Shown one piece after another: positions 1 to 64,000 of a stretch of 64,000 nt of DNA. Both the position numbers and the translations under genes were made by a program. Where the stretch lies: positions 19,098,001 through 19,162,000 of the forward strand of contig CM119371.1 in the NCBI GenBank assembly GCA_051294905.1. The letters are read 5' to 3'. The notes under the pieces are model-generated. The model was not told where the DNA came from. It saw only the letters and a list, made by a program, of their open reading frames with translations, and searched no databases. Source of the stretch: Botryllus schlosseri. Lineage: Eukaryota. Position 1 is the stretch's first letter, and the number at the start of each line of letters is the position of its first letter.

Positions 1-494
1 ACCTGATTTCAAAGAGCAGTCAACATTATTGAATAGGTGATGCAGACCTGAGCGCCTACACTTTTCGAGGGCAAAAGAATATTGCAAAGCACAAAAAATT
101 GTAGATGTGCGCTCAGGCTAAAATCATAACCACTTGAGTAAGTATAGTGTAAGTATGCAAGACATACTCCAGTACTTCGAAAGAGTAGTATTTTGTTAGG
201 GACCACTTCTGGTGACACTTCAGCAGAGGTGCCGAATACAGTCATCGTTCATGCTCTAGTAGAGGTAGCAGTAACGCTGTATATTTCTACTCAAGTACAA
301 GTAGTAGTGGAAGGTAAGTTTTCTAGGTTTCGTTTTGCTTTAAAACTATGAAGTAGAAATGCAATAGTTTATGAATATGCAATAGTTTGTACAAGTATGC
401 CAGACACGGTACTTGGTGGCGCGATCACCAATCTAGTCTCTATCAGATAATTTGTAAAGGTACAGTCCAGGAATGAGGTGCAGCAGAAAGTTGA

Positions 495-622
495 CTCAAC
501 ACTTCGGAAGCTGGTGGGTGTGCTCCTCTGTCGCATGAAAGAGTATTTGCTCTTCGCCATAGGTGGTCAAAGTTGCTGGCGATCATATGGTGCTTTCATT
601 TCAGGAAGAATGGCGCTTACAA
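495..622 (-). pseudogene. PKA catalytic subunit-like relic, last exon (copy 1)
   Basis: Minus-strand acceptor tttctttgccag| followed by L*APF..PEMKAPY..SNF..YGEEQILFHATEEH, matching PKA-C [33 protein letters not shown]; has a stop and frameshifts. Confidence 0.7.
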
Positions 623-732
623 CTGGCAAAGAAATAACTGGCATTAATATATCTCAGGGCGGGAATGTGATTGGTATTTTTGCTCTGTTTTCAGATATTA
701 CATCAGGGATAAATTTCTGATTAAGTGAGGTA

Positions 733-1301
733 CGGAGTTGTTGAGTAAGTCACAAGGCTCCGAATCACAAGTCAATCTGACTTTTATAGTTTTGACTCGA
801 GTCAAGTCGAGTCATTTTCAATTCACCACCGAGTCCAAGTCGCCGAGCAGAGGGTCGAGTCTGAGTCATGGTGTTATGACTAGAGTCCGAGTCCAAGTCA
901 TTGTGTTGACTGCCCAGTTTCCAGTTAAGGTCTCGTTAAACCCACTTTTATAACTCTGTTTTGTGATATCGAATGGTTCGCATTTATATTATACTAATTT
1001 TCCTCGCATTTAGCAGTTTGTGGTCGCATTTTCAAGTACCAGTACCAATATACGAAATCCCAATAAGGTGGTTACTTTACTATTCTTCGGAATTACAATG
1101 AAATGTTGGTCTTTGCCGTCCGATTCTCGAGTCATATGACTTGGTTCGAGTCACGCACAATGACTCGAGTCCAAGTCGAGTCAATACACAGATTGACTCG
1201 AGCCGAGTCGAGTCATTTTCGTATTTTGAGACAATGACTCGAGTCAAGTTAAGTCATCAGAAAATCGTGACTCGACTCGGACTCGAGTCATTACAACCCT
1301 G
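733..1301 (+). mobile_element. GACTCGAGTC-rich non-autonomous hAT-like MITE
   Basis: Ends ...agtcattacaaccctg; homologous to 7371-7823, 8197-8698 and 60915-61366; absent at the paralogous site near 36850. Confidence 0.7.
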
Positions 1302-2329
1302 GGGAAAATCCAGTAACTACCCAGGTGATTTGATTTTGAGTCGACTGTTCGAGTCAGCATTGGGCAAAATCGAGTCAAGACTTGAATAAATCACATTTTT
1401 TAATGACTTGACTCTACTCAAGTCACCACCCGAGACTGACTTAAAAGAAGTCACTACTAGGCCCGGGCAAAATTGAGTACCTGGGTGACATGATTCTGAG
1501 CACTGAGATCACGTCAAATTAATTATCCCAGTAAAAACTTGACTCGAGTTACTGATTTTAAATGACTTGATTTGAGTCACATCTGAGTCTCAGTAAAATC
1601 GAGTACTGTGCGATATTATTACCAGTCAAGTACGAGTATTTAAATTTGATTTAAGTTGGCTATATATTTCAGTTTGCATTGAGTCACATTTTGCAGTGAA
1701 TTGAATCGACTCGAGTCGCTACCCAAAACTGGCTACTAGGGTTGGACAAAATCAAGTGCCCGGGTTTGAGTCCATTCGAGCGCCATTCATCATAATATCA
1801 TACCAGTATTGATTGCATAGAAAGTTCAATTACGTATGTGGATTATATATTCCCAATCGCACGTCATCAAAAATGATCCGTTCATTCTCGTCAATAACCA
1901 TTGCATAGCGCTTTGCGATCATCCTGCTGGTGGATCGAATCGCAGCACAAATCTCCTTTCAATGAATATAAGTACCATGCGTTGGATGCTTCATTACAAT
2001 CAAACAATGGTTTTAGATGTCACAGTTCCACTCACGACGTCATTCTTATAGGACAATCTGGTTTTGTAGTTTTTTTGATGATGTGCCGATTCACGAACCC
2101 CTAAAACTAGTTCAAGGACCCCTTAGGGCTGTAGACGCATCGCTATTAGAGTAAGTTTTGGATTTATGAGATGAAAAAATTCCGATCTTACTGGCTACAC
2201 CATGAAGTTGTTAGGTTGTCTAAAAAACGCTGAATAGGCTATAAATTGGGCTAAGAGTACAGCACCGTTATTGTTGTGGTTAAATTATCGCCATAGCGTA
2301 CACCCGAGCCTCAACAGTATGGTGATTAT

Positions 2330-3207
2330 TACGGCGATTTTTTGTTTACTTGAAGAACGGAAAATTTTTACCTAAAAGATCAGAATTTTGACATTTTTTT
2401 ACCTAAAAAACACTTACCGTAATTTTGACCACATCTTGACCTGACGCATGCAAATTAGGTGTTTTCACACATAATGTTGAAATTGTACTACTATCTCAAT
2501 TCCTGGTTGGAACCGTCTGTCTTTACGAAGTGGTTAGGCCGGAAAAACCGTTTTTGACAAATTTTAACATGAAAAAACTTTATTGTAACGAAATCTAGCC
2601 CTATGAAGAATTCCAGTACTTACGTTACGTATTATAGAAGAAATAATTAAAATTTGTTGTAGCATGTAGCACAACAACAACAACGAAAGATACTTTCCTA
2701 CATTCTCGGGTAGAAAGTGTATGACCTTACTAAGTAGTTTGCCAAGAATGGAGAAAGAACGTTCAACAGCAGCAGTTGTTGGCTGACAACACTGAAGTTG
2801 TGCGTACACTGCTGGTGACACACCGTGTTGCTTCATTCTGACAATGGTGTCTACATCACAATGTTTCATCATGCGCTTCTTGATATAAGAGCCATGCAAT
2901 GTCCGAGCAGTCTTGCTTCAGTTAGGATATTGCGGTACGCTGAACATAACACCATTTCAACCCATTTATTTCATTCGACCGTTTATGATTCACAATGAGT
3001 AGACAATGGGCCGTCTACAACGGTAGGCCTATAAAGTAGGCTGCAAGCTGTAAAATATCAAATGATAAGTTCACCGACAGGGCAAAACCTATGATACCAT
3101 CGAAATGCAGGGGTCAAAATAATTTTGAATTTGTAAACAATTTTGACAATTTTTTGGCGTAACGCTACAATTTTGACTTATTTTGACATGTCAAAAAAAT
3201 CGACCTA
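2330..3207 (-). mobile_element. Internally deleted hAT transposon with transposase C-terminal (dimerisation-like) remnant
   Basis: TIRs tacggcgattttt / aaaaatcgaccta; 8-bp TSD gtgattat/gtgattac; ORF 2564-2899 contains PTTAAVERSFSILGKLL. Confidence 0.8.
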
Positions 3208-3652
3208 GTGATTACGCAGTGCATATGTTGCAAGTGGCATTGAGAGTCCGCATTGCTGTATCATGTGGAAGCAAAGTGAGTGATGCAGCATACGTTTACC
3301 ACGTGCTATAAAAAGCAATGGAGCTACAATAAGGCTGCCGCGTCGGGCAAGTACAACAGTGAAGATATCGCGCCAAAAATTTCAAACCGAAAACGTGCAG
3401 CAGCGGCAGCTAGTACGGCACGGGACGATATGCAAATTACATTTAGCTGCAGTTCCATTACGGTGGCTTTCTGACGAAAATGGTTGCGCCCAAAAATATT
3501 TTTGACCTGTTCGCAATTTGAGACCAGATCCTTTTGAGAGAATAGTGCCCATTTAACACGAGCAAGATTATCTGATCCTTGTTGCATTGGTATTTGCACA
3601 TAGATTTAACCTGATTCTTCCATTACGATTAAGAGTTATCTAGACTCTAGAG

Positions 3653-4122
3653 CAGTGCTTTTCAACCTGTGTGACGGTTCGCACTTGTGCGCATGAAAAA
3701 AATTGCAGTGCGAATGACGAAGGTGGTGCGTACGGTGCGAATGAAAAACCCCGAATGAGTGCGAATGAAAATCGTGAATCATAATTGTTAATTTTTCTGA
3801 CCTGGAATAATTCAAATAAACCAAATAGAAAATTCAAAGGCAATGAAACTTTCGTTGTTGCGATGCAATTGTAAAAGCTAGTTTAACTTACGACCCACCA
3901 TTAATCGTAGCTAATATTTTTGCTCTATAATTATTACGCAACCAAAAGCCTGGTTTGGTATATCTTGTGTAGTGGCAGACATACAGTATATCACGTCACC
4001 CCGGCTGAGTCTAAATAAATTCACTATGACAGTATGGCGTATAAACATTGAGAAACACGAGGCAATACCAGGTTGACAATTAAGTTACCTAAAATTCCTG
4101 TGCTCGGGGTTGAGAAACACTG
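3653..4122. mobile_element. hAT-like MITE
   Basis: cagtgcttttcaacc ... ggttgagaaacactg terminal inverted repeats; no clear TSD. Confidence 0.55.
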
Positions 4123-4521
4123 TAAAATTTAGAACATCATCCGTTTTCAAAATAAACCTCCTTTTCTTTCAGCTAGCTATGCCCCTAGTTGGGGGGGGGG
4201 TGAGGACCTGTTCAGGTGATTTGATACAGAACCAAGCACTAAGCTTCGAATAACTAAACTGACTTTGAGTTGGCTTGAGCACCGCCTATTATGACGGCAA
4301 ACCGTCGTGTATCGACTTGAACTGAAATCCTTTGGCGAGAAGAAATTGATTCAAAATTAACAAAATCGAAGATGACTTGTCTCGAGTCACAAGTCAATCC
4401 AGTGAATAGAGTTGAGCAATGAGAAATGATTTATACGAGTAGGCCTGCTCGAATATACGCTTCTTGCCATGGAGTTAATTGTAAACGAGAATTTCAGTTT
4501 CGATAGTATTTTCCCCTATGG

Positions 4522-5226
4522 CAGTGGTTCCCGACCTTTTTCGTCTCATGGACCCCTTGGCCGATATTTGAGCTACAATCCCCCCCCCCCCCCTATGAAA
4601 AAGTTTCCTGTGACTAAAAAAGGTGCTTTTTAACGCACAACCATTTATTGACTTAGCAATATATGGTCAAACATATTTCGATATATCCGAACTACCATGT
4701 TCGAATGCGGACCGGGACCACACTACACTTTGGTAAAGTACAGCTAAATTTGACATGTTTTCTACTGGTCTGGTAGTCACTGACGAAAAAAATCACCAAG
4801 TCCGCTTGCTATGGCCCTGAGTTGAATAGACGAATTTGGCATGTTTTTCACGTTAGCTCATATGTTGGCTTGAAAAGGTAAAAATTTTCACCAGCGACCT
4901 TGTCCTGAATTCGGCTTGACTTTTTCCTGCTTAGTAGCAATTTGGTCGGGAGGCTGTCACAAGCCCAACGAAATCGTCTCACGAGCCTCACTTTATCAGG
5001 GAGTGTCATATCTACGGAAAGCATTTGAACATATACCTGGCTTAAAATCCGCCAGAGAAACATACAGTTGTAAAGAACTAGTTTCATACTCGACAGTTCT
5101 ACCATAAAAATCTAAAAACCTTGTGAGCCTGTGTATCTTCTGATACAATCCGAAAGCCAGATTCCCCCCTAAAAATTTCTAATTTTCCCCCCAAGGGGGG
5201 AATTCCCCCCCGGTTGGGAACCACTG
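4522..5226. mobile_element. hAT (Charlie-like) MITE
   Basis: TIRs cagtggttcccgacc / ggttgggaaccactg; perfect 8-bp TSD ccctatgg. Confidence 0.85.
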
Positions 5227-5764
5227 CCCTATGGAAACCTTTATCCCTAATTTGGTGGTGTCGCAGCAAACGAGAAAAAGGTAGCCAGTCACACTTGGTC
5301 ACAAATAATTTTGTTATCTCTGGACAGTGACTATTTATTGACCATCGCAAGTGTGGATCGGTACGTGACAGCAGTCTTGTGCTATTCGAAAGTATTGAGA
5401 CAATTTTTCTATGCGACGGATCAACTAATGGTGGCGTGTGAATTCGTTGCTTGAAAAAGTATTATCTCACTACTCGATTCAGCTTTAGTCCGCATCCGTA
5501 GAGATGAGCAATTGATAACTGGTTTAGATTCGCGACTTTCCGAAGTCCCATGATTTACAATTTTTATGCTCGTTTTAAGGAAGGTTTACGGTAAGTCAAC
5601 AACGGACTTGCACTCGGATGACGATCTCAGATGCAGGATAGGATTTGGGTTGGGCAATATTAAATCAGGCCATCTCCGGTGTTCAGTAACAAAGAACAGC
5701 AACTTTCAATTTTACCCGACCCAAACAGACTCAAAGTAAAAAGCTGTCAGATGAGCCCACTTAC

Positions 5765-5910
5765 TTTTCTCAGGTAAACAGCGAATCATTCGATTGCCGA
5801 AAACCAGCGGTGGTCATGTTTCAGTTGCCGTATTTTTTGCTCACTTCGACCTGAAGGAGGTTGCAGGTAGGATATTTTAGCTCGGACATGAAATGACATG
5901 AAACCGGAAT
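5765..5910 (-). pseudogene. PKA-C-like relic, exon homologous to VRFPSHF...AIYQRK (copy 1)
   Basis: Acceptor ttctcttttccgcag|, translation IPVSCHFMSELKYPTCNLLQVEVSKKYGN..HRWFSAIE*FAVYLRK, donor |gtaagt. Confidence 0.85.
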
Positions 5911-6110
5911 CTGCGGAAAAGAGAAAACATTCTGCATCTGCATTTGGATACTGAGAAGCTTTCTATCTTCGTTTAAATTTTTCAAGAACTCGAGTTTATG
6001 CAACATTTGAACACAATTTAAATATTGTCAATGTAAGATAAGAACACGGGATTGAAGTTGAAGTACCTCCAAGAAACTCTTTGAACACATGATTATAATA
6101 CTGACTAGAG

Positions 6111-6405
6111 CAGTGGTTTTCAAACTGGGGGGCATGAAAGCACGGAAGGAGGCCGCGACGCTGCGGTCAACTGATTTTTTTTTAGCGCTCCGCTCGATTG
6201 ACATCGAATTCATTTTTTGCTCTGTCTATAGTCCGAATTTCATATTTGAGAATTCTCTCATCAGCAGTCATAACCGTCCATGCAATCAAACTATCCGCTG
6301 AGATTGCTAGCATTCTGGTTGCATTTTGTGATATGACCATAAAGTGGGCGCATCATTTTTCACTATCATAAATGGGGCGTGTCTAAAAAAGCTTGAGAAC
6401 TACTG
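6111..6405. mobile_element. hAT-like MITE
   Basis: cagtggttttcaaact ... aagcttgagaactactg; internal part similar to about 25920-26185. Confidence 0.55.
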
Positions 6406-6880
6406 AAAAAAAAACGATAAAATCAGTATTGCACTCGAATACAAGAACTTGAATCATTGTCCCAAGACCAGGGGTGGCCAACCTGCTGCCGTACGGCGGC
6501 ATGCAGTCGTAGAATCATAACTGTGCGGCTGTCTGAACGCAATTCAATTAGTGTGTGTTGGCAGCCGTCAACACGCAATTTGAATTTAAATTTACAAATC
6601 TACTCCCAAATTATCGAGAGAACTTCATACTACTTGTAAAATTTTCACACTCGTTGCTCAACCCAATACACCTTGAATTTCCGATTTTAATGTATTGGTG
6701 TCCGTGCAATCTGAGTCCCACAGTGGGTATGCGAGACGGAAAGGAAAATAATGTATCCGATAAAGATCAGGCCCAGGCAGAGCCTACCTGAGTAAAGTCA
6801 AATAACAAAAGATGACAAGCCACAAAGACACCAAAGATAACCAGAATCGACAACATTACAACCTACCAGACACCGGTGAC

Positions 6881-7076
6881 CAATGTTCCTTCTAAGCTGC
6901 GCACGTGCGCAAATGCGCAGTGCTGAAACGGTCTCTGCGCACAGAAAATCTCCGTTGCGCACAAAAAATCCGAAGTGATGACATTTTTTTTTAGTCATTA
7001 CGCACTGTTTGTTCAAGGGTCTGCGCAGTAAGTTGGTGATCGTGCGCAGGCTTGTCAAAAATTCGAGGGAACATTG
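6881..7076. mobile_element. Short hAT-like MITE (caatgttcc TIR family)
   Basis: TIRs caatgttcc/gggaacattg; perfect TSD ccggtgac; second copy at 61524-61718. Confidence 0.85.
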
Positions 7077-7370
7077 CCGGTGACCTTGCCTAAAATGAGC
7101 TTGGGCACCAGATACGCGGGAATGCCACTTGTGCTCGGGAGTGCACGGAAGATGAACGGTACGAGATATGCGGCTCCTACTTCTACTTGAGAACCTAGGC
7201 TGACTACTTCGATTACCTCGGATGGTATGTTCGAGACTAAAGTGGTCAGTAACAAAGAACTTCTACTTTTCTTGAGTACTGAAGTAGGTTCTGCCTACTG
7301 TTGTGACAACTTACAGAGCTCAAGTACACAGCGCCCGTAGTTGTCAAAGTTTTTGGCGAGTGGCACTTAT

Positions 7371-7823
7371 CACGGTTGTAATGACTTGAGTCATGACCTG
7401 ACTCGAGAAGCAATTTTTCGTCGACTTGACTTGACTCGAGTCATTTTCCTAAAATTGTAAAATGACTCGACACATTCTACTTCAACTTATACAAGTCTCG
7501 TATATCAGGACCGATAATTGAGAAATAGGCCCAGAAACTGTCTGATATCTGTTTGAATTAGCATGTTTAAAGTGAAAAAATGAGCATATTATGAATACGA
7601 GGCCTTCGATATCACCTAAGTGTTTTGACAGAAGTGAGTTGAACTTGACTCAAATCGATACTGAACAGTAAACACTATGACCTAGACTCGGACTCGAGTC
7701 TTAACAATATGTCTCCGACTCGACCCTCTGCTCGCTGACTTCGACTCGGAGTTGACTTCAGTCAAAACAATAAAAGTCAAATTGACTAGTGACTCGGAAC
7801 CTTGTGACTTGGTTACAACCCTG
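7371..7823 (-). mobile_element. GACTCGAGTC-rich MITE, inverted copy
   Basis: cacggttgtaatgac ... cttggttacaaccctg; reverse complement of the 8197-8698 family. Confidence 0.75.
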
Positions 7824-8196
7824 GTGCTTACGCCAGGGAGAGGACAGACCGGGGTTGGCATTCTTTGTCACAACTGTGTGAATGACGGATTTCTAACTCT
7901 TAATTTTTATTTTTTATGTTGGTATGAGTTTTTAGAACAAAGAAATTTACGATAAGACAATGATGTCCAAGGGCGGTCCGCAGTAGCGCGAGACAAAATT
8001 GATTACCCGCCTGGGTGAAATTTTGAGTTCGAGTCCGTATTGGAATTAATTAGTTGGTGCAGTCCTAATTTTGAATGGTTGGATTCTACCCTAGTCACTG
8101 ACCGACACCGACTTAAATTGAGTCCCTACAACGGCCAGGAAAACTTGAGTGCTGTGGTGTATCGATTCCAACCATCAAGTTTGAGTCGAGTTGATC

Positions 8197-8698
8197 CAGA
8201 GTTGTAACCAAGTCACAAGGCTCCCAGTCACACGTCAATCTCACTTTTGTAGAGTTTTGACTCGAGTCAAGTCGAGTCATTTTCAATTTACCACAGAGTC
8301 AAGTCCTATTCATTGTGTTGACTGCTCAGTTTCCAGTTAAAGTCTTGTTGAGCCCACTTTTTATAACTCTGTTTGGTGATATCAAATGGTTCGCATTTAT
8401 ATTATACGAATTTTCCGCACTTTTAGCAGTTTCTGGTCGCATTTTCAGGTATCAGTACCAATAGACGAAATCCCAATAGTGTGTTTACATTGCTATTCTT
8501 CGAAATTACAATGGAATGTCGGTCTTGGCCGTCTGAGTCTCGAGTCATATGACTTGGTACGAGTCATGTCCAATGACTCGAGTCCAGGTCGAGTCATTAC
8601 GCAAATTGACTCGAGTCGGGTCATTTCCGTATTTTGAGAAAATGATTCGTGTCTAGCCAAGTCATCAGAAAATCGTGACTGGAGTCATTACAACCCTG
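8197..8698 (+). mobile_element. GACTCGAGTC-rich hAT-like MITE
   Basis: TIRs cagagttgtaa / ttacaaccctg; TSD agttgatc/agatgatc. Confidence 0.8.
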
Positions 8699-10476
8699 AG
8701 ATGATCATTCAGGACATGACTTGACTCGAGTTGCTACTCTAAACTGATTTCAACAGGTCCAGTATCAAGTTTCGAATCGAGTATCATAGCCAATGTCGGA
8801 ATAACTTAAATCACGTTTTTGAATGACTGGACTCAGTTCGACTCGACTCACTTCTCATTATGCTAATTAAACTCGGGTCATTACTATGTACATGAAAAAA
8901 GCAAGAACCTAGATGTCGAGTATTAAGCTTTGATTCCATTCGAGTATCACCTATCGTGATGTAGAATGACGACGTAATAATGAAGTGGAGAATTCAAGTA
9001 CGGTATGTATGTATATATTTTCTTCGGACAAAAGGAATTGATTCCCAGTTACACGTCATCAAAAATAATTTTGTAAACATTGACCACGATTATGGTTCAT
9101 AGCGCTGTGCAATCATAATGTGACACGATTAATACTTAAGGCAAATGTTGTTTCCATGAATGTACAAAGTGTTGTGAGGTTTGCCTTAGATCAGGGGTGG
9201 CTAACTTGAAGCCGTAGTAGAATGATTAAGTAGCCATCTACACATTATTTAAATAGCATATGATAGTGTCTGTCAACATGCAATTTGAAGTTATGAATTG
9301 GCTATAAAATTTTTGAGAGGTTTTACTTCAACTAGATAATTTGTTCCGGAGATTTGATTTTTAGATTTGAATAGTGGTAGTTGAGAAGTTATAGTGTCCT
9401 TGCAATCCGAGCCCTAGAGAAAAAATGAGAGCCGCAGAGGGACATGATGCGTCACATAACAAAATACCAATGACTTTAAATCCTGTGTGTCAAACGAAAA
9501 ACGTTTTTTGTAATATGTGTGGATGATTCAAATATATTTTGATTATAACGACAATCCTGATGTGAGGTGTAGAAGTAACGGCATGCAACAAAGTAATGAA
9601 TGACAATGGGCTCACCTTGAAGATGAATCATCATTAATTCCGTGCCATCAGTCTTCGAAGACACCATCGGCAGATTCAGCTCCATCTGTAAATCTGATCA
9701 CATGGTCTGAACAAGGATGAATATTAGATACCGTAGTAATATGTGCCTGTGCAGCTACCAACAATACTGATATTGGCAAAACCAATCCCAATACCTTTTA
9801 TAGCAATAATGCTCGTGATTTCAATGCGTATGGGAAGCTAATGTAAATAGATTCCGGCGCCTTCGTGAATAGCATTATATATCTATACCGGACTTGGTTC
9901 ACTACAGATATACCTATGTGCGCCTTTTTTGAAATGGCATGCATAATAGGGAGTGTTGAAATGGCCCGTCTTAAAAAGGGAATTGCTTAACCCCCAGAAG
10001 TTGTGCTGGATACCATATGGAGGCGCAAGGCTATATATGAGACATAAGGCGTTCTGTTTTCTACAATTAGTAAGTTTTATGCGCATGCGCAAGGTATTTA
10101 ACAAGCAAACAGTGATGGCACAGAAACGCCAAGGGCTGTCCGCGAGGTAAAGTCTCCCAGTAGCCAATTTAACATGAGCAATTGAGCATATATGGTAATT
10201 GAATAATTACATACGCCACACAAGTAGTCAAAATGCGGCCATAAACAGCAAAAAGGCTGTACGTACACAATTACACATCGGCTTTAGATGCTAAGTTACA
10301 ATCAACCATGATGTCAAGGCTCCCACAGTGGGTAGCGAATATGATGGCAAGGCTATATCATTTGTCGATGAATTGATTGCTAGTAGTCATGACCGCATAA
10401 TTTCGGACTCGAAGAAATATACTCTTTCAACCTCCACCGAATTACTACATGTCAATATCGGAAATCAGCTCTTTAC

Positions 10477-10573
10477 CTTACCATGCAGATAGAATCTTTT
10501 CGTAAATAGGCTGTTCTTCAAAAACGGATGGGTATATGCTGGTCATCTCGTGAAGCAGCATCGCCATGGCATG
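10477..10573 (-). pseudogene. PKA-C-like relic, exon homologous to [32 protein letters not shown] (copy 1)
   Basis: AMAMLLHEMTSIYPSVFEEQP / IYEKILS..GK with frameshifts, ending ggt aag|gtaaag. Confidence 0.75.
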
Positions 10574-10844
10574 CTGAAATCAAGATGTGGGTGATAATAT
10601 CGATATACCGAATTCAAAAACTTGATATGAATCATGTGTTCTGGTGCAAATAGAAATGCACGACATGTCCACGTAACATATATCAATACCGGAACAAATG
10701 TCTAAATTTATTGCAGGGACCGGGATAGACAACATTGCGACAGCCGCCAAAATGGGTGGCTCACTTCTTTTAGATCGGATTCAAATTGCTCTGGCTGTTC
10801 TCACCCCAACATCCAGCCATTGACTAGCCAATTCTATTTCATTA

Positions 10845-10905
10845 CTGATGTCAAGCCCAGATAATGGGAAGGGTTGCGGCAGTAAGGGCATCCAGTGTAA
10901 AATCC
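10845..10905 (+). mobile_element. Possible RTE-clade LINE 5'-region fragment
   Basis: caagcccagataatgggaagggttgcggcagtaagggcatccagtgtaaaa resembles a motif I recall from RTE/Expander 5' regions; not verified. Confidence 0.35.
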
Positions 10906-11084
10906 ACGACAATCAATAATTCCAACTAAACCGTGGACAGTGAACAATTATTAAATTCACCATTTCAATCTTACGTTTCAATTTACAGCAATACTTCTAC
11001 TTGTTCCCGATTATAGTCTACGACTGTTTCGGCCAGCTCTGTAAACGAGTATGTGGAGGCAAAAAACTCTTACTTTTGGCTCAC

Positions 11085-11208
11085 TTGTAAACATCCTTGC
11101 TGTTCGATGAGCAGATTTTCCAGATTAAAATCTCTGCAGTTGATGTCCAGAAAGTGCAGTTCCTCGGAGCATTTGATTTGAGTGGCGTAGAACAGCAAGT
11201 GACACTCG
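11085..11208 (-). pseudogene. PKA-C-like relic, catalytic-loop exon (copy 1)
   Basis: ttcttatcacag|c-ECHLLFYATQIKCSEELHFLDINCRDFNLENLLIEQQGCLQ|gtgag versus PKA s-[42 protein letters not shown]. Confidence 0.88.
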
Positions 11209-11499
11209 CTGTGATAAGAATACAGTACTGATAAGCAACTGATCTTTGAGAAACCTATGATGTACCTAGGTCAGGGTCAACCAACTCGTGGCCTGCAAGA
11301 AGGTTTTAATCGGCCGATGAGGTAATTTTCGAAATTAGTTATAATATCAAAAAGTAAATTACCCAGGTAATTTATTGTGAACTTAGAAGGCCAACCATAA
11401 ATTTGATTACCCTGACCTCGAAATTTGGGATGTTGATGACTAAAATATCAGTTCCGACACATTGTAGTAACCAGTCAGCCAGCCACAATTTTACATCTT

Positions 11500-11603
11500 A
11501 CATCTTCGTGTATGACCATAAAGTAGAATATTTCGTGGCAGATTTATTTGGCTTGAAATTTTTCACTTCGTGTGATTTATTGTCACTCGATTTCTTGATA
11601 CTA
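11500..11603 (-). pseudogene. PKA-C-like relic, exon homologous to QIEHTLNEKRILQAVNFP (copy 1), abutting the ZF exon
   Basis: EIE/TIN..KI/QA/INLP..SY pieces separated by frameshifts; homologous to 41280-41392. Confidence 0.55.
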
Positions 11604-11605
11604 GT

Positions 11606-12197
11606 TGACATCAGCATGCATAGCCATGTGTTCTTAGATGTCTGCCTTTCGTAAGAATTCCTTTCCACAAACCTCGCATTTATGGCGCTTGAAACCGGCA
11701 TGAATAGCCATGTTTGCATTGAGTTCACCTTTTTGCTTGAATACTTTTCCACAAACCTCACATTTGTGGCTTCCGAAACCAGCATGCATAACCTTGTGTG
11801 TATTGAGGTCACTCTTTTGCACGAATTCTTCCCCACAAACATCACATTCATGGCTTTTAACACCAGTGTGAATAGCTATGTGTTGCCTCAATCCAACCTT
11901 TCGCTGGAACCCTTTCCCACAAATTTCACATTCATGGTTTCTGAAACCAGCATGCATAACCTTGTGTTTCTCGAGGTCACTCTTTCGTGCAAATGCTTTT
12001 CCACAAACATCACATTTCTGATTCTTGACATCATTTTGAATATTCATGTGAGTGTTCATGTCACTCTTGCGGCTGAGCTCTCTCCCACAAACACGACAGC
12101 CATGATTCTTGGCACCGACATGCATATCCATGTGTGAGTTGAATACAAATTTGTTGATGGATAGCCTAATGATAATCGAAGGAATGGAGAACTACAT
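11606..12197 (-). pseudogene. C2H2 zinc-finger locus, subtype B, truncated (about 6 fingers)
   Basis: ORF 11634-12131 with CxxC-12-HxxxH units; frameshift and 3' truncation; start ATG seen in paralogues is mutated. Confidence 0.85.
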
Positions 12198-12413
12198 TAA
12201 AAAAGAAAGAATAGAATTATGTAGTCGATATTTTGACCAAAACATTACATAGAATAGACAAGCATTGGTTGACCTACAAAATTGAGAAGTCCACATAGAT
12301 TACACTAAAAGTCGCTGTGCTATTATTTTAATGAGTGCAAGAGTATTCTTAGCTATTGCTACCAACAAACGAATGACGGCAGTCTCATATATGATTGACA
12401 TGTTAGTTATAAG

Positions 12414-13145
12414 TAGGGCGATTTTTTTTCGACCTAAAAAGCGGAAGTTTTTGACCTAAAAAACTGAATTTTGACCTCACGTATGCAAATTAGGTGTTTT
12501 CGTATATAATGTTGAAATTATACTATTTTTCTTCATTTCTGGTTGGAAATATCTGTCTCTATGAAGTAATTTTGCCTGAAAAAACGTTTTTGACTTTGAC
12601 AAGTTTTGCCGTGAAAAAAATTTATTTCAACAAAATTTGGCCCCATGAAGAATTCACGTATTACGACAGTAGTTACATAACGTATTATGGCAAAAATGAC
12701 TAAAATTTGTTGTAGTACAACAAAAGATACTTTCCTACATTCGAGTAGAAAGTGTCTATCATCACCAAGTAGCTTGCCAAGAATGGAGAAAGAACGGTCA
12801 ACAGCAGTAGTTGTTGGCTGGCAACACTGAAGTTGTGCGTGCACTGCTGGTGACACACACCGTGTTGCTTGACAATGTTGTCTACATCACAATTTTTCAT
12901 CTTGGAGTTATTGATCTAACAACCAATGCCCAGAAAGTCTTATTAGGATATTGCCGTCCATTGAGCATGACACCACGTCAACCTATTTGTTTCAATTGAT
13001 GATCTATGATTCACAATGGGCGGACTATAACAGTAGGCCTATGAAGTACGCTACAAGAGAATAAGTTCACCGACAGTGCAAAAGCTGTGATACAAACGAA
13101 ATGCAGGGGTCTAAAACAATTTTGACAATTTTTTTGACCTAACCT
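12414..13145 (-). mobile_element. hAT remnant, same family as 2330-3207
   Basis: Left TIR tagggcgattttttt; ORF contains PTTTAVDRSFSILGKLL; right end deleted. Confidence 0.75.
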
Positions 13146-13837
13146 AACAAAAAATGTCGCACGAATAAGCATGGAACTTGAAATAGTACTAAAAGCACTA
13201 TCCAAGGTCAGTAGACATCAATGAAAAGACCAGAAAGAAGAAATCAGAAATCATTACCGAACAGGAATCATTTCAGCAATCATTTCAAAAGATACTTCAC
13301 TTGGATTCGCGTATAGAAAATGGCAACGTAACTCACATCAATTGATTACTATAAAAAAGAATACAACAAAATCTTTTCATATTTTGAGCATATAAAAATG
13401 AAGGGAATTAAGCGATCCATGGACAATTGGACATGAATGGACTAAAATCAATACACCCGATATATACTTGAGGTGTGCAGAGTGTATATCAAGCCAGATT
13501 CTACATCATACTGCATCACTGAGAACGCAGAAATAATACCATCAGGCAGTGATAACATACGATTCGAAACAAATTATCCAGGGATGCATTGCACGAGTCT
13601 TGACATCATTCTTCTTAATTTCTAATTACAAAATGATGTGGTTGCTAGTGATTGCTACGGCATTCATTGACGATGCTCTAGTTAAAGTAGTATACTCAAT
13701 TTTTAGTCTATTACAAGCAGAGATAACAATTTTATTGATGTGTATCAATTACTTGAAGCAGAACACTTGGCTACTAAAACCATTAAACTAAAGAATTCAG
13801 AATCGATCATCTACCAGAATCTCCAATCTTTTAGGCA

Positions 13838-14116
13838 GCATTCTCAAACTCATATTTGCTCACGGACCAATTTACTAGGCGTTATAAATAATAGTAGTAT
13901 TTAATGCCTTTCCAAGTAGGAAATTCGACCTTATTTGATGGGAAGTTGCAGAGTGATATTCCACACCCATCGTGAAAATGTGAATTACTCTTTAGCAAGT
14001 GACGCCTGGCACGAAAAAATCACACTTTCAGAAATTTGAATAACATTCTTTATGCACCTACTTTCGACGCGGGCACCACAAAATTTTCTCACGATTCGTG
14101 TGTTTGAGACCCCTGT
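13838..14116. mobile_element. hAT-like MITE shared by duplicated upstream blocks
   Basis: cagcattctcaaact ... gtttgagacccctg; equivalent copy at about 19543-19821. Confidence 0.65.
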
Positions 14117-14739
14117 TTTAAGGGTATTTAGGTCCATTTTTGTCAGGATTGCATTATTTCACTGATTGTGATGTCAAATACTTCTGCAGCACCTATATCA
14201 GAATACACTCACACATGGTGGTGGTAGCAACCTATTGATGAAAATACGTCTGAAAGCTGAATAACATTCACAAATGACAAATCTACAAGGGCAAGGACCG
14301 TACCATAGTTATGAAATCAAAGTAAAGTAAAAGTAGCATAGGAATGTTTTCTATACTGAAAGAAACAGGGCCAATAAAAATACTGATATCTAAAACAGTA
14401 GAAATACCATTCGGTATATTCAGACCATGCACAACGGATAAATTGCATTTTCGGGTTAAATCCGGATATTGGGCTCCGCCCGGAAGAGGATGCTTTCTAC
14501 TGAACGGTTCCAAGCATGAACTATTTCTTGTACATTTGTTGAAATTGCATTATTGTGTTGAGTCGATTTTAGTCACTTATGTCATTTTGAGATGATAGCT
14601 GATGGACCAAACAACCATACATGGTGATTGGCGAACATAAATGGTAACTAGGTGTGATATGAAAATAGATTGAGAGCAATGAGCTTTAAACTGACGACAG
14701 AAAAATACAGACCAGTCTTCTTTTCTCGTGATTATTTTC

Positions 14740-15822
14740 AACCAGCACCTCATTCATTGTTCTTGACACAAGCATGGATAGCAAGTTGTGATATGAGTTG
14801 GCCATTTTGTGTCAAATCTATTCCACAAACATTACATTTAAATTTCTAGACATCAGAATTCATGCGAATCTCGAGGTGTTTTTCCCCTCAAACACCGCAA
14901 CTATTGCACTTTGATACCAGCATGCATATTGATGTGAGTTTTCAGGGTACTCCTGTCAGTAAATTTCTTTCCACAAATCTCACATTGATGACGCTTGACG
15001 CCAGTATGTATATCAAGATCATGATTCATGACACCAAAATGAACATTTATATGAATATTGATATCACTCCTCCGAGCCGACCGTTTCCCACAAAATTTCA
15101 CATTTGTGAGTTTTGAGACCAAGATGCACATCCATATGAGATATGAGACACTGCTTCGATGTGAATTTTTTCCGACATATATCACATTTGTGTTTCTTTA
15201 GACCAAGATGAGCATGGATGTGACAATTGAGGGAGTTCTTCCAGCGGAATCCCCTGCCACAAACATCACATTTATAGCTTTCGATGTCCGAATGCGTGAC
15301 CAGGTGTGCCCCGAGGTGACTTTTGAACAAGAATTCTTTCCCGCACACACCACATTTATGGATTTTGAGACCTGAATGTGTGAGCAGGTGTGCTTTGAGG
15401 TGATCCTTCTTTACAAACTCTTTTCCACAAATATCACATTGATGGTTTTTTACACCGGCGTGAATAGCCATGTGTATCTTCAGTGTGCCCTTTCGCACGA
15501 AGTCTTTTCCACACACTTCACACTTATGGCTTTTGATGCCAGCATGAATAGACATGTGCATCTTCAGGGTGCCCTTTCGCACGAAGTCTTTTCCACACAC
15601 TTTACATTTATGGCTTTTGATACCAGTATGAATAGCCGTGTGTGCATTGAGTTGACCCTTGTGCGTGAATTTATAACCACAAACATCACATTTATACCTT
15701 CTAATACCGGTATGACTATCAAAATGATTCTTCATGTCATAATTTGACACAAATCCTTTATCACAAACTTCACATTTATGGCTTTTGGCATGTATGGCCA
15801 TACCTACAGGTATATATTACTC
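14740..15822 (-). pseudogene. C2H2 zinc-finger locus, subtype A, frameshifted (8 in-frame fingers plus degraded ones)
   Basis: ORFs 15064-15801 and 14901-15185; acceptor tttgcttttcag at 15823-15824; paralogue of 21219-22862. Confidence 0.85.
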
Positions 15823-16499
15823 CTGAAAAGCAAATATATGAATGCACTGTAGAGAAAATAGTCACAAGTTCACTCTTATTTAGTGAGATCTACTTCAAGA
15901 CCATAACCTTCCAGATATTGACCAACACTTGGGAATATTTTCCTGTATTTCGCCACAGTGATCGTTTATTTACATCTTCGTGGTCGCCAAATTCAGTGAA
16001 GAAGTTATTTCATTTGCGATTTATATCATCATAGTTTTAACAATCCTGTATCAATGAAGTTGACTAATTTCCAGCTACGAAAATCAGCATCCTAATTTCT
16101 TTTGAATATTTACCAATGCCAATATCTGATCGGTGACTACTACCATACATCTATCTCAAGGGGCACGGATGCAAAAAGCATCAATCTCATTGCAGGAATG
16201 TGTGGAACGTTTTTGGTTGCGGAAAAAGCGATTAAAATTGCCATTTCAAGTACAATTACAGTCGACTCTGCTCAATTGGACCTATCAGTTTCAGGGCGCG
16301 TAGCCAGCGGGCTGGGGTTGAACCTTGGAACTTAAACTCGTGGGTCTAAACTCAAAACCTAGTCTTTTTGAAATGATTATTTTATCCACAATATTCAGCT
16401 GCAATTCAGTAATTCGTATTATCAGTATTACGTGCGGCCAGTTATGGAGAAGCGTTTTGCTAATTAGCGTCAGTCATCAACTGCTGTGCGCAATCTTGG

Positions 16500-16850
16500 C
16501 TGGCATGATTTATATCATCAACAATAGGCCTGGTCGTAATCGTATCTACAGTAGGCCAGCTGCGCAAGATACCATCGCTGGCCTGAATCATCGCATCTAC
16601 AATAGGCCAGCGCACACAATACAATGACTAGCCTGAACAATTACATCTGCATTAGGCCTGGTGTGCAAGATACTGTCACGGGCTTGAGCCATCACATCTA
16701 CAATGGGCCTGTTGCGCACGATATAATCGTTGACCTGAACCATCGCATCTACAAAAAGCCAGTTGCTTTTGATATAATAGTGGGCCTGAACAATTACATC
16801 TGCAATAGCCCTGGTGTGCAAGATATCGTCGCTGGCCAAAACGATCACGT
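16500..16850 (+). repeat. Diverged 51-bp tandem repeat (part of a dispersed family)
   Basis: Unit like aggccagctgcgcaagataccatcgctggcctgaatcatcgcatctacaat, about 6-7 copies. Confidence 0.8.
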
Positions 16851-17184
16851 CTCGGGCCTCGCATGCTTATACTCCTATCTAACCATTGTTTCGAGCTGTG
16901 TTTCTCTTTCTGATTTGATATTGGGTTTGATGATTGCTAAAAACAATTTCATTCTAAAATCTTCATTCTCGTACTGTCAAGTCGGTTTCTGCTATGAGTC
17001 ATAAGCTTTGTGACGGCATTCAAATCACGTTCCAAGAAATATGAGCGAGGACGGGCAGCGCCAACTCCAGCGAGACTATTTCCATTTGATCTAGTTGTGT
17101 AATTAGGGTGCCATTTTCACCATACACATGTTTCATCATTACTAAGAACTGAACTGATTTATTCTACTCATACATTAGGGAGGG

Positions 17185-17630
17185 CAGTGGTTCCCAACTT
17201 TTTTGGCTTCGCGGATCTCTTTTTGACCGTCACGTACCTTCGCGGACCCCCTCAAGTAAGTTCAAATCTAGCTCAATTATCGTGCAACCGACATATGTCG
17301 TGTGCAAATATGAACTGTAGGCTTGTGATAAACAGCAAGAAAATGACTTTTCTTGAAGATAATATCATGCTAATTATGTAGAAATTGGGCAGACTTTTAT
17401 TATTTCAAAGATAATTTTGGAGCTATATTTCTTGATGTACGTGCTCTCGAAAATCTGCGTCTTCGATTTGATGTGAACAAGTGCCGAAAATCCATTTCAA
17501 CAAATATAGATGGAGGCTAATGTAACATTAACGCGTAACGCTCCCGACGACACTTTTGGCGTGATCGCAACATTTATGGCCCCATAATGAAGACACATAT
17601 TTTGAATGAATATATCACAACCAGCCTAGT
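17185..17630. mobile_element. hAT (Charlie-like) fragment next to the truncated end of a ZF pseudogene
   Basis: Starts cagtggttcccaactt...cttcgcggacccc; the ZF array stops just beyond it. Confidence 0.5.
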
Positions 17631-17635
17631 CATTT

Positions 17636-18446
17636 TTATCTAGCATCTCGTCTTGAAGTTAAGTAACGTTTGAAAGGAAAAGCTTTTTCACAAACATTAC
17701 ATTTATGGCTTTTGACATCAGCATGCATATCCATATGTCTATTCAGTTCACTCTTGACCACAAATCCTTTTCCACAAATATTGCATTCATGGCTTTTGAC
17801 ACCAGCATGACTAAACATGTGTTGTCTGAGGCCATCCTTTAGCGCAAATTCTTTCGCGCAAACGAAACATATATGGCTTTTGACATCAGCATGCAAGGCC
17901 ATGTGTTTCTTGACGTTTGATTTGTGTATGAATTACTTTCCACCAACATCACATTTATCGCTTTTGACACCAACATGAATAGCCATGTGCCCCCTGAGGA
18001 CTCCCTTCAACGCAAATTCTTGTCCACAAACCTCACATTCGTGGCTTCTGAAATGCACAGTTTTGTGTTTCCTGAGGTCACCTTTTCGCACGAATTCTTT
18101 TCCACATACCATACATTCGTGGCTTCTGACACCAGTATGAATAGCTATGTGTTGCCTCAGGTGACCCTTCCGCTTGAATACTTTACCACAAACCTCACAT
18201 TCATGACCAGCATGCATAACCTTGTGTTTCTAGACGTCACTCTTTTGTGCAAATGCTTCCTCCCAAACATCACATCTATGCCTCTTGACATCATTATGAA
18301 TATTCATGTCAGTGTTTAGGTCACTCTTGCGACTGAACCCTCTCTCACAAACACAACAGCTATGATTCTCGGCACCGGCATGCATATCCATGTGTGAGTT
18401 GATTACCAAATTTGTTGATGGATAACCTAATAATAATCGAAGTCAT
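17636..18446 (-). pseudogene. C2H2 zinc-finger locus, subtype B, multiple disablements
   Basis: Broken ZF ORFs 17636-17902 and 17933-18217; 5' end homologous to 12.1, 45.7 and 54.5 kb. Confidence 0.85.
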
Positions 18447-20368
18447 AAAAAACTGGATTAAAAAGAAAAAATAGTTTTATTTAGCACAATATTTCAACAG
18501 AAACATTACGCATAATAGACAACTGTGGGTTGTCGACAAAATTGAGAAATCCACATAGAGTAGTCAGAAAACGCTGTGCTACTATTTGAATGAGTACAAT
18601 AGTATTCTTATCTATTGCTACCAGCAAACGAATGACGGCACCCAACTTCGTCACGTCAGTCTCATATATGATCCACATGTTAATTATAACATATGTATAT
18701 CTATGAGCTGATCAAGCTTATGTCAATTCAGGGTTCTTCATATAAATTTTATATTTGTGATTTGCTAAAGATTTTAGCTCAAGGTACACTTAGCGGGGTT
18801 CCAGAACAAATGTCGTATTTACTATTGGTCTCCATGAATAAGCATGGAACTTGATATAGTACTAAACTTGATATAGTACTAATATCGACTAACCAAGTTC
18901 TGTAGTGATCCATTAAAAGACTCGAAATGAGAGAAGACATCAGATATCATTAGAGGGCTCGAATCATTTCAAACAATGCTTCACTTACATTCGAGTATTA
19001 AAATTGGTATGCGTAGTCTACATAAAACTGACAACGTTACTCATATAAATTGATTCCTATAAAAGAGAATCAAACAAAATCTTTTCATATTACGGACATC
19101 TGAAAATGAATGGAATGAAATGATTCATGGATATGAATGGGCTAAAATCAATATAGCCGGATTGACTTGAGGTGTACAGAATATATGTCAAGCAAGATTG
19201 TATGTCATACTGCATCACCGATAATGCAAATATAATACCATCAGGTAGGGACAAAATACAAGTCCCATGGAATTATCAAGGAATGCATTGAAAGAGTATT
19301 GAAAACATACTTCATAATTATATATCACCAAATGATGTAGTGATTGCTACAGTATTCATTGATGATGCTCTGGTAGAAAAGTAATATCCTCAATTTCCCC
19401 TCTATCACAAGTAGAGATACCAATTTTCATGACATGTATCAATTACTTGAAGCAGAATACGTGGCTACTAAAACAACTCAGCTAAAGAATTCAGGAGATA
19501 GATTGGGAATCGATCATGTACTAGAATCTGCATTTTTCAAGGCAGAGTTCTCAAATTCAAATTTGTTCACGGACTAATTTCATAATTCTCGTTGATGCCG
19601 AAATAGTAGGGGTATCCAAGGCCTTTCCCAGTAGGCAAGTAGACGTTATTTGATGGGACTTTGCAGAATTACAGTCCACACTCATCGTGAGAATGTGAAT
19701 TACATTGTAGCAAGACACGCCAGGCACGAAAAAAATCATATTTTTAAACAATTGAATAAAATTGTTTATGCACTTGCTTTCGATGTGGGCCGCACGACGC
19801 GTCATGTGTTTGAGACCCCTGTTCTAAGGTTATTTAAACCAGTTTTGTCAGGATTACGTTATTTCAGTGGTTGTAAAGTAAAATATTTGTACAAGCCCTA
19901 TATCAGAATATACATATACACGGTGGTGATAGCAACCCGTTGAGGAACGTAGTCTGAGAGCTGCATGACATTCCCACATGACAAATCGTCAGGGGCAAGA
20001 ATCGTACCATAATTTCCAAAACCAAAGTAAAGTCACAGTAGTACCGGGACCGGCATAATGTAGTCACATGTTGACCGAAACTGCATATGTCTTATATGTG
20101 TCGTGGCACGGTAATGGCAGGCACCGAGATGCCTATTTCTATAAATTATGAATATTTTTTCTGAGGCAGACAAAAATGTATTTCAAATCAAGATATTCAG
20201 CGATAATAAATCGCGAAACAAATTTTTAAGTAAGGTAATTAAATCTCTCGAGAACACTCTATTAATTATATATGTTGATTTACGAAATAACTTTGTGTCC
20301 TCTTCGAGCTCTCTCCCCAACCTATTGGTAGTTTTGGTTACGACCCTGGCTAGAATGCAAATCGTTGG

Positions 20369-20888
20369 TAGGGCTGGGCATAATGATTCGAGTACTCGAA
20401 TCTGAATTGAGTATTTATTCTAATGATTCGAGTCGAGTAGTAAAAGAAGATTTTTTTCGAGTAGGCCTACTAAAATTATACGCTCCTCGCCACTGAAAGT
20501 TAATTCATCAACAAGAATTACAGTTTTGATACCAATTTTCACTGTTTGAGCCTTGAAACCTTGATTGGCGGTATTTTAGCATACGAAACATAGTACAAAG
20601 CTACGAAGGTTACTGGACGTAGTACATTTCCGAAGTCATGATTATCCCACAACATTGTCATCAAGTGGAATGATTCGGCATGGTCGGAAAAATACCACAA
20701 TATCATTTAAGCGATTGATAGCAGGCATTATATTCTTGGTGGTGACATAAACGGTAGATATTGTACTTTGACGTATTACATTACGTTATGGCGTCATAAT
20801 GGGTGATACTCGATTACTCGACTTGACTCGAAGCATATTGCATGATTCAGAATCAAATCACTCAGGTACTCGATTGTGCCCATCCCTA
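20369..20888. mobile_element. hAT-like MITE (TAGGG TIR)
   Basis: tagggctgggca ... tgcccatcccta; perfect TSD atcgttgg. Confidence 0.85.
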
Positions 20889-21218
20889 ATCGTTGGGTGC
20901 GTGAAATCTTCAGCTCTAAAGTTGAGCAATGGGTATATTATGACGCAAACAGCAAATGATGTCATGATGTGTCATTCAAAAATAAAACTGTTCTCTAATG
21001 AGACCTTTCATCGCAATCGTTATATTGTCTTCCAATGTATTCAAATACAAATTCTAAGAAGGAAAATAAATGTAATCGCGAATAATCTTGATTACTTTCC
21101 AATGTAATCGTGATCGACTACTTCCAGATTTTGCTGTAATCGTAATCGCAATCGCGAGATTTGAAAGTAATCGTAATTACAATCGGATACATTCATGAAG
21201 TAATCACCCTATGTATAG

Positions 21219-22862
21219 CTATGACACTTCATTACCAGCATGCATGCTCATGTGACTCTTCAGGGTACTCAGATAAGCAAATCTCTTCCCACAAACCTCA
21301 CATTTATGTCGCTTGATGCCAGCATGTATATCAAGATGGGTCCTCAAGGAAGATATCAAAGTAAATTTCTTTCCACAAACACCACAGTTATGATTGTTGA
21401 CTCTGGTATGACCAATAATATGATTCTTCAGCCTGCCCTTTTCTGAAAATTCTTTCCCACAAATGCTACAGCATTGATTCTTGACACCAACATGCACATT
21501 CATGTGAACCACGATATCCTTCTTTCGGGAAAACCCTCTCCCACAAATTTCGCATTCGAAATTTTTGACACCTACATGCACATACATATGAGAAATGAGA
21601 TCATGTTTAGCTGTGACATCTTTCCCACATATATCACACTTGTGTTTCTTTAGACCAAGATGAATATTCATGTGAATATTGAGGGCTTGCTTTGATTGGA
21701 ACCCTTTACCACAAACATCACATTTATTGCTTTTGACACCTGAATGTGTGACCAGGTGTGTTTCAAGGTTTCCCTTTGACGAGAATTCTTTTCCACAAAC
21801 AATGCATTCATAGCTTTTACCACCAGCATGAATAGTCATGTGTGTATTAAGGCTTCCAGTTTGCGCGAAATAATTTCCACATATATCACATTTATATTTC
21901 TTGGCCCCAGAATGCATATTCATGTGAGTCTTAATGCCGCTCTTTTCCATGAATTCCTTCCCACAAATTTCACATTTATGATTTTTTATACCAGTGTGCA
22001 CATCAAAATGCTTATTCAAGTTACTTTTGAGAGCATATCCCTTCCCACAAACACCACATTTATGACTTTTCAAACCTGAATGTGTGAACAGGTGTTGTTT
22101 GAGGTGACCCTTCTCTCGAAACTCTTTCCCACAAACATCACATTTATGGCTTTTCACACCCATGTGAATGGCCATGTGTATCTTCAGGGTGCCATTTCGC
22201 ACGAAGTCTTTTCCACACACTTCGCATTGATGGCTTTTGACACCAGTATGAGTAGTCATGTGGTTGTTGAGGGCACTATTTAGTGTGAATCCCTTTCCGC
22301 AAATATCACATTCATAGTATTTCACACGAACATGGATACGTATGTGTTTCTTGAGGTCAGACTTTCGCGTGAATTCTTTTCCACAGATATCACATTCATG
22401 ACATTTGAAACCAGTATGAATATCAAAATGCCTATCCAAGTCACATTTCAGGGTAAATTCTTTCCCACAAATATCACATCTATGATCTTTGACAGCGGCA
22501 TGCCGAACAAGGTGAGTCTTCAGATGGCACTTTAGAGCAAACTTCTTTCCACAAACATCACATTCATAGCTTTTCACATCAGTATGCAGAGCCATATGCA
22601 TATTCAGGACTCCCTTTCGCAAGAATTCCTTTCCACAAACATCGCATATATGATTCTTGAAACCAGCATGCATAGCCATGTGTGCATTGAGGTGACCCTT
22701 TTGGGTGAATTCATTACCACAAACATCACATTTATACCTTTTAATACTGGTATGACTATCAAAATGCCTCTTCATGTCATAATGTGACCTAAATCCTTGA
22801 TCACAAACTTCACATGAATGGCTTTTCGCACGTTTGGCCATAACTAAAGGTATATAATACTC
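21219..22862 (-). CDS. Poly-C2H2 zinc-finger protein, subtype A, 19 fingers (terminal coding exon)
   Basis: Uninterrupted 553-aa ORF of 28-aa units; splice acceptor tttgcttttcag at 22863-22864 suggests the exon begins at 22862. Confidence 0.9.
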   Translation of the reverse strand, partial: EYYIPLVMAKRAKSHSCEVCDQGFRSHYDMKRHFDSHTSIKRYKCDVCGNEFTQKGHLNAHMAMHAGFKNHICDVCGKEFLRKGVLNMHMALHTDVKSYECDVCGKKFALKCHLKTHLVRHAAVKDHRCDICGKEFTLKCDLDRHFDIHTGFKCHECDICGKEFTRKSDLKKHIRIHVRVKYYECDICGKGFTLNSALNNHMTTHTGVKSHQCEVCGKDFVRNGTLKIHMAIHMGVKSHKCDVCGKEFREKGHLKQHLFTHSGLKSHKCGVCGKGYALKSNLNKHFDVHTGIKNHKCEICGKEFMEKSGIKTHMNMHSGAKKYKCDICGNYFAQTGSLNTHMTIHAGGKSYECIVCGKEFSSKGNLETHLVTHSGVKSNKCDVCGKGFQSKQALNIHMNIHLGLKKHKCDICGKDVTAKHDLISHMYVHVGVKNFECEICGRGFSRKKDIVVHMNVHVGVKNQCCSICGKEFSEKGRLKNHIIGHTRVNNHNCGVCGKKFTLISSLRTHLDIHAGIKRHKCEVCGKRFAYLSTLKSHMSMHAGNEVS

Positions 22863-23477
22863 CTGAAAAGCAAACATCAAAATGCATTGAATAGAAAACA
22901 GTCGGAAGTTAAATCTTATTTAGTGAGATTAGCGTGTACTCAAAGGTGGTGTGGACACTCGGAAAATCACATGACTGTCACGCCAAGATGCCTTTGACGA
23001 CTTTGTTATTGTCGATCCGCCTACAACAGTAAATAAAGGCAGAGTCGCTTGGTCTTCGTTGATTTTTACTACGTTCCATATCAAGTTGGGTGACAGGATT
23101 TGGTATGGTATATTTTGATGATGTCATCTAACACTGTACAAAGTGTCAAGACTGTGAGTCGATGATTAGCGTATTAATTTTGCTGTCAAAGTCGAGTATC
23201 CGGTAGATCAGCGCACACCGATGTATTGGCGACTTTGATAACGGAATTACTACGGTATGTTAATCATTTGATGTCAATCCTGAAACTTACTGCGAAGTTG
23301 GATAACACAACCAAGATATACCATACAGAATTTTGTCATCCATCTCGGTATGGAACACTTTCAAAATTCCCAAATACCAATATAGAATTTTGCAAAAATT
23401 CCTGTGGGTAGGCTGTAGACTCCATGCCAAATCAGCGCAAGCAGACTCTGGATATTCGACTCTCATAACGTGCCTAC

Positions 23478-26400
23478 CAGAGTTGGATCAATTGTAATTT
23501 GTAATTGAGCTGGATGTAATTAATTACATTTTTTCATTTAATTGTAATTGAAGCATTTCTATTTTGTGTAATTGTAATTTCATCAAAATTTTGCTCAATT
23601 ACAATCTCAATTACTGTAATTTTCCAAGTATAGTACGGACCCTTAAAATGGCATGCAAATTCTGGGAAAATGCCTGTACCCATGTATAGTACGCACCCTG
23701 CATTCACAGTACATGAATGGCTGTGTTTTAGTACGCGATGTTGTTATGTTTTGCGATGTCACTGTCGAACAATCATGCTGTAACCATCGCTAATCATTAT
23801 GCAATTAATGGCATTGTCTCTAAACGATAGTACAGAGCAGCCAAAGCCTGCGAGGCTGGCGACGCGATAGTTCGGGCCAGCGACACGACGTCTTGCACAC
23901 GAGGTCCATTACAGATGCGATTGCTAATCATTATACAAGTAACAGTATTATCTCTATACGATAGTAGATAGCTGCCAAAGCCTGCGAGGCCGGCGACGCG
24001 ACATCTTCCGCACGAGGTCAGATGCGATTGCTCAGGCCAACGGCTATGTCGTGCACATTGCACACCACGCCGGTTGGAGGTGCGACCGATTACGCAAGCG
24101 ATTATTTTTTGCGCACATGGCCTGTCGATGAATTAGCCAGGATTGCCGCGCGCACGTTCAGCGATCAATGAATGACCTAATTTCGCTCGCGTGCAAACGG
24201 CAAACCAACTCAGGAGATTGCGTGCTGTGCAGACGACTCTCGTTAATTGGCAACACGCTTTTTGCTAATTGGTAGCTAGGGTTAGTTCGGATATCAATAA
24301 TTTTCACTATCTGGATAACGGATATATCCGGATATTTGGAATTTAGCTAACCGGTTAACTGGATAATGAATGCTAAGTGAGATAATCGATTTCACGAGGT
24401 CTGCATGAAAAATGGATCGCAAAATCATTACGCAGTGTTATTGTAGATTTATACGTACACGCGCAGTACGAGCGAATACGAGAAAAATCACGCAAATTTA
24501 ATGTTCACTACTTCTGCAACTCCCTCCTTATAAAGTACACTGCATCAATGGCGGCATCCTGTAGCCGGGACTGGAGTTTTGTAACAACAAGTCCACACGT
24601 ATTAAATGCCCTTTCTGCTTCCACAAAATGGGCTGAATATAGTAAGCAGCGCTTTCTTTTTGCCCATTCTTCTGTTTAGGTGTCCAGTACTGTAAGGACG
24701 AGTAGTTGATACTGGAATTGAGGCCGACATGATAGCTCGCTCTAATTCCTCCATGGGAAATTCAGCGGAAAAATAATGGGGGGGGGGTGTGTTTTAAATA
24801 AAACGAGGTGGTTTCGATTTTTTTTCGAATTTAGTATCAGTGGAAATTAATTACGCTTGCACGCATGAACATGCTTGCGAAATACGAACATTCGGTGTCA
24901 TTAAGTTACGCGATGTCACTCATTAATCACAATCGCTGATCATAATAGTCTTACCGGCATATTGTCTCCAAGTCACCAAGAGATAGGAGCCAACGCATGC
25001 CAGACCCGAGACTCGATGGTTACGCCAGCGATGATAGGATATCGTTCGTACCATGCCTATTGCAGATGCGATTGTGTATGCCAGCGATAATATCGTGAGC
25101 ACCAAGCCAATGCAGGTGTGATTATGTAGGCCAGTGATGGTATAAAGTACACAGAGCCTATTGCCGATGTGATTCTGCCAGCGGAACTATAGGCTTGTTG
25201 AAGACTCGAAAAATCAGGCCAGCAACGATAGCCGAGTTTGCGGCAATCAATGACCTAATTTGGCGAACTTCACAGCGGGAGATTGCGTCGCGTTACACAC
25301 TGCATTGACGTATCTCGCTAATTGGCAGAGCGCAACACTGATAATACGACTTATTGAAGCTTCCTAAAAGTGTAAAATGCATTATTACCGATACTATTTT
25401 ATCCGGTTAACCGGCAGATTTATATCCGGATATCGGATAATAAAAAAACCTGCGGTTAACCGTTATCCGAATAATCCAACCCTATTGGTAGCGCGTTACA
25501 AGGATAATACGAATTACTGGGCACGATGACTGAAAGTGATGCGCGATTGGAAACAAACATGAAGAAAGGTGTGATTTCAAGTTTTTTATCGAGGGAGATT
25601 TTTTTCCAGCATGTAGGGCAAAAAATCGTGAAAATTTTGCGGATTATACATGTAAAATGACGGTACATTTTCATGGAAACCTGACAATCACAAGATAAAA
25701 TGAATGAATTAACCAATCATTTATTCGTCGCCCCAGTGAAAATCCGGTACGAACCAGGATGACGACGAGGGACCTTAGTAAACCAGTGTTGAGATCAAGT
25801 CACTACCTTCGATTCAATTCGAATCATTGCACATTTTGACTCGAGTCAAGTCAAGTCAATCGAGTTTCGAAGGTGACTCGAGTCAGTCAAGTCGAGTCAG
25901 TCGATGCGTGAAAGCATCTGAACGGGGCGCGACGCTCAAGTGAACTGAAATATTTTCCGCGCTTGGCCCAATTCACCTCCGTTTTATGGTTATTGCTCGG
26001 TGTATAGTCTGAATTTCGTATTGGAGAATTCTCTCATCAACAGTCATTCATAACCTTCCATACCATCAAACTATATGTAAGGATCGCTAACTTTCTGGTT
26101 TCACGGAGTGATATGACGATAAGGGGGGCACGAAATATTCACTGTTATAAAGGGGGGCGTGTCTAAAAAAGTTAGAGAACCAGTGGGCTGAACTAAATCT
26201 TAATATTTCAAAAATGGTTGAACAGCAAATAAACTCTTCTGAAACCTGTGCTGAAGCATTTCCTACACCACGGTCAAAGTTTTTTTAAATCTCCGACCAG
26301 TACCGAGGCTTGTTGCAACAATAGCAAAAAAAATTCAAGTTTCCAAGCAATTAAGGCTTCATCAAACTTGATCACGCATTTGTAGAGATGTTATCCCAAT

Positions 26401-27076
26401 CTTACCTCCAATCTTGGCCAAATTTACTGGGGCCAGAAACTATTCGCACCCTAATGTTCATCAAATGCAATCCAACAGTTTTCGAGCAATTGAAAATGTA
26501 AATGCGAACCAAAATATTGTAATTCTTAGTTATCAGGAGGTTCTTTCCTTTTGCATTTATTTTAATTTTACGCACCTTATCGGCATCATCCTTATTGCAG
26601 ACGCCTTACCAATTACATTTCATTATCCTGACTCAGCTCTGAGTAGTCTAATCGTTTGATTACATTCATTGACTGTCCTGTAGCCTATTCGCTGTTAGTC
26701 GCTCAAACCTTTGATTCTTAACGGTCGCTTGAAACATTTTTCTGTGCTTGTAGTTTTCAGTACGCATGATTAGGAATATTTCGAATACGTTCGAGTTTTT
26801 TTAATTAAAGGGTATTCTACATATCAGGAATGAAACATGAATATCTTGAGATTGTTGCTAATTACGTCGCTACGGTTGTCAAAGAACACCTCTTTACTGA
26901 ATCAATTACCTGTTTAAAAGTAATTGTAATTATAATTGTTGTAATAATTACATGTTTAACAGTAATTGTAATTTGATATTTTTAGCATTGAGTAATTGTA
27001 ATTTTAATGTAATTTAAACATGCAGGGAAGTAATTGTAATTGTAATTGAATTAAAATGTAATTGATCCAATTTCTG
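23478..27076. mobile_element. hAT-like element with (gtaatt)n subterminal arrays, nested
   Basis: TIRs cagagttggatcaatt / aattgatccaatttctg; TSD gtgcctac/gtagctac. Confidence 0.7.
24277..25484. mobile_element. hAT-like MITE (tagggtt / atccgga motifs), nested
   Basis: tagggttag ... ccaacccta; perfect TSD ttggtagc. Confidence 0.8.
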
Positions 27077-30000
27077 GTAGCTACTACTGTAATTATTGAG
27101 TCACAGCCTTGAAACTTAGTACGGTGTTAGATTCCTTCATCGAGATTTTATTATCCATCGCCGTATAAAATTCATTCAGATTGTACACATACCAATACTG
27201 GCTTTTGCATAAAATCTGCGCCGCGGACCCGGACATACTCGACTTTGATACCGTAATCATTGAGTCACAGCCTTGATACTCGGCACAGTGCTAGATGTCT
27301 CCATCAAGTTATAGAATACGACATTGTGTCATCTACCGCGGAATAAAACACATTCAAAACCTAGATATAGCAATTCAAGCCTTTGTGAAAAATCCGCCAT
27401 GCGGTGGGCTAGATGTCAGGTCACCGCTCAACCTGATATACTCGACTATGATAACAAAATTACTATCCTAATCATCGAGTCACACCCTCAAAAATTGGTT
27501 CAGTGTAAGATGCAATCATCCGACCTTCAGCCTACCGCATTGCTGATTTTTCTGTAGAAGACTGTATTGGTACAGTGTTGGATGCTTGAAGATATGTAGT
27601 TACAAATTTTGTTATCTGTCGCCGTGGAGAACACAATCAAAATCTCCTCATACCAAGTTTCAAGGCTTTGACCCAATAATTACAGTAGTAAGTACGTTGT
27701 CAAAGTCGAGTATCCAGGGTCAGCGGGCGATGATGTGGCAATGAGCCAACTGCATAAAGGAATTTTCGCGGAATTTGATATTGGTATATGTGAGTTTAGA
27801 AAGTGTTCCATACCGATATGGATGACGAAATTCCGTATGGTATATCTTGGTTGTGTTATCCAGCTTCGCAGTAAGTTTCAGGATTTTCACTCAATGATTA
27901 GCCTGGTAATTCTGTAATTGAAGTCGGCAATATATCGGTGCGCGTTGATCTACCGGATCTTCGTCAGCGGAATTACTGCACTAATCATTGAGTCAGAGCA
28001 TTGAAACTCGGTGCAGTGCTAGATGACAGCATCAAAATACACCATACTAAATCCTGTCACCCAACTCGATACGGAACATAGTCATAATCAACAAAGACTA
28101 ATAGCGACTTTGCCTTTAATTACTGTTGCAGGCGGATCGACAATAACAAAGTCGTCAAAGGCATCTGGGCGTGGCAGTCACATGATTTTCTGAGTGTCCA
28201 CACCACCTTTGAGTACACGCTAGTGATATCAACTATAGGGCCATAACCTTCAAGATATTGACGAACACTTGGGAATATTTTTCCTGTATTTCAACTCAGT
28301 GATATTATATTTACATCTTCGATTCTTCGTGGTCGCCGATTTTAGTGAATAAGTTATTTCATTTGCGATTTATATAACCTAGTTTAAATGCTGTCTCAAT
28401 GGACTAGATTAATTAAATATTACCAATACCAATATCTGACCGATGACCGCTGCAACACATCTATCTCAAGGGGAAAATATGTGAAAAAGCACCACTCTCC
28501 CTGCAGGAATGTGTGGGAAATTTTTGGTTATGGCAAAAGTGATGAAAATTGCCATTTCAATTACTATCACAGTAGAATCTGATTAATTTTAGACAACGGT
28601 ACCTGGGCGCGTAGCCAAGGGGCAAGGGTCGAACCTTGGGACTTACAGCCAGTGGTGTTCAAACTTGGAACCCAGTCTTTTTGAAATGATTATTTTATCC
28701 TCAATATTCAGTTGCGGCCAGTTAGCAAGAAGCGTCTTGCCAATTAGCGAGATTAGTTGGCTCACAATGACAAGCGATCTCTCTGGTGAGTTTTTTTTCA
28801 TTTGCGAACAAGCGAATAAAGTCATTGATTTCCTGGTGTGCAAGATATCGTCGCTGGCTAAAACGATCACGTCTCGGTCCTCGCATGCTTTGACGCCTAT
28901 CTATCCATCTTTTAGAGCAGTGTTTCTGAAACTTATTTGAGCTGCCCCCCCCGGTCATTGAAAGACGCACCAGCGCGCCGACCCCCGACACCCCCGCCTG
29001 AATATTATTGCGTCGTTCTTGCTGTCGAAAAATTTTGGATTTGAATAAAATAGTATTTACGGTGAACAATTCTCTATTTATTTATGATGAGTGTGCTCAC
29101 CGTAAATACTATTTTATTCAAGTCAAAAATTTTCTAAGGCAGTAGCTCTGCTTCCAGTGGTTGGAATTGAGCCAAATTTGGTGAGCATCGTTTCTATAGA
29201 CAACCTAACAATTTCATGGGGTGAACAGAAAATTTTGAAATTTTTTTCATTTATTTTTATATAATAAATAAAAAACTTTCTTATCTCGCAGCAATGCGGC
29301 TACTGGTTGGAATTGAACCTAATTTTGTGTGCAGGCTTTAATTAGGTAACCTAACAATTTTATCAAGTAGCCAGTACAATTCGAGACGAAAAGTCATTTT
29401 TGAACACCCCCAGTACTGATATTAATTATGAAATTGCCAATAGCGTTCTGATACAAATATATTGCTGTTTCGTGATGTTGTGTTGAGATTTGTGGAAAAA
29501 TAAAAAAGTTGTTGCGGTAAGGTCAATCAGGACGACCTCGAAATGTTTGCAAAACATCATGGATTTGAAGTTTTCAGCCTCAGCAAATTTGTAAACAGTC
29601 GTTTGAAATAGATATTCGAGTTTTCCTAATCTGTTCGAACAAAGGAATTGAAACATCGCCAAGCAATCCATTTTCTCGTGTGATATACAAAACCACTATT
29701 CTAGAATAACTCACGATGAGCTGTTTGATAGAAATGACCAGGCTGTTGGTTGAAAAAAAAACTACAATTTGGTGCCATGTATGTTGCGATCTTACCCGAA
29801 TGTGTAGTTAGTTGTGCATCGAAGGCGAGGATTTTCAAGACACAGCCATGTATGTAAGGATGCAGCTGCAGAATTAGCTTTGAGTTGAAAAAGTATACCA
29901 AATTTATAGGCCTATATATCTTATGATGTTATTTACAAAAAAGTCATTTTAGCACTGTTTATAACTAGTATACAGTTATTTTTTGCGTAAGACGGATGAC

Positions 30001-31399
30001 GGTTGCACGGCAGTTGAGCTCAATTGAAAATATAACTTGAAGGGGTACGCGGGGGTCCGTGACTGTTCAAAACGCATCCGTGAAGACAAAAAGGTTAAGA
30101 ACCACTGGCGTAGGCAATTCAGCAGCTTTATTCATCAACACCACACAGTAATTGCCTTCTCAACCTACACCACCCATATTTGCTCTCAGCACCTCCTACT
30201 CTGAAAGTTGTAGCAACCCACCCTCCCCCCCCCCCTTTAATTTCAACCCGCCGCCCACCCTTCTTTATTTTTGGCTGTGAAATGTTCTGGTCCAAGTTCA
30301 GTCCTGAAAATTTTCAATTCAGTCCAACCTCATCCTGATAAAATATTTTTAAAATTCACAGTCCAACTCCATCCCGATCCAAAAATATTTCCAAGTCTAA
30401 AAGCACAATTCTATGACTAGGCTTTTGGAAGTACAGAACTTCAATATTGCGGCAAACAATATCAACAATACAAACAATAACAATACGGTCATGTTGCCAA
30501 ATTTCGACTGGCTCTCATCACGAGCGAACGCCAGTAAATGAGGTTAACCAAGCTCGAATTTACTGGCGCTCGCTCCCGAAGAGAGCCAGTCGAAAAGCTT
30601 TAAGTGGAATAAATTTGGCAACACGGACGTACTGTTTTCTGCAAAACTCGACGACTGAAAAAATAGGAATCCCACGTGACTGATAATAATTGAAGTCCGC
30701 GTAATAGAAACCAGGTCTGAAGTACACAATATGTATGATTCTCCACGTCTCTAGCATGCATTTAGGCCACTCCCCACTACACGGTATCTTCATCCTGTGT
30801 TGAATCAACAAGACTCCTGATCAGAACTAGCATGATGTCTGTCTTCCCTATGGAATCTCGGTTCATTTTTTGAAATTAATCCTGCGTGATGAGAGCTTTT
30901 CTACATAGAATAATCAAATAATAAACAGAAAATCTTATGTGACGTTGCCACCAATTCCACTCAGGGGCTGTCTACACCTCAAGCATCTCAACATGTCTAT
31001 ATCATCGCAATGGAATCAAAGTGGCTCATGCCTATTTTACACATTTTAAACATAATCATGGCTAAGATGTGACCAAAGAAATATGAAAATTTTACAAAAA
31101 GTTGATTATTCATTCAAAAATTTGGCTCAAACTTTGAGAAAATGGATATACGTTATAACAATAAAATCATTATCAGAGGGTCTCTACACAAAAAAACAGT
31201 CTGCTATAGTAGTTTACCGAATATACACATAAAATATTGAATAGTATGTTCGTATTGAAATGAACAGCAACTGACAATTACCCCCGAGAAGTGTCAGCCA
31301 AAAATATCTGGGTTCATTTCAATATCAATATACTATTGAAGTGAATATTGAAGGTCTATATCCAAGCTGATCTTCACATTAATATTATGGACGATAAAT

Positions 31400-31566
31400 C
31401 CAGCCAGCCGGCCCACTGCAAGACTTTTTGTAAGACATCGCTTACGCGGATGAGATGGCGAAGACGAGCCTAGACCTCCAACACTTGAGTAAGAATTCTG
31501 GAGTCGACCTCGGTCAGACTTGAACCCGCAACCCATTGGTGTTGAAGTTGTCGAGCACCATGTGCC
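31400..31566 (-). mobile_element. tRNA-derived SINE-like element (family 2)
   Basis: Minus strand B-box gggttcaagtc then accgaggtcgactccagaattc; second copy at 33990-34145. Confidence 0.6.
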
Positions 31567-32569
31567 AATGGTGTAATTTGCTGCTTTAAATTTGGAAATA
31601 TCATTTATGAACTACAGGATATCGTTAAAATTTTTGAAACGGCTCGCTTTCAGATTTTCTGCTTTCATTTGGCCCACAGAAAAAAATAATTGCCCACCTC
31701 TGCCATACTGTATGATTCGTACAGATCCAAAACCTATTTTTCATAAAGATCATGTTTGAAAACACTAAACAGCCAATCACACCTGTATTTACAAACCCGA
31801 ATAGGGCAATAATTAGCACGATGTTGGATTTTGTTTTGATTAATTCAAGTAATTGTATTGGAGTACTACCAAGGAAGACGAAAAACACTTATTGTCTTAG
31901 GCAGTAAGTTTTGCTTTACAAACGGGCATGGGATGATTGAGTGTCGGTCGGTAATTAAACCGAAATTGCCACCAATTCCATTGCATTGCTGAGAACAGCC
32001 GCGGTGTCCAGCAGTCTGACCCGGTCCTACGCAGTATTGGATGCTACAGGTCAGATCATCCTGTTCAAAGTCGATCTATGAATGATTCCTGTGTTATAGC
32101 TATGTAACTGGCTTACTGATCTGGAATATAATTGCCTGGCATGAGTAAGAATTTCTCTACAATCGCACAAACACCCGTCACTATCTGACACTATGATCCA
32201 GAGTGGAATTGGTGGCACCGTCACACGCAACTTCTCGTGTCTATTACTTAATTATTCTATGCAAGAAACGCTTCTGCCATGCGCAACTTATGTTTGAAAA
32301 CAACCACTGTTTCCAGTCTTGACTATGAACACTTCATATCAAAAGCTGCGCTTTCGCTCAGTTTTCTCTAGTATTTTCGTAGGGAAATCCCCGAAGTCAC
32401 CCGTGTCGCGCATACGTCATCTAGCGTTCAATGGTTCAATGAAAATACACACAAAAAATTATAAATTCTGCAACTTTTTCTGCAACTTTTGTTACAATTA
32501 AGTGCAACCTACTCGCTATTCGACTGCTACAAAAACCTGGCCTGGTAATTATACATATACCGACAAGAT

Positions 32570-33205
32570 ACCGACAAGGTAGCGTAATGGTGAAGCGTCC
32601 GGCTTCTTGATCGGTAGGTCGTGGGTTCGATCCCCGGCCGGGTCAGACCAAAGATCTGATCAGTAACACTGGTATCCATGACTTCCCTGCTTGGCGCACA
32701 TGCATTACTGGGATAGCATGGAGGGCCGTCCAAAGTTATATCGGTACCTTCCTTGTCCAGCGGCATATGCACATCATGCACTCATGGTATGCATATGTTG
32801 TGGTTCTCTGGCCCCTTCTCTCTCATATCTGTAAATCACGTGATTTATGTCTTTCTTCTCGTATCACGGAACTTACCATTTATCAGCACGTGCATCTCAA
32901 ATTACGAACTAGACTCATCTGCGATATCCTACTGTATATTCCATACATATTCGACCAATATATCTATCTGAGGCAATACTGTCGTTGCATTCACGTTGAA
33001 GTTGTCAAATCAAGGACTAACGCAGGGACGTGCGTCTACTACTAAAGAGCTAAGTATATCTACCCAGCCACACATTACGTGGGACTCAGGTTACAACTCT
33101 AGCAGGTTATCAGACGACGTATCTGGTCCGCAATGTACAGATCGTGTGTATGTATATCATGAGTCGGTGTATATGCCCCAAAAACATAAAGGAAAAAATA
33201 AAACT
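32570..33205 (+). mobile_element. tRNA-derived SINE with Meta-domain-like core
   Basis: A-box tagcgtaatgg, B-box ggttcgatccc, then ggtcagaccaaaga...ggtatc...ttccctgcttggcgcac; A-rich 3' end (boundary uncertain). Confidence 0.7.
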
Positions 33206-33238
33206 ACGTTCTTGCTTCCCTTTCCTCTCCAGCTAGAC

Positions 33239-33573
33239 CGTGGTTCCCAGCCTTTTTCGACTCATCGCCCCAAATTTTTTGAACCGAAAAATGGGCATGC
33301 AAACTGTAATCATCGTCGGGTTGACTGAAAAAAGTCAACTTTTCGGCTCGAACTCGAACTTATACACTTTTGCAGCTAAATTTCTGTGGGTTGACTAAAA
33401 AAAAATCATTTTTCCGTCTTGACTCCAATACAGCCGTTTTATCGCGCCATCGCCCCGACGCTATTTTCGCCCCTTACCGCCCCCTCTGTCCGTTTTAGCC
33501 GCCTCTATCGCCCCATTCGTTATTTTCTCCCCCCCCCCCTAGACCGCCAAATCGCCATCGTTGGGAACAACTG
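33239..33573. mobile_element. hAT-like MITE with cgcccc repeats
   Basis: cgtggttcccagcc ... gttgggaacaactg; TSD agctagac/agccagac. Confidence 0.7.
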
Positions 33574-33989
33574 AGCCAGACTAAGTAATCTTTGTTGAAG
33601 CATGTTATTATTATTCCGTGACCCCCGATAAAGTGTCGCTACTCTAATATATTGGAATCATTCACATTTATCTGACTAAAATAAAAGAAAATCTTGTATG
33701 AGACGCGCGCGACTTCAAATTGTGGTAGCTTATCTTAAATTGTGAGGGCGGGACTATTCGTTCTGCGATAATTTCGACGACTTGACATATCAATATCGAA
33801 TTTTCTGGTCAACCGGCGACGGTCATTTTGGGCTAAGGGTTTATCGCGGCGGAACTTTTTGGCACTGCACATCATGCTGCTTGTTTACCAAAACCTATGT
33901 CGTTGTTATTTAATGTTAATGGTGTTTCGACTACTGATCATTTTACACCATGCCGATATTCTTTATGTTTCCGTGTTTACTGACTTTTA

Positions 33990-34145
33990 GCGAGGCCCAC
34001 TTCTAGTTTTTTTAAGACACCGCATATACGGACCACGTAGCGAAGAGGAGCCTAGATTAACCTCCGACACTCAGGTAGGAATTCTGGGGTCGGCCTCGAT
34101 CGTACTCAAACCCGCTATCCCGACACGTAAAGGCTCGACCCCGAA
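33990..34145 (-). mobile_element. tRNA-derived SINE-like element (family 2)
   Basis: Aligns by eye with 31400-31566 (ccagaattc..agtgt.ggagg..ctaggctc.tcttcgc..gtgggcc). Confidence 0.6.
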
Positions 34146-35269
34146 ATACCCGAATCTGATATTCTCATACCTGTGCGTTACGCACCCATAGACTAAAACC
34201 ATAGCCTCTATAAAGGCTATGATAAAACATCCCCAACATTCTCCGACGTCGCTCGGCGATACTAGGAATATACCGTTCTTTCACAATTGCCAACATAATA
34301 AAATTAATCTCTGTAAATTATGCGTATTAAAAAAGTAGGGGATGCGCAGTTACGGCCTGCCATTTCCTTCTCTCCACCCTGCCTGCGTAAGCTACTAACT
34401 GAACAAGTTGGAACTTCCACAGAATCCAATGTTAGACAAGTTACTCAAATCAATTTGTATAAAAGAAAGGTAGGTAGGCTACATTTTCATGATCTAGCCA
34501 TGTTGTCATAACCATTTTTCTGTGTGCCTTTATTGTACCCAACACAAATGACCTCGGGTGGATATGCCCAAATTATCAACATGAGATCGCGCGAGGTGCG
34601 GAGAAATTTCTGCTATCGCAAGAAATTCAGCAAATATTTTATACATAATAAACCATCGCTCAAGAGCGGCCCAATCGCGCCGCGACGCATACTTTAAGAA
34701 CTATGAACTATGACATTTTACATAGTAATTTAATTAGGAATTGCCGATGTTGATACTTGTAAGTTTCAGCAAAAATTAAACTCATTCTAAGTTCAAGAAT
34801 ATTAATTTCTCTAAGACGTATCTATACTCGCGTCTCTTCAGATGCTTTCACGCCCCCAGTTTGAGACCATAGTGTTGGGATCAAGTCACTACCTTCGAGT
34901 CACGAGTCATTGCACATTTTGACTCGAATCAAGTCAAGTCAATCGATTTTCGAAGGTAACTCGAGTCAAGTCAAGTCACTCGATTTTTGGAGGTGACTGG
35001 AGTCAAGTCGAGTCAAGTCAAGTCACGAGTCAAGTCCCAATTCAAGTCAAGTTGCCCTTTCGAAGTATGAGGCATGATTACGTCATTGCATTTTGCTAGT
35101 TGTCTGAAATACAGATTGAGTGGTCATTGATTCTTAACCAATGAAAGAATATAGAGTTAAATATACACGCAAGAAAGCGCTGTATCGCTCACATATACGT
35201 AAAACTGCTCAACTACGTAAGTAATTCCGTATCATCATTTTATAGTTACCAGCCAAAATAGAGAATAGC

Positions 35270-35548
35270 TGCTATACATTATCCATTTACAAATTGATAT
35301 GATAGACTTTGAGCTTGCGCCAATGGTTGATGACTACTTAAAACTATATTCGAATTCAATTTCAATAAAACAAGAGGTTTGGTTAAGGTAAGAACAGAAT
35401 ACAATAAGATGCAATACATTACCCATTTGCAAATTGATATGATAGAATTCGAGCTTGCGCTCTTGGTTGATGTTGATGACTATATAAACTATATTCGAAT
35501 TCAATTTCAATAAAACAAGAGGTTTGGTTAACTAAACAGTACAATAAG
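35270..35548 (+). repeat. About 140-bp direct tandem duplication
   Basis: atacatta.ccattt.caaattgatatgataga...aacaagaggtttggttaa occurs twice. Confidence 0.8.
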
Positions 35549-36619
35549 TGTCGGATATAAGTCGCGGTAAACACGACTAACCGGTGGCGAAGCCCCCAGA
35601 AGTTTGGTCTATCCCCCTTCGAAGGGCCTGACGAAGTGTTGTTGTGGTCCTGCCATAAAATAATGCGGGAAGTTTAGGCTTCCCGCATGCTGCTATCCGA
35701 TCGTTGGCCCTATTCACATGTCTCGAGTTGGTCTCTGAAACCTACACACACAAAATAACGCACCAGCATTTCATTAACATTGAAAGCGTTTTTATTTGCT
35801 AGTTCGTTAAACCCACGGTCAGGGGCTGCAACACATCAACCACACGGGAACAGAATCAGCGAGATCAAACAGGAAATAAACATTGTTCGACACCACAAAC
35901 TCAAATTTGCTCTGGCCGCAACGTCATCCGCATTGCAGACATTGCGATATCACTTTTGTCCGAAGCATACATTAGTTGCCCAGATATCATTTTCTTCGAA
36001 ATGCTTCCAGCCTTGATGTATATTCGAGCACAACACATTCAACGACACAGATCCTGCAGACTACTAGCCGTCAATATACAATTTATCGCAAAAAATCGCC
36101 GTGCAACAATACCAATGACTGTAAAGCTGATTTCAAACAGCAATCAACATTAATGAATAGGTAATGCAGACGTGAGCGGTTACACTTTTTAACAGCAAAA
36201 GAATATTGCAAAGCACAAAAAATTGTAGATGTGGACGCAGTCTAAAATCATAACCACTTGAGTAAGTATAGTTTAAGTATGCAAAACTTACTCGAGTACT
36301 TCGAAAGAGTAGTATTTTGTTAGCGACCACTTCTGGTGACACTGCAGCAGAGGTGCCGAAAACAGTCATGGTTCGTACTCGAGTAGAGGTAGCAGTAACG
36401 CTGTATATTTCTACTCAAGTACAAGTAGTAGTGGAAAGTTTTCTAGGTTTCGTTTTGCTTTAAAACTATGAAGAAGTAGAAATACAATAGTTTATGAATA
36501 TGCAATAGTTTGTACAAGTATGCCCGACACGGTTCTTGGTGGCGCAATCACCAATCTCGTCTCGATCAGATAATTTGTAAAGGTACAGTCCAGGTCCGAG
36601 GTGCAGTAGAAAGTTGACT

Positions 36620-36744
36620 CAACACTTTGGAAGTTGGTGATGTGCTTCTCTGTCGCATGAAATAGTGTTTGCTCTTCGCCATAGGTGGCCAACGTTGCTG
36701 GCGACCATGCGGTGCTTCCATTTCAGGATGAATGGCGCTTACAC
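36620..36744 (-). pseudogene. PKA-C-like relic, last exon (copy 2)
   Basis: tttctttgccag|V*APFI..EMEAPHG..SN..ATYGEEQTLFHATEKHITNFQS. Confidence 0.72.
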
Positions 36745-39079
36745 CTGGCAAAGAAATGGCCGGCATTAATATATATCAGGGCGGGAATGTGATTGTTATT
36801 TTTATTACACCTGGAAAAAGGTAAGGTACAAAGATGGATGACGGTAAGACGGTGCAAAATCCAGTATCTAACCCGGTGACATAAATTTGAGTCGACTGTT
36901 TGAGTCAGTATTGGGATAACTCGAGTCATGACCGAATTCGGCCACATTCTTGAATGACTAGACCAGGCGTGTCAAACATCCGGCCCGCCAGATGATTTCA
37001 TCCGGTCCGCGAAGCAATTTCGAGTAGATTTAAAATATGTGCACATTTCTAACAAACATCGAGATTTTTATTGAGAAATACTTCATTAAATAACCCCTAA
37101 GACAGCAAATGTCGAGTATGTTCATTGCGGTTTCTAGTCACCATTAGGAACAAGTCGCTGACATTGACATCCAATTACGAGAACGCAATAAATTTAGTTT
37201 TTACTAATTGATTTTATTTAATTGATTAAATTTAGAGTTTATTTTACAAATTGATCAAAATCGAGTTATTCAGAGAAGCAAAAACGCCAATGCGAAACCC
37301 TTATATGCAGGTTACATAGAGAAAATAATAGTTGTAAAGAAATACAAATTGAAATATCTGTGGTTGCATTTCTGCTTCACTTCTGATTCACCCGAATCAC
37401 GTAATAATAATATATAATAGTATAATGAAGCTAATTCCAAAGTTCGCGTTTACAGCTAAAACCGGTGTCTTCCGTTTCAACGCATACGCAGGGTCGACGT
37501 CATTATACGACTAAAATAAAGGCTTTATAGAGAATAGAGATATGCCAACTTATACTATCGTTAGAGCCACTGCTCTATCGGTTTATAACTGTATTTAGCC
37601 TTCCTATCATCGCATCATAGCCAAATTCATTGTTTGCGAATAAAGGTGTTGCTAGAATTATACCCCTATGATCCGTAATATAATGTAATATATTGTGTAG
37701 GTTAAGTATTCAAATGAAAAACAAGGACATTGATTTTGAGGTGAAATATTGGAGTTTGGCACATCTGGACTATACTCTACTCGAATCACCACCCTAGACT
37801 GACTTGATTTGAGTCACTGCTAGGGCCGGGCCCAATTGAGTACCCGGGTGACTCGATTCCGAGCACAAAGTTCGAGTCGAATTGATTATCCTAGTCAAAA
37901 CTTGACTTGAGTTAGTCGAGTCCATATATTTCATACTTTTTTGGTGTCGTTATGTGAGATATTAGACTAGGCCTACTCAAATCGACTAGAAGCCTGATAC
38001 TCGATTTAGAATCGAATGACTTAACCCCTTGATTTTGGCCAGTCCGAATTATGGCATATGATAACACCGATAGTAACTTCATGAATGTAATAGCAACCTG
38101 GCGTTCACGAGGTGAACGTAGTCAACCACACATGGTCCTAAATAATTTCGTATCTCTGGACCGTGACTATTTAGTGACCGTTGCAAGTGTGAATCGGTAC
38201 ATGACATCAGTGTTGTGCCATGAATATTCGAAAGTACCGAGAAAAAATTTCTAGATGACGAATCGACTCTTATACTGCGTTCCCATGCATGGCCGATTCC
38301 GATTCTCTCGTTTTCGTGCAACTCGGCCAACGACCGAGAGAAATTCTGCTGCACAGCACACCCACGTCAGGCGACTTGTCAGACATCGAGTGAATACTCC
38401 GGCTTGGCCATTAGGCTGTCCTGGCATGGTTTCTTCAATCAGCTGGTTGCAGTTTGCTAGTTACAACACACTTTTCGTATCGAATTTACCATGGTTGACA
38501 CTCATGGCTAGGGCGATTTTTTTGACATGTCAAAAAAAAGGTCAAAATTAGCTCAAAATTGTTGCGTTGTGTCAAAAAATGTCAAAATTGTTTACAAAGT
38601 CAACATTTTTTTGCAACCTGCATTTCGTTTATATCGTAGATTTCACACTGTTGGTAAACTTGTCATTTATTATTACGTCTGGGTGGTCAATGGTCATGGA
38701 AACACAGCCGACATGTACAATGCACGCGTCCTGGCCTTTCAGTCACCCATGTACCGTGCAAGGAAAGAAATAATAGAGGCAAGTGCGTGTGAATCTGTTA
38801 CTCACTATCATTATCTCACTACTCGATTCAGCCCTAGTCGGCAGAGATGAGCAATTGATAACGGATTCGTGACTTTCCTAAGTAAATAGAACTTTCCATA
38901 GCTTACAATTTTTATGCTAGTTAGAAGGAATGTTAGAATCAGCATAGGACCTTCACTCAGATTAAGATCTCAAATGCAGAAAAGGATTTGGGTTTGGCCA
39001 TCTCCGGTGGTCAGTAACAAAGGATATTGCCAGTCTGTAACCGACTCAAAGTCGAAAGCTGTCAGATGTGTCCACTTAC

Positions 39080-39245
39080 TTTTCTCAGGAAAATAGCGAA
39101 TCAATCGATTGCCAAAAACCAGCGATGGTTTTTGGATGACGCTACAGTCATGTTTCAGGTTGCTGTATTTTTTGCTCATGTCGACCTGAAGGAGGCTGCA
39201 CAGACGATCTTTCAGCTCAGACATCATTTGAGATGGAAACAGGAC
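39080..39245 (-). pseudogene. PKA-C-like relic, VRFPSHF exon (copy 2)
   Basis: tctttttcgcag|VLFPSQMMSELKDRLCSLLQVDMSKKYSNLKHDCSVIQ/NHRWFLAID*FAIFLRK|gtaagt; 166 nt with a +1 frameshift. Confidence 0.9.
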
Positions 39246-39952
39246 CTGCGAAAAAGAGAAGCCCATTTGTATCTGGATTTGAAGACAGAAAAGCTTTCTA
39301 CTCTAGTGCAGATTTTTCAATAAACCAAGTTCTTGCAGGTTTCTGACACGATTTGAAAATTCTCTGAGATTAAAGCTCATGATTGAAATTGAAGTACCTC
39401 CAAGAAGCTGATCGAACACAGGATTACTGACTAGAGCAGGGGTCGCCAACTCAAAATGGGTCGTGGGCCACTCTTCGAAATTCATATGGGCCGCGTGCCG
39501 CATGACTTTATTATCGATATAAAAATATCCAACGCAGTGTAACAACCACGTTTGATAACTCTATGTCAGTACAACGCCGTGCTCTCTTACATGGGCGACG
39601 GCATAGTTACCACAAATGAAATAATATTTCATTGAAGAAATACAAATACCACAAAAAATATCATGATCATCAATTTCATCGACTATGTTGAACTATGAGC
39701 TGCGCACGATACCTGACAACACTCTTCAGCAACTAAAACGGGGTTGGCTAACCTTTTCGATATTCACGGCCACAATTCGACTACTTACCTAGCCTACGGC
39801 CGCATTTCAGTGCGTAGTCGTAATGAAATAACTGGTGGCCGAATATCCACATTAAACTGTCCATGTCGATGAGCCGGTCAACCCCGGAGTAATCTATTTA
39901 CTGGTATCGGCTTACTATGCGCACCGAAATCGTGAGTAGTCATGTTGTGAAC

Positions 39953-40480
39953 TAGAGGTCGACCGATTATCGAGGTCGATATTTGGAATTTTCCCGATTA
40001 TCGATATCGGCCTATGACGGCCGATATTTTATGTAGCCTATAAAAAAATCAAAAATATTGGAAATTCAAGGCTCTGTGTTCTCAATCTCATGAAATCCAC
40101 GACGCAAAGGGCGACACGTGACAGATTTAGCCTTGCAGGACGAGTTTAACTGGGTCAGCATGCAGAGAAACCATGCTTCCTGCATTACGATCTACCTCTA
40201 CTGGACCGATCTGCACTCCTGTATCACGTTTAGCTTTTTGGGTTATCTCAAATTTCAATGAATGTGCACAATTAAGCAATTATTCTTTTTAATTTCTGTT
40301 TTCTCGTTTGTTGTTCAGCTTTCGGTGGCGTACAAGTGCGATCTTGCCTAATATATACGATAATATTTTTTAGCGAAATGGTTCTCTGATCCTTCCATAT
40401 TATTATGATATCGGTTATCGTCATTGTGAGTGTGTCGATAATCGGTATCGGCCTGCAAAATCAATATCGGTCGACCTCTA
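39953..40480. mobile_element. hAT-like MITE (atcggc repeats)
   Basis: TIRs tagaggtcgaccgat / atcggtcgacctcta; perfect TSD ttgtgaac. Confidence 0.88.
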
Positions 40481-40831
40481 TTGTGAACATGTTCGATTTG
40501 TACATTGTACACGTATGCTCTATGTGTTCGCGCGAAGCGCAAACATTTTTTCGTATCCATGATTGAATTTCGCCAATAATATTAGTATAGTTTCACACAT
40601 TATTATCAAATATTTGTGTTGGGAAGTTATTCATGCTGCTGTGCTGAATTATTATATAGGTAATAAGGTAGTAATAAGAAGAAAAAAATTTCATGATAAA
40701 TTCACATCTACTAGTTAGAACTAAGCCAAATCTGGTGTACAACGTTTTATTAGCCAACCTAACGGTTTTTATCGAATTGCTAGATTTTTTTTAAATAACC
40801 ATCATTTCGTCACATTTTATAAGACTATTAC

Positions 40832-40965
40832 TTGTGAATATCCTTGCTGGTCGGTGAGTAGATTTTCAGGCTTTAAATCTCAGCACTCAGCAGTTTATGT
40901 CCACAAAGTGCAGGTCCTCGAAGTCTGACATGATTGTAGTGGCGTTGGTCATCGAGTGACGCTCG
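40832..40965 (-). pseudogene. PKA-C-like relic, catalytic-loop exon (copy 2)
   Basis: ttcttatcacag|c-ERHSMTNATTIMSDFEDLHFVDINC*[7-nt dup]DLKPENLLTDQQGYSQ|gtaat. Confidence 0.9.
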
Positions 40966-41279
40966 CTGTGATAAGAAGCATAGTTATAAGCACCAAATCT
41001 CAGAGATATGCTTGGAACTTATGAGGTACCTAGGTTAGGGTCGGCCAACCCGTGGCCCGCGAGAAGGTCTGAATATCCCGCGAGGTAATTCTCGAAAATT
41101 GTTGTATTATAAAAAAAAATAACCTAGGTAATATATTTTGAACTTGCCTGGCTAACCGATAATTTGATTTGCCTGACCGCAAAATTTGGGATGCCGATGA
41201 CTTAAATATCAGTTCTGTCGCGTTGGCGTAGCCAGTCAGCCAGGCGCAGGGTAGGGGCCAGCCACATTTTCGTGAATCT

Positions 41280-42597
41280 TTGCATATGACCCTAAAGTAG
41301 AATATTTCGTGGCAGATTTATTTGACTAGAAATTTTACTTACAACTTCACATGATTCAATGTCACTCGATTTCTCGGTTTTTGCATTGGTACTAGGGTTG
41401 GGACTTCGGGATCGAATTTGAAATCCCGGGATCGGGATTTCCGGGATTTTCGCTTCTCAATCCCGGGATTTCCCGGGATTAGCAAAATAGTAAAATACGC
41501 ATAATGCAAGCTACATAAACAACATTTATTCCTTGTAATATTGATTCCCAACTGCGGCTCCAAGGTAGCCTTCTTGCGGCTCTGAGTGACCTCTAAATAT
41601 GCCACAAAATATAATGGACGACAGTTGTTGTTGTTTGTTTCTATATATAGTTATAGGCAATTTTTGTATATGAATGCTGAAATGAGGAATACTAGATATC
41701 TCTAGAGCCGTCCAAGGCCGCTTCTGAAAACAGAGAAACAGAATTCTCGCAGACTAACGTCAAACGCACGGAGGAATACCCGTCAGACAACGACATAATC
41801 TTGAGTTCTGCTGCTCGTAGACCTATCGTATTTTTGAAGAGTAAATTACGACACAATTTCACTAACAATAAAATAACGGCTCATAGTCAAGTATAAATTG
41901 CAATAAGTCCAATATTTTTCATAGAATAATCCTCCGCAAACTTGTGTATCAAGTGCTGGAATGTATGAAGAGGTATCACATAACAACAAAATAGTATGTT
42001 GAGTAATGATATGCATTTTCAATTTATTTCAATGTATAGCACTTGCCTATCTGCGTCTACCAATGCTAGAATAACAGATATACAATCTGTAGAAGTCTAT
42101 GTGCAATTGTGCATGTAAATACTTTTGAGTTTGCTAGATGGTGAGATTTAGAGGTAGGTTTTCAGATACCTTTAGAATCAGTATATAGTCTAATCGGGTG
42201 TTTTAATGAGGCTCCCTGCGTATACTATGAAGTTTGAAATGCGGCTCCGACATTCAAATTGGTTAGGAACCACTAATAAAGAGTATCATCGCTTAGACGG
42301 TTTCGTAATTTGTTGGCGAAATATCCTTAAAATATGGGCGGGGGCGCCAGACATAGGCCATTTTCGAAAAGGGGCGCTGTAGGGACGTAAGGTTAAAAAA
42401 CAATATTTTAGACAACTTGTCTAGTTTTTGACACTGCTTTATTACCACAAAATGACGCATGACGTTAGTAAGCCCTGGTAGATGCTGTTCACAAATCCCG
42501 GGATTTCATTGGGGCTAATCCTGGGATCGGGATTGCTTCAAATCCCGGGATCCCGGGATCGGGATTTCCCGGGGTCCCAACGCTAATTGGTACCCTC
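41280..42597 (-). pseudogene. PKA-C-like relic, alphaC exon (copy 2), interrupted by a MITE
   Basis: Acceptor tttagttcacag at 42598-42599; after removing 41393-42585 reads EIE/TLN..IF*S/INLP. Confidence 0.55.
41393..42585. mobile_element. hAT-like element with atcccgggat subterminal repeats
   Basis: tagggttgggac ... gtcccaacgcta; perfect TSD attggtac. Confidence 0.88.
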
Positions 42598-42701
42598 CTG
42601 TGAACTAAATATATATGCCATATTCACAGAATTGAGTTTAACTATATTCACAATTATGAGAGAACGTGTCGTCCAACATGCGACTTAGTGTCTGCACTCA
42701 C

Positions 42702-42802
42702 GGAAGGATTGTCCATGCTGAAATCTTGGCACAAAATGATAGACACCTATCTTGTAATGATATGTCCAAGCAGCGAATAATCCTGTCCCTTCCAAATGCA
42801 CC
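42702..42802 (-). pseudogene. Possible PKA-C-like glycine-loop exon remnant
   Basis: GAFGRDRIIR...FCAKI then donor |gtgagt, about 100 nt upstream of the next kinase-like acceptor. Confidence 0.4.
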
Positions 42803-43794
42803 CAGCGGCATACAGAGGCGACCCGCAATATGCGCAATGTTATTTACCGAATTTACTAATTAACTTTATATATGTTTAGCGCTTCTCGCGGCTAGGATAT
42901 GAATGAACACATAGTTTTAATGATATAATTAAGATCGTAATAAGGAAAGTCTTGTTTTCACCATTACCTAATCCGATTTTCTCTTATTGGACAACTAAAA
43001 AAGGTCATCAACATTCAAGTGACCCACGCAATGGTTCGTAAATATCATGTGGCCCGTCGACCAAAAATCTTGGCCAGCCCTGCCTTAGGCGCTATGTAGT
43101 TTATTGCAGCAAACAATACGCTCATATTGTTAAATTTATTCCACTGGAAGCTTTTCGACTGGCCAATATTACTGCAATATTGAAGTCCTGCACTTCTAAA
43201 AGCCTATGTAGTTTAGCTTGCCATAATTATTTCGACACAATGGAAAACTATGTATCAGGATCTGTCACTGGTAACATGACACTTAGGAAATATTGATATT
43301 TACCAGAATACAAATCCTAATCCTCACGCCGTTTACCATACCTGAATTTGATGAATTGACGTCATCGTCATAGATTTTCATAGTCTGACGTTTCCCTATT
43401 ATTAGGCTACACTAAAAAAGAGGGGTAGAGGTCAAATCAGTCTTCTTAGTGATTTCATACCTTGCTTTGATCTTGACAACAACAATCACTGCCGTTTGTT
43501 ATGTATTTTGGTTGGATGAAAATAAAAACTCTTTTCTCTCTCTCTCTCGAACGAATATATTCAGCAACCATATTCTTGATAACTACATGACAATTTCACC
43601 AAAAGAGAATTATACTGTTATGTGTAACAGTCTCCGCTATGTTTTGCTGTGAAGCCGGTGACCGCATTCAGTACTACAGAAAATTCATTTATAGAACCTG
43701 CTAACGTTGTCACAATAAACCTCATAAGCATCGCATAGATTTGAAGTGATGACGTAGGATCATGATCAGTTAAGATGGGTCAAAAGTTGAGTCT

Positions 43795-44255
43795 TGGGAT
43801 TTTGATGGTTGTAGCCGAATTGCTTTTGTCATCGTCATCAATATTAGATCCCATCACACAAGAAGTGGATCTCACGTAGTTCAAGATAGTGTAAGTAGCC
43901 TACACATAACACTAACCACAACTGCAATGAAAAAAGACAAAAACATTCACATTCAGAGACAAGTGTTCGAAAAAAAAATCAGAGCTAAACATAGGAAACA
44001 CAAAAATCACCTCTCCAAACCAATCGTGGGGATTTTGATGGTTGTAGCCGAATTGCTTTTGTCATCGTCATCAATATTAAAATTCTATCACACAAGAAGT
44101 GGATCTCACGTAGTTCAAGATAGTGTAAGTACACATAACACTAACCACAACTGCAATGGAAAAAGACAAAAACATTCACATTCAGAGACAAGTGTTCGAA
44201 AAACAAATCAGACCTAAACATAGGAAACACAAAGATCACCTCTCCAGACCAAACG
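43795..44255 (+). repeat. About 230-bp near-identical tandem duplication in ZF 3' flank
   Basis: gggattttgatggttgtagccgaattg...aaatcacctctcca occurs twice; single diverged copy at ~49250-49465. Confidence 0.85.
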
Positions 44256-44460
44256 TGGAAAAACACCTCATTAGAAAGCCCCCCTCTTCTGTGTTAGTCC
44301 TTATGGTAAATTGGGATTTTAACATCTTCATGTTAGGGTGGTAACCTGGCCATTGAAGTCATTTAGGACAAGGCCCGCAGCTATAACTCTATCCAGTGGC
44401 ATGCATATCCATATGATTCTTGAGATCAATCATTCATGTAAATTATTCACCCAAAGAATC

Positions 44461-45720
44461 TCACTTACGATTTCCTACACTAATATGATTATCAAGATGT
44501 CTTCTCAAACTCGATTTTGAAGTTAATTCTTTTCCACAAACATCACATTTATGATTCTTGACACCAGAATGGAACTCTAGGTGCTTATTTAGTTGACCTT
44601 TTTGCGCAAATTTTTTTCCACATACATCACATTTATGGATTTTGATGCCAGCATGCATGGTCATGTGTGTCTTGAAGCTACTCTTTCTCACTTCTTTCCC
44701 ACATACATCACATTTGTGATTTTTGATACTAGCATGAATAGCATGATGCTGAACCAAGCTTGATTTCCAAGTAAATCCTTTACCACAGACTTCACACGTA
44801 TGGCATTTAACACCTGCATGCACAGTCATGTGTAACTTTAGGCCATGCTTTCGCAAGAATTCTTTCCCACAAAAATCACAGTTATGGCTTTTGACACCAG
44901 CATGCATGATCATGTGTTTCAGCATGTACCTTTTCAGGAATTCTTTCCCACAAATATCACATTTTTGATTTTTGATACCAGCATGCATGGCCATGTGTCC
45001 CTTAAGACCATCATTCCGCGCAAATTTTTTGCCACAAACATGACATTTATGATTCTTGACACCAGAATGGAGATCCATGTGCCTCTTTAGGCTACTTTCC
45101 TGAGTAAATATTTTTCCACATACACCACATTTATGGTCTTTGATACCAGCATGCATTTTGAGATGCAATTCTAGGGCACGTTTGAAAGTAAATCCTTTTC
45201 CACAAACATCACATCTATGGCTCTTGACACCCGTATGCATAGCCATGTGCGATCTGGGAACTTCTTTCAGCGCGAATACTTTTCCACAAACAACACATTC
45301 ATGGCTGTTGATACCAGCATGAATAGCCATGTGCTTCGTCAGGGCTCCCTTCCTCACATATTCCTTTCCACAAACCTCACATGGATGGCTTTTTAAATCG
45401 GCATGAATAACCATGTGTGCGTTGAGTTCACTATTTCGCTTGAATACTTTCCCACAAACCTCACATTCGATGCTTATGAAATCAGCATGTATAACCTTGC
45501 GTTGCTTGAGGTCACTCTTCAGTGGAAATGTTTTCCCACAAACGTCACATTTGTGATTCTTCACATCATCATGAATATCCATGTGAGGCTCCAGGTTACT
45601 GTTGCGACTAAACTCTCTCCCACAAACACAACAGCTGTGATGTGTGATACCGTTATGCATTGCCATGTTTGTGCTGTTTACGAGTTTTTTGATGAATAGC
45701 CTAATAATAGTCGAAGTCAT
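44461..45720 (-). CDS. Poly-C2H2 zinc-finger protein, subtype B, 14 fingers (one lacks a His)
   Basis: Open 419-aa ORF; upstream acceptor AG seen in paralogues is mutated here. Confidence 0.8.
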   Translation of the reverse strand: MTSTIIRLFIKKLVNSTNMAMHNGITHHSCCVCGREFSRNSNLEPHMDIHDDVKNHKCDVCGKTFPLKSDLKQRKVIHADFISIECEVCGKVFKRNSELNAHMVIHADLKSHPCEVCGKEYVRKGALTKHMAIHAGINSHECVVCGKVFALKEVPRSHMAMHTGVKSHRCDVCGKGFTFKRALELHLKMHAGIKDHKCGVCGKIFTQESSLKRHMDLHSGVKNHKCHVCGKKFARNDGLKGHMAMHAGIKNQKCDICGKEFLKRYMLKHMIMHAGVKSHNCDFCGKEFLRKHGLKLHMTVHAGVKCHTCEVCGKGFTWKSSLVQHHAIHASIKNHKCDVCGKEVRKSSFKTHMTMHAGIKIHKCDVCGKKFAQKGQLNKHLEFHSGVKNHKCDVCGKELTSKSSLRRHLDNHISVGNRK

Positions 45721-46766
45721 GAAAAATAGATTAAAAAAGCACGATTATATTGTAGCCCGATATTTCAACAGAAAAAATTACATAGATTGCACAGAAAACA
45801 TTGTGCTATGACTTGAATGAGCACATTAGTATTATTAGCTATTGTTACTGACAAACGAATGATGGCACCCAACATCTTCAACTCAGTTTCATATACGTTT
45901 CACATATTAGTCGTAAGTATATCTGTGAGGTGATCAAGCTAGTGTTAAGTCACGGTTATTCATACAAATTTCTTATTTGTGATGCTTTATAGATGTTGGC
46001 TTCAGGTGCACTTTGCGAGGTTTTACAAAAAATGTTGCATTTAGTATTGACCACCATGAATAGGCATGGAACTTGAGATAGTACTAAAAACACTATCCAA
46101 GTTCTGTAGTCATTAATTAAATGACCCGAAAGAAGAAGACATGAGAAATCATTACCGAGCTGTCATCATTTCAAAAGATACTTCACATGGATTTGTGTAT
46201 AGAAAATTGCTATGTCTACCCTACATAAAATTGGCAACATAATACACATAAATTGATTACCGAACTATAAAAGAGAATACAACAAATCTTTCATATTATG
46301 AGCATATGATAATGAAAGGAACGAAGAGATCCATGAACATGAATGGACTAAAATCAATACACCCGGGGTCCGGATATGTACTTGAGATGTGCTGAATATA
46401 TCTCAAGTCAGATTGTATGTCATATTGCATCACTGAGAACGCATAAAATCAAACTTCATAATTTCATATTACAAAATGATGTAGAGATTGCTCTAGTAGT
46501 CATTGATGACGCTTTAGTTGAAGCAATATTCCAAATTTCCACTTTTTACAAGAGAACGATTTGCATGACATGCATCAATTACTTGACCCAGAACACATGG
46601 CTACTAAACCCACTCAACTATACATAATGATATGACACCATTAACTCCAGGATACACTCGCAATGTTGCTCAGTTAGTCCATTTCTGCAGATTTGGTAGA
46701 GTGAAAAGGGAGCTGACATGCGAAAAAGATGCTATCACAGAAATGATCCTCAAAGTCAGTTGCTAG

Positions 46767-48055
46767 CAGAGGTGGTCAGTAACGAAGTACTTCTACTTTT
46801 TCGAAGTACTCGAGTAGATTTCCTCTACTTCTGGTACTTACTCAAGTAGATATGATTTTCTCTACTTCTACTTCTACTTCGTAATATTTTGTGATCTACT
46901 TACTTACTTTTCGCTATTTTCAGTTTGTCAAGTAGAAGTAGTTTAGTCCCCCAATACGAAAGATAGCCTGAGGAATTTTTGGGCTGTTTTCACGGAGTAC
47001 CAACATTTAATATTCATAAAAGTCAAGTAAAGACCAGAAATTTTGTTGCGCTGCGCGCACAGTAGCTTTGGAGACACAACTATGTTTTCACGAAAGTATC
47101 AGTGAATATAATTTAGGTACCGGATTGCTTGGTTCCGCTCACACCGCATTGTCGCCCATATCAAATATTTCATCACAGTAAACATGGCCCACTATAACGT
47201 TTGAAACTACCGTTTCGCAATCTAGCAATTATACCTATCATTTCGTAATCTGACAGCACATAATGACGTGTCCTGCTATTCTGGAAAATCCGTTTTTTTT
47301 AATGTTACGCCTGTTTTAGCAGATCACCTTTAAAGCTTTATGAACAAAAGACATGAAATATATTTTCCGCTTTTTAGAAGTGGTATTTGTATTTGACTTT
47401 TGATTCCGAGTATGATACTTTGCGCTCTAATTACTATCAGTTCTTTTTTCTGCAGAACATACATGTTGAAGCATTACAACAAATGTAATGCCTCTATTTT
47501 CCGAAAATAAAGCTACACTAAATATAACTTTTCAGTTCCACAATATTTGTTATCAACATATCAACGTATAATCGTGCAAAGTGTTGAAACCGTATCCGAT
47601 ACAACTTCTCCATATTGCTCTTCGCCTAAACTCGGGGCCTTAGATTATGCAGTAGGGCGTCATGCCCCCAGATTCCCTAAAACAGGGTATTCTAGTAATC
47701 AATGGGTTAGTAGCGCATTTTCATATCAATAATATTACTTGCATCCCATGATGCGAAAGAATGCTTATTCTGTCGAAAATTGATTCCTTCTGGGATACAT
47801 CAATACGAATCAAACCCTTTGCACCTTCCGCATAGCTCAATTTGCAGCTTTTGACAGTTTATGCGAGGGAATTAGGACTGTTTTCAAAACTACTTACTTA
47901 CTTGAGTAGATTTAAAGTCAGTCAATTCTATTTCTACTTCAAGTAGTTTCAGGTGGCTTCTGGAAGAAGTACTTCTACTCGTACTTGAGTAGATTTTTTC
48001 CTCGCTACTTCTACTTCTACTTGAGTAGCTTTCTTGACTATTTTGACCACCTCTG
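46767..48055. mobile_element. hAT-like element with (ctactt)n subterminal repeats
   Basis: TIRs cagaggtggtca / tgaccacctctg; perfect TSD gttgctag. Confidence 0.88.
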
Positions 48056-49892
48056 GTTGCTAGTGCCCGTCAGCGATAGAGAATTTTCAAATTTCTCAAT
48101 CCGCCCAGCTATGGCTAGCAATTTGAAATTCTGAGTGGGAATAATCCGCCCGGTAAGTGGGGTTGATTTTAAAACAAAAATCAACTTAAAACAAACATGT
48201 TTAAAACAAGGCCATTGTTTAAAACATGTTTTTCCTTGGTTTTTATGCCATGACGTCACGAATATTCAACGTGACGTCATAGTGGATTGATACTCACAAT
48301 TAAAAATATTGAGTAAATATACCTCCTTTGCCAAATTATATGTACTATTGCTGTTGAACCGACTATTTTGAGGGTTCCAACCATGCCATATCGATATACC
48401 TGGGCTATATCGGGTGGTAATTGTACGTAGGCTCATACAGCATGATTTTTGAAAAGTATTAACACAATTTTGGCATAATTTTACAATTAGAAAAAAAGAT
48501 TCAAAAAGCCTCTGTTTCAAACACCGTTTGTTTTAAATGCAACCCTACTGGTAAGTAACAATATTTTTGACCAAATTCATTATTACCTTTGCGAAATTTT
48601 AGCGCTTCTCACAGCTAGGACAAGAATGCACACCGAGTTTTCATTACAGAATTGTTATCGATTTTGATGCATAGTAAGTCTTGTTTTCACCGTTACCTAA
48701 TCTGGTACGCCCCTATCGGACGACTAAAAAAGGGCACGGTTAGTAAATATCATTGGCCCTCTGACCGAAAAGGTTTACCACCCCTGAAATAGGTCCATGC
48801 CAGAAGTAGTTTTCACAATGGAAAACAAAATATCCGGATCTGTCACTGCCAACATGACACAACAGAAATATTGAAATTGACTGTAATATAAATCCTAATC
48901 CTCACGCCGCAAAAAATTACTGTACCTAAATTTCATGAATTGAAGGAATTTTCAGATCTTGCAGGTCTGACGTTTCCCCATTATAAGGGCAACACTAAAG
49001 AAAATGGGGTAAAGTTCAAACCATTTTCTTGATAACCACATGATAATTTCATCAAAACAATATTATGCAGTGATGCGTTACAGCATCCACTATTTGTCAG
49101 ACTGTAAAGCTGGTAACCACATTCGCTCTATGACAGGAAATTCATTATTGGATCTGCCAACATTCACAATGAGCCTCATAACCATCGCTTAGAACCGAAG
49201 TGATGACATATGATCATCATTAGCCAAGATGAGATAAAAGTTGTGTCGTCTTGGGATTTTGACGCTTGTGGCCGTGTTATTTTCGTCGTCGTCACCGTCA
49301 CCATTATTAGATCTCATCAAACAAGAATTGAATCCCATGTATTTCAAGATTGTGTAAGTACACAAAACCCTAACCACAACTGCAAGTGAAAAAATACAGA
49401 AACATTCACATTACAGAGACAAGTGTTTGAAATATGAATCAGAGCTAAACATGGAAAACACAAACAAACACCATTCAATCAAATGTGCAAAAATGGGTCA
49501 TTTTCAGAACTTTGTCGATGTAACTGGTTGGACATAGCAACCGTGGACTGGTTAGCAAGCTTCTCTCTACAGTGTTAGGCCTCGCGGTAAATTGCGAATA
49601 AAAAATCTCCATTTTAGGGTAGCGGTGAAATAGGAGGCGGGCAACACACAGGATTTTGAGCAGCTCGCTGACAGTTTCCGGCACGCAGCTCTGGACTAAA
49701 TATATTTGCAAGCAAGTAATTTAGACTATGAGCAAAACAAGATAAAGTGGCATTCCAATAATGACTAATGTTCACTTGCAATCTTCAATAAAGGTTTATA
49801 CGTCCGACATGACCACATATTTTTTTGCTTCAATAGTGATTGAAGTAGGCCTACATTACGTCAAGTCATTGACTTCTGCTTTTGGTCTGTAT

Positions 49893-52730
49893 CAGGAATC
49901 ACCCCAGGTAGCCCGTGAGGACCATACGAGTAGCCCGCGACCCTGTTGTAAAAATAAATCGAATACCAACATTCACCAATATATGTCAGCTTATTACCAG
50001 TGAGCTTTTAAATATATAGATTGATTGATTTAGCTATTCTTGTTTAAATCACACTAACATGTACCGGCAACTTACAAATGACAATGCATGTATATAAACA
50101 CTTAAAATGATGATATCAAATATCCTCAATTACAACTGGTAATATACCAACATGTAATAGAATCACAAGATATCGAAGACGTAGGATGACATGACAGAAT
50201 GCCATCGACGGTCTTTTTGAAATGACGGGGGCTCTGTTATAGTGGCTCGACGTCAAGGACAATTCCAAAGTAGAAAACAACATTACTATTCGGTAGCAGA
50301 TAGCCGTTAAGTACTAGCCGATTTTCAATGTCTGTATGCCCATTGCGTGTTACATCTTTTGAGACAGCTTGTTCCTCTTGTTTAGTACCATGTATTTAAC
50401 TTTCTGTGATCGTTGCTGCTCTCCGGTATAATCAGAATTTGTCATGCTTGGATGATGAACAGTTGGGGATTGGAATTGTAACACTGCAAAATGACCTCCA
50501 CTTCATATCCCACAACAAACTTTTGGTGCCTTGTTGACACGGAAAAGTACAGTGGTGTATGCGCAGCAGCTATGAAGGTTGCAAGCATGTTTGGTTCAAC
50601 TTATGGTTGTGAATCAGCCTTTTCGGACATGAACTTCATCAGAAACAAACAGCCTTTTGGACATGAACTTCATCAGAAACAAACACAGAACACGCCTCAC
50701 TAATGCACATCCGAAACACTCACTCAGAATTGCAGTGTCAAGTTACATACCGGAGTACAGCGCACTAGACATGACTTGCATGCAATGACATGCTTCCCAT
50801 TGACCGATATAGAAACAGATAACATGATGTACATGTCCAGTCTTAAGTGTGACATGATATATTTTAAAATTTGACTTGACCGTTGTTGTACAATTTATAC
50901 AAACAACCATTGTTGTATAATTTATACAAGCATGGTGTGAAGTACAGTCATCTCCCAGTTAAGTACGCAACTTGATCCTGAGTAGTTTGTGCGAACTTAT
51001 GTGGTGGACCGTAATTAGCAGATATACAGCCACCTGGGGTACCAAATTCACAAATTTTGCATTTATTAGCGTAGTCATTGACGATGCGTTACCCATGTGC
51101 GGTTTTGTATGCCATTCTTTTATGCTGGCGTACAGTACAGCACAAGAAATTTGTTGGGTACAATGTTCTCGTTCGCATGATGTCAAGTAAAGATAAGTGT
51201 TGGAGGAAGTGATGAATCCAAAAGATTGGAAGTCATCGTCAAGTTATGTGTGTCGTCCGCTCCGAGTAGAAGTCTCGCAAGATAGTATGGCGTGAGTGAC
51301 GCTGCTATCTGAAAGATTTTGAAAAACAGGGAAGTTATTCGAAGGCGTTCTGCTTTGATGTCTGAGGAGACAACGACAAAAAGTTTCGAACATCCGTTGG
51401 TCGGTTTCCTGAGTCGGAAGATATTCTATATCTTTGGATTGATAGCATGCACCGTGTAAGTCTTCCCGTTCCCCCCTCACTGATCATTGCAAAAGCAAAA
51501 CATCGCTCAACAATTATCGATATCAGGAGATGATTTTAAGGCATCGTGTGGCAGTGGCTTGGCCGATTCATAGCACAGCATGGACTGCAGAAAGTTCTTC
51601 CTCATGGTGAAGGAGATGGGATAGAAAAGAAGACCCAAATGATCCACATTCTATAATTGCTCGTGTGATCCTGAAAATGCGTATATCATGGTTTGACACA
51701 GGGTTGTTTTTCCGTCTGCTACCTACATTTACCTTGCTTATGCCATTCGAATATCTCAGCAGCATCCGAGGGAAGAAGAAAGCTTAACACCGTATGTCTC
51801 TGGTTGTTTGTGCAAATGCCACAGGAACACACAAAGTTCCATGCACATTGATTGGGAAGCCTAACTCTCCGGCCTGTATAAGAAATTGGCGATTCACAGT
51901 CGAGTTTTAGTGATGTGAATGAGATGTTGAGAACGATGCAGACTGAAAATGACACTGACGACCATCATCTTCTTGTGAGACCCCCAGTTGGTATCTGTGT
52001 GTATCTACTTTATTCCGTTACCTCGGCATTTTTTGTGTATATTGTTATTGACCGTGACGTAAAAGGCCGTCATTCGATAGGCGCCATTCCTTTTGTTTAA
52101 TAAACAACAACAACACTGACGATGATGCTGGCCCAAGCAACAATTGTGCCATTTTCATAGCTTCGAACAACTTTAAAAGAAGGTGTTTCAAATTGAGGAT
52201 CAGTTGTGTGTCCTGCCTAACAAGATCAAGCAGCAGATGCTTACTATAATCTCCAACGCACTTTGGAATGCTTTCTGTGACGGGTGACGTGGGAAGCCAA
52301 GCAAAAAAGAATGCAAAATATACATCAGATGACTTTGCACGACATGTTCAGGCATTGAACTTTAGTTAAGTTGACGTTCAACTTTTCCTGACATCTAATC
52401 CTCTGTTTAAAATGAATGAATTGTTGAAAAAGTTGAACCCAGAATTTGTGAATAAATATTGCGTACTTATCTGGGATGCGAACTCAAACGGGTGCGTACT
52501 TAACCGGGAGTTAACTGTAATTCATGATTTCTCAAAAAATTAAATTTCATGATTTCAAAGACTCTCTTAGAATAGAAGTCTTATTACAATGTGATTCTTG
52601 CCCAGTGCTATGAATCTCAAAGCGGAAATTTAGTCTGGTGCGGGTGAACGACGGGAGTAAATTGGCAGCCCGTCGCTTCATTCAGTACCCAAGATACAGC
52701 TCTTGATTGCAAAAAGGTTGGTGACCTCTG
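49893..52730 (+). mobile_element. Charlie/Spin-like hAT transposon remnant
   Basis: Ends caggaatcacc / ggttggtgacctctg; TSD gtctgtat/gtttatat; 50491-50760 encodes SMFGSTYGCESAFSDMNFIRNK..RTRLT..LRIAVS. Confidence 0.8.
50945..52517. mobile_element. TA-flanked Tc1/mariner (pogo/Tigger-like) TIR element nested in hAT
   Basis: ta|cagtcatctcccagttaagtacgca ... tgcgtacttaaccgggagttaactg|ta. Confidence 0.7.
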
Positions 52731-52984
52731 GTTTATATGCTTGACACTTGAAGTTTACTCCAACTACGATTTACCGCTATAGTATGTACGTGGATGAATA
52801 CACAATCGAGTCAGGAAGCCGGCCTGCCAAGTGCTTCATTTTTCCATATCCGACCCACCGGAAGAAGTAGTTACCCGCCACTGAGCTTAAGTAATTCGGG
52901 ATAATGACCACAGCTCTAATTCTATCCACCGGCATGCATGTATGTATAAATCCATTGATCAATCATTCATGAAAATTCTTTGCA

Positions 52985-54493
52985 TCAAAAATTAAACTTA
53001 CGATTTCCTACACTAGCATGAATGTCTTCTCTCTGAAGATGTCTTCTCAAACACGATTTTGTAATGAATTCTTTTTCACATACATCACATTTATGATTCT
53101 TGACTCCAGAGTGAAATTTTAGGTGCCTCTCGAGGTTACCTTTTTGAGTGAAGTCCTTTCCACAAATTTCACATTTACGGCTTTTGATGCCAGCGTGCAT
53201 GGTCATGTGTGTCTGGAACTGACTATTGTTCAGGAATTCTTTACCACATATATCACATTTGTGATTTTTGATACCAAGATGCATAGCCAGATGCACAGTC
53301 AAGCTTGCTTTCCGAATAAATCCTTTGCCACAGACTTCACACAAATGGCTTTCACCACCAGCATGCACGGCCATGTGTGACTTCAGGCTGTTTTCTAGCA
53401 TGAATTCTTTCCCACAAACATCACAGTTATGGTTCTTGATACCAGCATGCATGGCTATGTGTTTTTCGAAGCTGTTATTCTTCAGGTATTCTTTCCCACA
53501 AATATCACATTTATGGTTCTTGATACCAGCATGCATGGCCATGTGTATTTTGAGGTTAACATGATGCACAAATTTTTTCTCACAAACACCACATTTATAA
53601 TTCTTGACACAAGAATGGATATCTATGTGCATACTAAGTTCACTTTCCTGACAAAATGTTTTTCCACATATATCACATTTATGATTTTTGATACCAGCAT
53701 GCCTTTTAAGATGCAAAGTTAATGTAGATTTGAAAGTAAATCTTTTTCCACAGACATCACATGTCTGGATTTTGTCACCAGAGTGAATAGCCATGTGTGT
53801 CTTGAAGTCACTCTTTCGCAAAAATTCTTTTCCACAAACATCACATTCATGGCTTTTGACACCAGCATGAATAGCCATGTGATCCGTGAGGACTCCCTTC
53901 CGCGTAAATTTCCTTCCACAAACATCGCATTCATGGCTTTTGACACCAGCATGAATAACCATGTGTTGTCTGAGACCACCCTTCAACGCGAAATCTTTGG
54001 CGCAGACCTCACATTTATGTCTTTTGACAGCAGCATGCATAGTCATGTGACTCATGAAGTCTCCCTTTCGTATAAAATCCTTTCCACAAACATCACATTT
54101 ATGGCCTTTGAAACCAATATGACAAGCCATGTGTTGATTGAGCTCACCCTTTCGCTTGAATACTTTTCCACAAACCTCACATTCATGGATTCTAACATCA
54201 GCATGCATAACCTTGTGTGTCTTGAGGTCACTCTTTTGTACGAAATCTTTTCCACAAACATCACATTCGTGGTTTTTGACACTAGTATGAATAGCTACGT
54301 GTTGCCTCAGGCCACCCTTCTGCTTGAACACTTTTCCACAAATCTCACATTCGTGGCATCTGAAACCAGCAACCATGTTTGTCTTGAAGTCACTCTTCCG
54401 TGCAAATGCTTTCTCACAGACACCAGCATGCATATCAACGGGTGACTTGATTGCGAATTTCTTGATGGATAGCCTACTAATAATCGAAGTCAT
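52985..54493 (-). CDS. Poly-C2H2 zinc-finger protein, subtype B, 16 complete fingers plus one partial
   Basis: Open ORF; acceptor ttttttaatccag at 54500-54501 followed by ATG (MTSII) at 54493. Confidence 0.88.
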   Translation of the reverse strand: MTSIISRLSIKKFAIKSPVDMHAGVCEKAFARKSDFKTNMVAGFRCHECEICGKVFKQKGGLRQHVAIHTSVKNHECDVCGKDFVQKSDLKTHKVMHADVRIHECEVCGKVFKRKGELNQHMACHIGFKGHKCDVCGKDFIRKGDFMSHMTMHAAVKRHKCEVCAKDFALKGGLRQHMVIHAGVKSHECDVCGRKFTRKGVLTDHMAIHAGVKSHECDVCGKEFLRKSDFKTHMAIHSGDKIQTCDVCGKRFTFKSTLTLHLKRHAGIKNHKCDICGKTFCQESELSMHIDIHSCVKNYKCGVCEKKFVHHVNLKIHMAMHAGIKNHKCDICGKEYLKNNSFEKHIAMHAGIKNHNCDVCGKEFMLENSLKSHMAVHAGGESHLCEVCGKGFIRKASLTVHLAMHLGIKNHKCDICGKEFLNNSQFQTHMTMHAGIKSRKCEICGKDFTQKGNLERHLKFHSGVKNHKCDVCEKEFITKSCLRRHLQREDIHASVGNRKFNF

Positions 54494-55964
54494 AGAAAAC
54501 TGGATTAAAAAAGCAAGATTAGATTTAGCTCGATATTTCAACAGAAAAATTACGTATAATAGACAAGTATTGGTTATCGACAAAACTGAGAAGTCCACAT
54601 GGATTACACAGAAAACGCTGTGCTATTATTTGAATGAGTACAATCGTATTCTTGGCTATTGTTTTCAACAAACGAATGACGGCACCCAACATCTTCATCT
54701 CAGTCTCATATATGATCCACATGTTCGTTATAAGATAAGTATAACTATGAGGTGATCAAGTGCTAAGTCAAGGTTCTTCATACAAATTTTATATCTGTGA
54801 TCTGTGAAAGATGTTGGCTCAAGGTACACTTTGAGAGGTTTCACAACAAATGCCACAATTAGTATTGGCCAACATGATGAACCATGGAACTTGAGATAGT
54901 ACTAAACGCATAGGCACCGAGTTGCGGGATGGCGGAGCACCCCCATGACACGTTTATGGCGTGGCGGCCACCCCATACAAAGTGCTTAAACGCCCGCCGT
55001 CTGCGATTTCAAATTTTTGTATAATTCTATTGTCTTGCTAGTTCGATACGACATCAGCCCAACGAGATCATCATATTCTGAATTTATTGGATAAGTGTGA
55101 GCAGGAACCTTCTATGTTCCAATAAACTTCATTGCTGGATGGACTCTATCGGGTGCAACTATATCGCGGATCCAATTTCAAACCATCGGGATTTCTATTT
55201 CTATTGATCGGGTTGCGGCATGCGCTCATATTGCCCTTGCTGCAATAACACCTGGATAATTAAAATCGCACAATTACACGATCAAATTCGACTGGCTGAT
55301 ATGAAGCAGCGCGTTGTCGGCATAAAAACCCTAGGTGCGTAGCCACTGGGAGTTTCTCATTTATAGCTAGAAATCCCGTTCTTTTGAAATGCCAATTCAC
55401 TAATTTGTATTGATGCTGCGTACTGCAAATTAGCGAGAATCATTTGTATGCGAAATGAGTCATTGGCATCTGAAGTGCGCTGCGCTATCGTCGCTTATTT
55501 GATTTAGCACGTCCGAATGCAGGCCTGCATGCTACAATAGCTGGCATGAACTATCACGTGCACCAGACTAGGCCTGATATCGTTGGTTACCAGCCTGAAC
55601 TGGTCCGTGGACATATTAGCATGCGACACAATAGCAAGCGACACTTGAGCATGCGACACTTGAGCATAGCGACTTTTGGTCATGGCGACTCGTGGGCATC
55701 TAGACACATGAGCACAGAGACATATTAACATGAGGACATATTAGCATGGGGACACATGAGTATAGGGACACACGAGCATGGATACACGTGAGCATAGGGA
55801 CACATCAACATGCCACTGGAGCATGGTGACACATGAGCATGCGATACGTGAGCCTTGACGACACATGAGCATGGGTACACAAGAGCATGGGCACACATGT
55901 GCATATGGACACATGGGCATATGGACACAAAAGTAAATGTGTACATGAGCATGGGGTCACGTAC

Positions 55965-56545
55965 GCATGCGACACTTGAGCATGCAACCCGTCTACATGA
56001 AGACACTTGAGCATGCGAAACGTGGATATGCAGACACTTGAGCATGCGACACTTGAGCATGCGACACTTGAGCATGCGACACTTGAGCATGCGACACTTG
56101 CGCATGCGACACTTGCGCATGCGGCATTTGAGCATGCGACACTTGCGCATGCGACACTTGAGCATGCGACACTTGCGCATGCGACACTTGAGCATGCGTC
56201 ACTTGAGCATGCGGCATTTGAGCATGCGACATTTGAGCATGCGACACTTGAGCATGTTCGACTTGAGTATGGGATATTTGAGCATGCGACACTTGAGCAT
56301 GCGACACTTGAGCATGCGGCATTTGACCATGCGACACTTGCGCATGCGACACTTGAGCATGCGACACTTGCGCATGCGACACTTGAGCATGCGACACTCG
56401 AGCATGTGACATTCGAGCATGCGACACTCGAGCATGCGACACTCGAGCATGCGACACTCGAGCATGCAACAATTGAGCATGCGACACTTGAGCATGTTCG
56501 ACTTGAGTATGGGATATTTGAGCATGCGACACTTGAGCATGTGAG
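55965..56545 (+). repeat. 15-bp minisatellite gagcatgcgacactt
   Basis: More than 30 near-identical units; source of the spurious HATLE/SMRHL/CSSVA ORFs. Confidence 0.95.
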
Positions 56546-56648
56546 CATGATTTGTGTGAAAAGCTTCAGAAATCGCGGTAGAGCAATAAAGGTTGTCATT
56601 GCTCCACATATATTGGAATCGCGTTCACACGTATCAGACGAACTAAAT

Positions 56649-57486
56649 CAGTGGTTCTTAACCTTTTTCATACCGTTACCCCCAAGAAGAAAATGACAGG
56701 ATGCAATTACCCCTTTTCAAAAAATAACAAATTACAGCTTGCACTCAAAGTGACGTCATAATGTACACTGAAATGCCTGTTAAGAATATCAATTCAATGG
56801 GAAGGCTGATGCTGTTTTTGTGTTATCCAGTGGTCACATCTAGGAAAAGGGGAGGATAATAGATAGCATCTCATACAATTGTCAATCACAAACTTATTTC
56901 GTTTTGATGGATACCATTGAAGGAAAGTCAATCAGAAAGTTCAACGCTATTATGACGAAAAATGGTTATTCATTTTGAAGGTGATACCAAAAGGTTCCAA
57001 CATATTCCCATATTTTCTTGTAAGGCATTTCGATGATGCCAGACATAATTTTTTCTGACTGGACTAGACCACTGCACTGTTCAATACTGACAACTATATT
57101 TTTACGATATTGCTACTGCATTATAAGCGTAAAGCTGACCTTAGACGGCCCTTGTTGTCTTTCAATTTGCCAGCATATGTAACAATATATGATCCTTACT
57201 ACTGCAAAATAAATTGGACTTACCTAGCATTATACTAAACTACATTCGACCCTGTTATTCATAATCACTATTGGTTCTGGTTACTATGATATCAGAATAG
57301 GCATGGCATGTTAAGTTAAACAAAATATATATCCTACAAGCTTGCAAAAAGAGATGTTAGCCTACATTAATATTTACGTTATAAGTGCGGCGTCATAAGT
57401 TTATAAGAAATTTCACTTCGAATTACCCCCCGAAAATTGGCAAATTACCCCTTTGGGGGTAATTACCCCCAAGTTAAGAACCACTG
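56649..57486. mobile_element. hAT-like MITE nested in the foldback element
   Basis: TIRs cagtggttcttaac / gttaagaaccactg; perfect TSD aactaaat. Confidence 0.9.
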
Positions 57487-57599
57487 AACTAAATGAATAT
57501 ATCCTTTTGTGAGACGAAAGCGATTACAAATTCGCATTTCGACACGGTACTTATTATTTTATTTTGCGGGTCTCTTTTGATAGGGAAGTTTTACGTGCC

Positions 57600-57990
57600 G
57601 TGGGTGGGTAGGGGGAACATTAGGGTTCGAAATGGGTTAGGGTCCATGCTGCGGTTAAGGTATCCCAAGATTAGGGTTGGGGGTGACGGATATTAGGGTT
57701 GGTTAGGGTTAGGGTTAAGGTATCCCACGATTAGGTTCGGGGATTATGGGTATTAGGGTTGGGAGGGGGATATTAGGGTTAGGGTAATAGGGTTAAGGGT
57801 AAGGTATCCCAAGATTAGGGTTAGGGTTTGCGTTAGGGATATGGTATCCCAATACCAGGGTTGGTTAGGGTTAGGGTTAAGGTATCCCAAGAGTCGAGTT
57901 AGGGTTTGCGTTAGGGTTAAGGTATCCCAAGATCAGGGTTGGGGTGATGGGTATAAAAGTTGGGAGTGGGGATATTAGGGTCGGAGGAGG
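57600..57990 (+). repeat. Degenerate interstitial TTAGGG-derived array
   Basis: ttagggttagggtt tracts interleaved with a ttaaggtatcccaaga motif. Confidence 0.85.
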
Positions 57991-59872
57991 GGAGATATAT
58001 TATGTACGGGCTGGTATAAATCCATGATTTTGACGCTAGTTAAATGCACCTAACATATGAAAAATGCTCAAGTGTCGCATGCTCAAATGTCGCATGCACA
58101 AGTGTGACATGCTCAAATGTCGCATGCGCAAGTGTCGCATGCGCAAGTGTCCTCATGCTCATTTGTCATCATGCTAATATGTAACCATGCTCATATATCA
58201 CCATGTACAAGTGTCAACATGCTGAAGTGTCCCAATGGTTATGTGCCCCCATGCTCACGTGCTACCATGCCCATATGTAACCATGTTGATTAGACTCAAT
58301 GCTAAAGTGTAACCATGCTCAAGTGTCGCATGCTAATCTGTTTCCATGCCCATGTGTCCCCTTGCTCATGTTTCACCCTGCTGATATGTCCCCATGCGCA
58401 TGTGCCCCCATGCTCATGTGTCCCTATTCTCATGTGTTACCATGCTAATGTGTCCTCATGCTATAGCGTCGCATGCTTAACTGTCGTTTTTCATTGTGTC
58501 GCATGCTCATGTGTCGGGCAAACCCTGAACTATCGACTCTACAGCAGAACTGGCGCATGTGATATCATCGCCGGCCTAAATTATAGCGTCTGCTTCATGA
58601 TTTGCCTACTACAGGCCTCGCATGATTTATCTGCGATATCTACTTACGTGATTGTTATGTCATACTGGCTTAACACTCTGACAGCATGAAATTGAATACC
58701 TTTGAATCTGTGCAATCGGCCACGAACAGACTTGAACGGACGTAATTGATTAACGCTAATACTGAAACATCAGAAGATGTGTGTTAAGGCCGAGTTATCA
58801 AAAGATACGACAGGCCTGAATCACCTGAAGTCGGTGCCATTACAGAACAGTGATCAGATTCCACAGTAGACCTCAATCGTATTGATTTGTGAAATAGTTC
58901 GTCGTCACCGAGGTCGCGTAATCTACTGTGCGCGCGAGTCTTGGTGAATAGGGAATAGTTGATATTGAAGTGAGATCTAGGAATCGCAAATTAACCGCTG
59001 GACTCGCTGGCAAACTTACGCGCACACGTAAATTCGTCAACATGATGAAGCTTCTCCTATCCATGTATTATGAGCATTTACCCATGTATTAACTGTAATA
59101 AATTGATGCCAACTTGGTAAATTTGAAACAATTTCAAACCCCTTCCTTTTTCACCTGGCAACCCAGTGTAAAAATAAAAGTCGGCGCCTATGACTAAATT
59201 CACTAACCAAGTTCTGTAGTGATCAATAAAAAGACTTGGAGAAGAAGAAATCAGAGATCATTACCGAGCTCGAATCATTTCAAGCAATACTCCACTTACA
59301 TTCGAGTAATAAAATTGTTATGTGTAACCTACATAAAAGTGGCATTTTAACTCACATGAATTGATTCATATACAAGATATGCAACCAAATTGTTAAAATT
59401 GCGACTTGCAAGCAAATGAAAATAAAAGGAATGAAGAGATACATGGATATGAATAGACCTGGGATTGACTTGTGGTGTGCAGAATATATAGGCATATCGA
59501 GCCAGATGGTATGTCATACTGCATCACTGAGAACACAGGAACAATACCATCATCTAGTGACAAGATACAATTCTAATCGAATTATCCAGGAATGCATCCT
59601 GCGAGTGAAACAACGTCTTATCAAATTTTATTGGATCAAGCAATTATAAAGGGTGGAAATATAGATTTCATGTTGTGGGGGATGAAGATAAAAAGGTTGG
59701 GAACCAATCTTATAAACAGACAATAACTTCCTTTGATGTAATTTCGCAGTTAATGGTACTGCTAGCAGATTCTGCTGTGATTTTCAAATAATCCCGTGTG
59801 TATATATTATATATTCCATCTTCAATGAGTAGGCAACCTATGTATACATCGCTGACGACATGTGCTATAGAG

Positions 59873-60907
59873 CAGGAGGTTCTCAACCTGGGGGGCGAGA
59901 AATTTTTGTATAAATTGTGACTAAACATGTGTTTCACAACCAATCTGAAGAGACGATTATTGAAGATTAAACTTAATTCGTATTCTAAAAAGCTTGCCAA
60001 GCTCAAACTTCAGCAGTCGCGCTCAACGGAGTATAGGCTGGCTTCAACTTCATTTGAGCAAATTTTTGATTATCTTTGAAGATTTAGAGAAATTCTGACG
60101 TGCAAGTCATTCATTACTTTATAGCTTTGGCAGTAGCCTGAATCTCTGTGCGCTAGGTAGCGAACTGCACTGCCTAAGACAAAATTAGATGTAATATAGG
60201 TTGCCCGGTTTCGCCCTCAATTTGGCTATAAATCAACACAATTTAATTCATTTCCAAAACTGATCAAATTTAGCATGGCAGGACAGAACGACGCCGTGCT
60301 CTCTGTAGTCACTACCGGCATCGGGATTAGTTTCAGTGCAACCTAACTTGAAATGGATTGATGTCCTTTTCAGTGTTTTTTTTTGTTATTTTCAAACAAG
60401 TTTGGGGAAGTTTGTCAGCAATGTAAAAGACTAAACAACTGGAATGCGGATTAAACATTGGCGTAAGATATACCTTATGCATATTATCAGATCAGGGGTG
60501 GGCAGCCGGTACGGCCGTAGAAGGGAATTTGTGCGGCCGTCGACGTCTAATTCAATTAGTATGTGTTCGCAGCCGTAGACATGCAAATTGCAATTACGAA
60601 TTCACTCCCGGATTTTCGAGAGGCCGTTGTGAAAAGTAGAATAGTCCTGAGTTCACCGGGAATGGATATGGACAGTTTACCATATGCATTTTGCGTCCAG
60701 ATTGTTCATTGCGACTATGCCCTAGAATGATGCCTTAGGCTACATAAGTAATCGAAATGCGACCATGATAAGCAGGAAGGTTGCCCACCTCTGTATTAGA
60801 TGATGTGCTCTTTTTGACAAGACGATAAATGTAAGGGGGGTCAGGGGGCGCGATTTTTTTGACCATCGCCAAGCGGGTCGCGTGTCAAAAAAGTTCGAGA
60901 ACCGCTG
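59873..60907. mobile_element. hAT-like element with nested MITE at 60493-60793
   Basis: caggaggttctcaacct ... agttcgagaaccgctg; inner caggggtgggcagcc ... ggttgcccacctctg with TSD tatcagat/tattagat. Confidence 0.7.
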
Positions 60908-61523
60908 GAGTAGAGGGTTGAGGCCGAGTCATAGTGTAGTGACTTGAGTCCGAGTTCAAGTCATTGTGTTCACTGTTCAGTTTCGAGTTCAATCTGGTTA
61001 CACCCACTTTTTTGAACTCCGATCAAGCGATATGGAATGGCTCGCATTCATAATATCGTAATTTTCTCGAGTCCTAACAGTCTCCGGCCCTATTTTCAAA
61101 GTATCAGGACTGACAGACGAAATTAATAATGTCGTGACTTTTCTTTACTTTGAAGTTACAATGAAATGTTTGTCTTGGTCATTTTATTCGGGAGTCATAT
61201 TATTTGGTTCGAGTCAAGCACACACAATGACTAGAGTAGGCGTACAAGTGGAGTCAATACATAAATTGACTCTAGAAGAGTCATTTTACGCATTTGGAAA
61301 AATGACTCGAGTCAAGTTGAATTGATCATCAAAATTCCTGACTCGAGCCGACTCGTTACAACCATGGCACGGTGCCTGTTGAAGACGCGCTAGTTCAGGC
61401 AACGATGATATCGCGAACATCAGGCCTGCTCTACCGGATTTTTCAGGCCAACGGTGATATTATGCTCTCTGGGCCTATTGCAGATGCGCTAGTTCAATAC
61501 AACGATGACACCGTGCGCACCAG

Positions 61524-61718
61524 CAATGTTCCCTCTAAGCTGCGCACGTGCGCGAATGCGCAGAGCTGACACGGTCTCTGCGCACAGAAAATCCAAGTTG
61601 CGCACAAAAAATCCGAAGTGATGACCTATTTTTTTAGGAGTTATGCACTGTTTTCCAGGTGTCTGCGCAGTGAGTTGGATGGTGTGCGCAAACTCGTCAA
61701 AAATTAGAGGGAACATTG
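61524..61718. mobile_element. Short caatgttcc-TIR MITE inserted in inverted 51-bp repeat
   Basis: Perfect TSD cgcaccag; homologous to 6881-7076. Confidence 0.88.
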
Positions 61719-62584
61719 CGCACCAGGCCTGTTATAAGCAATTGTTCAGGCCTACTGCAGACGCGCTAGTTGAAGCCAACAATGATATTACGCGCAGCAG
61801 GCCTGTTCTACGCGATTGTTCAGGCCAACGGTGATATCATGCGCTTGCGCACCACACATATCCTAGCCAATAAATGAGGCCAGAGACGATAGCGCACGCA
61901 AAGCAATCAATGCCTTAATTATTGCAGTATTGGAGATAGAATGGGCATTTCAGAAGGACTAGCTTGCAAGTTTGAATAGGAAGGGGCTTTGACCTCCGAA
62001 ACCACCTCTCTAGCTATACGCCTGCGTCGAACACTTTTTGATAGTGGTCAAGTGATGAAAATTACCATCTCAAGTACTGTTGTAGTTGACTCCGCTTATT
62101 TCAGAAACTTTCGCTTGAATGAAGCGAAAAATCAATCGTTCGTTTCATTGTCATGCATGCATGCAGACAAGACATCAAAAATACTATAAACTGTACTGTC
62201 TGGTGATAAATGAATTGCAGCTGCACTACATTACAGTAAACGCATAAGACGCATAAGAGTTGTACGTCAGGTTAGTTGTATTGTAAAATATTGCAATACC
62301 AAGGGTCTCAATAAATTATAAATATCTAATTACTGTGTAACAGACATAACATAAATAAGGTTAAAACAGTAGCCCACAGCAATTATTTAACTACAGTATT
62401 AATCCAGGCACCCAACGGCTGAAAGAGGTTCTGTAAGCCGGGATAACTTTGGACAATTTTCAACAATTCTGATTTGTATCTTGGTAATGCAAGGGTGTAG
62501 GGGAGGCAAGTTTTGTGTTTTCCAGGGGTCATGGAGCAAAGATTAGAATTACCTTATCCAAAATCATCATGGTCATAAATAAGT

Positions 62585-62960
62585 ACCGTAATTTTCCAAG
62601 TATAGTACTCCCCCCTATGTATAATACGCACCCTTAACATAGCATGTATATTCTGGGAAAAAGCCTGTACCCATGTATAGTACGCACCCTGCATTTCAGT
62701 ACATGAATAGTTCCGATTTCGTATAAGATGCTATTCTGTTTTGCGATGTCACTCTTGAACAATCATTACACAAAAACGCTAATCATTATACAATTAGCGG
62801 GATTGTCTTTAAACGATAGTAGATAGCAGCCAAAGCCTGCGATGCGGGCGGCGCGATAGTTCAGACTAGCGAAACGAAATCTTGAGCACGAGGAGATGTG
62901 ATTGCTAATCATTATACAATTAACGGTATTCTCCCTAAACGATAGTAGATAGCAGCCTGA
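62585..62960 (+). mobile_element. Mariner/pogo-like left end with tandem-repeat interior
   Basis: taccgtaattttccaagtatagtac; homologous to ~23613-24000. Confidence 0.55.
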
Positions 62961-62984
62961 TATATCAGGTGAGAATTGAAGATT

Positions 62985-63200
62985 CCCTGTGAGCACAGGC
63001 GATTTTAGTGTGAGACAATCTCGTTACCTGTGAGACACTGACGATTTTGCTGTGAGACTATCTCGACACAGGTGATTCTGCTGTGAGACAATCTCGTTCC
63101 CTGTGAGACACCGAGGATTTTCCTGCGAGAAAATCACCATTGCCAATAAGAAATACATAGGCCACCCGCACAATAGCGATTTTCTCACAGGAAAATCCTC
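62985..63200 (+). repeat. Short tandem gtgagac/gatttt repeats with inverted end
   Basis: Repeated ctgtgagacaatctcg units; closing tttctcacagg. Confidence 0.5.
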
Positions 63201-64000
63201 CCTATCAATTTTTGTCGAGAGTGATCTTCAAGAAAAACTATAGAGAGAATAGCGTGGGTAAGACAAGCAGTGAGCAAGAGCCTCCCTGCCAGGTGAGCAC
63301 GGGGCGCCAATTCATGAGGAACATTGTGAGCAGTGAAAAAGGCATCCGGCAAGCCGTCAGGTGAGCACCTGCCACCGATTCCAAACGGGATCACATTGGC
63401 TGAGAAAGGATAAATGCTTGATATAAATATGTAAAACTACTAATATTAATAACGAAGGTTAGTCATTCTGAAATTTATCAGGCCAGGCGTGACCATTACG
63501 TTTCCTATTAAGCTATTCATAACATGACCGCTCGCCATTTCAGAGCGTATGATGCATATGAATAAATAGGTGAGTCCAGAGGGCCAGTTTAACATGGATA
63601 TTTTGCGTCCAGTTAATTCATCACGACCATGTCCTGGAATGCAGTCGTAGGCTATATGAAAAATCGAAATGAGGCCATGAATAACAAAAGGGTTGCCGAC
63701 CCCTGATATAGGCCTACTAAATTTGGTAACGCTAATGTGACATTATAGCAAAATTAGGTTATAAGAGAAAAGTATTTATTGTTTTGTATAACTAGGGGGA
63801 GAACTGGGATTTTAAATTTCTCGCTATTTCTTTAAATCCTGCTTCTTAAGTGGTAAGATTGGGTCAAAGGCGGTGGTGATGGTTTCACTGACAATGACAA
63901 TAATATGTAAGACTCTTACAGATACGACATTCATTCTTCATAAAGATCATGTTTGAAAACGGTGACTCGTAGCTGCAACTATAGAGCCCGACATTGCCAG

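What the first reader, a model, noticed from the sequence alone, without database searches (positions are those of the whole stretch)
495..11603. Hidden intron-containing PKA catalytic subunit relic directly downstream of a ZF gene (copy 1)
Seen: five or six minus-strand segments, most bounded by AG/GT, in the correct order (11603-11500, 11208-11085, possibly 10680-10621 'TWT..FAPE..IK', 10573-10477, 5910-5765, 622-495). They translate to degraded PKA-C motifs (RDxxxENLLIxQQG, HEM..YP..F.EQP.IYEKI.SGK, NLLQV..KKYGN..HRWF, APF..SNF..YGEE). Knowledge: these boundaries match the vertebrate PRKACA exon junctions as I recall them (S|EPH, YIQ|V, SGK|VRF, QRK|VEA). Inference: a DNA-level duplicate of the PKA-C gene, not a retrocopy, was swept into the ZF cluster and decayed. 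The ORF track shows only one fragment of it.
Basis: partly seen in the sequence, partly recalled or inferred. Interest (0 to 1): 0.8.

Follow-up and report, generated by a model that had tools for sequence, protein, structure and literature searches.

The report
Dead PKA gene half, copied twice
Between zinc-finger genes lie two broken, intron-bearing copies of the back half of a protein kinase A gene of sea-squirt type, likely ordinary duplication debris that was already dead when it was re-copied with its neighbours.

Summary
The relic is real, but two of the six listed segments fail and one unlisted piece was found. Exons 6, 8, 9 and 10 of a PKA catalytic-subunit gene lie on the minus strand (11208-11085, 10573-10477, 5910-5765, 622-495), with AG/GT at PKA intron positions. 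11603-11500 is not PKA (chance score; overlaps a high-copy repeat). 10680-10621 is weak. A clear exon-7 3' piece with its GT sits out of order at 7126-7085. A second copy (41392-36127) shares two stop codons. The copies differ equally at all codon positions (16/90, 17/90, 17/89) and in exons and introns (81.5% vs 80.2%), so decay is neutral and began before duplication. Exons 1-5 were not found. Ciona PKA-C fits best of 122 sequences. The ZF abutment is likely a secondary deletion. Two oddities: splice dinucleotides all kept (p about 0.02-0.05, post hoc) and a 3' block 92% alike between copies against 80% upstream. RNA data show no spliced use but have little power; the parent locus could not be searched. 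The scan had no earlier PKA note, but noted similar PLK1 relics 14-15 Mb away in this genome (unchecked). Verdict: ordinary duplicated pseudogene fragment.

The parts
11634..12191 (-). Truncated C2H2 zinc-finger terminal exon (ZF12): AG acceptor at 12193-12192, in-frame stop at 11636-11634; ZF-like sequence breaks off at about 11605
   Evidence: Pfam zf-C2H2 E 6.8e-28; translation; alignment to the paralog at 54.5 kb; X7 contig aligns 11673-12193 with 22 unaligned letters beyond the acceptor, read as a spliced transcript
11595..11605 (-). Junction between ZF exon and relic; resembles the last bases of the 1.2-kb element plus its target-site duplicate seen in copy 2, so likely a deletion breakpoint
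11209..11595 (-).
   Evidence: 81.4% identical to copy 2; chance score for PKA exons; repeat depth; motifs
11085..11208 (-). PKA-C exon 6 relic (S139-Q181), AG...GT, 3-nt deletion, catalytic loop altered (Y164C, K168N, P169L)
10621..10674 (-). Possible, heavily decayed exon-7 remnant (T195-K213), no AG, donor TT; weak
   Evidence: 27 of 1260 shuffled bins reach the score; not above chance in local scan, 143 of 300
10477..10573 (-). PKA-C exon 8 relic (A223-K254; first 9 codons not found), 6-nt deletion, 4-nt insertion, GT donor
7085..7126 (-). Out-of-order 3' piece of PKA-C exon 7 (G200-K213) with GT donor, wedged between two small repeats
   Evidence: 27.2 bits vs 10.4-14.1 null; 19 of 24 non-degenerate sites match; flanks; no PDB hit at E<=10 for the 22-aa frame
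5765..5910 (-). PKA-C exon 9 relic (V255-K309), AG...GTAAGT, 19 nt deleted, stop at W302
495..622 (-). PKA-C exon 10 relic (V310-end), AG acceptor, stop at E311, frameshifts
3..494 (-). Sequence downstream of the exon-10 relic (likely 3' UTR, with a dispersed repeat at about 110-319); part of the block 92% alike between copies; runs off the window edge
41393..42585 (.). 1.2-kb element with an 8-bp target-site duplication upstream of copy 2
40832..40965 (-). Copy 2, exon 6 relic: 7-nt duplication, R165 stop, AG...GT
39080..39245 (-). Copy 2, exon 9 relic: 1-nt insertion, stop at W302, AG...GTAAGT
   Evidence: PDB E 3.4e-5
36618..36744 (-). Copy 2, exon 10 relic: stop at E311, AG acceptor; similarity to copy 1 continues to 36127

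Best explanation
This is a dead, intron-bearing fragment of a tunicate-type PKA catalytic-subunit gene (exon 6 onward), present twice in a zinc-finger cluster, that likely arose by DNA-level duplication and was likely re-copied with the cluster after it had begun to decay. Shown: exon remnants at PKA intron positions, no N-lobe exons in the window, stops and frameshifts, shared lesions, neutral divergence. Inferred: (1) a genomic piece of the animal's own PKA-C gene entered, or was stranded in, the ZF cluster; (2) it decayed (20 of 155 non-degenerate sites changed alike in both copies); (3) tandem or segmental duplication made two copies, now 30-36 kb apart and about 20% diverged; (4) small transposons filled the introns, exons 7-8 were lost from copy 2, and an internal duplication or move left an exon-7 piece behind exon 8 in copy 1; (5) a deletion cut off the 3' part of ZF12 and brought it against the relic; (6) gene conversion or unequal crossing-over later made the 3' blocks more alike (8% divergence). 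It makes no kinase and most likely does nothing.
For: PKA identity: (tblastn 30.4-44.3 bits with P0139 vs at most 25.0 in 20 controls). Intron positions: read-through gene calls from other animals start PKA likeness at 138-139 in 109 of 150 and end it at 181-183 in 102 of 150; breakpoints after 213 in 4, after 254-256 in 5 and after 310 in 1 of 265; PMC3625193 (passages and Introduction read) states that exon number, lengths and phases are identical in chordates including tunicates. Death: shared stops at W302 and E311; differences by codon position 16/90, 17/90, 17/89; four-fold sites 10/48 vs non-degenerate 20/125, p 0.50; exons 220/270 vs flanking introns 689/859, p 0.72. Missing 5' half: no score above null for exons 2-5. 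Own-lineage parent: Ciona savignyi PKA-C ranks first of 122, 344.6 vs 310.1 bits for the next. Raw RNA reads: depth 0 over exons 6 and 8 in X23 and at most 0.57 over the other exon bins.
Against: All 12 splice-site bases at the six secure boundaries are intact; expected by chance with p about 0.02 (0.05 if the doubtful exon-7 donor is counted as lost), a post hoc test. The 3' block is 619/674 alike between copies vs 1232/1532 upstream (p 2e-12), which conversion explains but constraint could too. Contigs of runs X7 and X8 cover all non-repeat relic bins at depth 2-17. The parent locus was not seen. Pfam finds no kinase family in any of the four relic exon frames given, and two word-indexed protein searches found nothing.
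Confidence: 0.86

Rival explanations
1. The relic is dead as a kinase but is used as spliced, non-coding 3' exons: ZF12, having lost its own 3' end, reads on into the relic, splices from a cryptic donor (after 11502) through exons 6, 8, 9 and 10 and ends in the PKA-derived 3' region.
For: Same strand, directly downstream; ZF12 appears transcribed and spliced at its acceptor (X7 record 3); splice dinucleotides all kept, p about 0.02-0.05; candidate donor in copy 1; 3' block more alike between copies; an X8 contig covers 49-409.
Against: None of the 15 joints shown (of 430) links relic exon ends; X7 record 2 (10055-10506) runs unspliced across the exon-8 donor; two AATAAA lie within 60 bases of the junction; the candidate donor is absent from copy 2 and lies in a repeat; exons are no better kept than introns; the X8 contig differs from copy 1 at 31 sites, so it is not from this copy.
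Confidence: 0.08
2. The relic marks the ancestral PKA-C locus, which died after a copy arose elsewhere and was then overrun and truncated by the expanding ZF cluster, rather than being an imported duplicate. Compatible with the rest of the best explanation; it changes only step 1.
For: Nothing in the window shows an insertion boundary of the PKA piece; deletions of exons are common here (copy 2 lacks exons 7-8).
Against: Purely indirect: earlier unchecked notes describe PLK1 relics carried along in ZF clusters of the same genome while working PLK1 genes persist. Synteny could not be tested.
Confidence: 0.12
3. The PKA piece was carried in by a DNA transposon (Helitron or Pack-type capture) rather than by segmental duplication. 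Also changes only step 1.
For: The region is rich in small elements with 8-bp target duplications and hAT fragments; an exon-7 piece is out of order.
Against: No terminal repeats or target duplication enclosing the relic appeared in the self-comparison; the elements found sit inside introns and differ between copies; the right-hand end lies outside the window.
Confidence: 0.1
4. It is a processed retrocopy later split by transposon insertions.
For: The spacers are largely filled with repeats.
Against: The breaks fall at PKA exon boundaries with polypyrimidine-AG acceptors and GT donors at six boundaries, and exon lengths fit after allowing for indels; non-repeat intron sequence next to the exons is shared between copies.
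Confidence: 0.01

Closest known systems
Duplicated (unprocessed) pseudogenes, as defined in GENCODE (PMC3491395; passages read)
   Same: Exon-intron structure of a parent gene kept, coding sequence disabled, neutral decay.
   Different: Only the 3' half is present, so no parental promoter; exon order partly scrambled; parent not located here.
PKA Calpha/Cbeta family, tunicate single-copy PKA-C (PMC3625193; passages, Introduction and supplement hits read; Ciona savignyi UniRef100_H2YHW3)
   Same: Sequence of exons 6-10 and intron positions; Ciona-type sequence fits best of 122.
   Different: No exons 1-5 or DFG motif found, catalytic loop altered, stops and frameshifts. The non-functional or extra PKA-C copies in the passages read are intronless retroposons (PRKACG, marsupial Calpha-II); this one keeps introns.
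PLK1 pseudogene relics among ZF genes in the same genome (earlier AI notes e1-9959977, e1-9952113, e1-7786634; not checked here)
   Same: Dead, intron-bearing, exon-scrambled kinase pieces copied along with C2H2 ZF genes; one note also reports splice signals better kept than chance.
   Different: Different kinase, 14-15 Mb away, tens of copies there against two seen in this window.
Chimeric ZF genes made by exon duplication, such as human ZNF492/ZNF98 (PMC5898914; passages read)
   Same: Duplicated exons inserted into a ZF locus in a tandem cluster.
   Different: There a ZF exon is used in a protein; here the donor is a kinase, the exons are disabled and use in a transcript is not shown.

Membership tests
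Duplicated (unprocessed) pseudogene | Sequence homology to a protein-coding parent family | tested here: met
Duplicated (unprocessed) pseudogene | Exon-intron structure of the parent retained | tested here: met
   AG/GT at boundaries 139, 181, 254, 255, 309, 310; 139 and 181 strongly supported by read-through gene calls, 213, 254 and 309 by only 4, 5 and 1 proteins; exact human exon numbering is recalled, the paper's figure was not visible
Duplicated (unprocessed) pseudogene | Disabling lesions and neutral evolution | tested here: met
Duplicated (unprocessed) pseudogene | An intact parent gene elsewhere in the same genome (separates duplicated from unitary) | not testable with these tools
   no genome held; PMC3625193 passage reports a single homolog in the invertebrates examined, tunicates included
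Processed pseudogene (retrocopy) | No introns, exons joined | tested here: not met
PKA Calpha/Cbeta clade (origin of the sequence) | Best matches are PKA-C, not another kinase | tested here: met
   56 of 56 PDB sequences listed are PKA-Calpha; the 40 longest of 150 library hits, which I printed, are PKA-C; reference named cAMP-dependent protein kinase
Functional PKA catalytic subunit | Complete open reading frame with Gly loop, K72, catalytic loop and DFG | tested here: not met
   exons 2-5 and the 5' half of exon 7 not found; stops and frameshifts
Transcribed pseudogene or chimeric ZF-pseudogene transcript | Locus-specific spliced transcripts | tested here: inconclusive
   near-zero raw-read depth, no relic joint among 15 of 430 shown, one unspliced contig; but only 3-6% of each raw run was read and ZF exons themselves had depth mostly below 4

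The most novel reading that the evidence does not exclude
After a deletion removed the 3' end of zinc-finger gene ZF12, the dead PKA exons were taken over as its spliced, non-coding 3' tail. Their splice sites are kept by selection and the PKA-derived 3' block is homogenised between copies, so kinase relics in this animal's ZF clusters (PKA here, PLK1 elsewhere) would serve as ready-made 3' exons that set ZF transcript stability, for instance through nonsense-mediated decay.
Probability: 0.08. Interest if true: 0.55.

Novelty: new member of a known kind. Interest (0 to 1): 0.2.

Why it matters
As it stands it matters little: it is a neutral marker of how a tunicate ZF cluster grew (a bystander gene piece copied along, deletions, a later exchange of the 3' block) and a warning for annotation, since six-frame ORF tracks and Pfam miss such relics. 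I found no report of intron-bearing PKA-C pseudogenes in tunicates in two searches, which is weak evidence of absence. It would matter more if the kept splice sites reflect use in ZF transcripts, because that would give a function to kinase debris that recurs in this genome's ZF clusters.

Tried and rejected
Whole-genome search for the parent: no genome held. Word-indexed protein searches with the exon-6 relic: nothing (17 candidates, none at E<=10); the HMMER library search worked. Pfam on 66 frames (60 of the 136 stop-free non-ZF frames of 68 aa or more, plus 6 chosen pieces): no kinase family; only a sub-threshold hAT dimerisation match at 2567-2917 and ZF families in ZF12; the remaining weak hits (E 0.01-0.04) are treated as chance. 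The other 76 frames were not scanned. PDB search with the exon-7 piece: no hit. Segment 11603-11500 as exon 5, or any other exon tested: rejected. An exon-7-like reading inside the repeat of the 3' block (ends at 191 and 36315; 13.4 and 10.1 bits vs null up to 15.1): treated as chance. An exon-8 copy behind 7085 (21.4 bits at 6492-6470, 0 of 100 local shuffles but within the window-wide null of 21-23 bits, and on a repeat end): rejected. Sequencing-run search: no RNA holder listed; shares under 0.2 were not used as evidence. Earlier-finding look-ups near the locus, by sequence and by PKA words: no PKA note. Paper searches on pseudogenes in ZF clusters: 0 papers, nothing relevant in the listing, one paper. 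PMC5526564: passages read, nothing on exon 6-10 positions. Structure prediction and complex prediction were not run: there is no intact protein.
Full report
Setting. The window is 40% G+C with no N. All 63 C2H2 motifs found lie on the minus strand, in six groups near 12, 15, 18, 22, 45 and 54 kb. No whole genome is held. Four DNA runs of one sample hold 86-90% of the words of 5000-12300; they may be the source of the assembly and are not independent support.

Is it PKA? The frame 11207-11085 matches PKA-Calpha 140-181 in the PDB at E 3.6e-5, and all 56 listed sequences are PKA. 10573-10477 matches 223-252 only at E 0.064, again with 56 of 56 PKA. A profile of the exon-6 pieces of both copies found 488 proteins at E<=0.001 among 1.84 billion; the 40 longest of the 150 listed, which I printed, are PKA-C. 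With these tool-supplied sequences, tblastn gave collinear minus-strand hits for residues 139-183, 223-252 and 260-310 in 11210-5762 (30.4-44.3 bits for the main pieces with P0139, against at most 25.0 in 20 reversed or shuffled windows), and a second set at 40967-39077. A frameshift-tolerant codon-profile scan of both strands gave 68.8 and 64.0 bits for exon 6, 41.1 for exon 8, 59.0 and 86.8 for exon 9, and 36.9 and 31.8 for exon 10, against 18-27 bits in reversed windows; exons 2-5 gave nothing above that range (repeated with a forward score and 10 shuffled windows, where the best exon-4 and exon-5 scores, 13.6 and 16.0, were marginal, lay far from the relics and had no neighbouring exons). 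Exon numbers follow the human gene as I recall it. Against: Pfam found no kinase family in the four relic exon frames given, and word-indexed searches failed.

Which PKA? Of 122 PKA-C sequences complete over residues 140-309, P0009 fits the six relic pieces best, 344.6 bits against 310.1 for the next and a median of 289.2. P0009 is Ciona savignyi. The parent is therefore of tunicate type, which agrees with earlier notes calling this a sea-squirt genome. No other tunicate was knowingly in the set.

Are the introns ancestral? Many library hits are gene calls that read through exon ends in genomic DNA of other animals. PKA likeness begins at 138-139 in 109 of 150 and ends at 181-183 in 102 of 150, exactly the limits of the 11208-11085 segment. 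Support for the later boundaries from such proteins is thin: 4, 5 and 1 of 265 break after 213, 254-256 and 310. PMC3625193 (passages and Introduction read; the figure with positions was not visible) states that exon number, length and phase are identical across chordates including tunicates. In the window the matches end and begin at AG and GT in both copies. A retrocopy is excluded.

Segments that fail or were missed. 11603-11500 scores at chance for exon 5, lacks the splice dinucleotides as delimited, and overlaps a repeat laid by 25-27 contigs at depth 605-14,570. It is intron remnant, 81% identical to copy 2. 10674-10621 needs several indels and is reached by 27 of 1260 shuffled bins for residues 195-213 but by 606 of 1260 for the whole exon; I leave it as possible. 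A better exon-7 piece, G200-K213 followed by GT, lies at 7126-7085: 27.2 bits against 10.4-14.1, 19 of 24 non-degenerate sites matching, though no PDB hit. It is downstream of exon 8, between an element with an 8-bp target duplication (7076-6881) and another repeat starting near 7123. The simplest reading, inferred, is an internal duplication of the exon 7-8 block followed by uneven loss.

Dead, and dead before duplication. Both copies carry stops at W302 and E311; copy 2 also at R165; each has frameshifts. Against the Ciona sequence, of 155 non-degenerate sites in exons 6 and 9, 109 are kept in both, 20 changed alike, 9 in copy 1 only, 14 in copy 2 only and 3 differently; some of the 20 may be true differences of the parent. 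Between copies the three codon positions differ equally (16/90, 17/90, 17/89), and exons are as diverged as flanking introns (220/270 vs 689/859 identical, p 0.72).

The ZF neighbour. ZF12 has an in-frame stop at 11636-11634 and breaks off near 11605. In copy 2 the same intron remnant starts just behind a 1.2-kb element with an 8-bp target duplication, about 3 kb behind an intact ZF frame; the copy-1 junction resembles the last bases of that element plus the duplicate. So the abutment is likely a later deletion. ZF12 is about as close to the paralogs at 18 and 54 kb (81-82%) as these are to any other, and further from the one next to copy 2 (73%), so the duplicated unit cannot be drawn simply.

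RNA (window 1-20000; two raw-read runs, two contig sets; 90% likeness). Depth is dominated by small repeats. X23 has depth 0 over 9339-11339, 0.1-0.15 over the exon-9 bin and 0.19-0.57 over 1-667; X21 has at most 0.44 in these bins. But only about 6% and 3% of the runs were read, and the repeat-poor ZF bins had depth of 0-3.6, so power is low. None of the 15 joints shown, of 430, links relic exons. X7 record 2 crosses the exon-8 donor unspliced. X7 record 3 is clipped at the ZF12 acceptor, which I read as splicing of ZF12. X7 and X8 cover introns of the relic at depth 2-10, which may be nascent RNA or DNA. X8 record 9 (49-409; 31 differences, 2 gaps, 363 letters) shares the copy-2 base at 117 but does not match copy 2 either (23 differences, 360 letters): a third copy or a divergent allele.

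Unexplained. First, all 12 splice-site bases at six secure boundaries survive, p 0.019-0.023 from the decay rate of coding sites, 0.05-0.06 if the doubtful exon-7 donor counts as lost. Second, the block 681-3 is 619/674 identical between copies against 1232/1532 upstream (p 2e-12); it starts abruptly 59 bases before exon 10 and includes intron and repeat sequence, which fits conversion or unequal crossing-over better than selection. An assembly mis-join was not tested.

Verdict. A duplicated-pseudogene fragment by the GENCODE description (PMC3491395, passages read), with the parent-gene criterion untested. The scan had no earlier PKA note but several unchecked notes on analogous PLK1 relics among ZF genes 14-15 Mb away. 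Interest is low; the exapted-3'-exon reading stays open at about 8%.

Noticed in passing
window 41392-36127 (-): Second copy of the relic with exons 6, 9 and 10; exons 7 and 8 not found in the 1.6 kb between exons 6 and 9.
   Followed up: yes
window 681-3 vs 36803-36127: Block 92% alike between the copies against 80% upstream, with an abrupt edge; likely conversion tract; runs off the window.
   Followed up: partly
window 49-409 (X8 record 9): A contig that matches neither copy exactly, hinting at a third copy or divergent allele.
   Followed up: partly
window 22919-21219, 45744-44461, 54622-52985 (-): Three long open C2H2 frames (566, 427, 545 aa stop to stop); the groups near 12, 15 and 18 kb are broken or truncated. 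Four genes share an upstream non-coding block (13.2, 18.9, 46.1, 59.2 kb; 78-85% alike).
   Followed up: partly
window 55600-56700 and 58060-58520: 15-bp-period minisatellite arrays in inverted orientation to each other; they produce several spurious long ORFs.
   Followed up: no
window 2433-3128 and 12468-13125: Two related hAT-type fragments (weak Pfam dimerisation-domain match, E 0.004, below the curated cut-off), one inside relic intron 9 and one in the ZF12 intron.
   Followed up: partly
window 22930-23477 vs 28222-27688; 15881-16402 vs 28221-28715: Sequence upstream of the ZF genes at 22 and 15 kb recurs near 28 kb, one part inverted, suggesting a local inversion or duplicated 5' region.
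   Followed up: no
window 6117-6132 and 39443-39460: Similarity between the copies stops at the same point upstream of exon 9, where each copy has a repeat end of a different sequence; possibly an insertion hot spot.
   Followed up: no
window 43796-44258: Recent local tandem duplication of about 234 bases (94% alike) downstream of the ZF gene at 45 kb.
   Followed up: no

Follow-up and report, generated by a model that had tools for sequence, protein, structure and literature searches.

Unprocessed pseudogene fragments ride in tandemly expanding C2H2 zinc-finger (ZF) clusters. Such fragments (for mammalian KRAB-ZF clusters see PMC11952569 and PMC2865497) were used as a comparison system for a locus in 64,000 nt of Botryllus schlosseri DNA (hereafter the window), where a relic of a gene for the catalytic subunit of cAMP-dependent kinase (PKA-C) lies downstream of a ZF gene. 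Like those fragments, the relic bears introns, decays neutrally and was co-duplicated with ZF genes amid transposon insertions; it differs in its invertebrate chordate host, in a ZF open reading frame (ORF) for which Pfam gives fingers only, and in having PKA-C as the passenger.

Soberg et al. (2013, PMC3625193) report that every invertebrate they studied, the tunicates among them, has a single close PKA-C homologue, and that PKA-C exon structure is the same in humans and tunicates. On that account the relic would be an extra, dead copy, and the sizes of its exons are unsurprising. Secondary PKA-C copies, some of them frameshifted pseudogenes, are likewise described there for primates (PRKACG) and marsupials (the C-alpha-II retroposons). 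These are intronless retrocopies, whereas the relic lacks that mark of a retroposed copy and keeps its introns, indicating that it came by DNA duplication and not by retroposition. Compared with the PRKACA/PRKACB family and its invertebrate orthologue, the relic is alike in sequence, exon order, boundaries and phases (exons 6, 9 and 10), but it holds only three of the ten exons and all three are disabled. In a literature search, with most subscription papers outside its coverage, neither a PKA-C pseudogene of an ascidian nor ZF transcripts containing kinase pseudo-exons were the subject of any paper found. We consider it probable that the locus is a dead, intron-bearing PKA-C fragment (exons 6, 9 and 10), likely a genomic duplicate of the animal's own gene; a second round of copying, in which its ZF neighbour was included, likely took place when the fragment was already dead.

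Exons 6, 9 and 10 of the PKA-C relic

The catalytic-loop exon (exon 6) spans positions 40965-40832 of the minus strand, with 134 nt, phase 2/0 and canonical splice sites (acceptor ...tcacag, donor gtaata). The preliminary description of this DNA had reported a 134-nt catalytic-loop exon with a 7-nt duplication that retains DLKPENLLTDQQG, and both points were confirmed: this reading is present in the exon, and the tandem duplication (40879-40892, minus strand), which shifts the frame, is private to this copy (copy B). Its absence from the sister copy A indicates that 127 nt is the ancestral size of exon 6. The codon ahead of the catalytic Asp, at the position of an Arg, is a stop. A nucleotide profile built from 80 PKA-C coding sequences matched this exon with an E value of 2.3e-13.

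Exon 9 (39245-39080, minus strand) has canonical splice sites, phase 0/0 and a +1 frameshift, and the same profile matched it with an E value of 2.2e-19. Its size, 166 nt, is the one given earlier for a "VRFP exon"; the motif itself reads VLFP, and a stop lies inside the exon, at the Trp303 codon, as it also does in sister copy A. In the spliced alignment with the PKA-C protein P0023, 28 of 56 columns were identical. The exon 9 translation matched 56 sequences in the PDB (best E value 3.8e-05), every one of them PKA C-alpha or a fusion of it. The coding part of exon 10 (36744-36620, minus strand, 3' end approximate) begins at an acceptor at 36744, its second codon is a stop and a frameshift is present too; here the profile gave an E value of 0.002, against 1.8 for the best match in the reversed-window control. 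The protein scores of the three exons were reached by none of 60 shuffles.

The exons lie 1.6 kb (6 to 9) and 2.3 kb (9 to 10) apart and keep 39-50% identity. Spliced alignment placed the boundaries of the relic at residues 140 (phase 2), 182, 255/256 and 310/311, bearing out the near-ancestral exon sizes claimed for it. We take the residue-140 boundary to be that of the PKA-C orthologues, and the human figure of 127 nt, which depends on the 5' end of exon 6, is presumed in view of the acceptor in the relic and of the spliced alignment. The size of 165 nt and the 3' end of exon 6 were verified against partial sequences in the literature; those of lamprey and wallaby PKA-C break after residues 182, 255 and 310. 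None of the 80 loci in the profile set is a full genomic gene and one relevant boundary could be checked in them; locus L080 has an alternative last-exon junction after residue 310. Judged by sequence and exon boundaries, exons 6, 9 and 10 are descended from a PKA-C gene of the PRKACA/B type.

Likeness to the Ciona protein was noted by eye in residues of tunicate type (SELKD, HRW, ID before Trp303 and an ATEK/STEK tail). As a homologue query, a 48-aa piece of exon 9 gave no match at E<=10; a representative search gave two matches, one leading to canonical PKA-C proteins and the other, an unrelated immunoglobulin, being discarded. None of the metagenome PKA-C sequences was conspicuously similar to the relic; the highest overall value was about 64%.

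Because of its stops and frameshifts, the relic cannot code for a kinase. A functional PKA-C has exons 2-10 in an open frame, with a Gly loop, Lys72, a catalytic loop, DFG and Thr197; that set is incomplete here, and what is found instead are introns at the parental positions, disabling mutations and neutral evolution (as judged by a test whose ZF control was itself non-significant, see below), as in an unprocessed pseudogene.

The missing exons and the insertions upstream of exon 6

Exons 2-5, 7 and 8 were not found in copy B by spliced alignment, tblastn, profile search or shuffle tests, and the profile search of the whole 64 kb gave no match to exons 2-5 below an E value of 0.6. Spliced alignment also returned weak "exons" ahead of exon 6 and in the interval from exon 6 to exon 9; these differed between two queries and were discarded. 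An activation-loop match by tblastn at 36393-36316 was also rejected; it falls beyond the 3' end of exon 10 in sequence that resembles a repeat, its score was 46 where the best match in the reversed window had 43, and the profile search did not return it.

The preliminary description had placed a G-loop exon and an alphaC exon upstream of exon 6, split by a MITE. Both candidates are contained in an old insertion at 41036-43082, which has imperfect terminal inverted repeats of 13 nt and a decayed 8-bp flank duplication, and which, from this end structure, we presume to be of hAT type. The 8-bp flanks agree at 5 of 8 positions in B, and the 5' flank of unit C agrees with the 3' flank of B and A at 6 of 8. 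Portions of the insertion are common to units at 11.3-11.6 kb and 48.6-48.8 kb. A transposase remnant was sought with Pfam in 10 short and decayed stop-free frames of the element in B and of its equivalent in A, with no relevant match. The supposed MITE is a real, younger insertion nested at 41393-42585, with an exact 8-bp target duplication; the sequence that it splits could not be upheld as kinase exons.

The G-loop candidate (42802-42702, minus strand) shows 4 identities in 10. Shuffling of the 170 nt picked by hand for it reached its score in 5 of 100 cases, and 14-29 of 60 shuffles did so when four PKA queries were run against the whole insertion. The alphaC candidate likewise scored at chance level (23-50 of 60 shuffles), even after the inner insertion had been removed in silico; a transposase tail, which it may resemble, was considered for it, and Pfam was blank. 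Neither candidate was matched by the nucleotide profile, and the best score in an atlas search with the G-loop candidate, 0.78, was uninformative.

These results bear on the possibility that the ZF gene was inserted into a complete PKA-C duplicate, with exons 1-5 upstream of it or within 41.0-43.1 kb, possibly carried by a transposon. The two candidates do stand in the correct order, a donor-like gtgagt and an acceptor-like site lie about 100 nt apart, a short alphaC-like run of residues was seen by eye in both copies, and the depth of sample X5 at 42659-43018 is that of a single copy. However, the scores remained at chance level with four queries, spliced or unspliced, and the profile search that gave nothing for exons 2-5 below E 0.6 was applied to a relic whose exons 6, 9 and 10 keep 39-50% identity. 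We regard a complete duplicate as very unlikely.

The sister copy and the divergence of the units

Unit A (0.5-12.4 kb) and unit B are homologous and collinear in their exons, introns and old insertions, with intron blocks 75-83% identical. On the minus strand, copy A retains exon 6 (11208-11085, 124 nt, profile match), a remnant of exon 8 (10596-10482, profile E value 2.8e-05) with no counterpart found in B, exon 9 (5910-5765, 146 nt, found by spliced alignment and profile) and exon 10 (622-497, 3' end approximate, profile match). To the eye, a stretch of copy A near 10.7-10.6 kb suggested exon 7, but it was rejected, its score being at chance level (75 of 100 shuffles). Unit C has no kinase exon, though it retains the spacer and a part of the insertion. 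In the independent sample X5, contigs of single-copy depth with few differences run across exons 6 and 9, indicating that the locus is not an assembly artefact.

The kinase copies of A and B diverge neutrally. Their differences in exons 6 and 9 fall at codon positions 1, 2 and 3 in the numbers 13, 13 and 16 (p 0.52), the codon changes are 5 synonymous and 30 non-synonymous, and the exons are 83.5% identical against 80.4% for the introns (p 0.27). The positive control, ZF-B against ZF-C, gave 66, 66 and 82 differences (p 0.13), without a significant excess at third positions, which means that the codon test is of limited power at this locus. The five splice sites of B are all canonical, with the same dinucleotides in A. 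This pattern counts against a wholly dead fragment; a rough hand estimate of its probability under neutral decay, biased by the route through which the exons were discovered, is 0.03-0.15.

The tail of exon 10 departs from this divergence. The tract at 36127-36803 is 91.8% identical to positions 3-681 of the window (copy A), as against 81.0% for the other shared blocks, which suggests later gene conversion; from the sequence comparison, gene conversion or a later re-duplication is the likely source of the tract.

The zinc-finger gene and the RNA evidence

The open 14-finger C2H2 ORF reported on the same strand as the relic was corroborated by 14 Pfam zf-C2H2 matches. This ORF, ZF-B, lies at 44461-45744 of the minus strand (first ATG at 45720), Pfam gives only fingers in it, and RNA reads show that it is transcribed (depth of about 0.2-2). 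The distance of 1.7 kb stated between ZF ORF and relic holds for the G-loop candidate (1.66 kb), and not for the first real kinase exon, which is 3.5 kb away. Two AATAAA motifs (43140 and 43105) stand between ZF-B and the relic. A donor-like site is present at 44469/44468, just ahead of the ZF-B stop, and ZF-C has one too.

The earlier account implied a ZF-kinase fusion, and a common strand, a spacing of 3.5 kb, intact splice sites and a catalytic-loop motif that is still legible are what a fusion protein, or a pseudokinase, encoded now or recently, would leave. Nevertheless, the ZF ORF terminates at its own stop, and the donor-like site has phase 1, out of frame with all three kinase exons (phase 2 would be required at exon 6 and phase 0 at exons 9 and 10). 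Each kinase exon is interrupted by both a stop and a frameshift, the exons for the N-lobe, activation loop and alphaF are missing, and divergence is neutral. As a weaker point, none of the 120 ZF homologues listed (of 2,932) has a Pfam kinase domain, none of them being close and only 230-734 aa having been searched. The fusion or pseudokinase reading is extremely unlikely, and for this haplotype it is already contradicted.

The dead exons would have a different role if ZF transcripts, or a long non-coding RNA, had taken them over as non-coding 3' exons that are spliced in, a reading that we hold to be unlikely. An equal degree of doubt attaches to its corollary, that the relic supplies a terminal exon and a polyadenylation site and keeps its splice sites while the coding frame decays. 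Part of the evidence comes from X6, which is RNA by inference only. Record 9 of X6 begins exactly at the first base of exon 10 of copy A, at the acceptor, and matches copy A over 342 nt with 23 mismatches and 8 gap letters (with B, 24 other letters and 8 gap letters, for 343 nt). A branch at this point is expected from spliced and unspliced forms if the upstream exon does not end in G, and exons 6 and 9 end in A. This hints that exon 10 of copy A is still spliced in RNA; an acceptor apparently in use there would mean that the family of kinase relics is not wholly silent. On the other hand, a contig end does not amount to a junction; contigs may also stop at a heterozygous site or where coverage drops. 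Furthermore, the contig belongs to copy A and not to copy B; it passes unbroken through two stretches of at least 31 nt shared exactly with B, as would be expected, indirectly, if the tail of B is absent from X6, and both X23 reads at 36193 bear the base of A.

With respect to B itself, X21 reads at 35668-36334 are biased to the minus strand (1.55 vs 0.31), an AATAAA lies at 35796 and the splice dinucleotides are all intact. The zero depth of X6 at 43672-44338 fits an intron after ZF-B, or a short or weakly covered 3' UTR. The donor-like sites ending ZF-B and ZF-C also speak for splicing, but the ZF-C contig (record 16) reads straight across the same site, and the motif may be a decayed finger linker. 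No ZF-to-kinase link was found among the 15 joints listed of 838, over 20 kb at 90% likeness, a search swamped by repeats. In the wider form of this proposal, dead kinase exons are captured by the ZF genes of the cluster and spliced on at their 3' ends, with the PKA-C relic providing the terminal exon and its poly(A) site, an exon that gene conversion keeps alike between copies. We judge this quite unlikely; if true, new ends of ZF genes would arise repeatedly from kinase pseudo-exons.

The relic makes no kinase, and copy B most likely does nothing. For the dead, intron-bearing fragment that we prefer, a DNA-level duplication would first have brought a ZF gene and the 3' half of PKA-C together, with the kinase part downstream. 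The fragment would then have decayed, and an element of hAT type would have entered ahead of exon 6. Next, the block of ZF gene and relic would have been duplicated, in tandem or segmentally, to give units A, B and C. Exons 7-8 would subsequently have been lost from B, which also acquired the 7-nt duplication and more insertions, and the exon 10 tails of A and B would have been homogenised, probably through gene conversion.

The relic is thus best described as a fragment of an unprocessed pseudogene, ordinary debris that matters little in itself and helps to date the duplications of the ZF cluster. It illustrates that a gene reported as single-copy in invertebrates still leaves duplicated debris. 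If its exons were spliced onto ZF transcripts, the locus would offer a testable case of pseudo-exon recruitment in a fast-evolving family of transcription factors.

Identity and sizes of the kinase exons

As recommended in the preliminary description, copy B was subjected to spliced, frameshift-tolerant alignment, using as queries PKA-C proteins retrieved from the database. Three exons with canonical splice sites were placed on the minus strand: exon 6 (40965-40832, 134 nt, residues 140-182, phase 2 to 0), exon 9 (39245-39080, 166 nt, residues 256-310, phase 0 to 0) and exon 10 (36744 onward, from residue 311). None of 60 shuffles matched the score of any of them. A nucleotide profile built from 80 PKA-C coding sequences recovered exons 6, 9 and 10 at E values of 2.3e-13, 2.2e-19 and 0.002 (best value in the reversed window, used as control, 1.8), and the homology stopped no more than a few bases from the splice sites. 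The sole PDB matches of the exon-9 translation were PKA C-alpha chains (56 sequences, best E 3.8e-05). The 7-nt duplication described in the catalytic-loop exon is present (40879-40892) and is not found in the sister copy A. In X5, a run from another sample, the record 3 contig over exon 6 (40584-41066) exceeds the corresponding window sequence by 7 nt.

The 5' end of human exon 6 gives this exon a size of 127 nt, and such an end is consistent with the phase-2 acceptor present in both relic copies. The 310/311 junction was also seen in another PKA-C locus, L080. According to PMC3625193, the number, lengths and phases of the PKA-C exons are identical across human, amphioxus and tunicates. A partial lamprey sequence in this source, without exons 7, 9 and 10, shows a break after residue 182, a 32-residue gap and an end at residue 255, and a partial wallaby sequence stops at residue 310. 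The lamprey break settles where exon 6 ends, and the lamprey and wallaby ends give an exon 9 of 55 codons (165 nt). The exons absent from wallaby are given there inconsistently ('exons 1 and 9' versus 'exons 1 and 10'); the sequence itself, in the supplement, agrees with the absence of exons 1 and 10. The accessible part of PMC5526564 does not give the sizes at issue. The sizes proposed earlier (127-nt ancestral and 165+1) hold: the 165 nt follows from the published partial sequences, and the 127 nt is in keeping with the acceptor. They are expected of any young tunicate PKA-C duplicate. At sites where Ciona departs from vertebrates, the relic residues, compared by eye, are those of Ciona PKA-C in the PMC3625193 supplement, which fits a copy of the animal's own PKA-C gene.

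The missing exons and the probable insertion at 41.0-43.1 kb

The G-loop and alphaC exons of the preliminary description were not upheld. The G-loop candidate aligned over 10 residues with 4 identities; when its own 170 nt were shuffled 100 times, 5 shuffles equalled its score. After the inner 1.2-kb insertion was excised in silico, exons 3, 4 and 5, tested with four queries singly or spliced, scored at chance (14-55 of 60 shuffles equal), alphaC included. No profile match to exons 2-5 at E below 0.6 was found anywhere in the 64-kb window, and none to exons 7 and 8 in copy B.

Imperfect inverted repeats enclose both candidates, one at 43082 and the other at 41036; their flanks agree at 5-6 of 8 bases. 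Hence, 41036-43082 is read as one old insertion, putatively of a type that we take to be hAT; Pfam gave no transposase match in it. Since the part at 42659-43018 is single-copy today, the interior may be captured or unique.

Zinc-finger units and their transcription

The window, animal DNA with ~40% GC, carries numerous short transposon insertions and, on the minus strand, a tandem series of multi-finger C2H2 ORFs. Four runs were compared with 35001-55000 in one go, and the result was dominated by repeats. The 15 joints listed, of 838, include none from a ZF to a kinase exon or between kinase exons, at low read depth. Run X6 drops to zero depth over 43672-44338, a stretch that X5 covers at single-copy depth, from which we infer that X6 is an RNA run. 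Near-identical X6 contigs cover the ORF of unit B, ZF-B (44627-45061 and 45345-45656), and its upstream region (45967-46664); on this inference, the ZF gene is transcribed. Four to five units have in common, with 70-79% likeness, a non-coding stretch of about 1 kb 5' of the ZF ORFs (45700-46660, 54473-54906, 18426-19484, 12293-13790 and 59193-59597). This stretch probably belongs to the 5' UTR or lies close to the promoter, because the upstream X6 contig covers it in unit B. By library convention the second mate is sense; if so, the reads of run X21, all on one strand in unique bins, fit the minus strand.

The spacer below ZF-B (43796-44258) contains a tandem duplication of ~233 nt, 94% identical, which is single in unit C. 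At 55.5-56.7 kb, a tandem array of a 15-nt unit contains long open frames in either strand, and a related inverted array occurs ~1.6 kb off, at 58.0-58.6 kb. The 1.77-kb stretch 50830-52599 is missing from X5 and X6 contigs and two X21 reads, a pattern suggestive of an insertion within a repeat.

Relationship between the copies and fate of the kinase exons

The relic of unit A (0.5-11.2 kb) retains exons 6, 8 (part), 9 and 10, immediately downstream of a truncated ZF ORF. Collinear intron blocks (75-83%) are common to copies A and B, as is the 3' end of the old insertion. No kinase exon occurs in unit C (~48.6-54.6 kb), which does share the ZF, spacer and 5' end of the insertion. In unit A the 6-finger ORF was truncated by a deletion, at 11595-11634, that fused it with the old insertion midway along the latter. 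A donor-like site occurs at ~11502, which is 290 nt 5' of exon 6. A possible 3' half of exon 7 followed by GT (7085-7128, minus strand; profile E 0.029, 8/14 identities) lies in copy A between exons 8 and 9, out of order and without counterpart in B.

A stop at Trp303 is present in both copies, indicating that the gene had died by the time they diverged. In exons 6 and 9 the differences are distributed 13/13/16 by codon position (p 0.52), a blunt test, since the ZF-B versus ZF-C control was not significant either (p 0.13); the changed codons are 30 non-synonymous versus 5 synonymous. Exons (223/267 identical) are not better kept than introns (1020/1268; p 0.27). The tail 36127-36803 is 91.8% identical to 3-681 (619/674), against 81.0% elsewhere (1243/1535; p 1.7e-11); this tract begins sharply ~60 nt upstream of exon 10 and continues past the window edge. 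As it takes in intron and repeat-like sequence, selection seems a less likely cause than conversion or re-duplication.

Dead exons could have been recruited as non-coding 3' exons, which we consider unlikely and for which the support is indirect and concerns copy A only. Exon 10 is spanned by one of the 8 X6 pieces listed, of 4,209, and this contig belongs to copy A by its length and differences (24 letters and 8 gaps observed versus 23 and 8 computed). It starts exactly at the first exon-10 base of copy A (window 497-622), as it would if spliced and unspliced forms met there, although it is a contig rather than a junction and other causes exist. This suggests that some transcript still acquires the last kinase exon of copy A by splicing. 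The contig runs unbroken through two stretches identical in A and B, which hints that the tail of B is absent from X6. The B locus itself is confirmed in another sample by X5.

A ZF-kinase fusion protein is highly improbable; for this haplotype, phase mismatch, stops and missing exons rule it out. Joining the phase-1 donor-like site of ZF-B (44469) to exon 10 (36744-36565) would give an open non-kinase frame of 59 codons, probably by chance; the equivalent frame in copy A shuts after about 18 codons, as judged by eye.

No report of this locus was found in the literature searched; the closest paper (PMC3625193) found one PKA-C gene in each of the invertebrates examined. Pseudogene fragments of this class are common, and we regard the locus as quite probably an unprocessed PKA-C pseudogene fragment carried in a duplicating ZF unit and inert in copy B.
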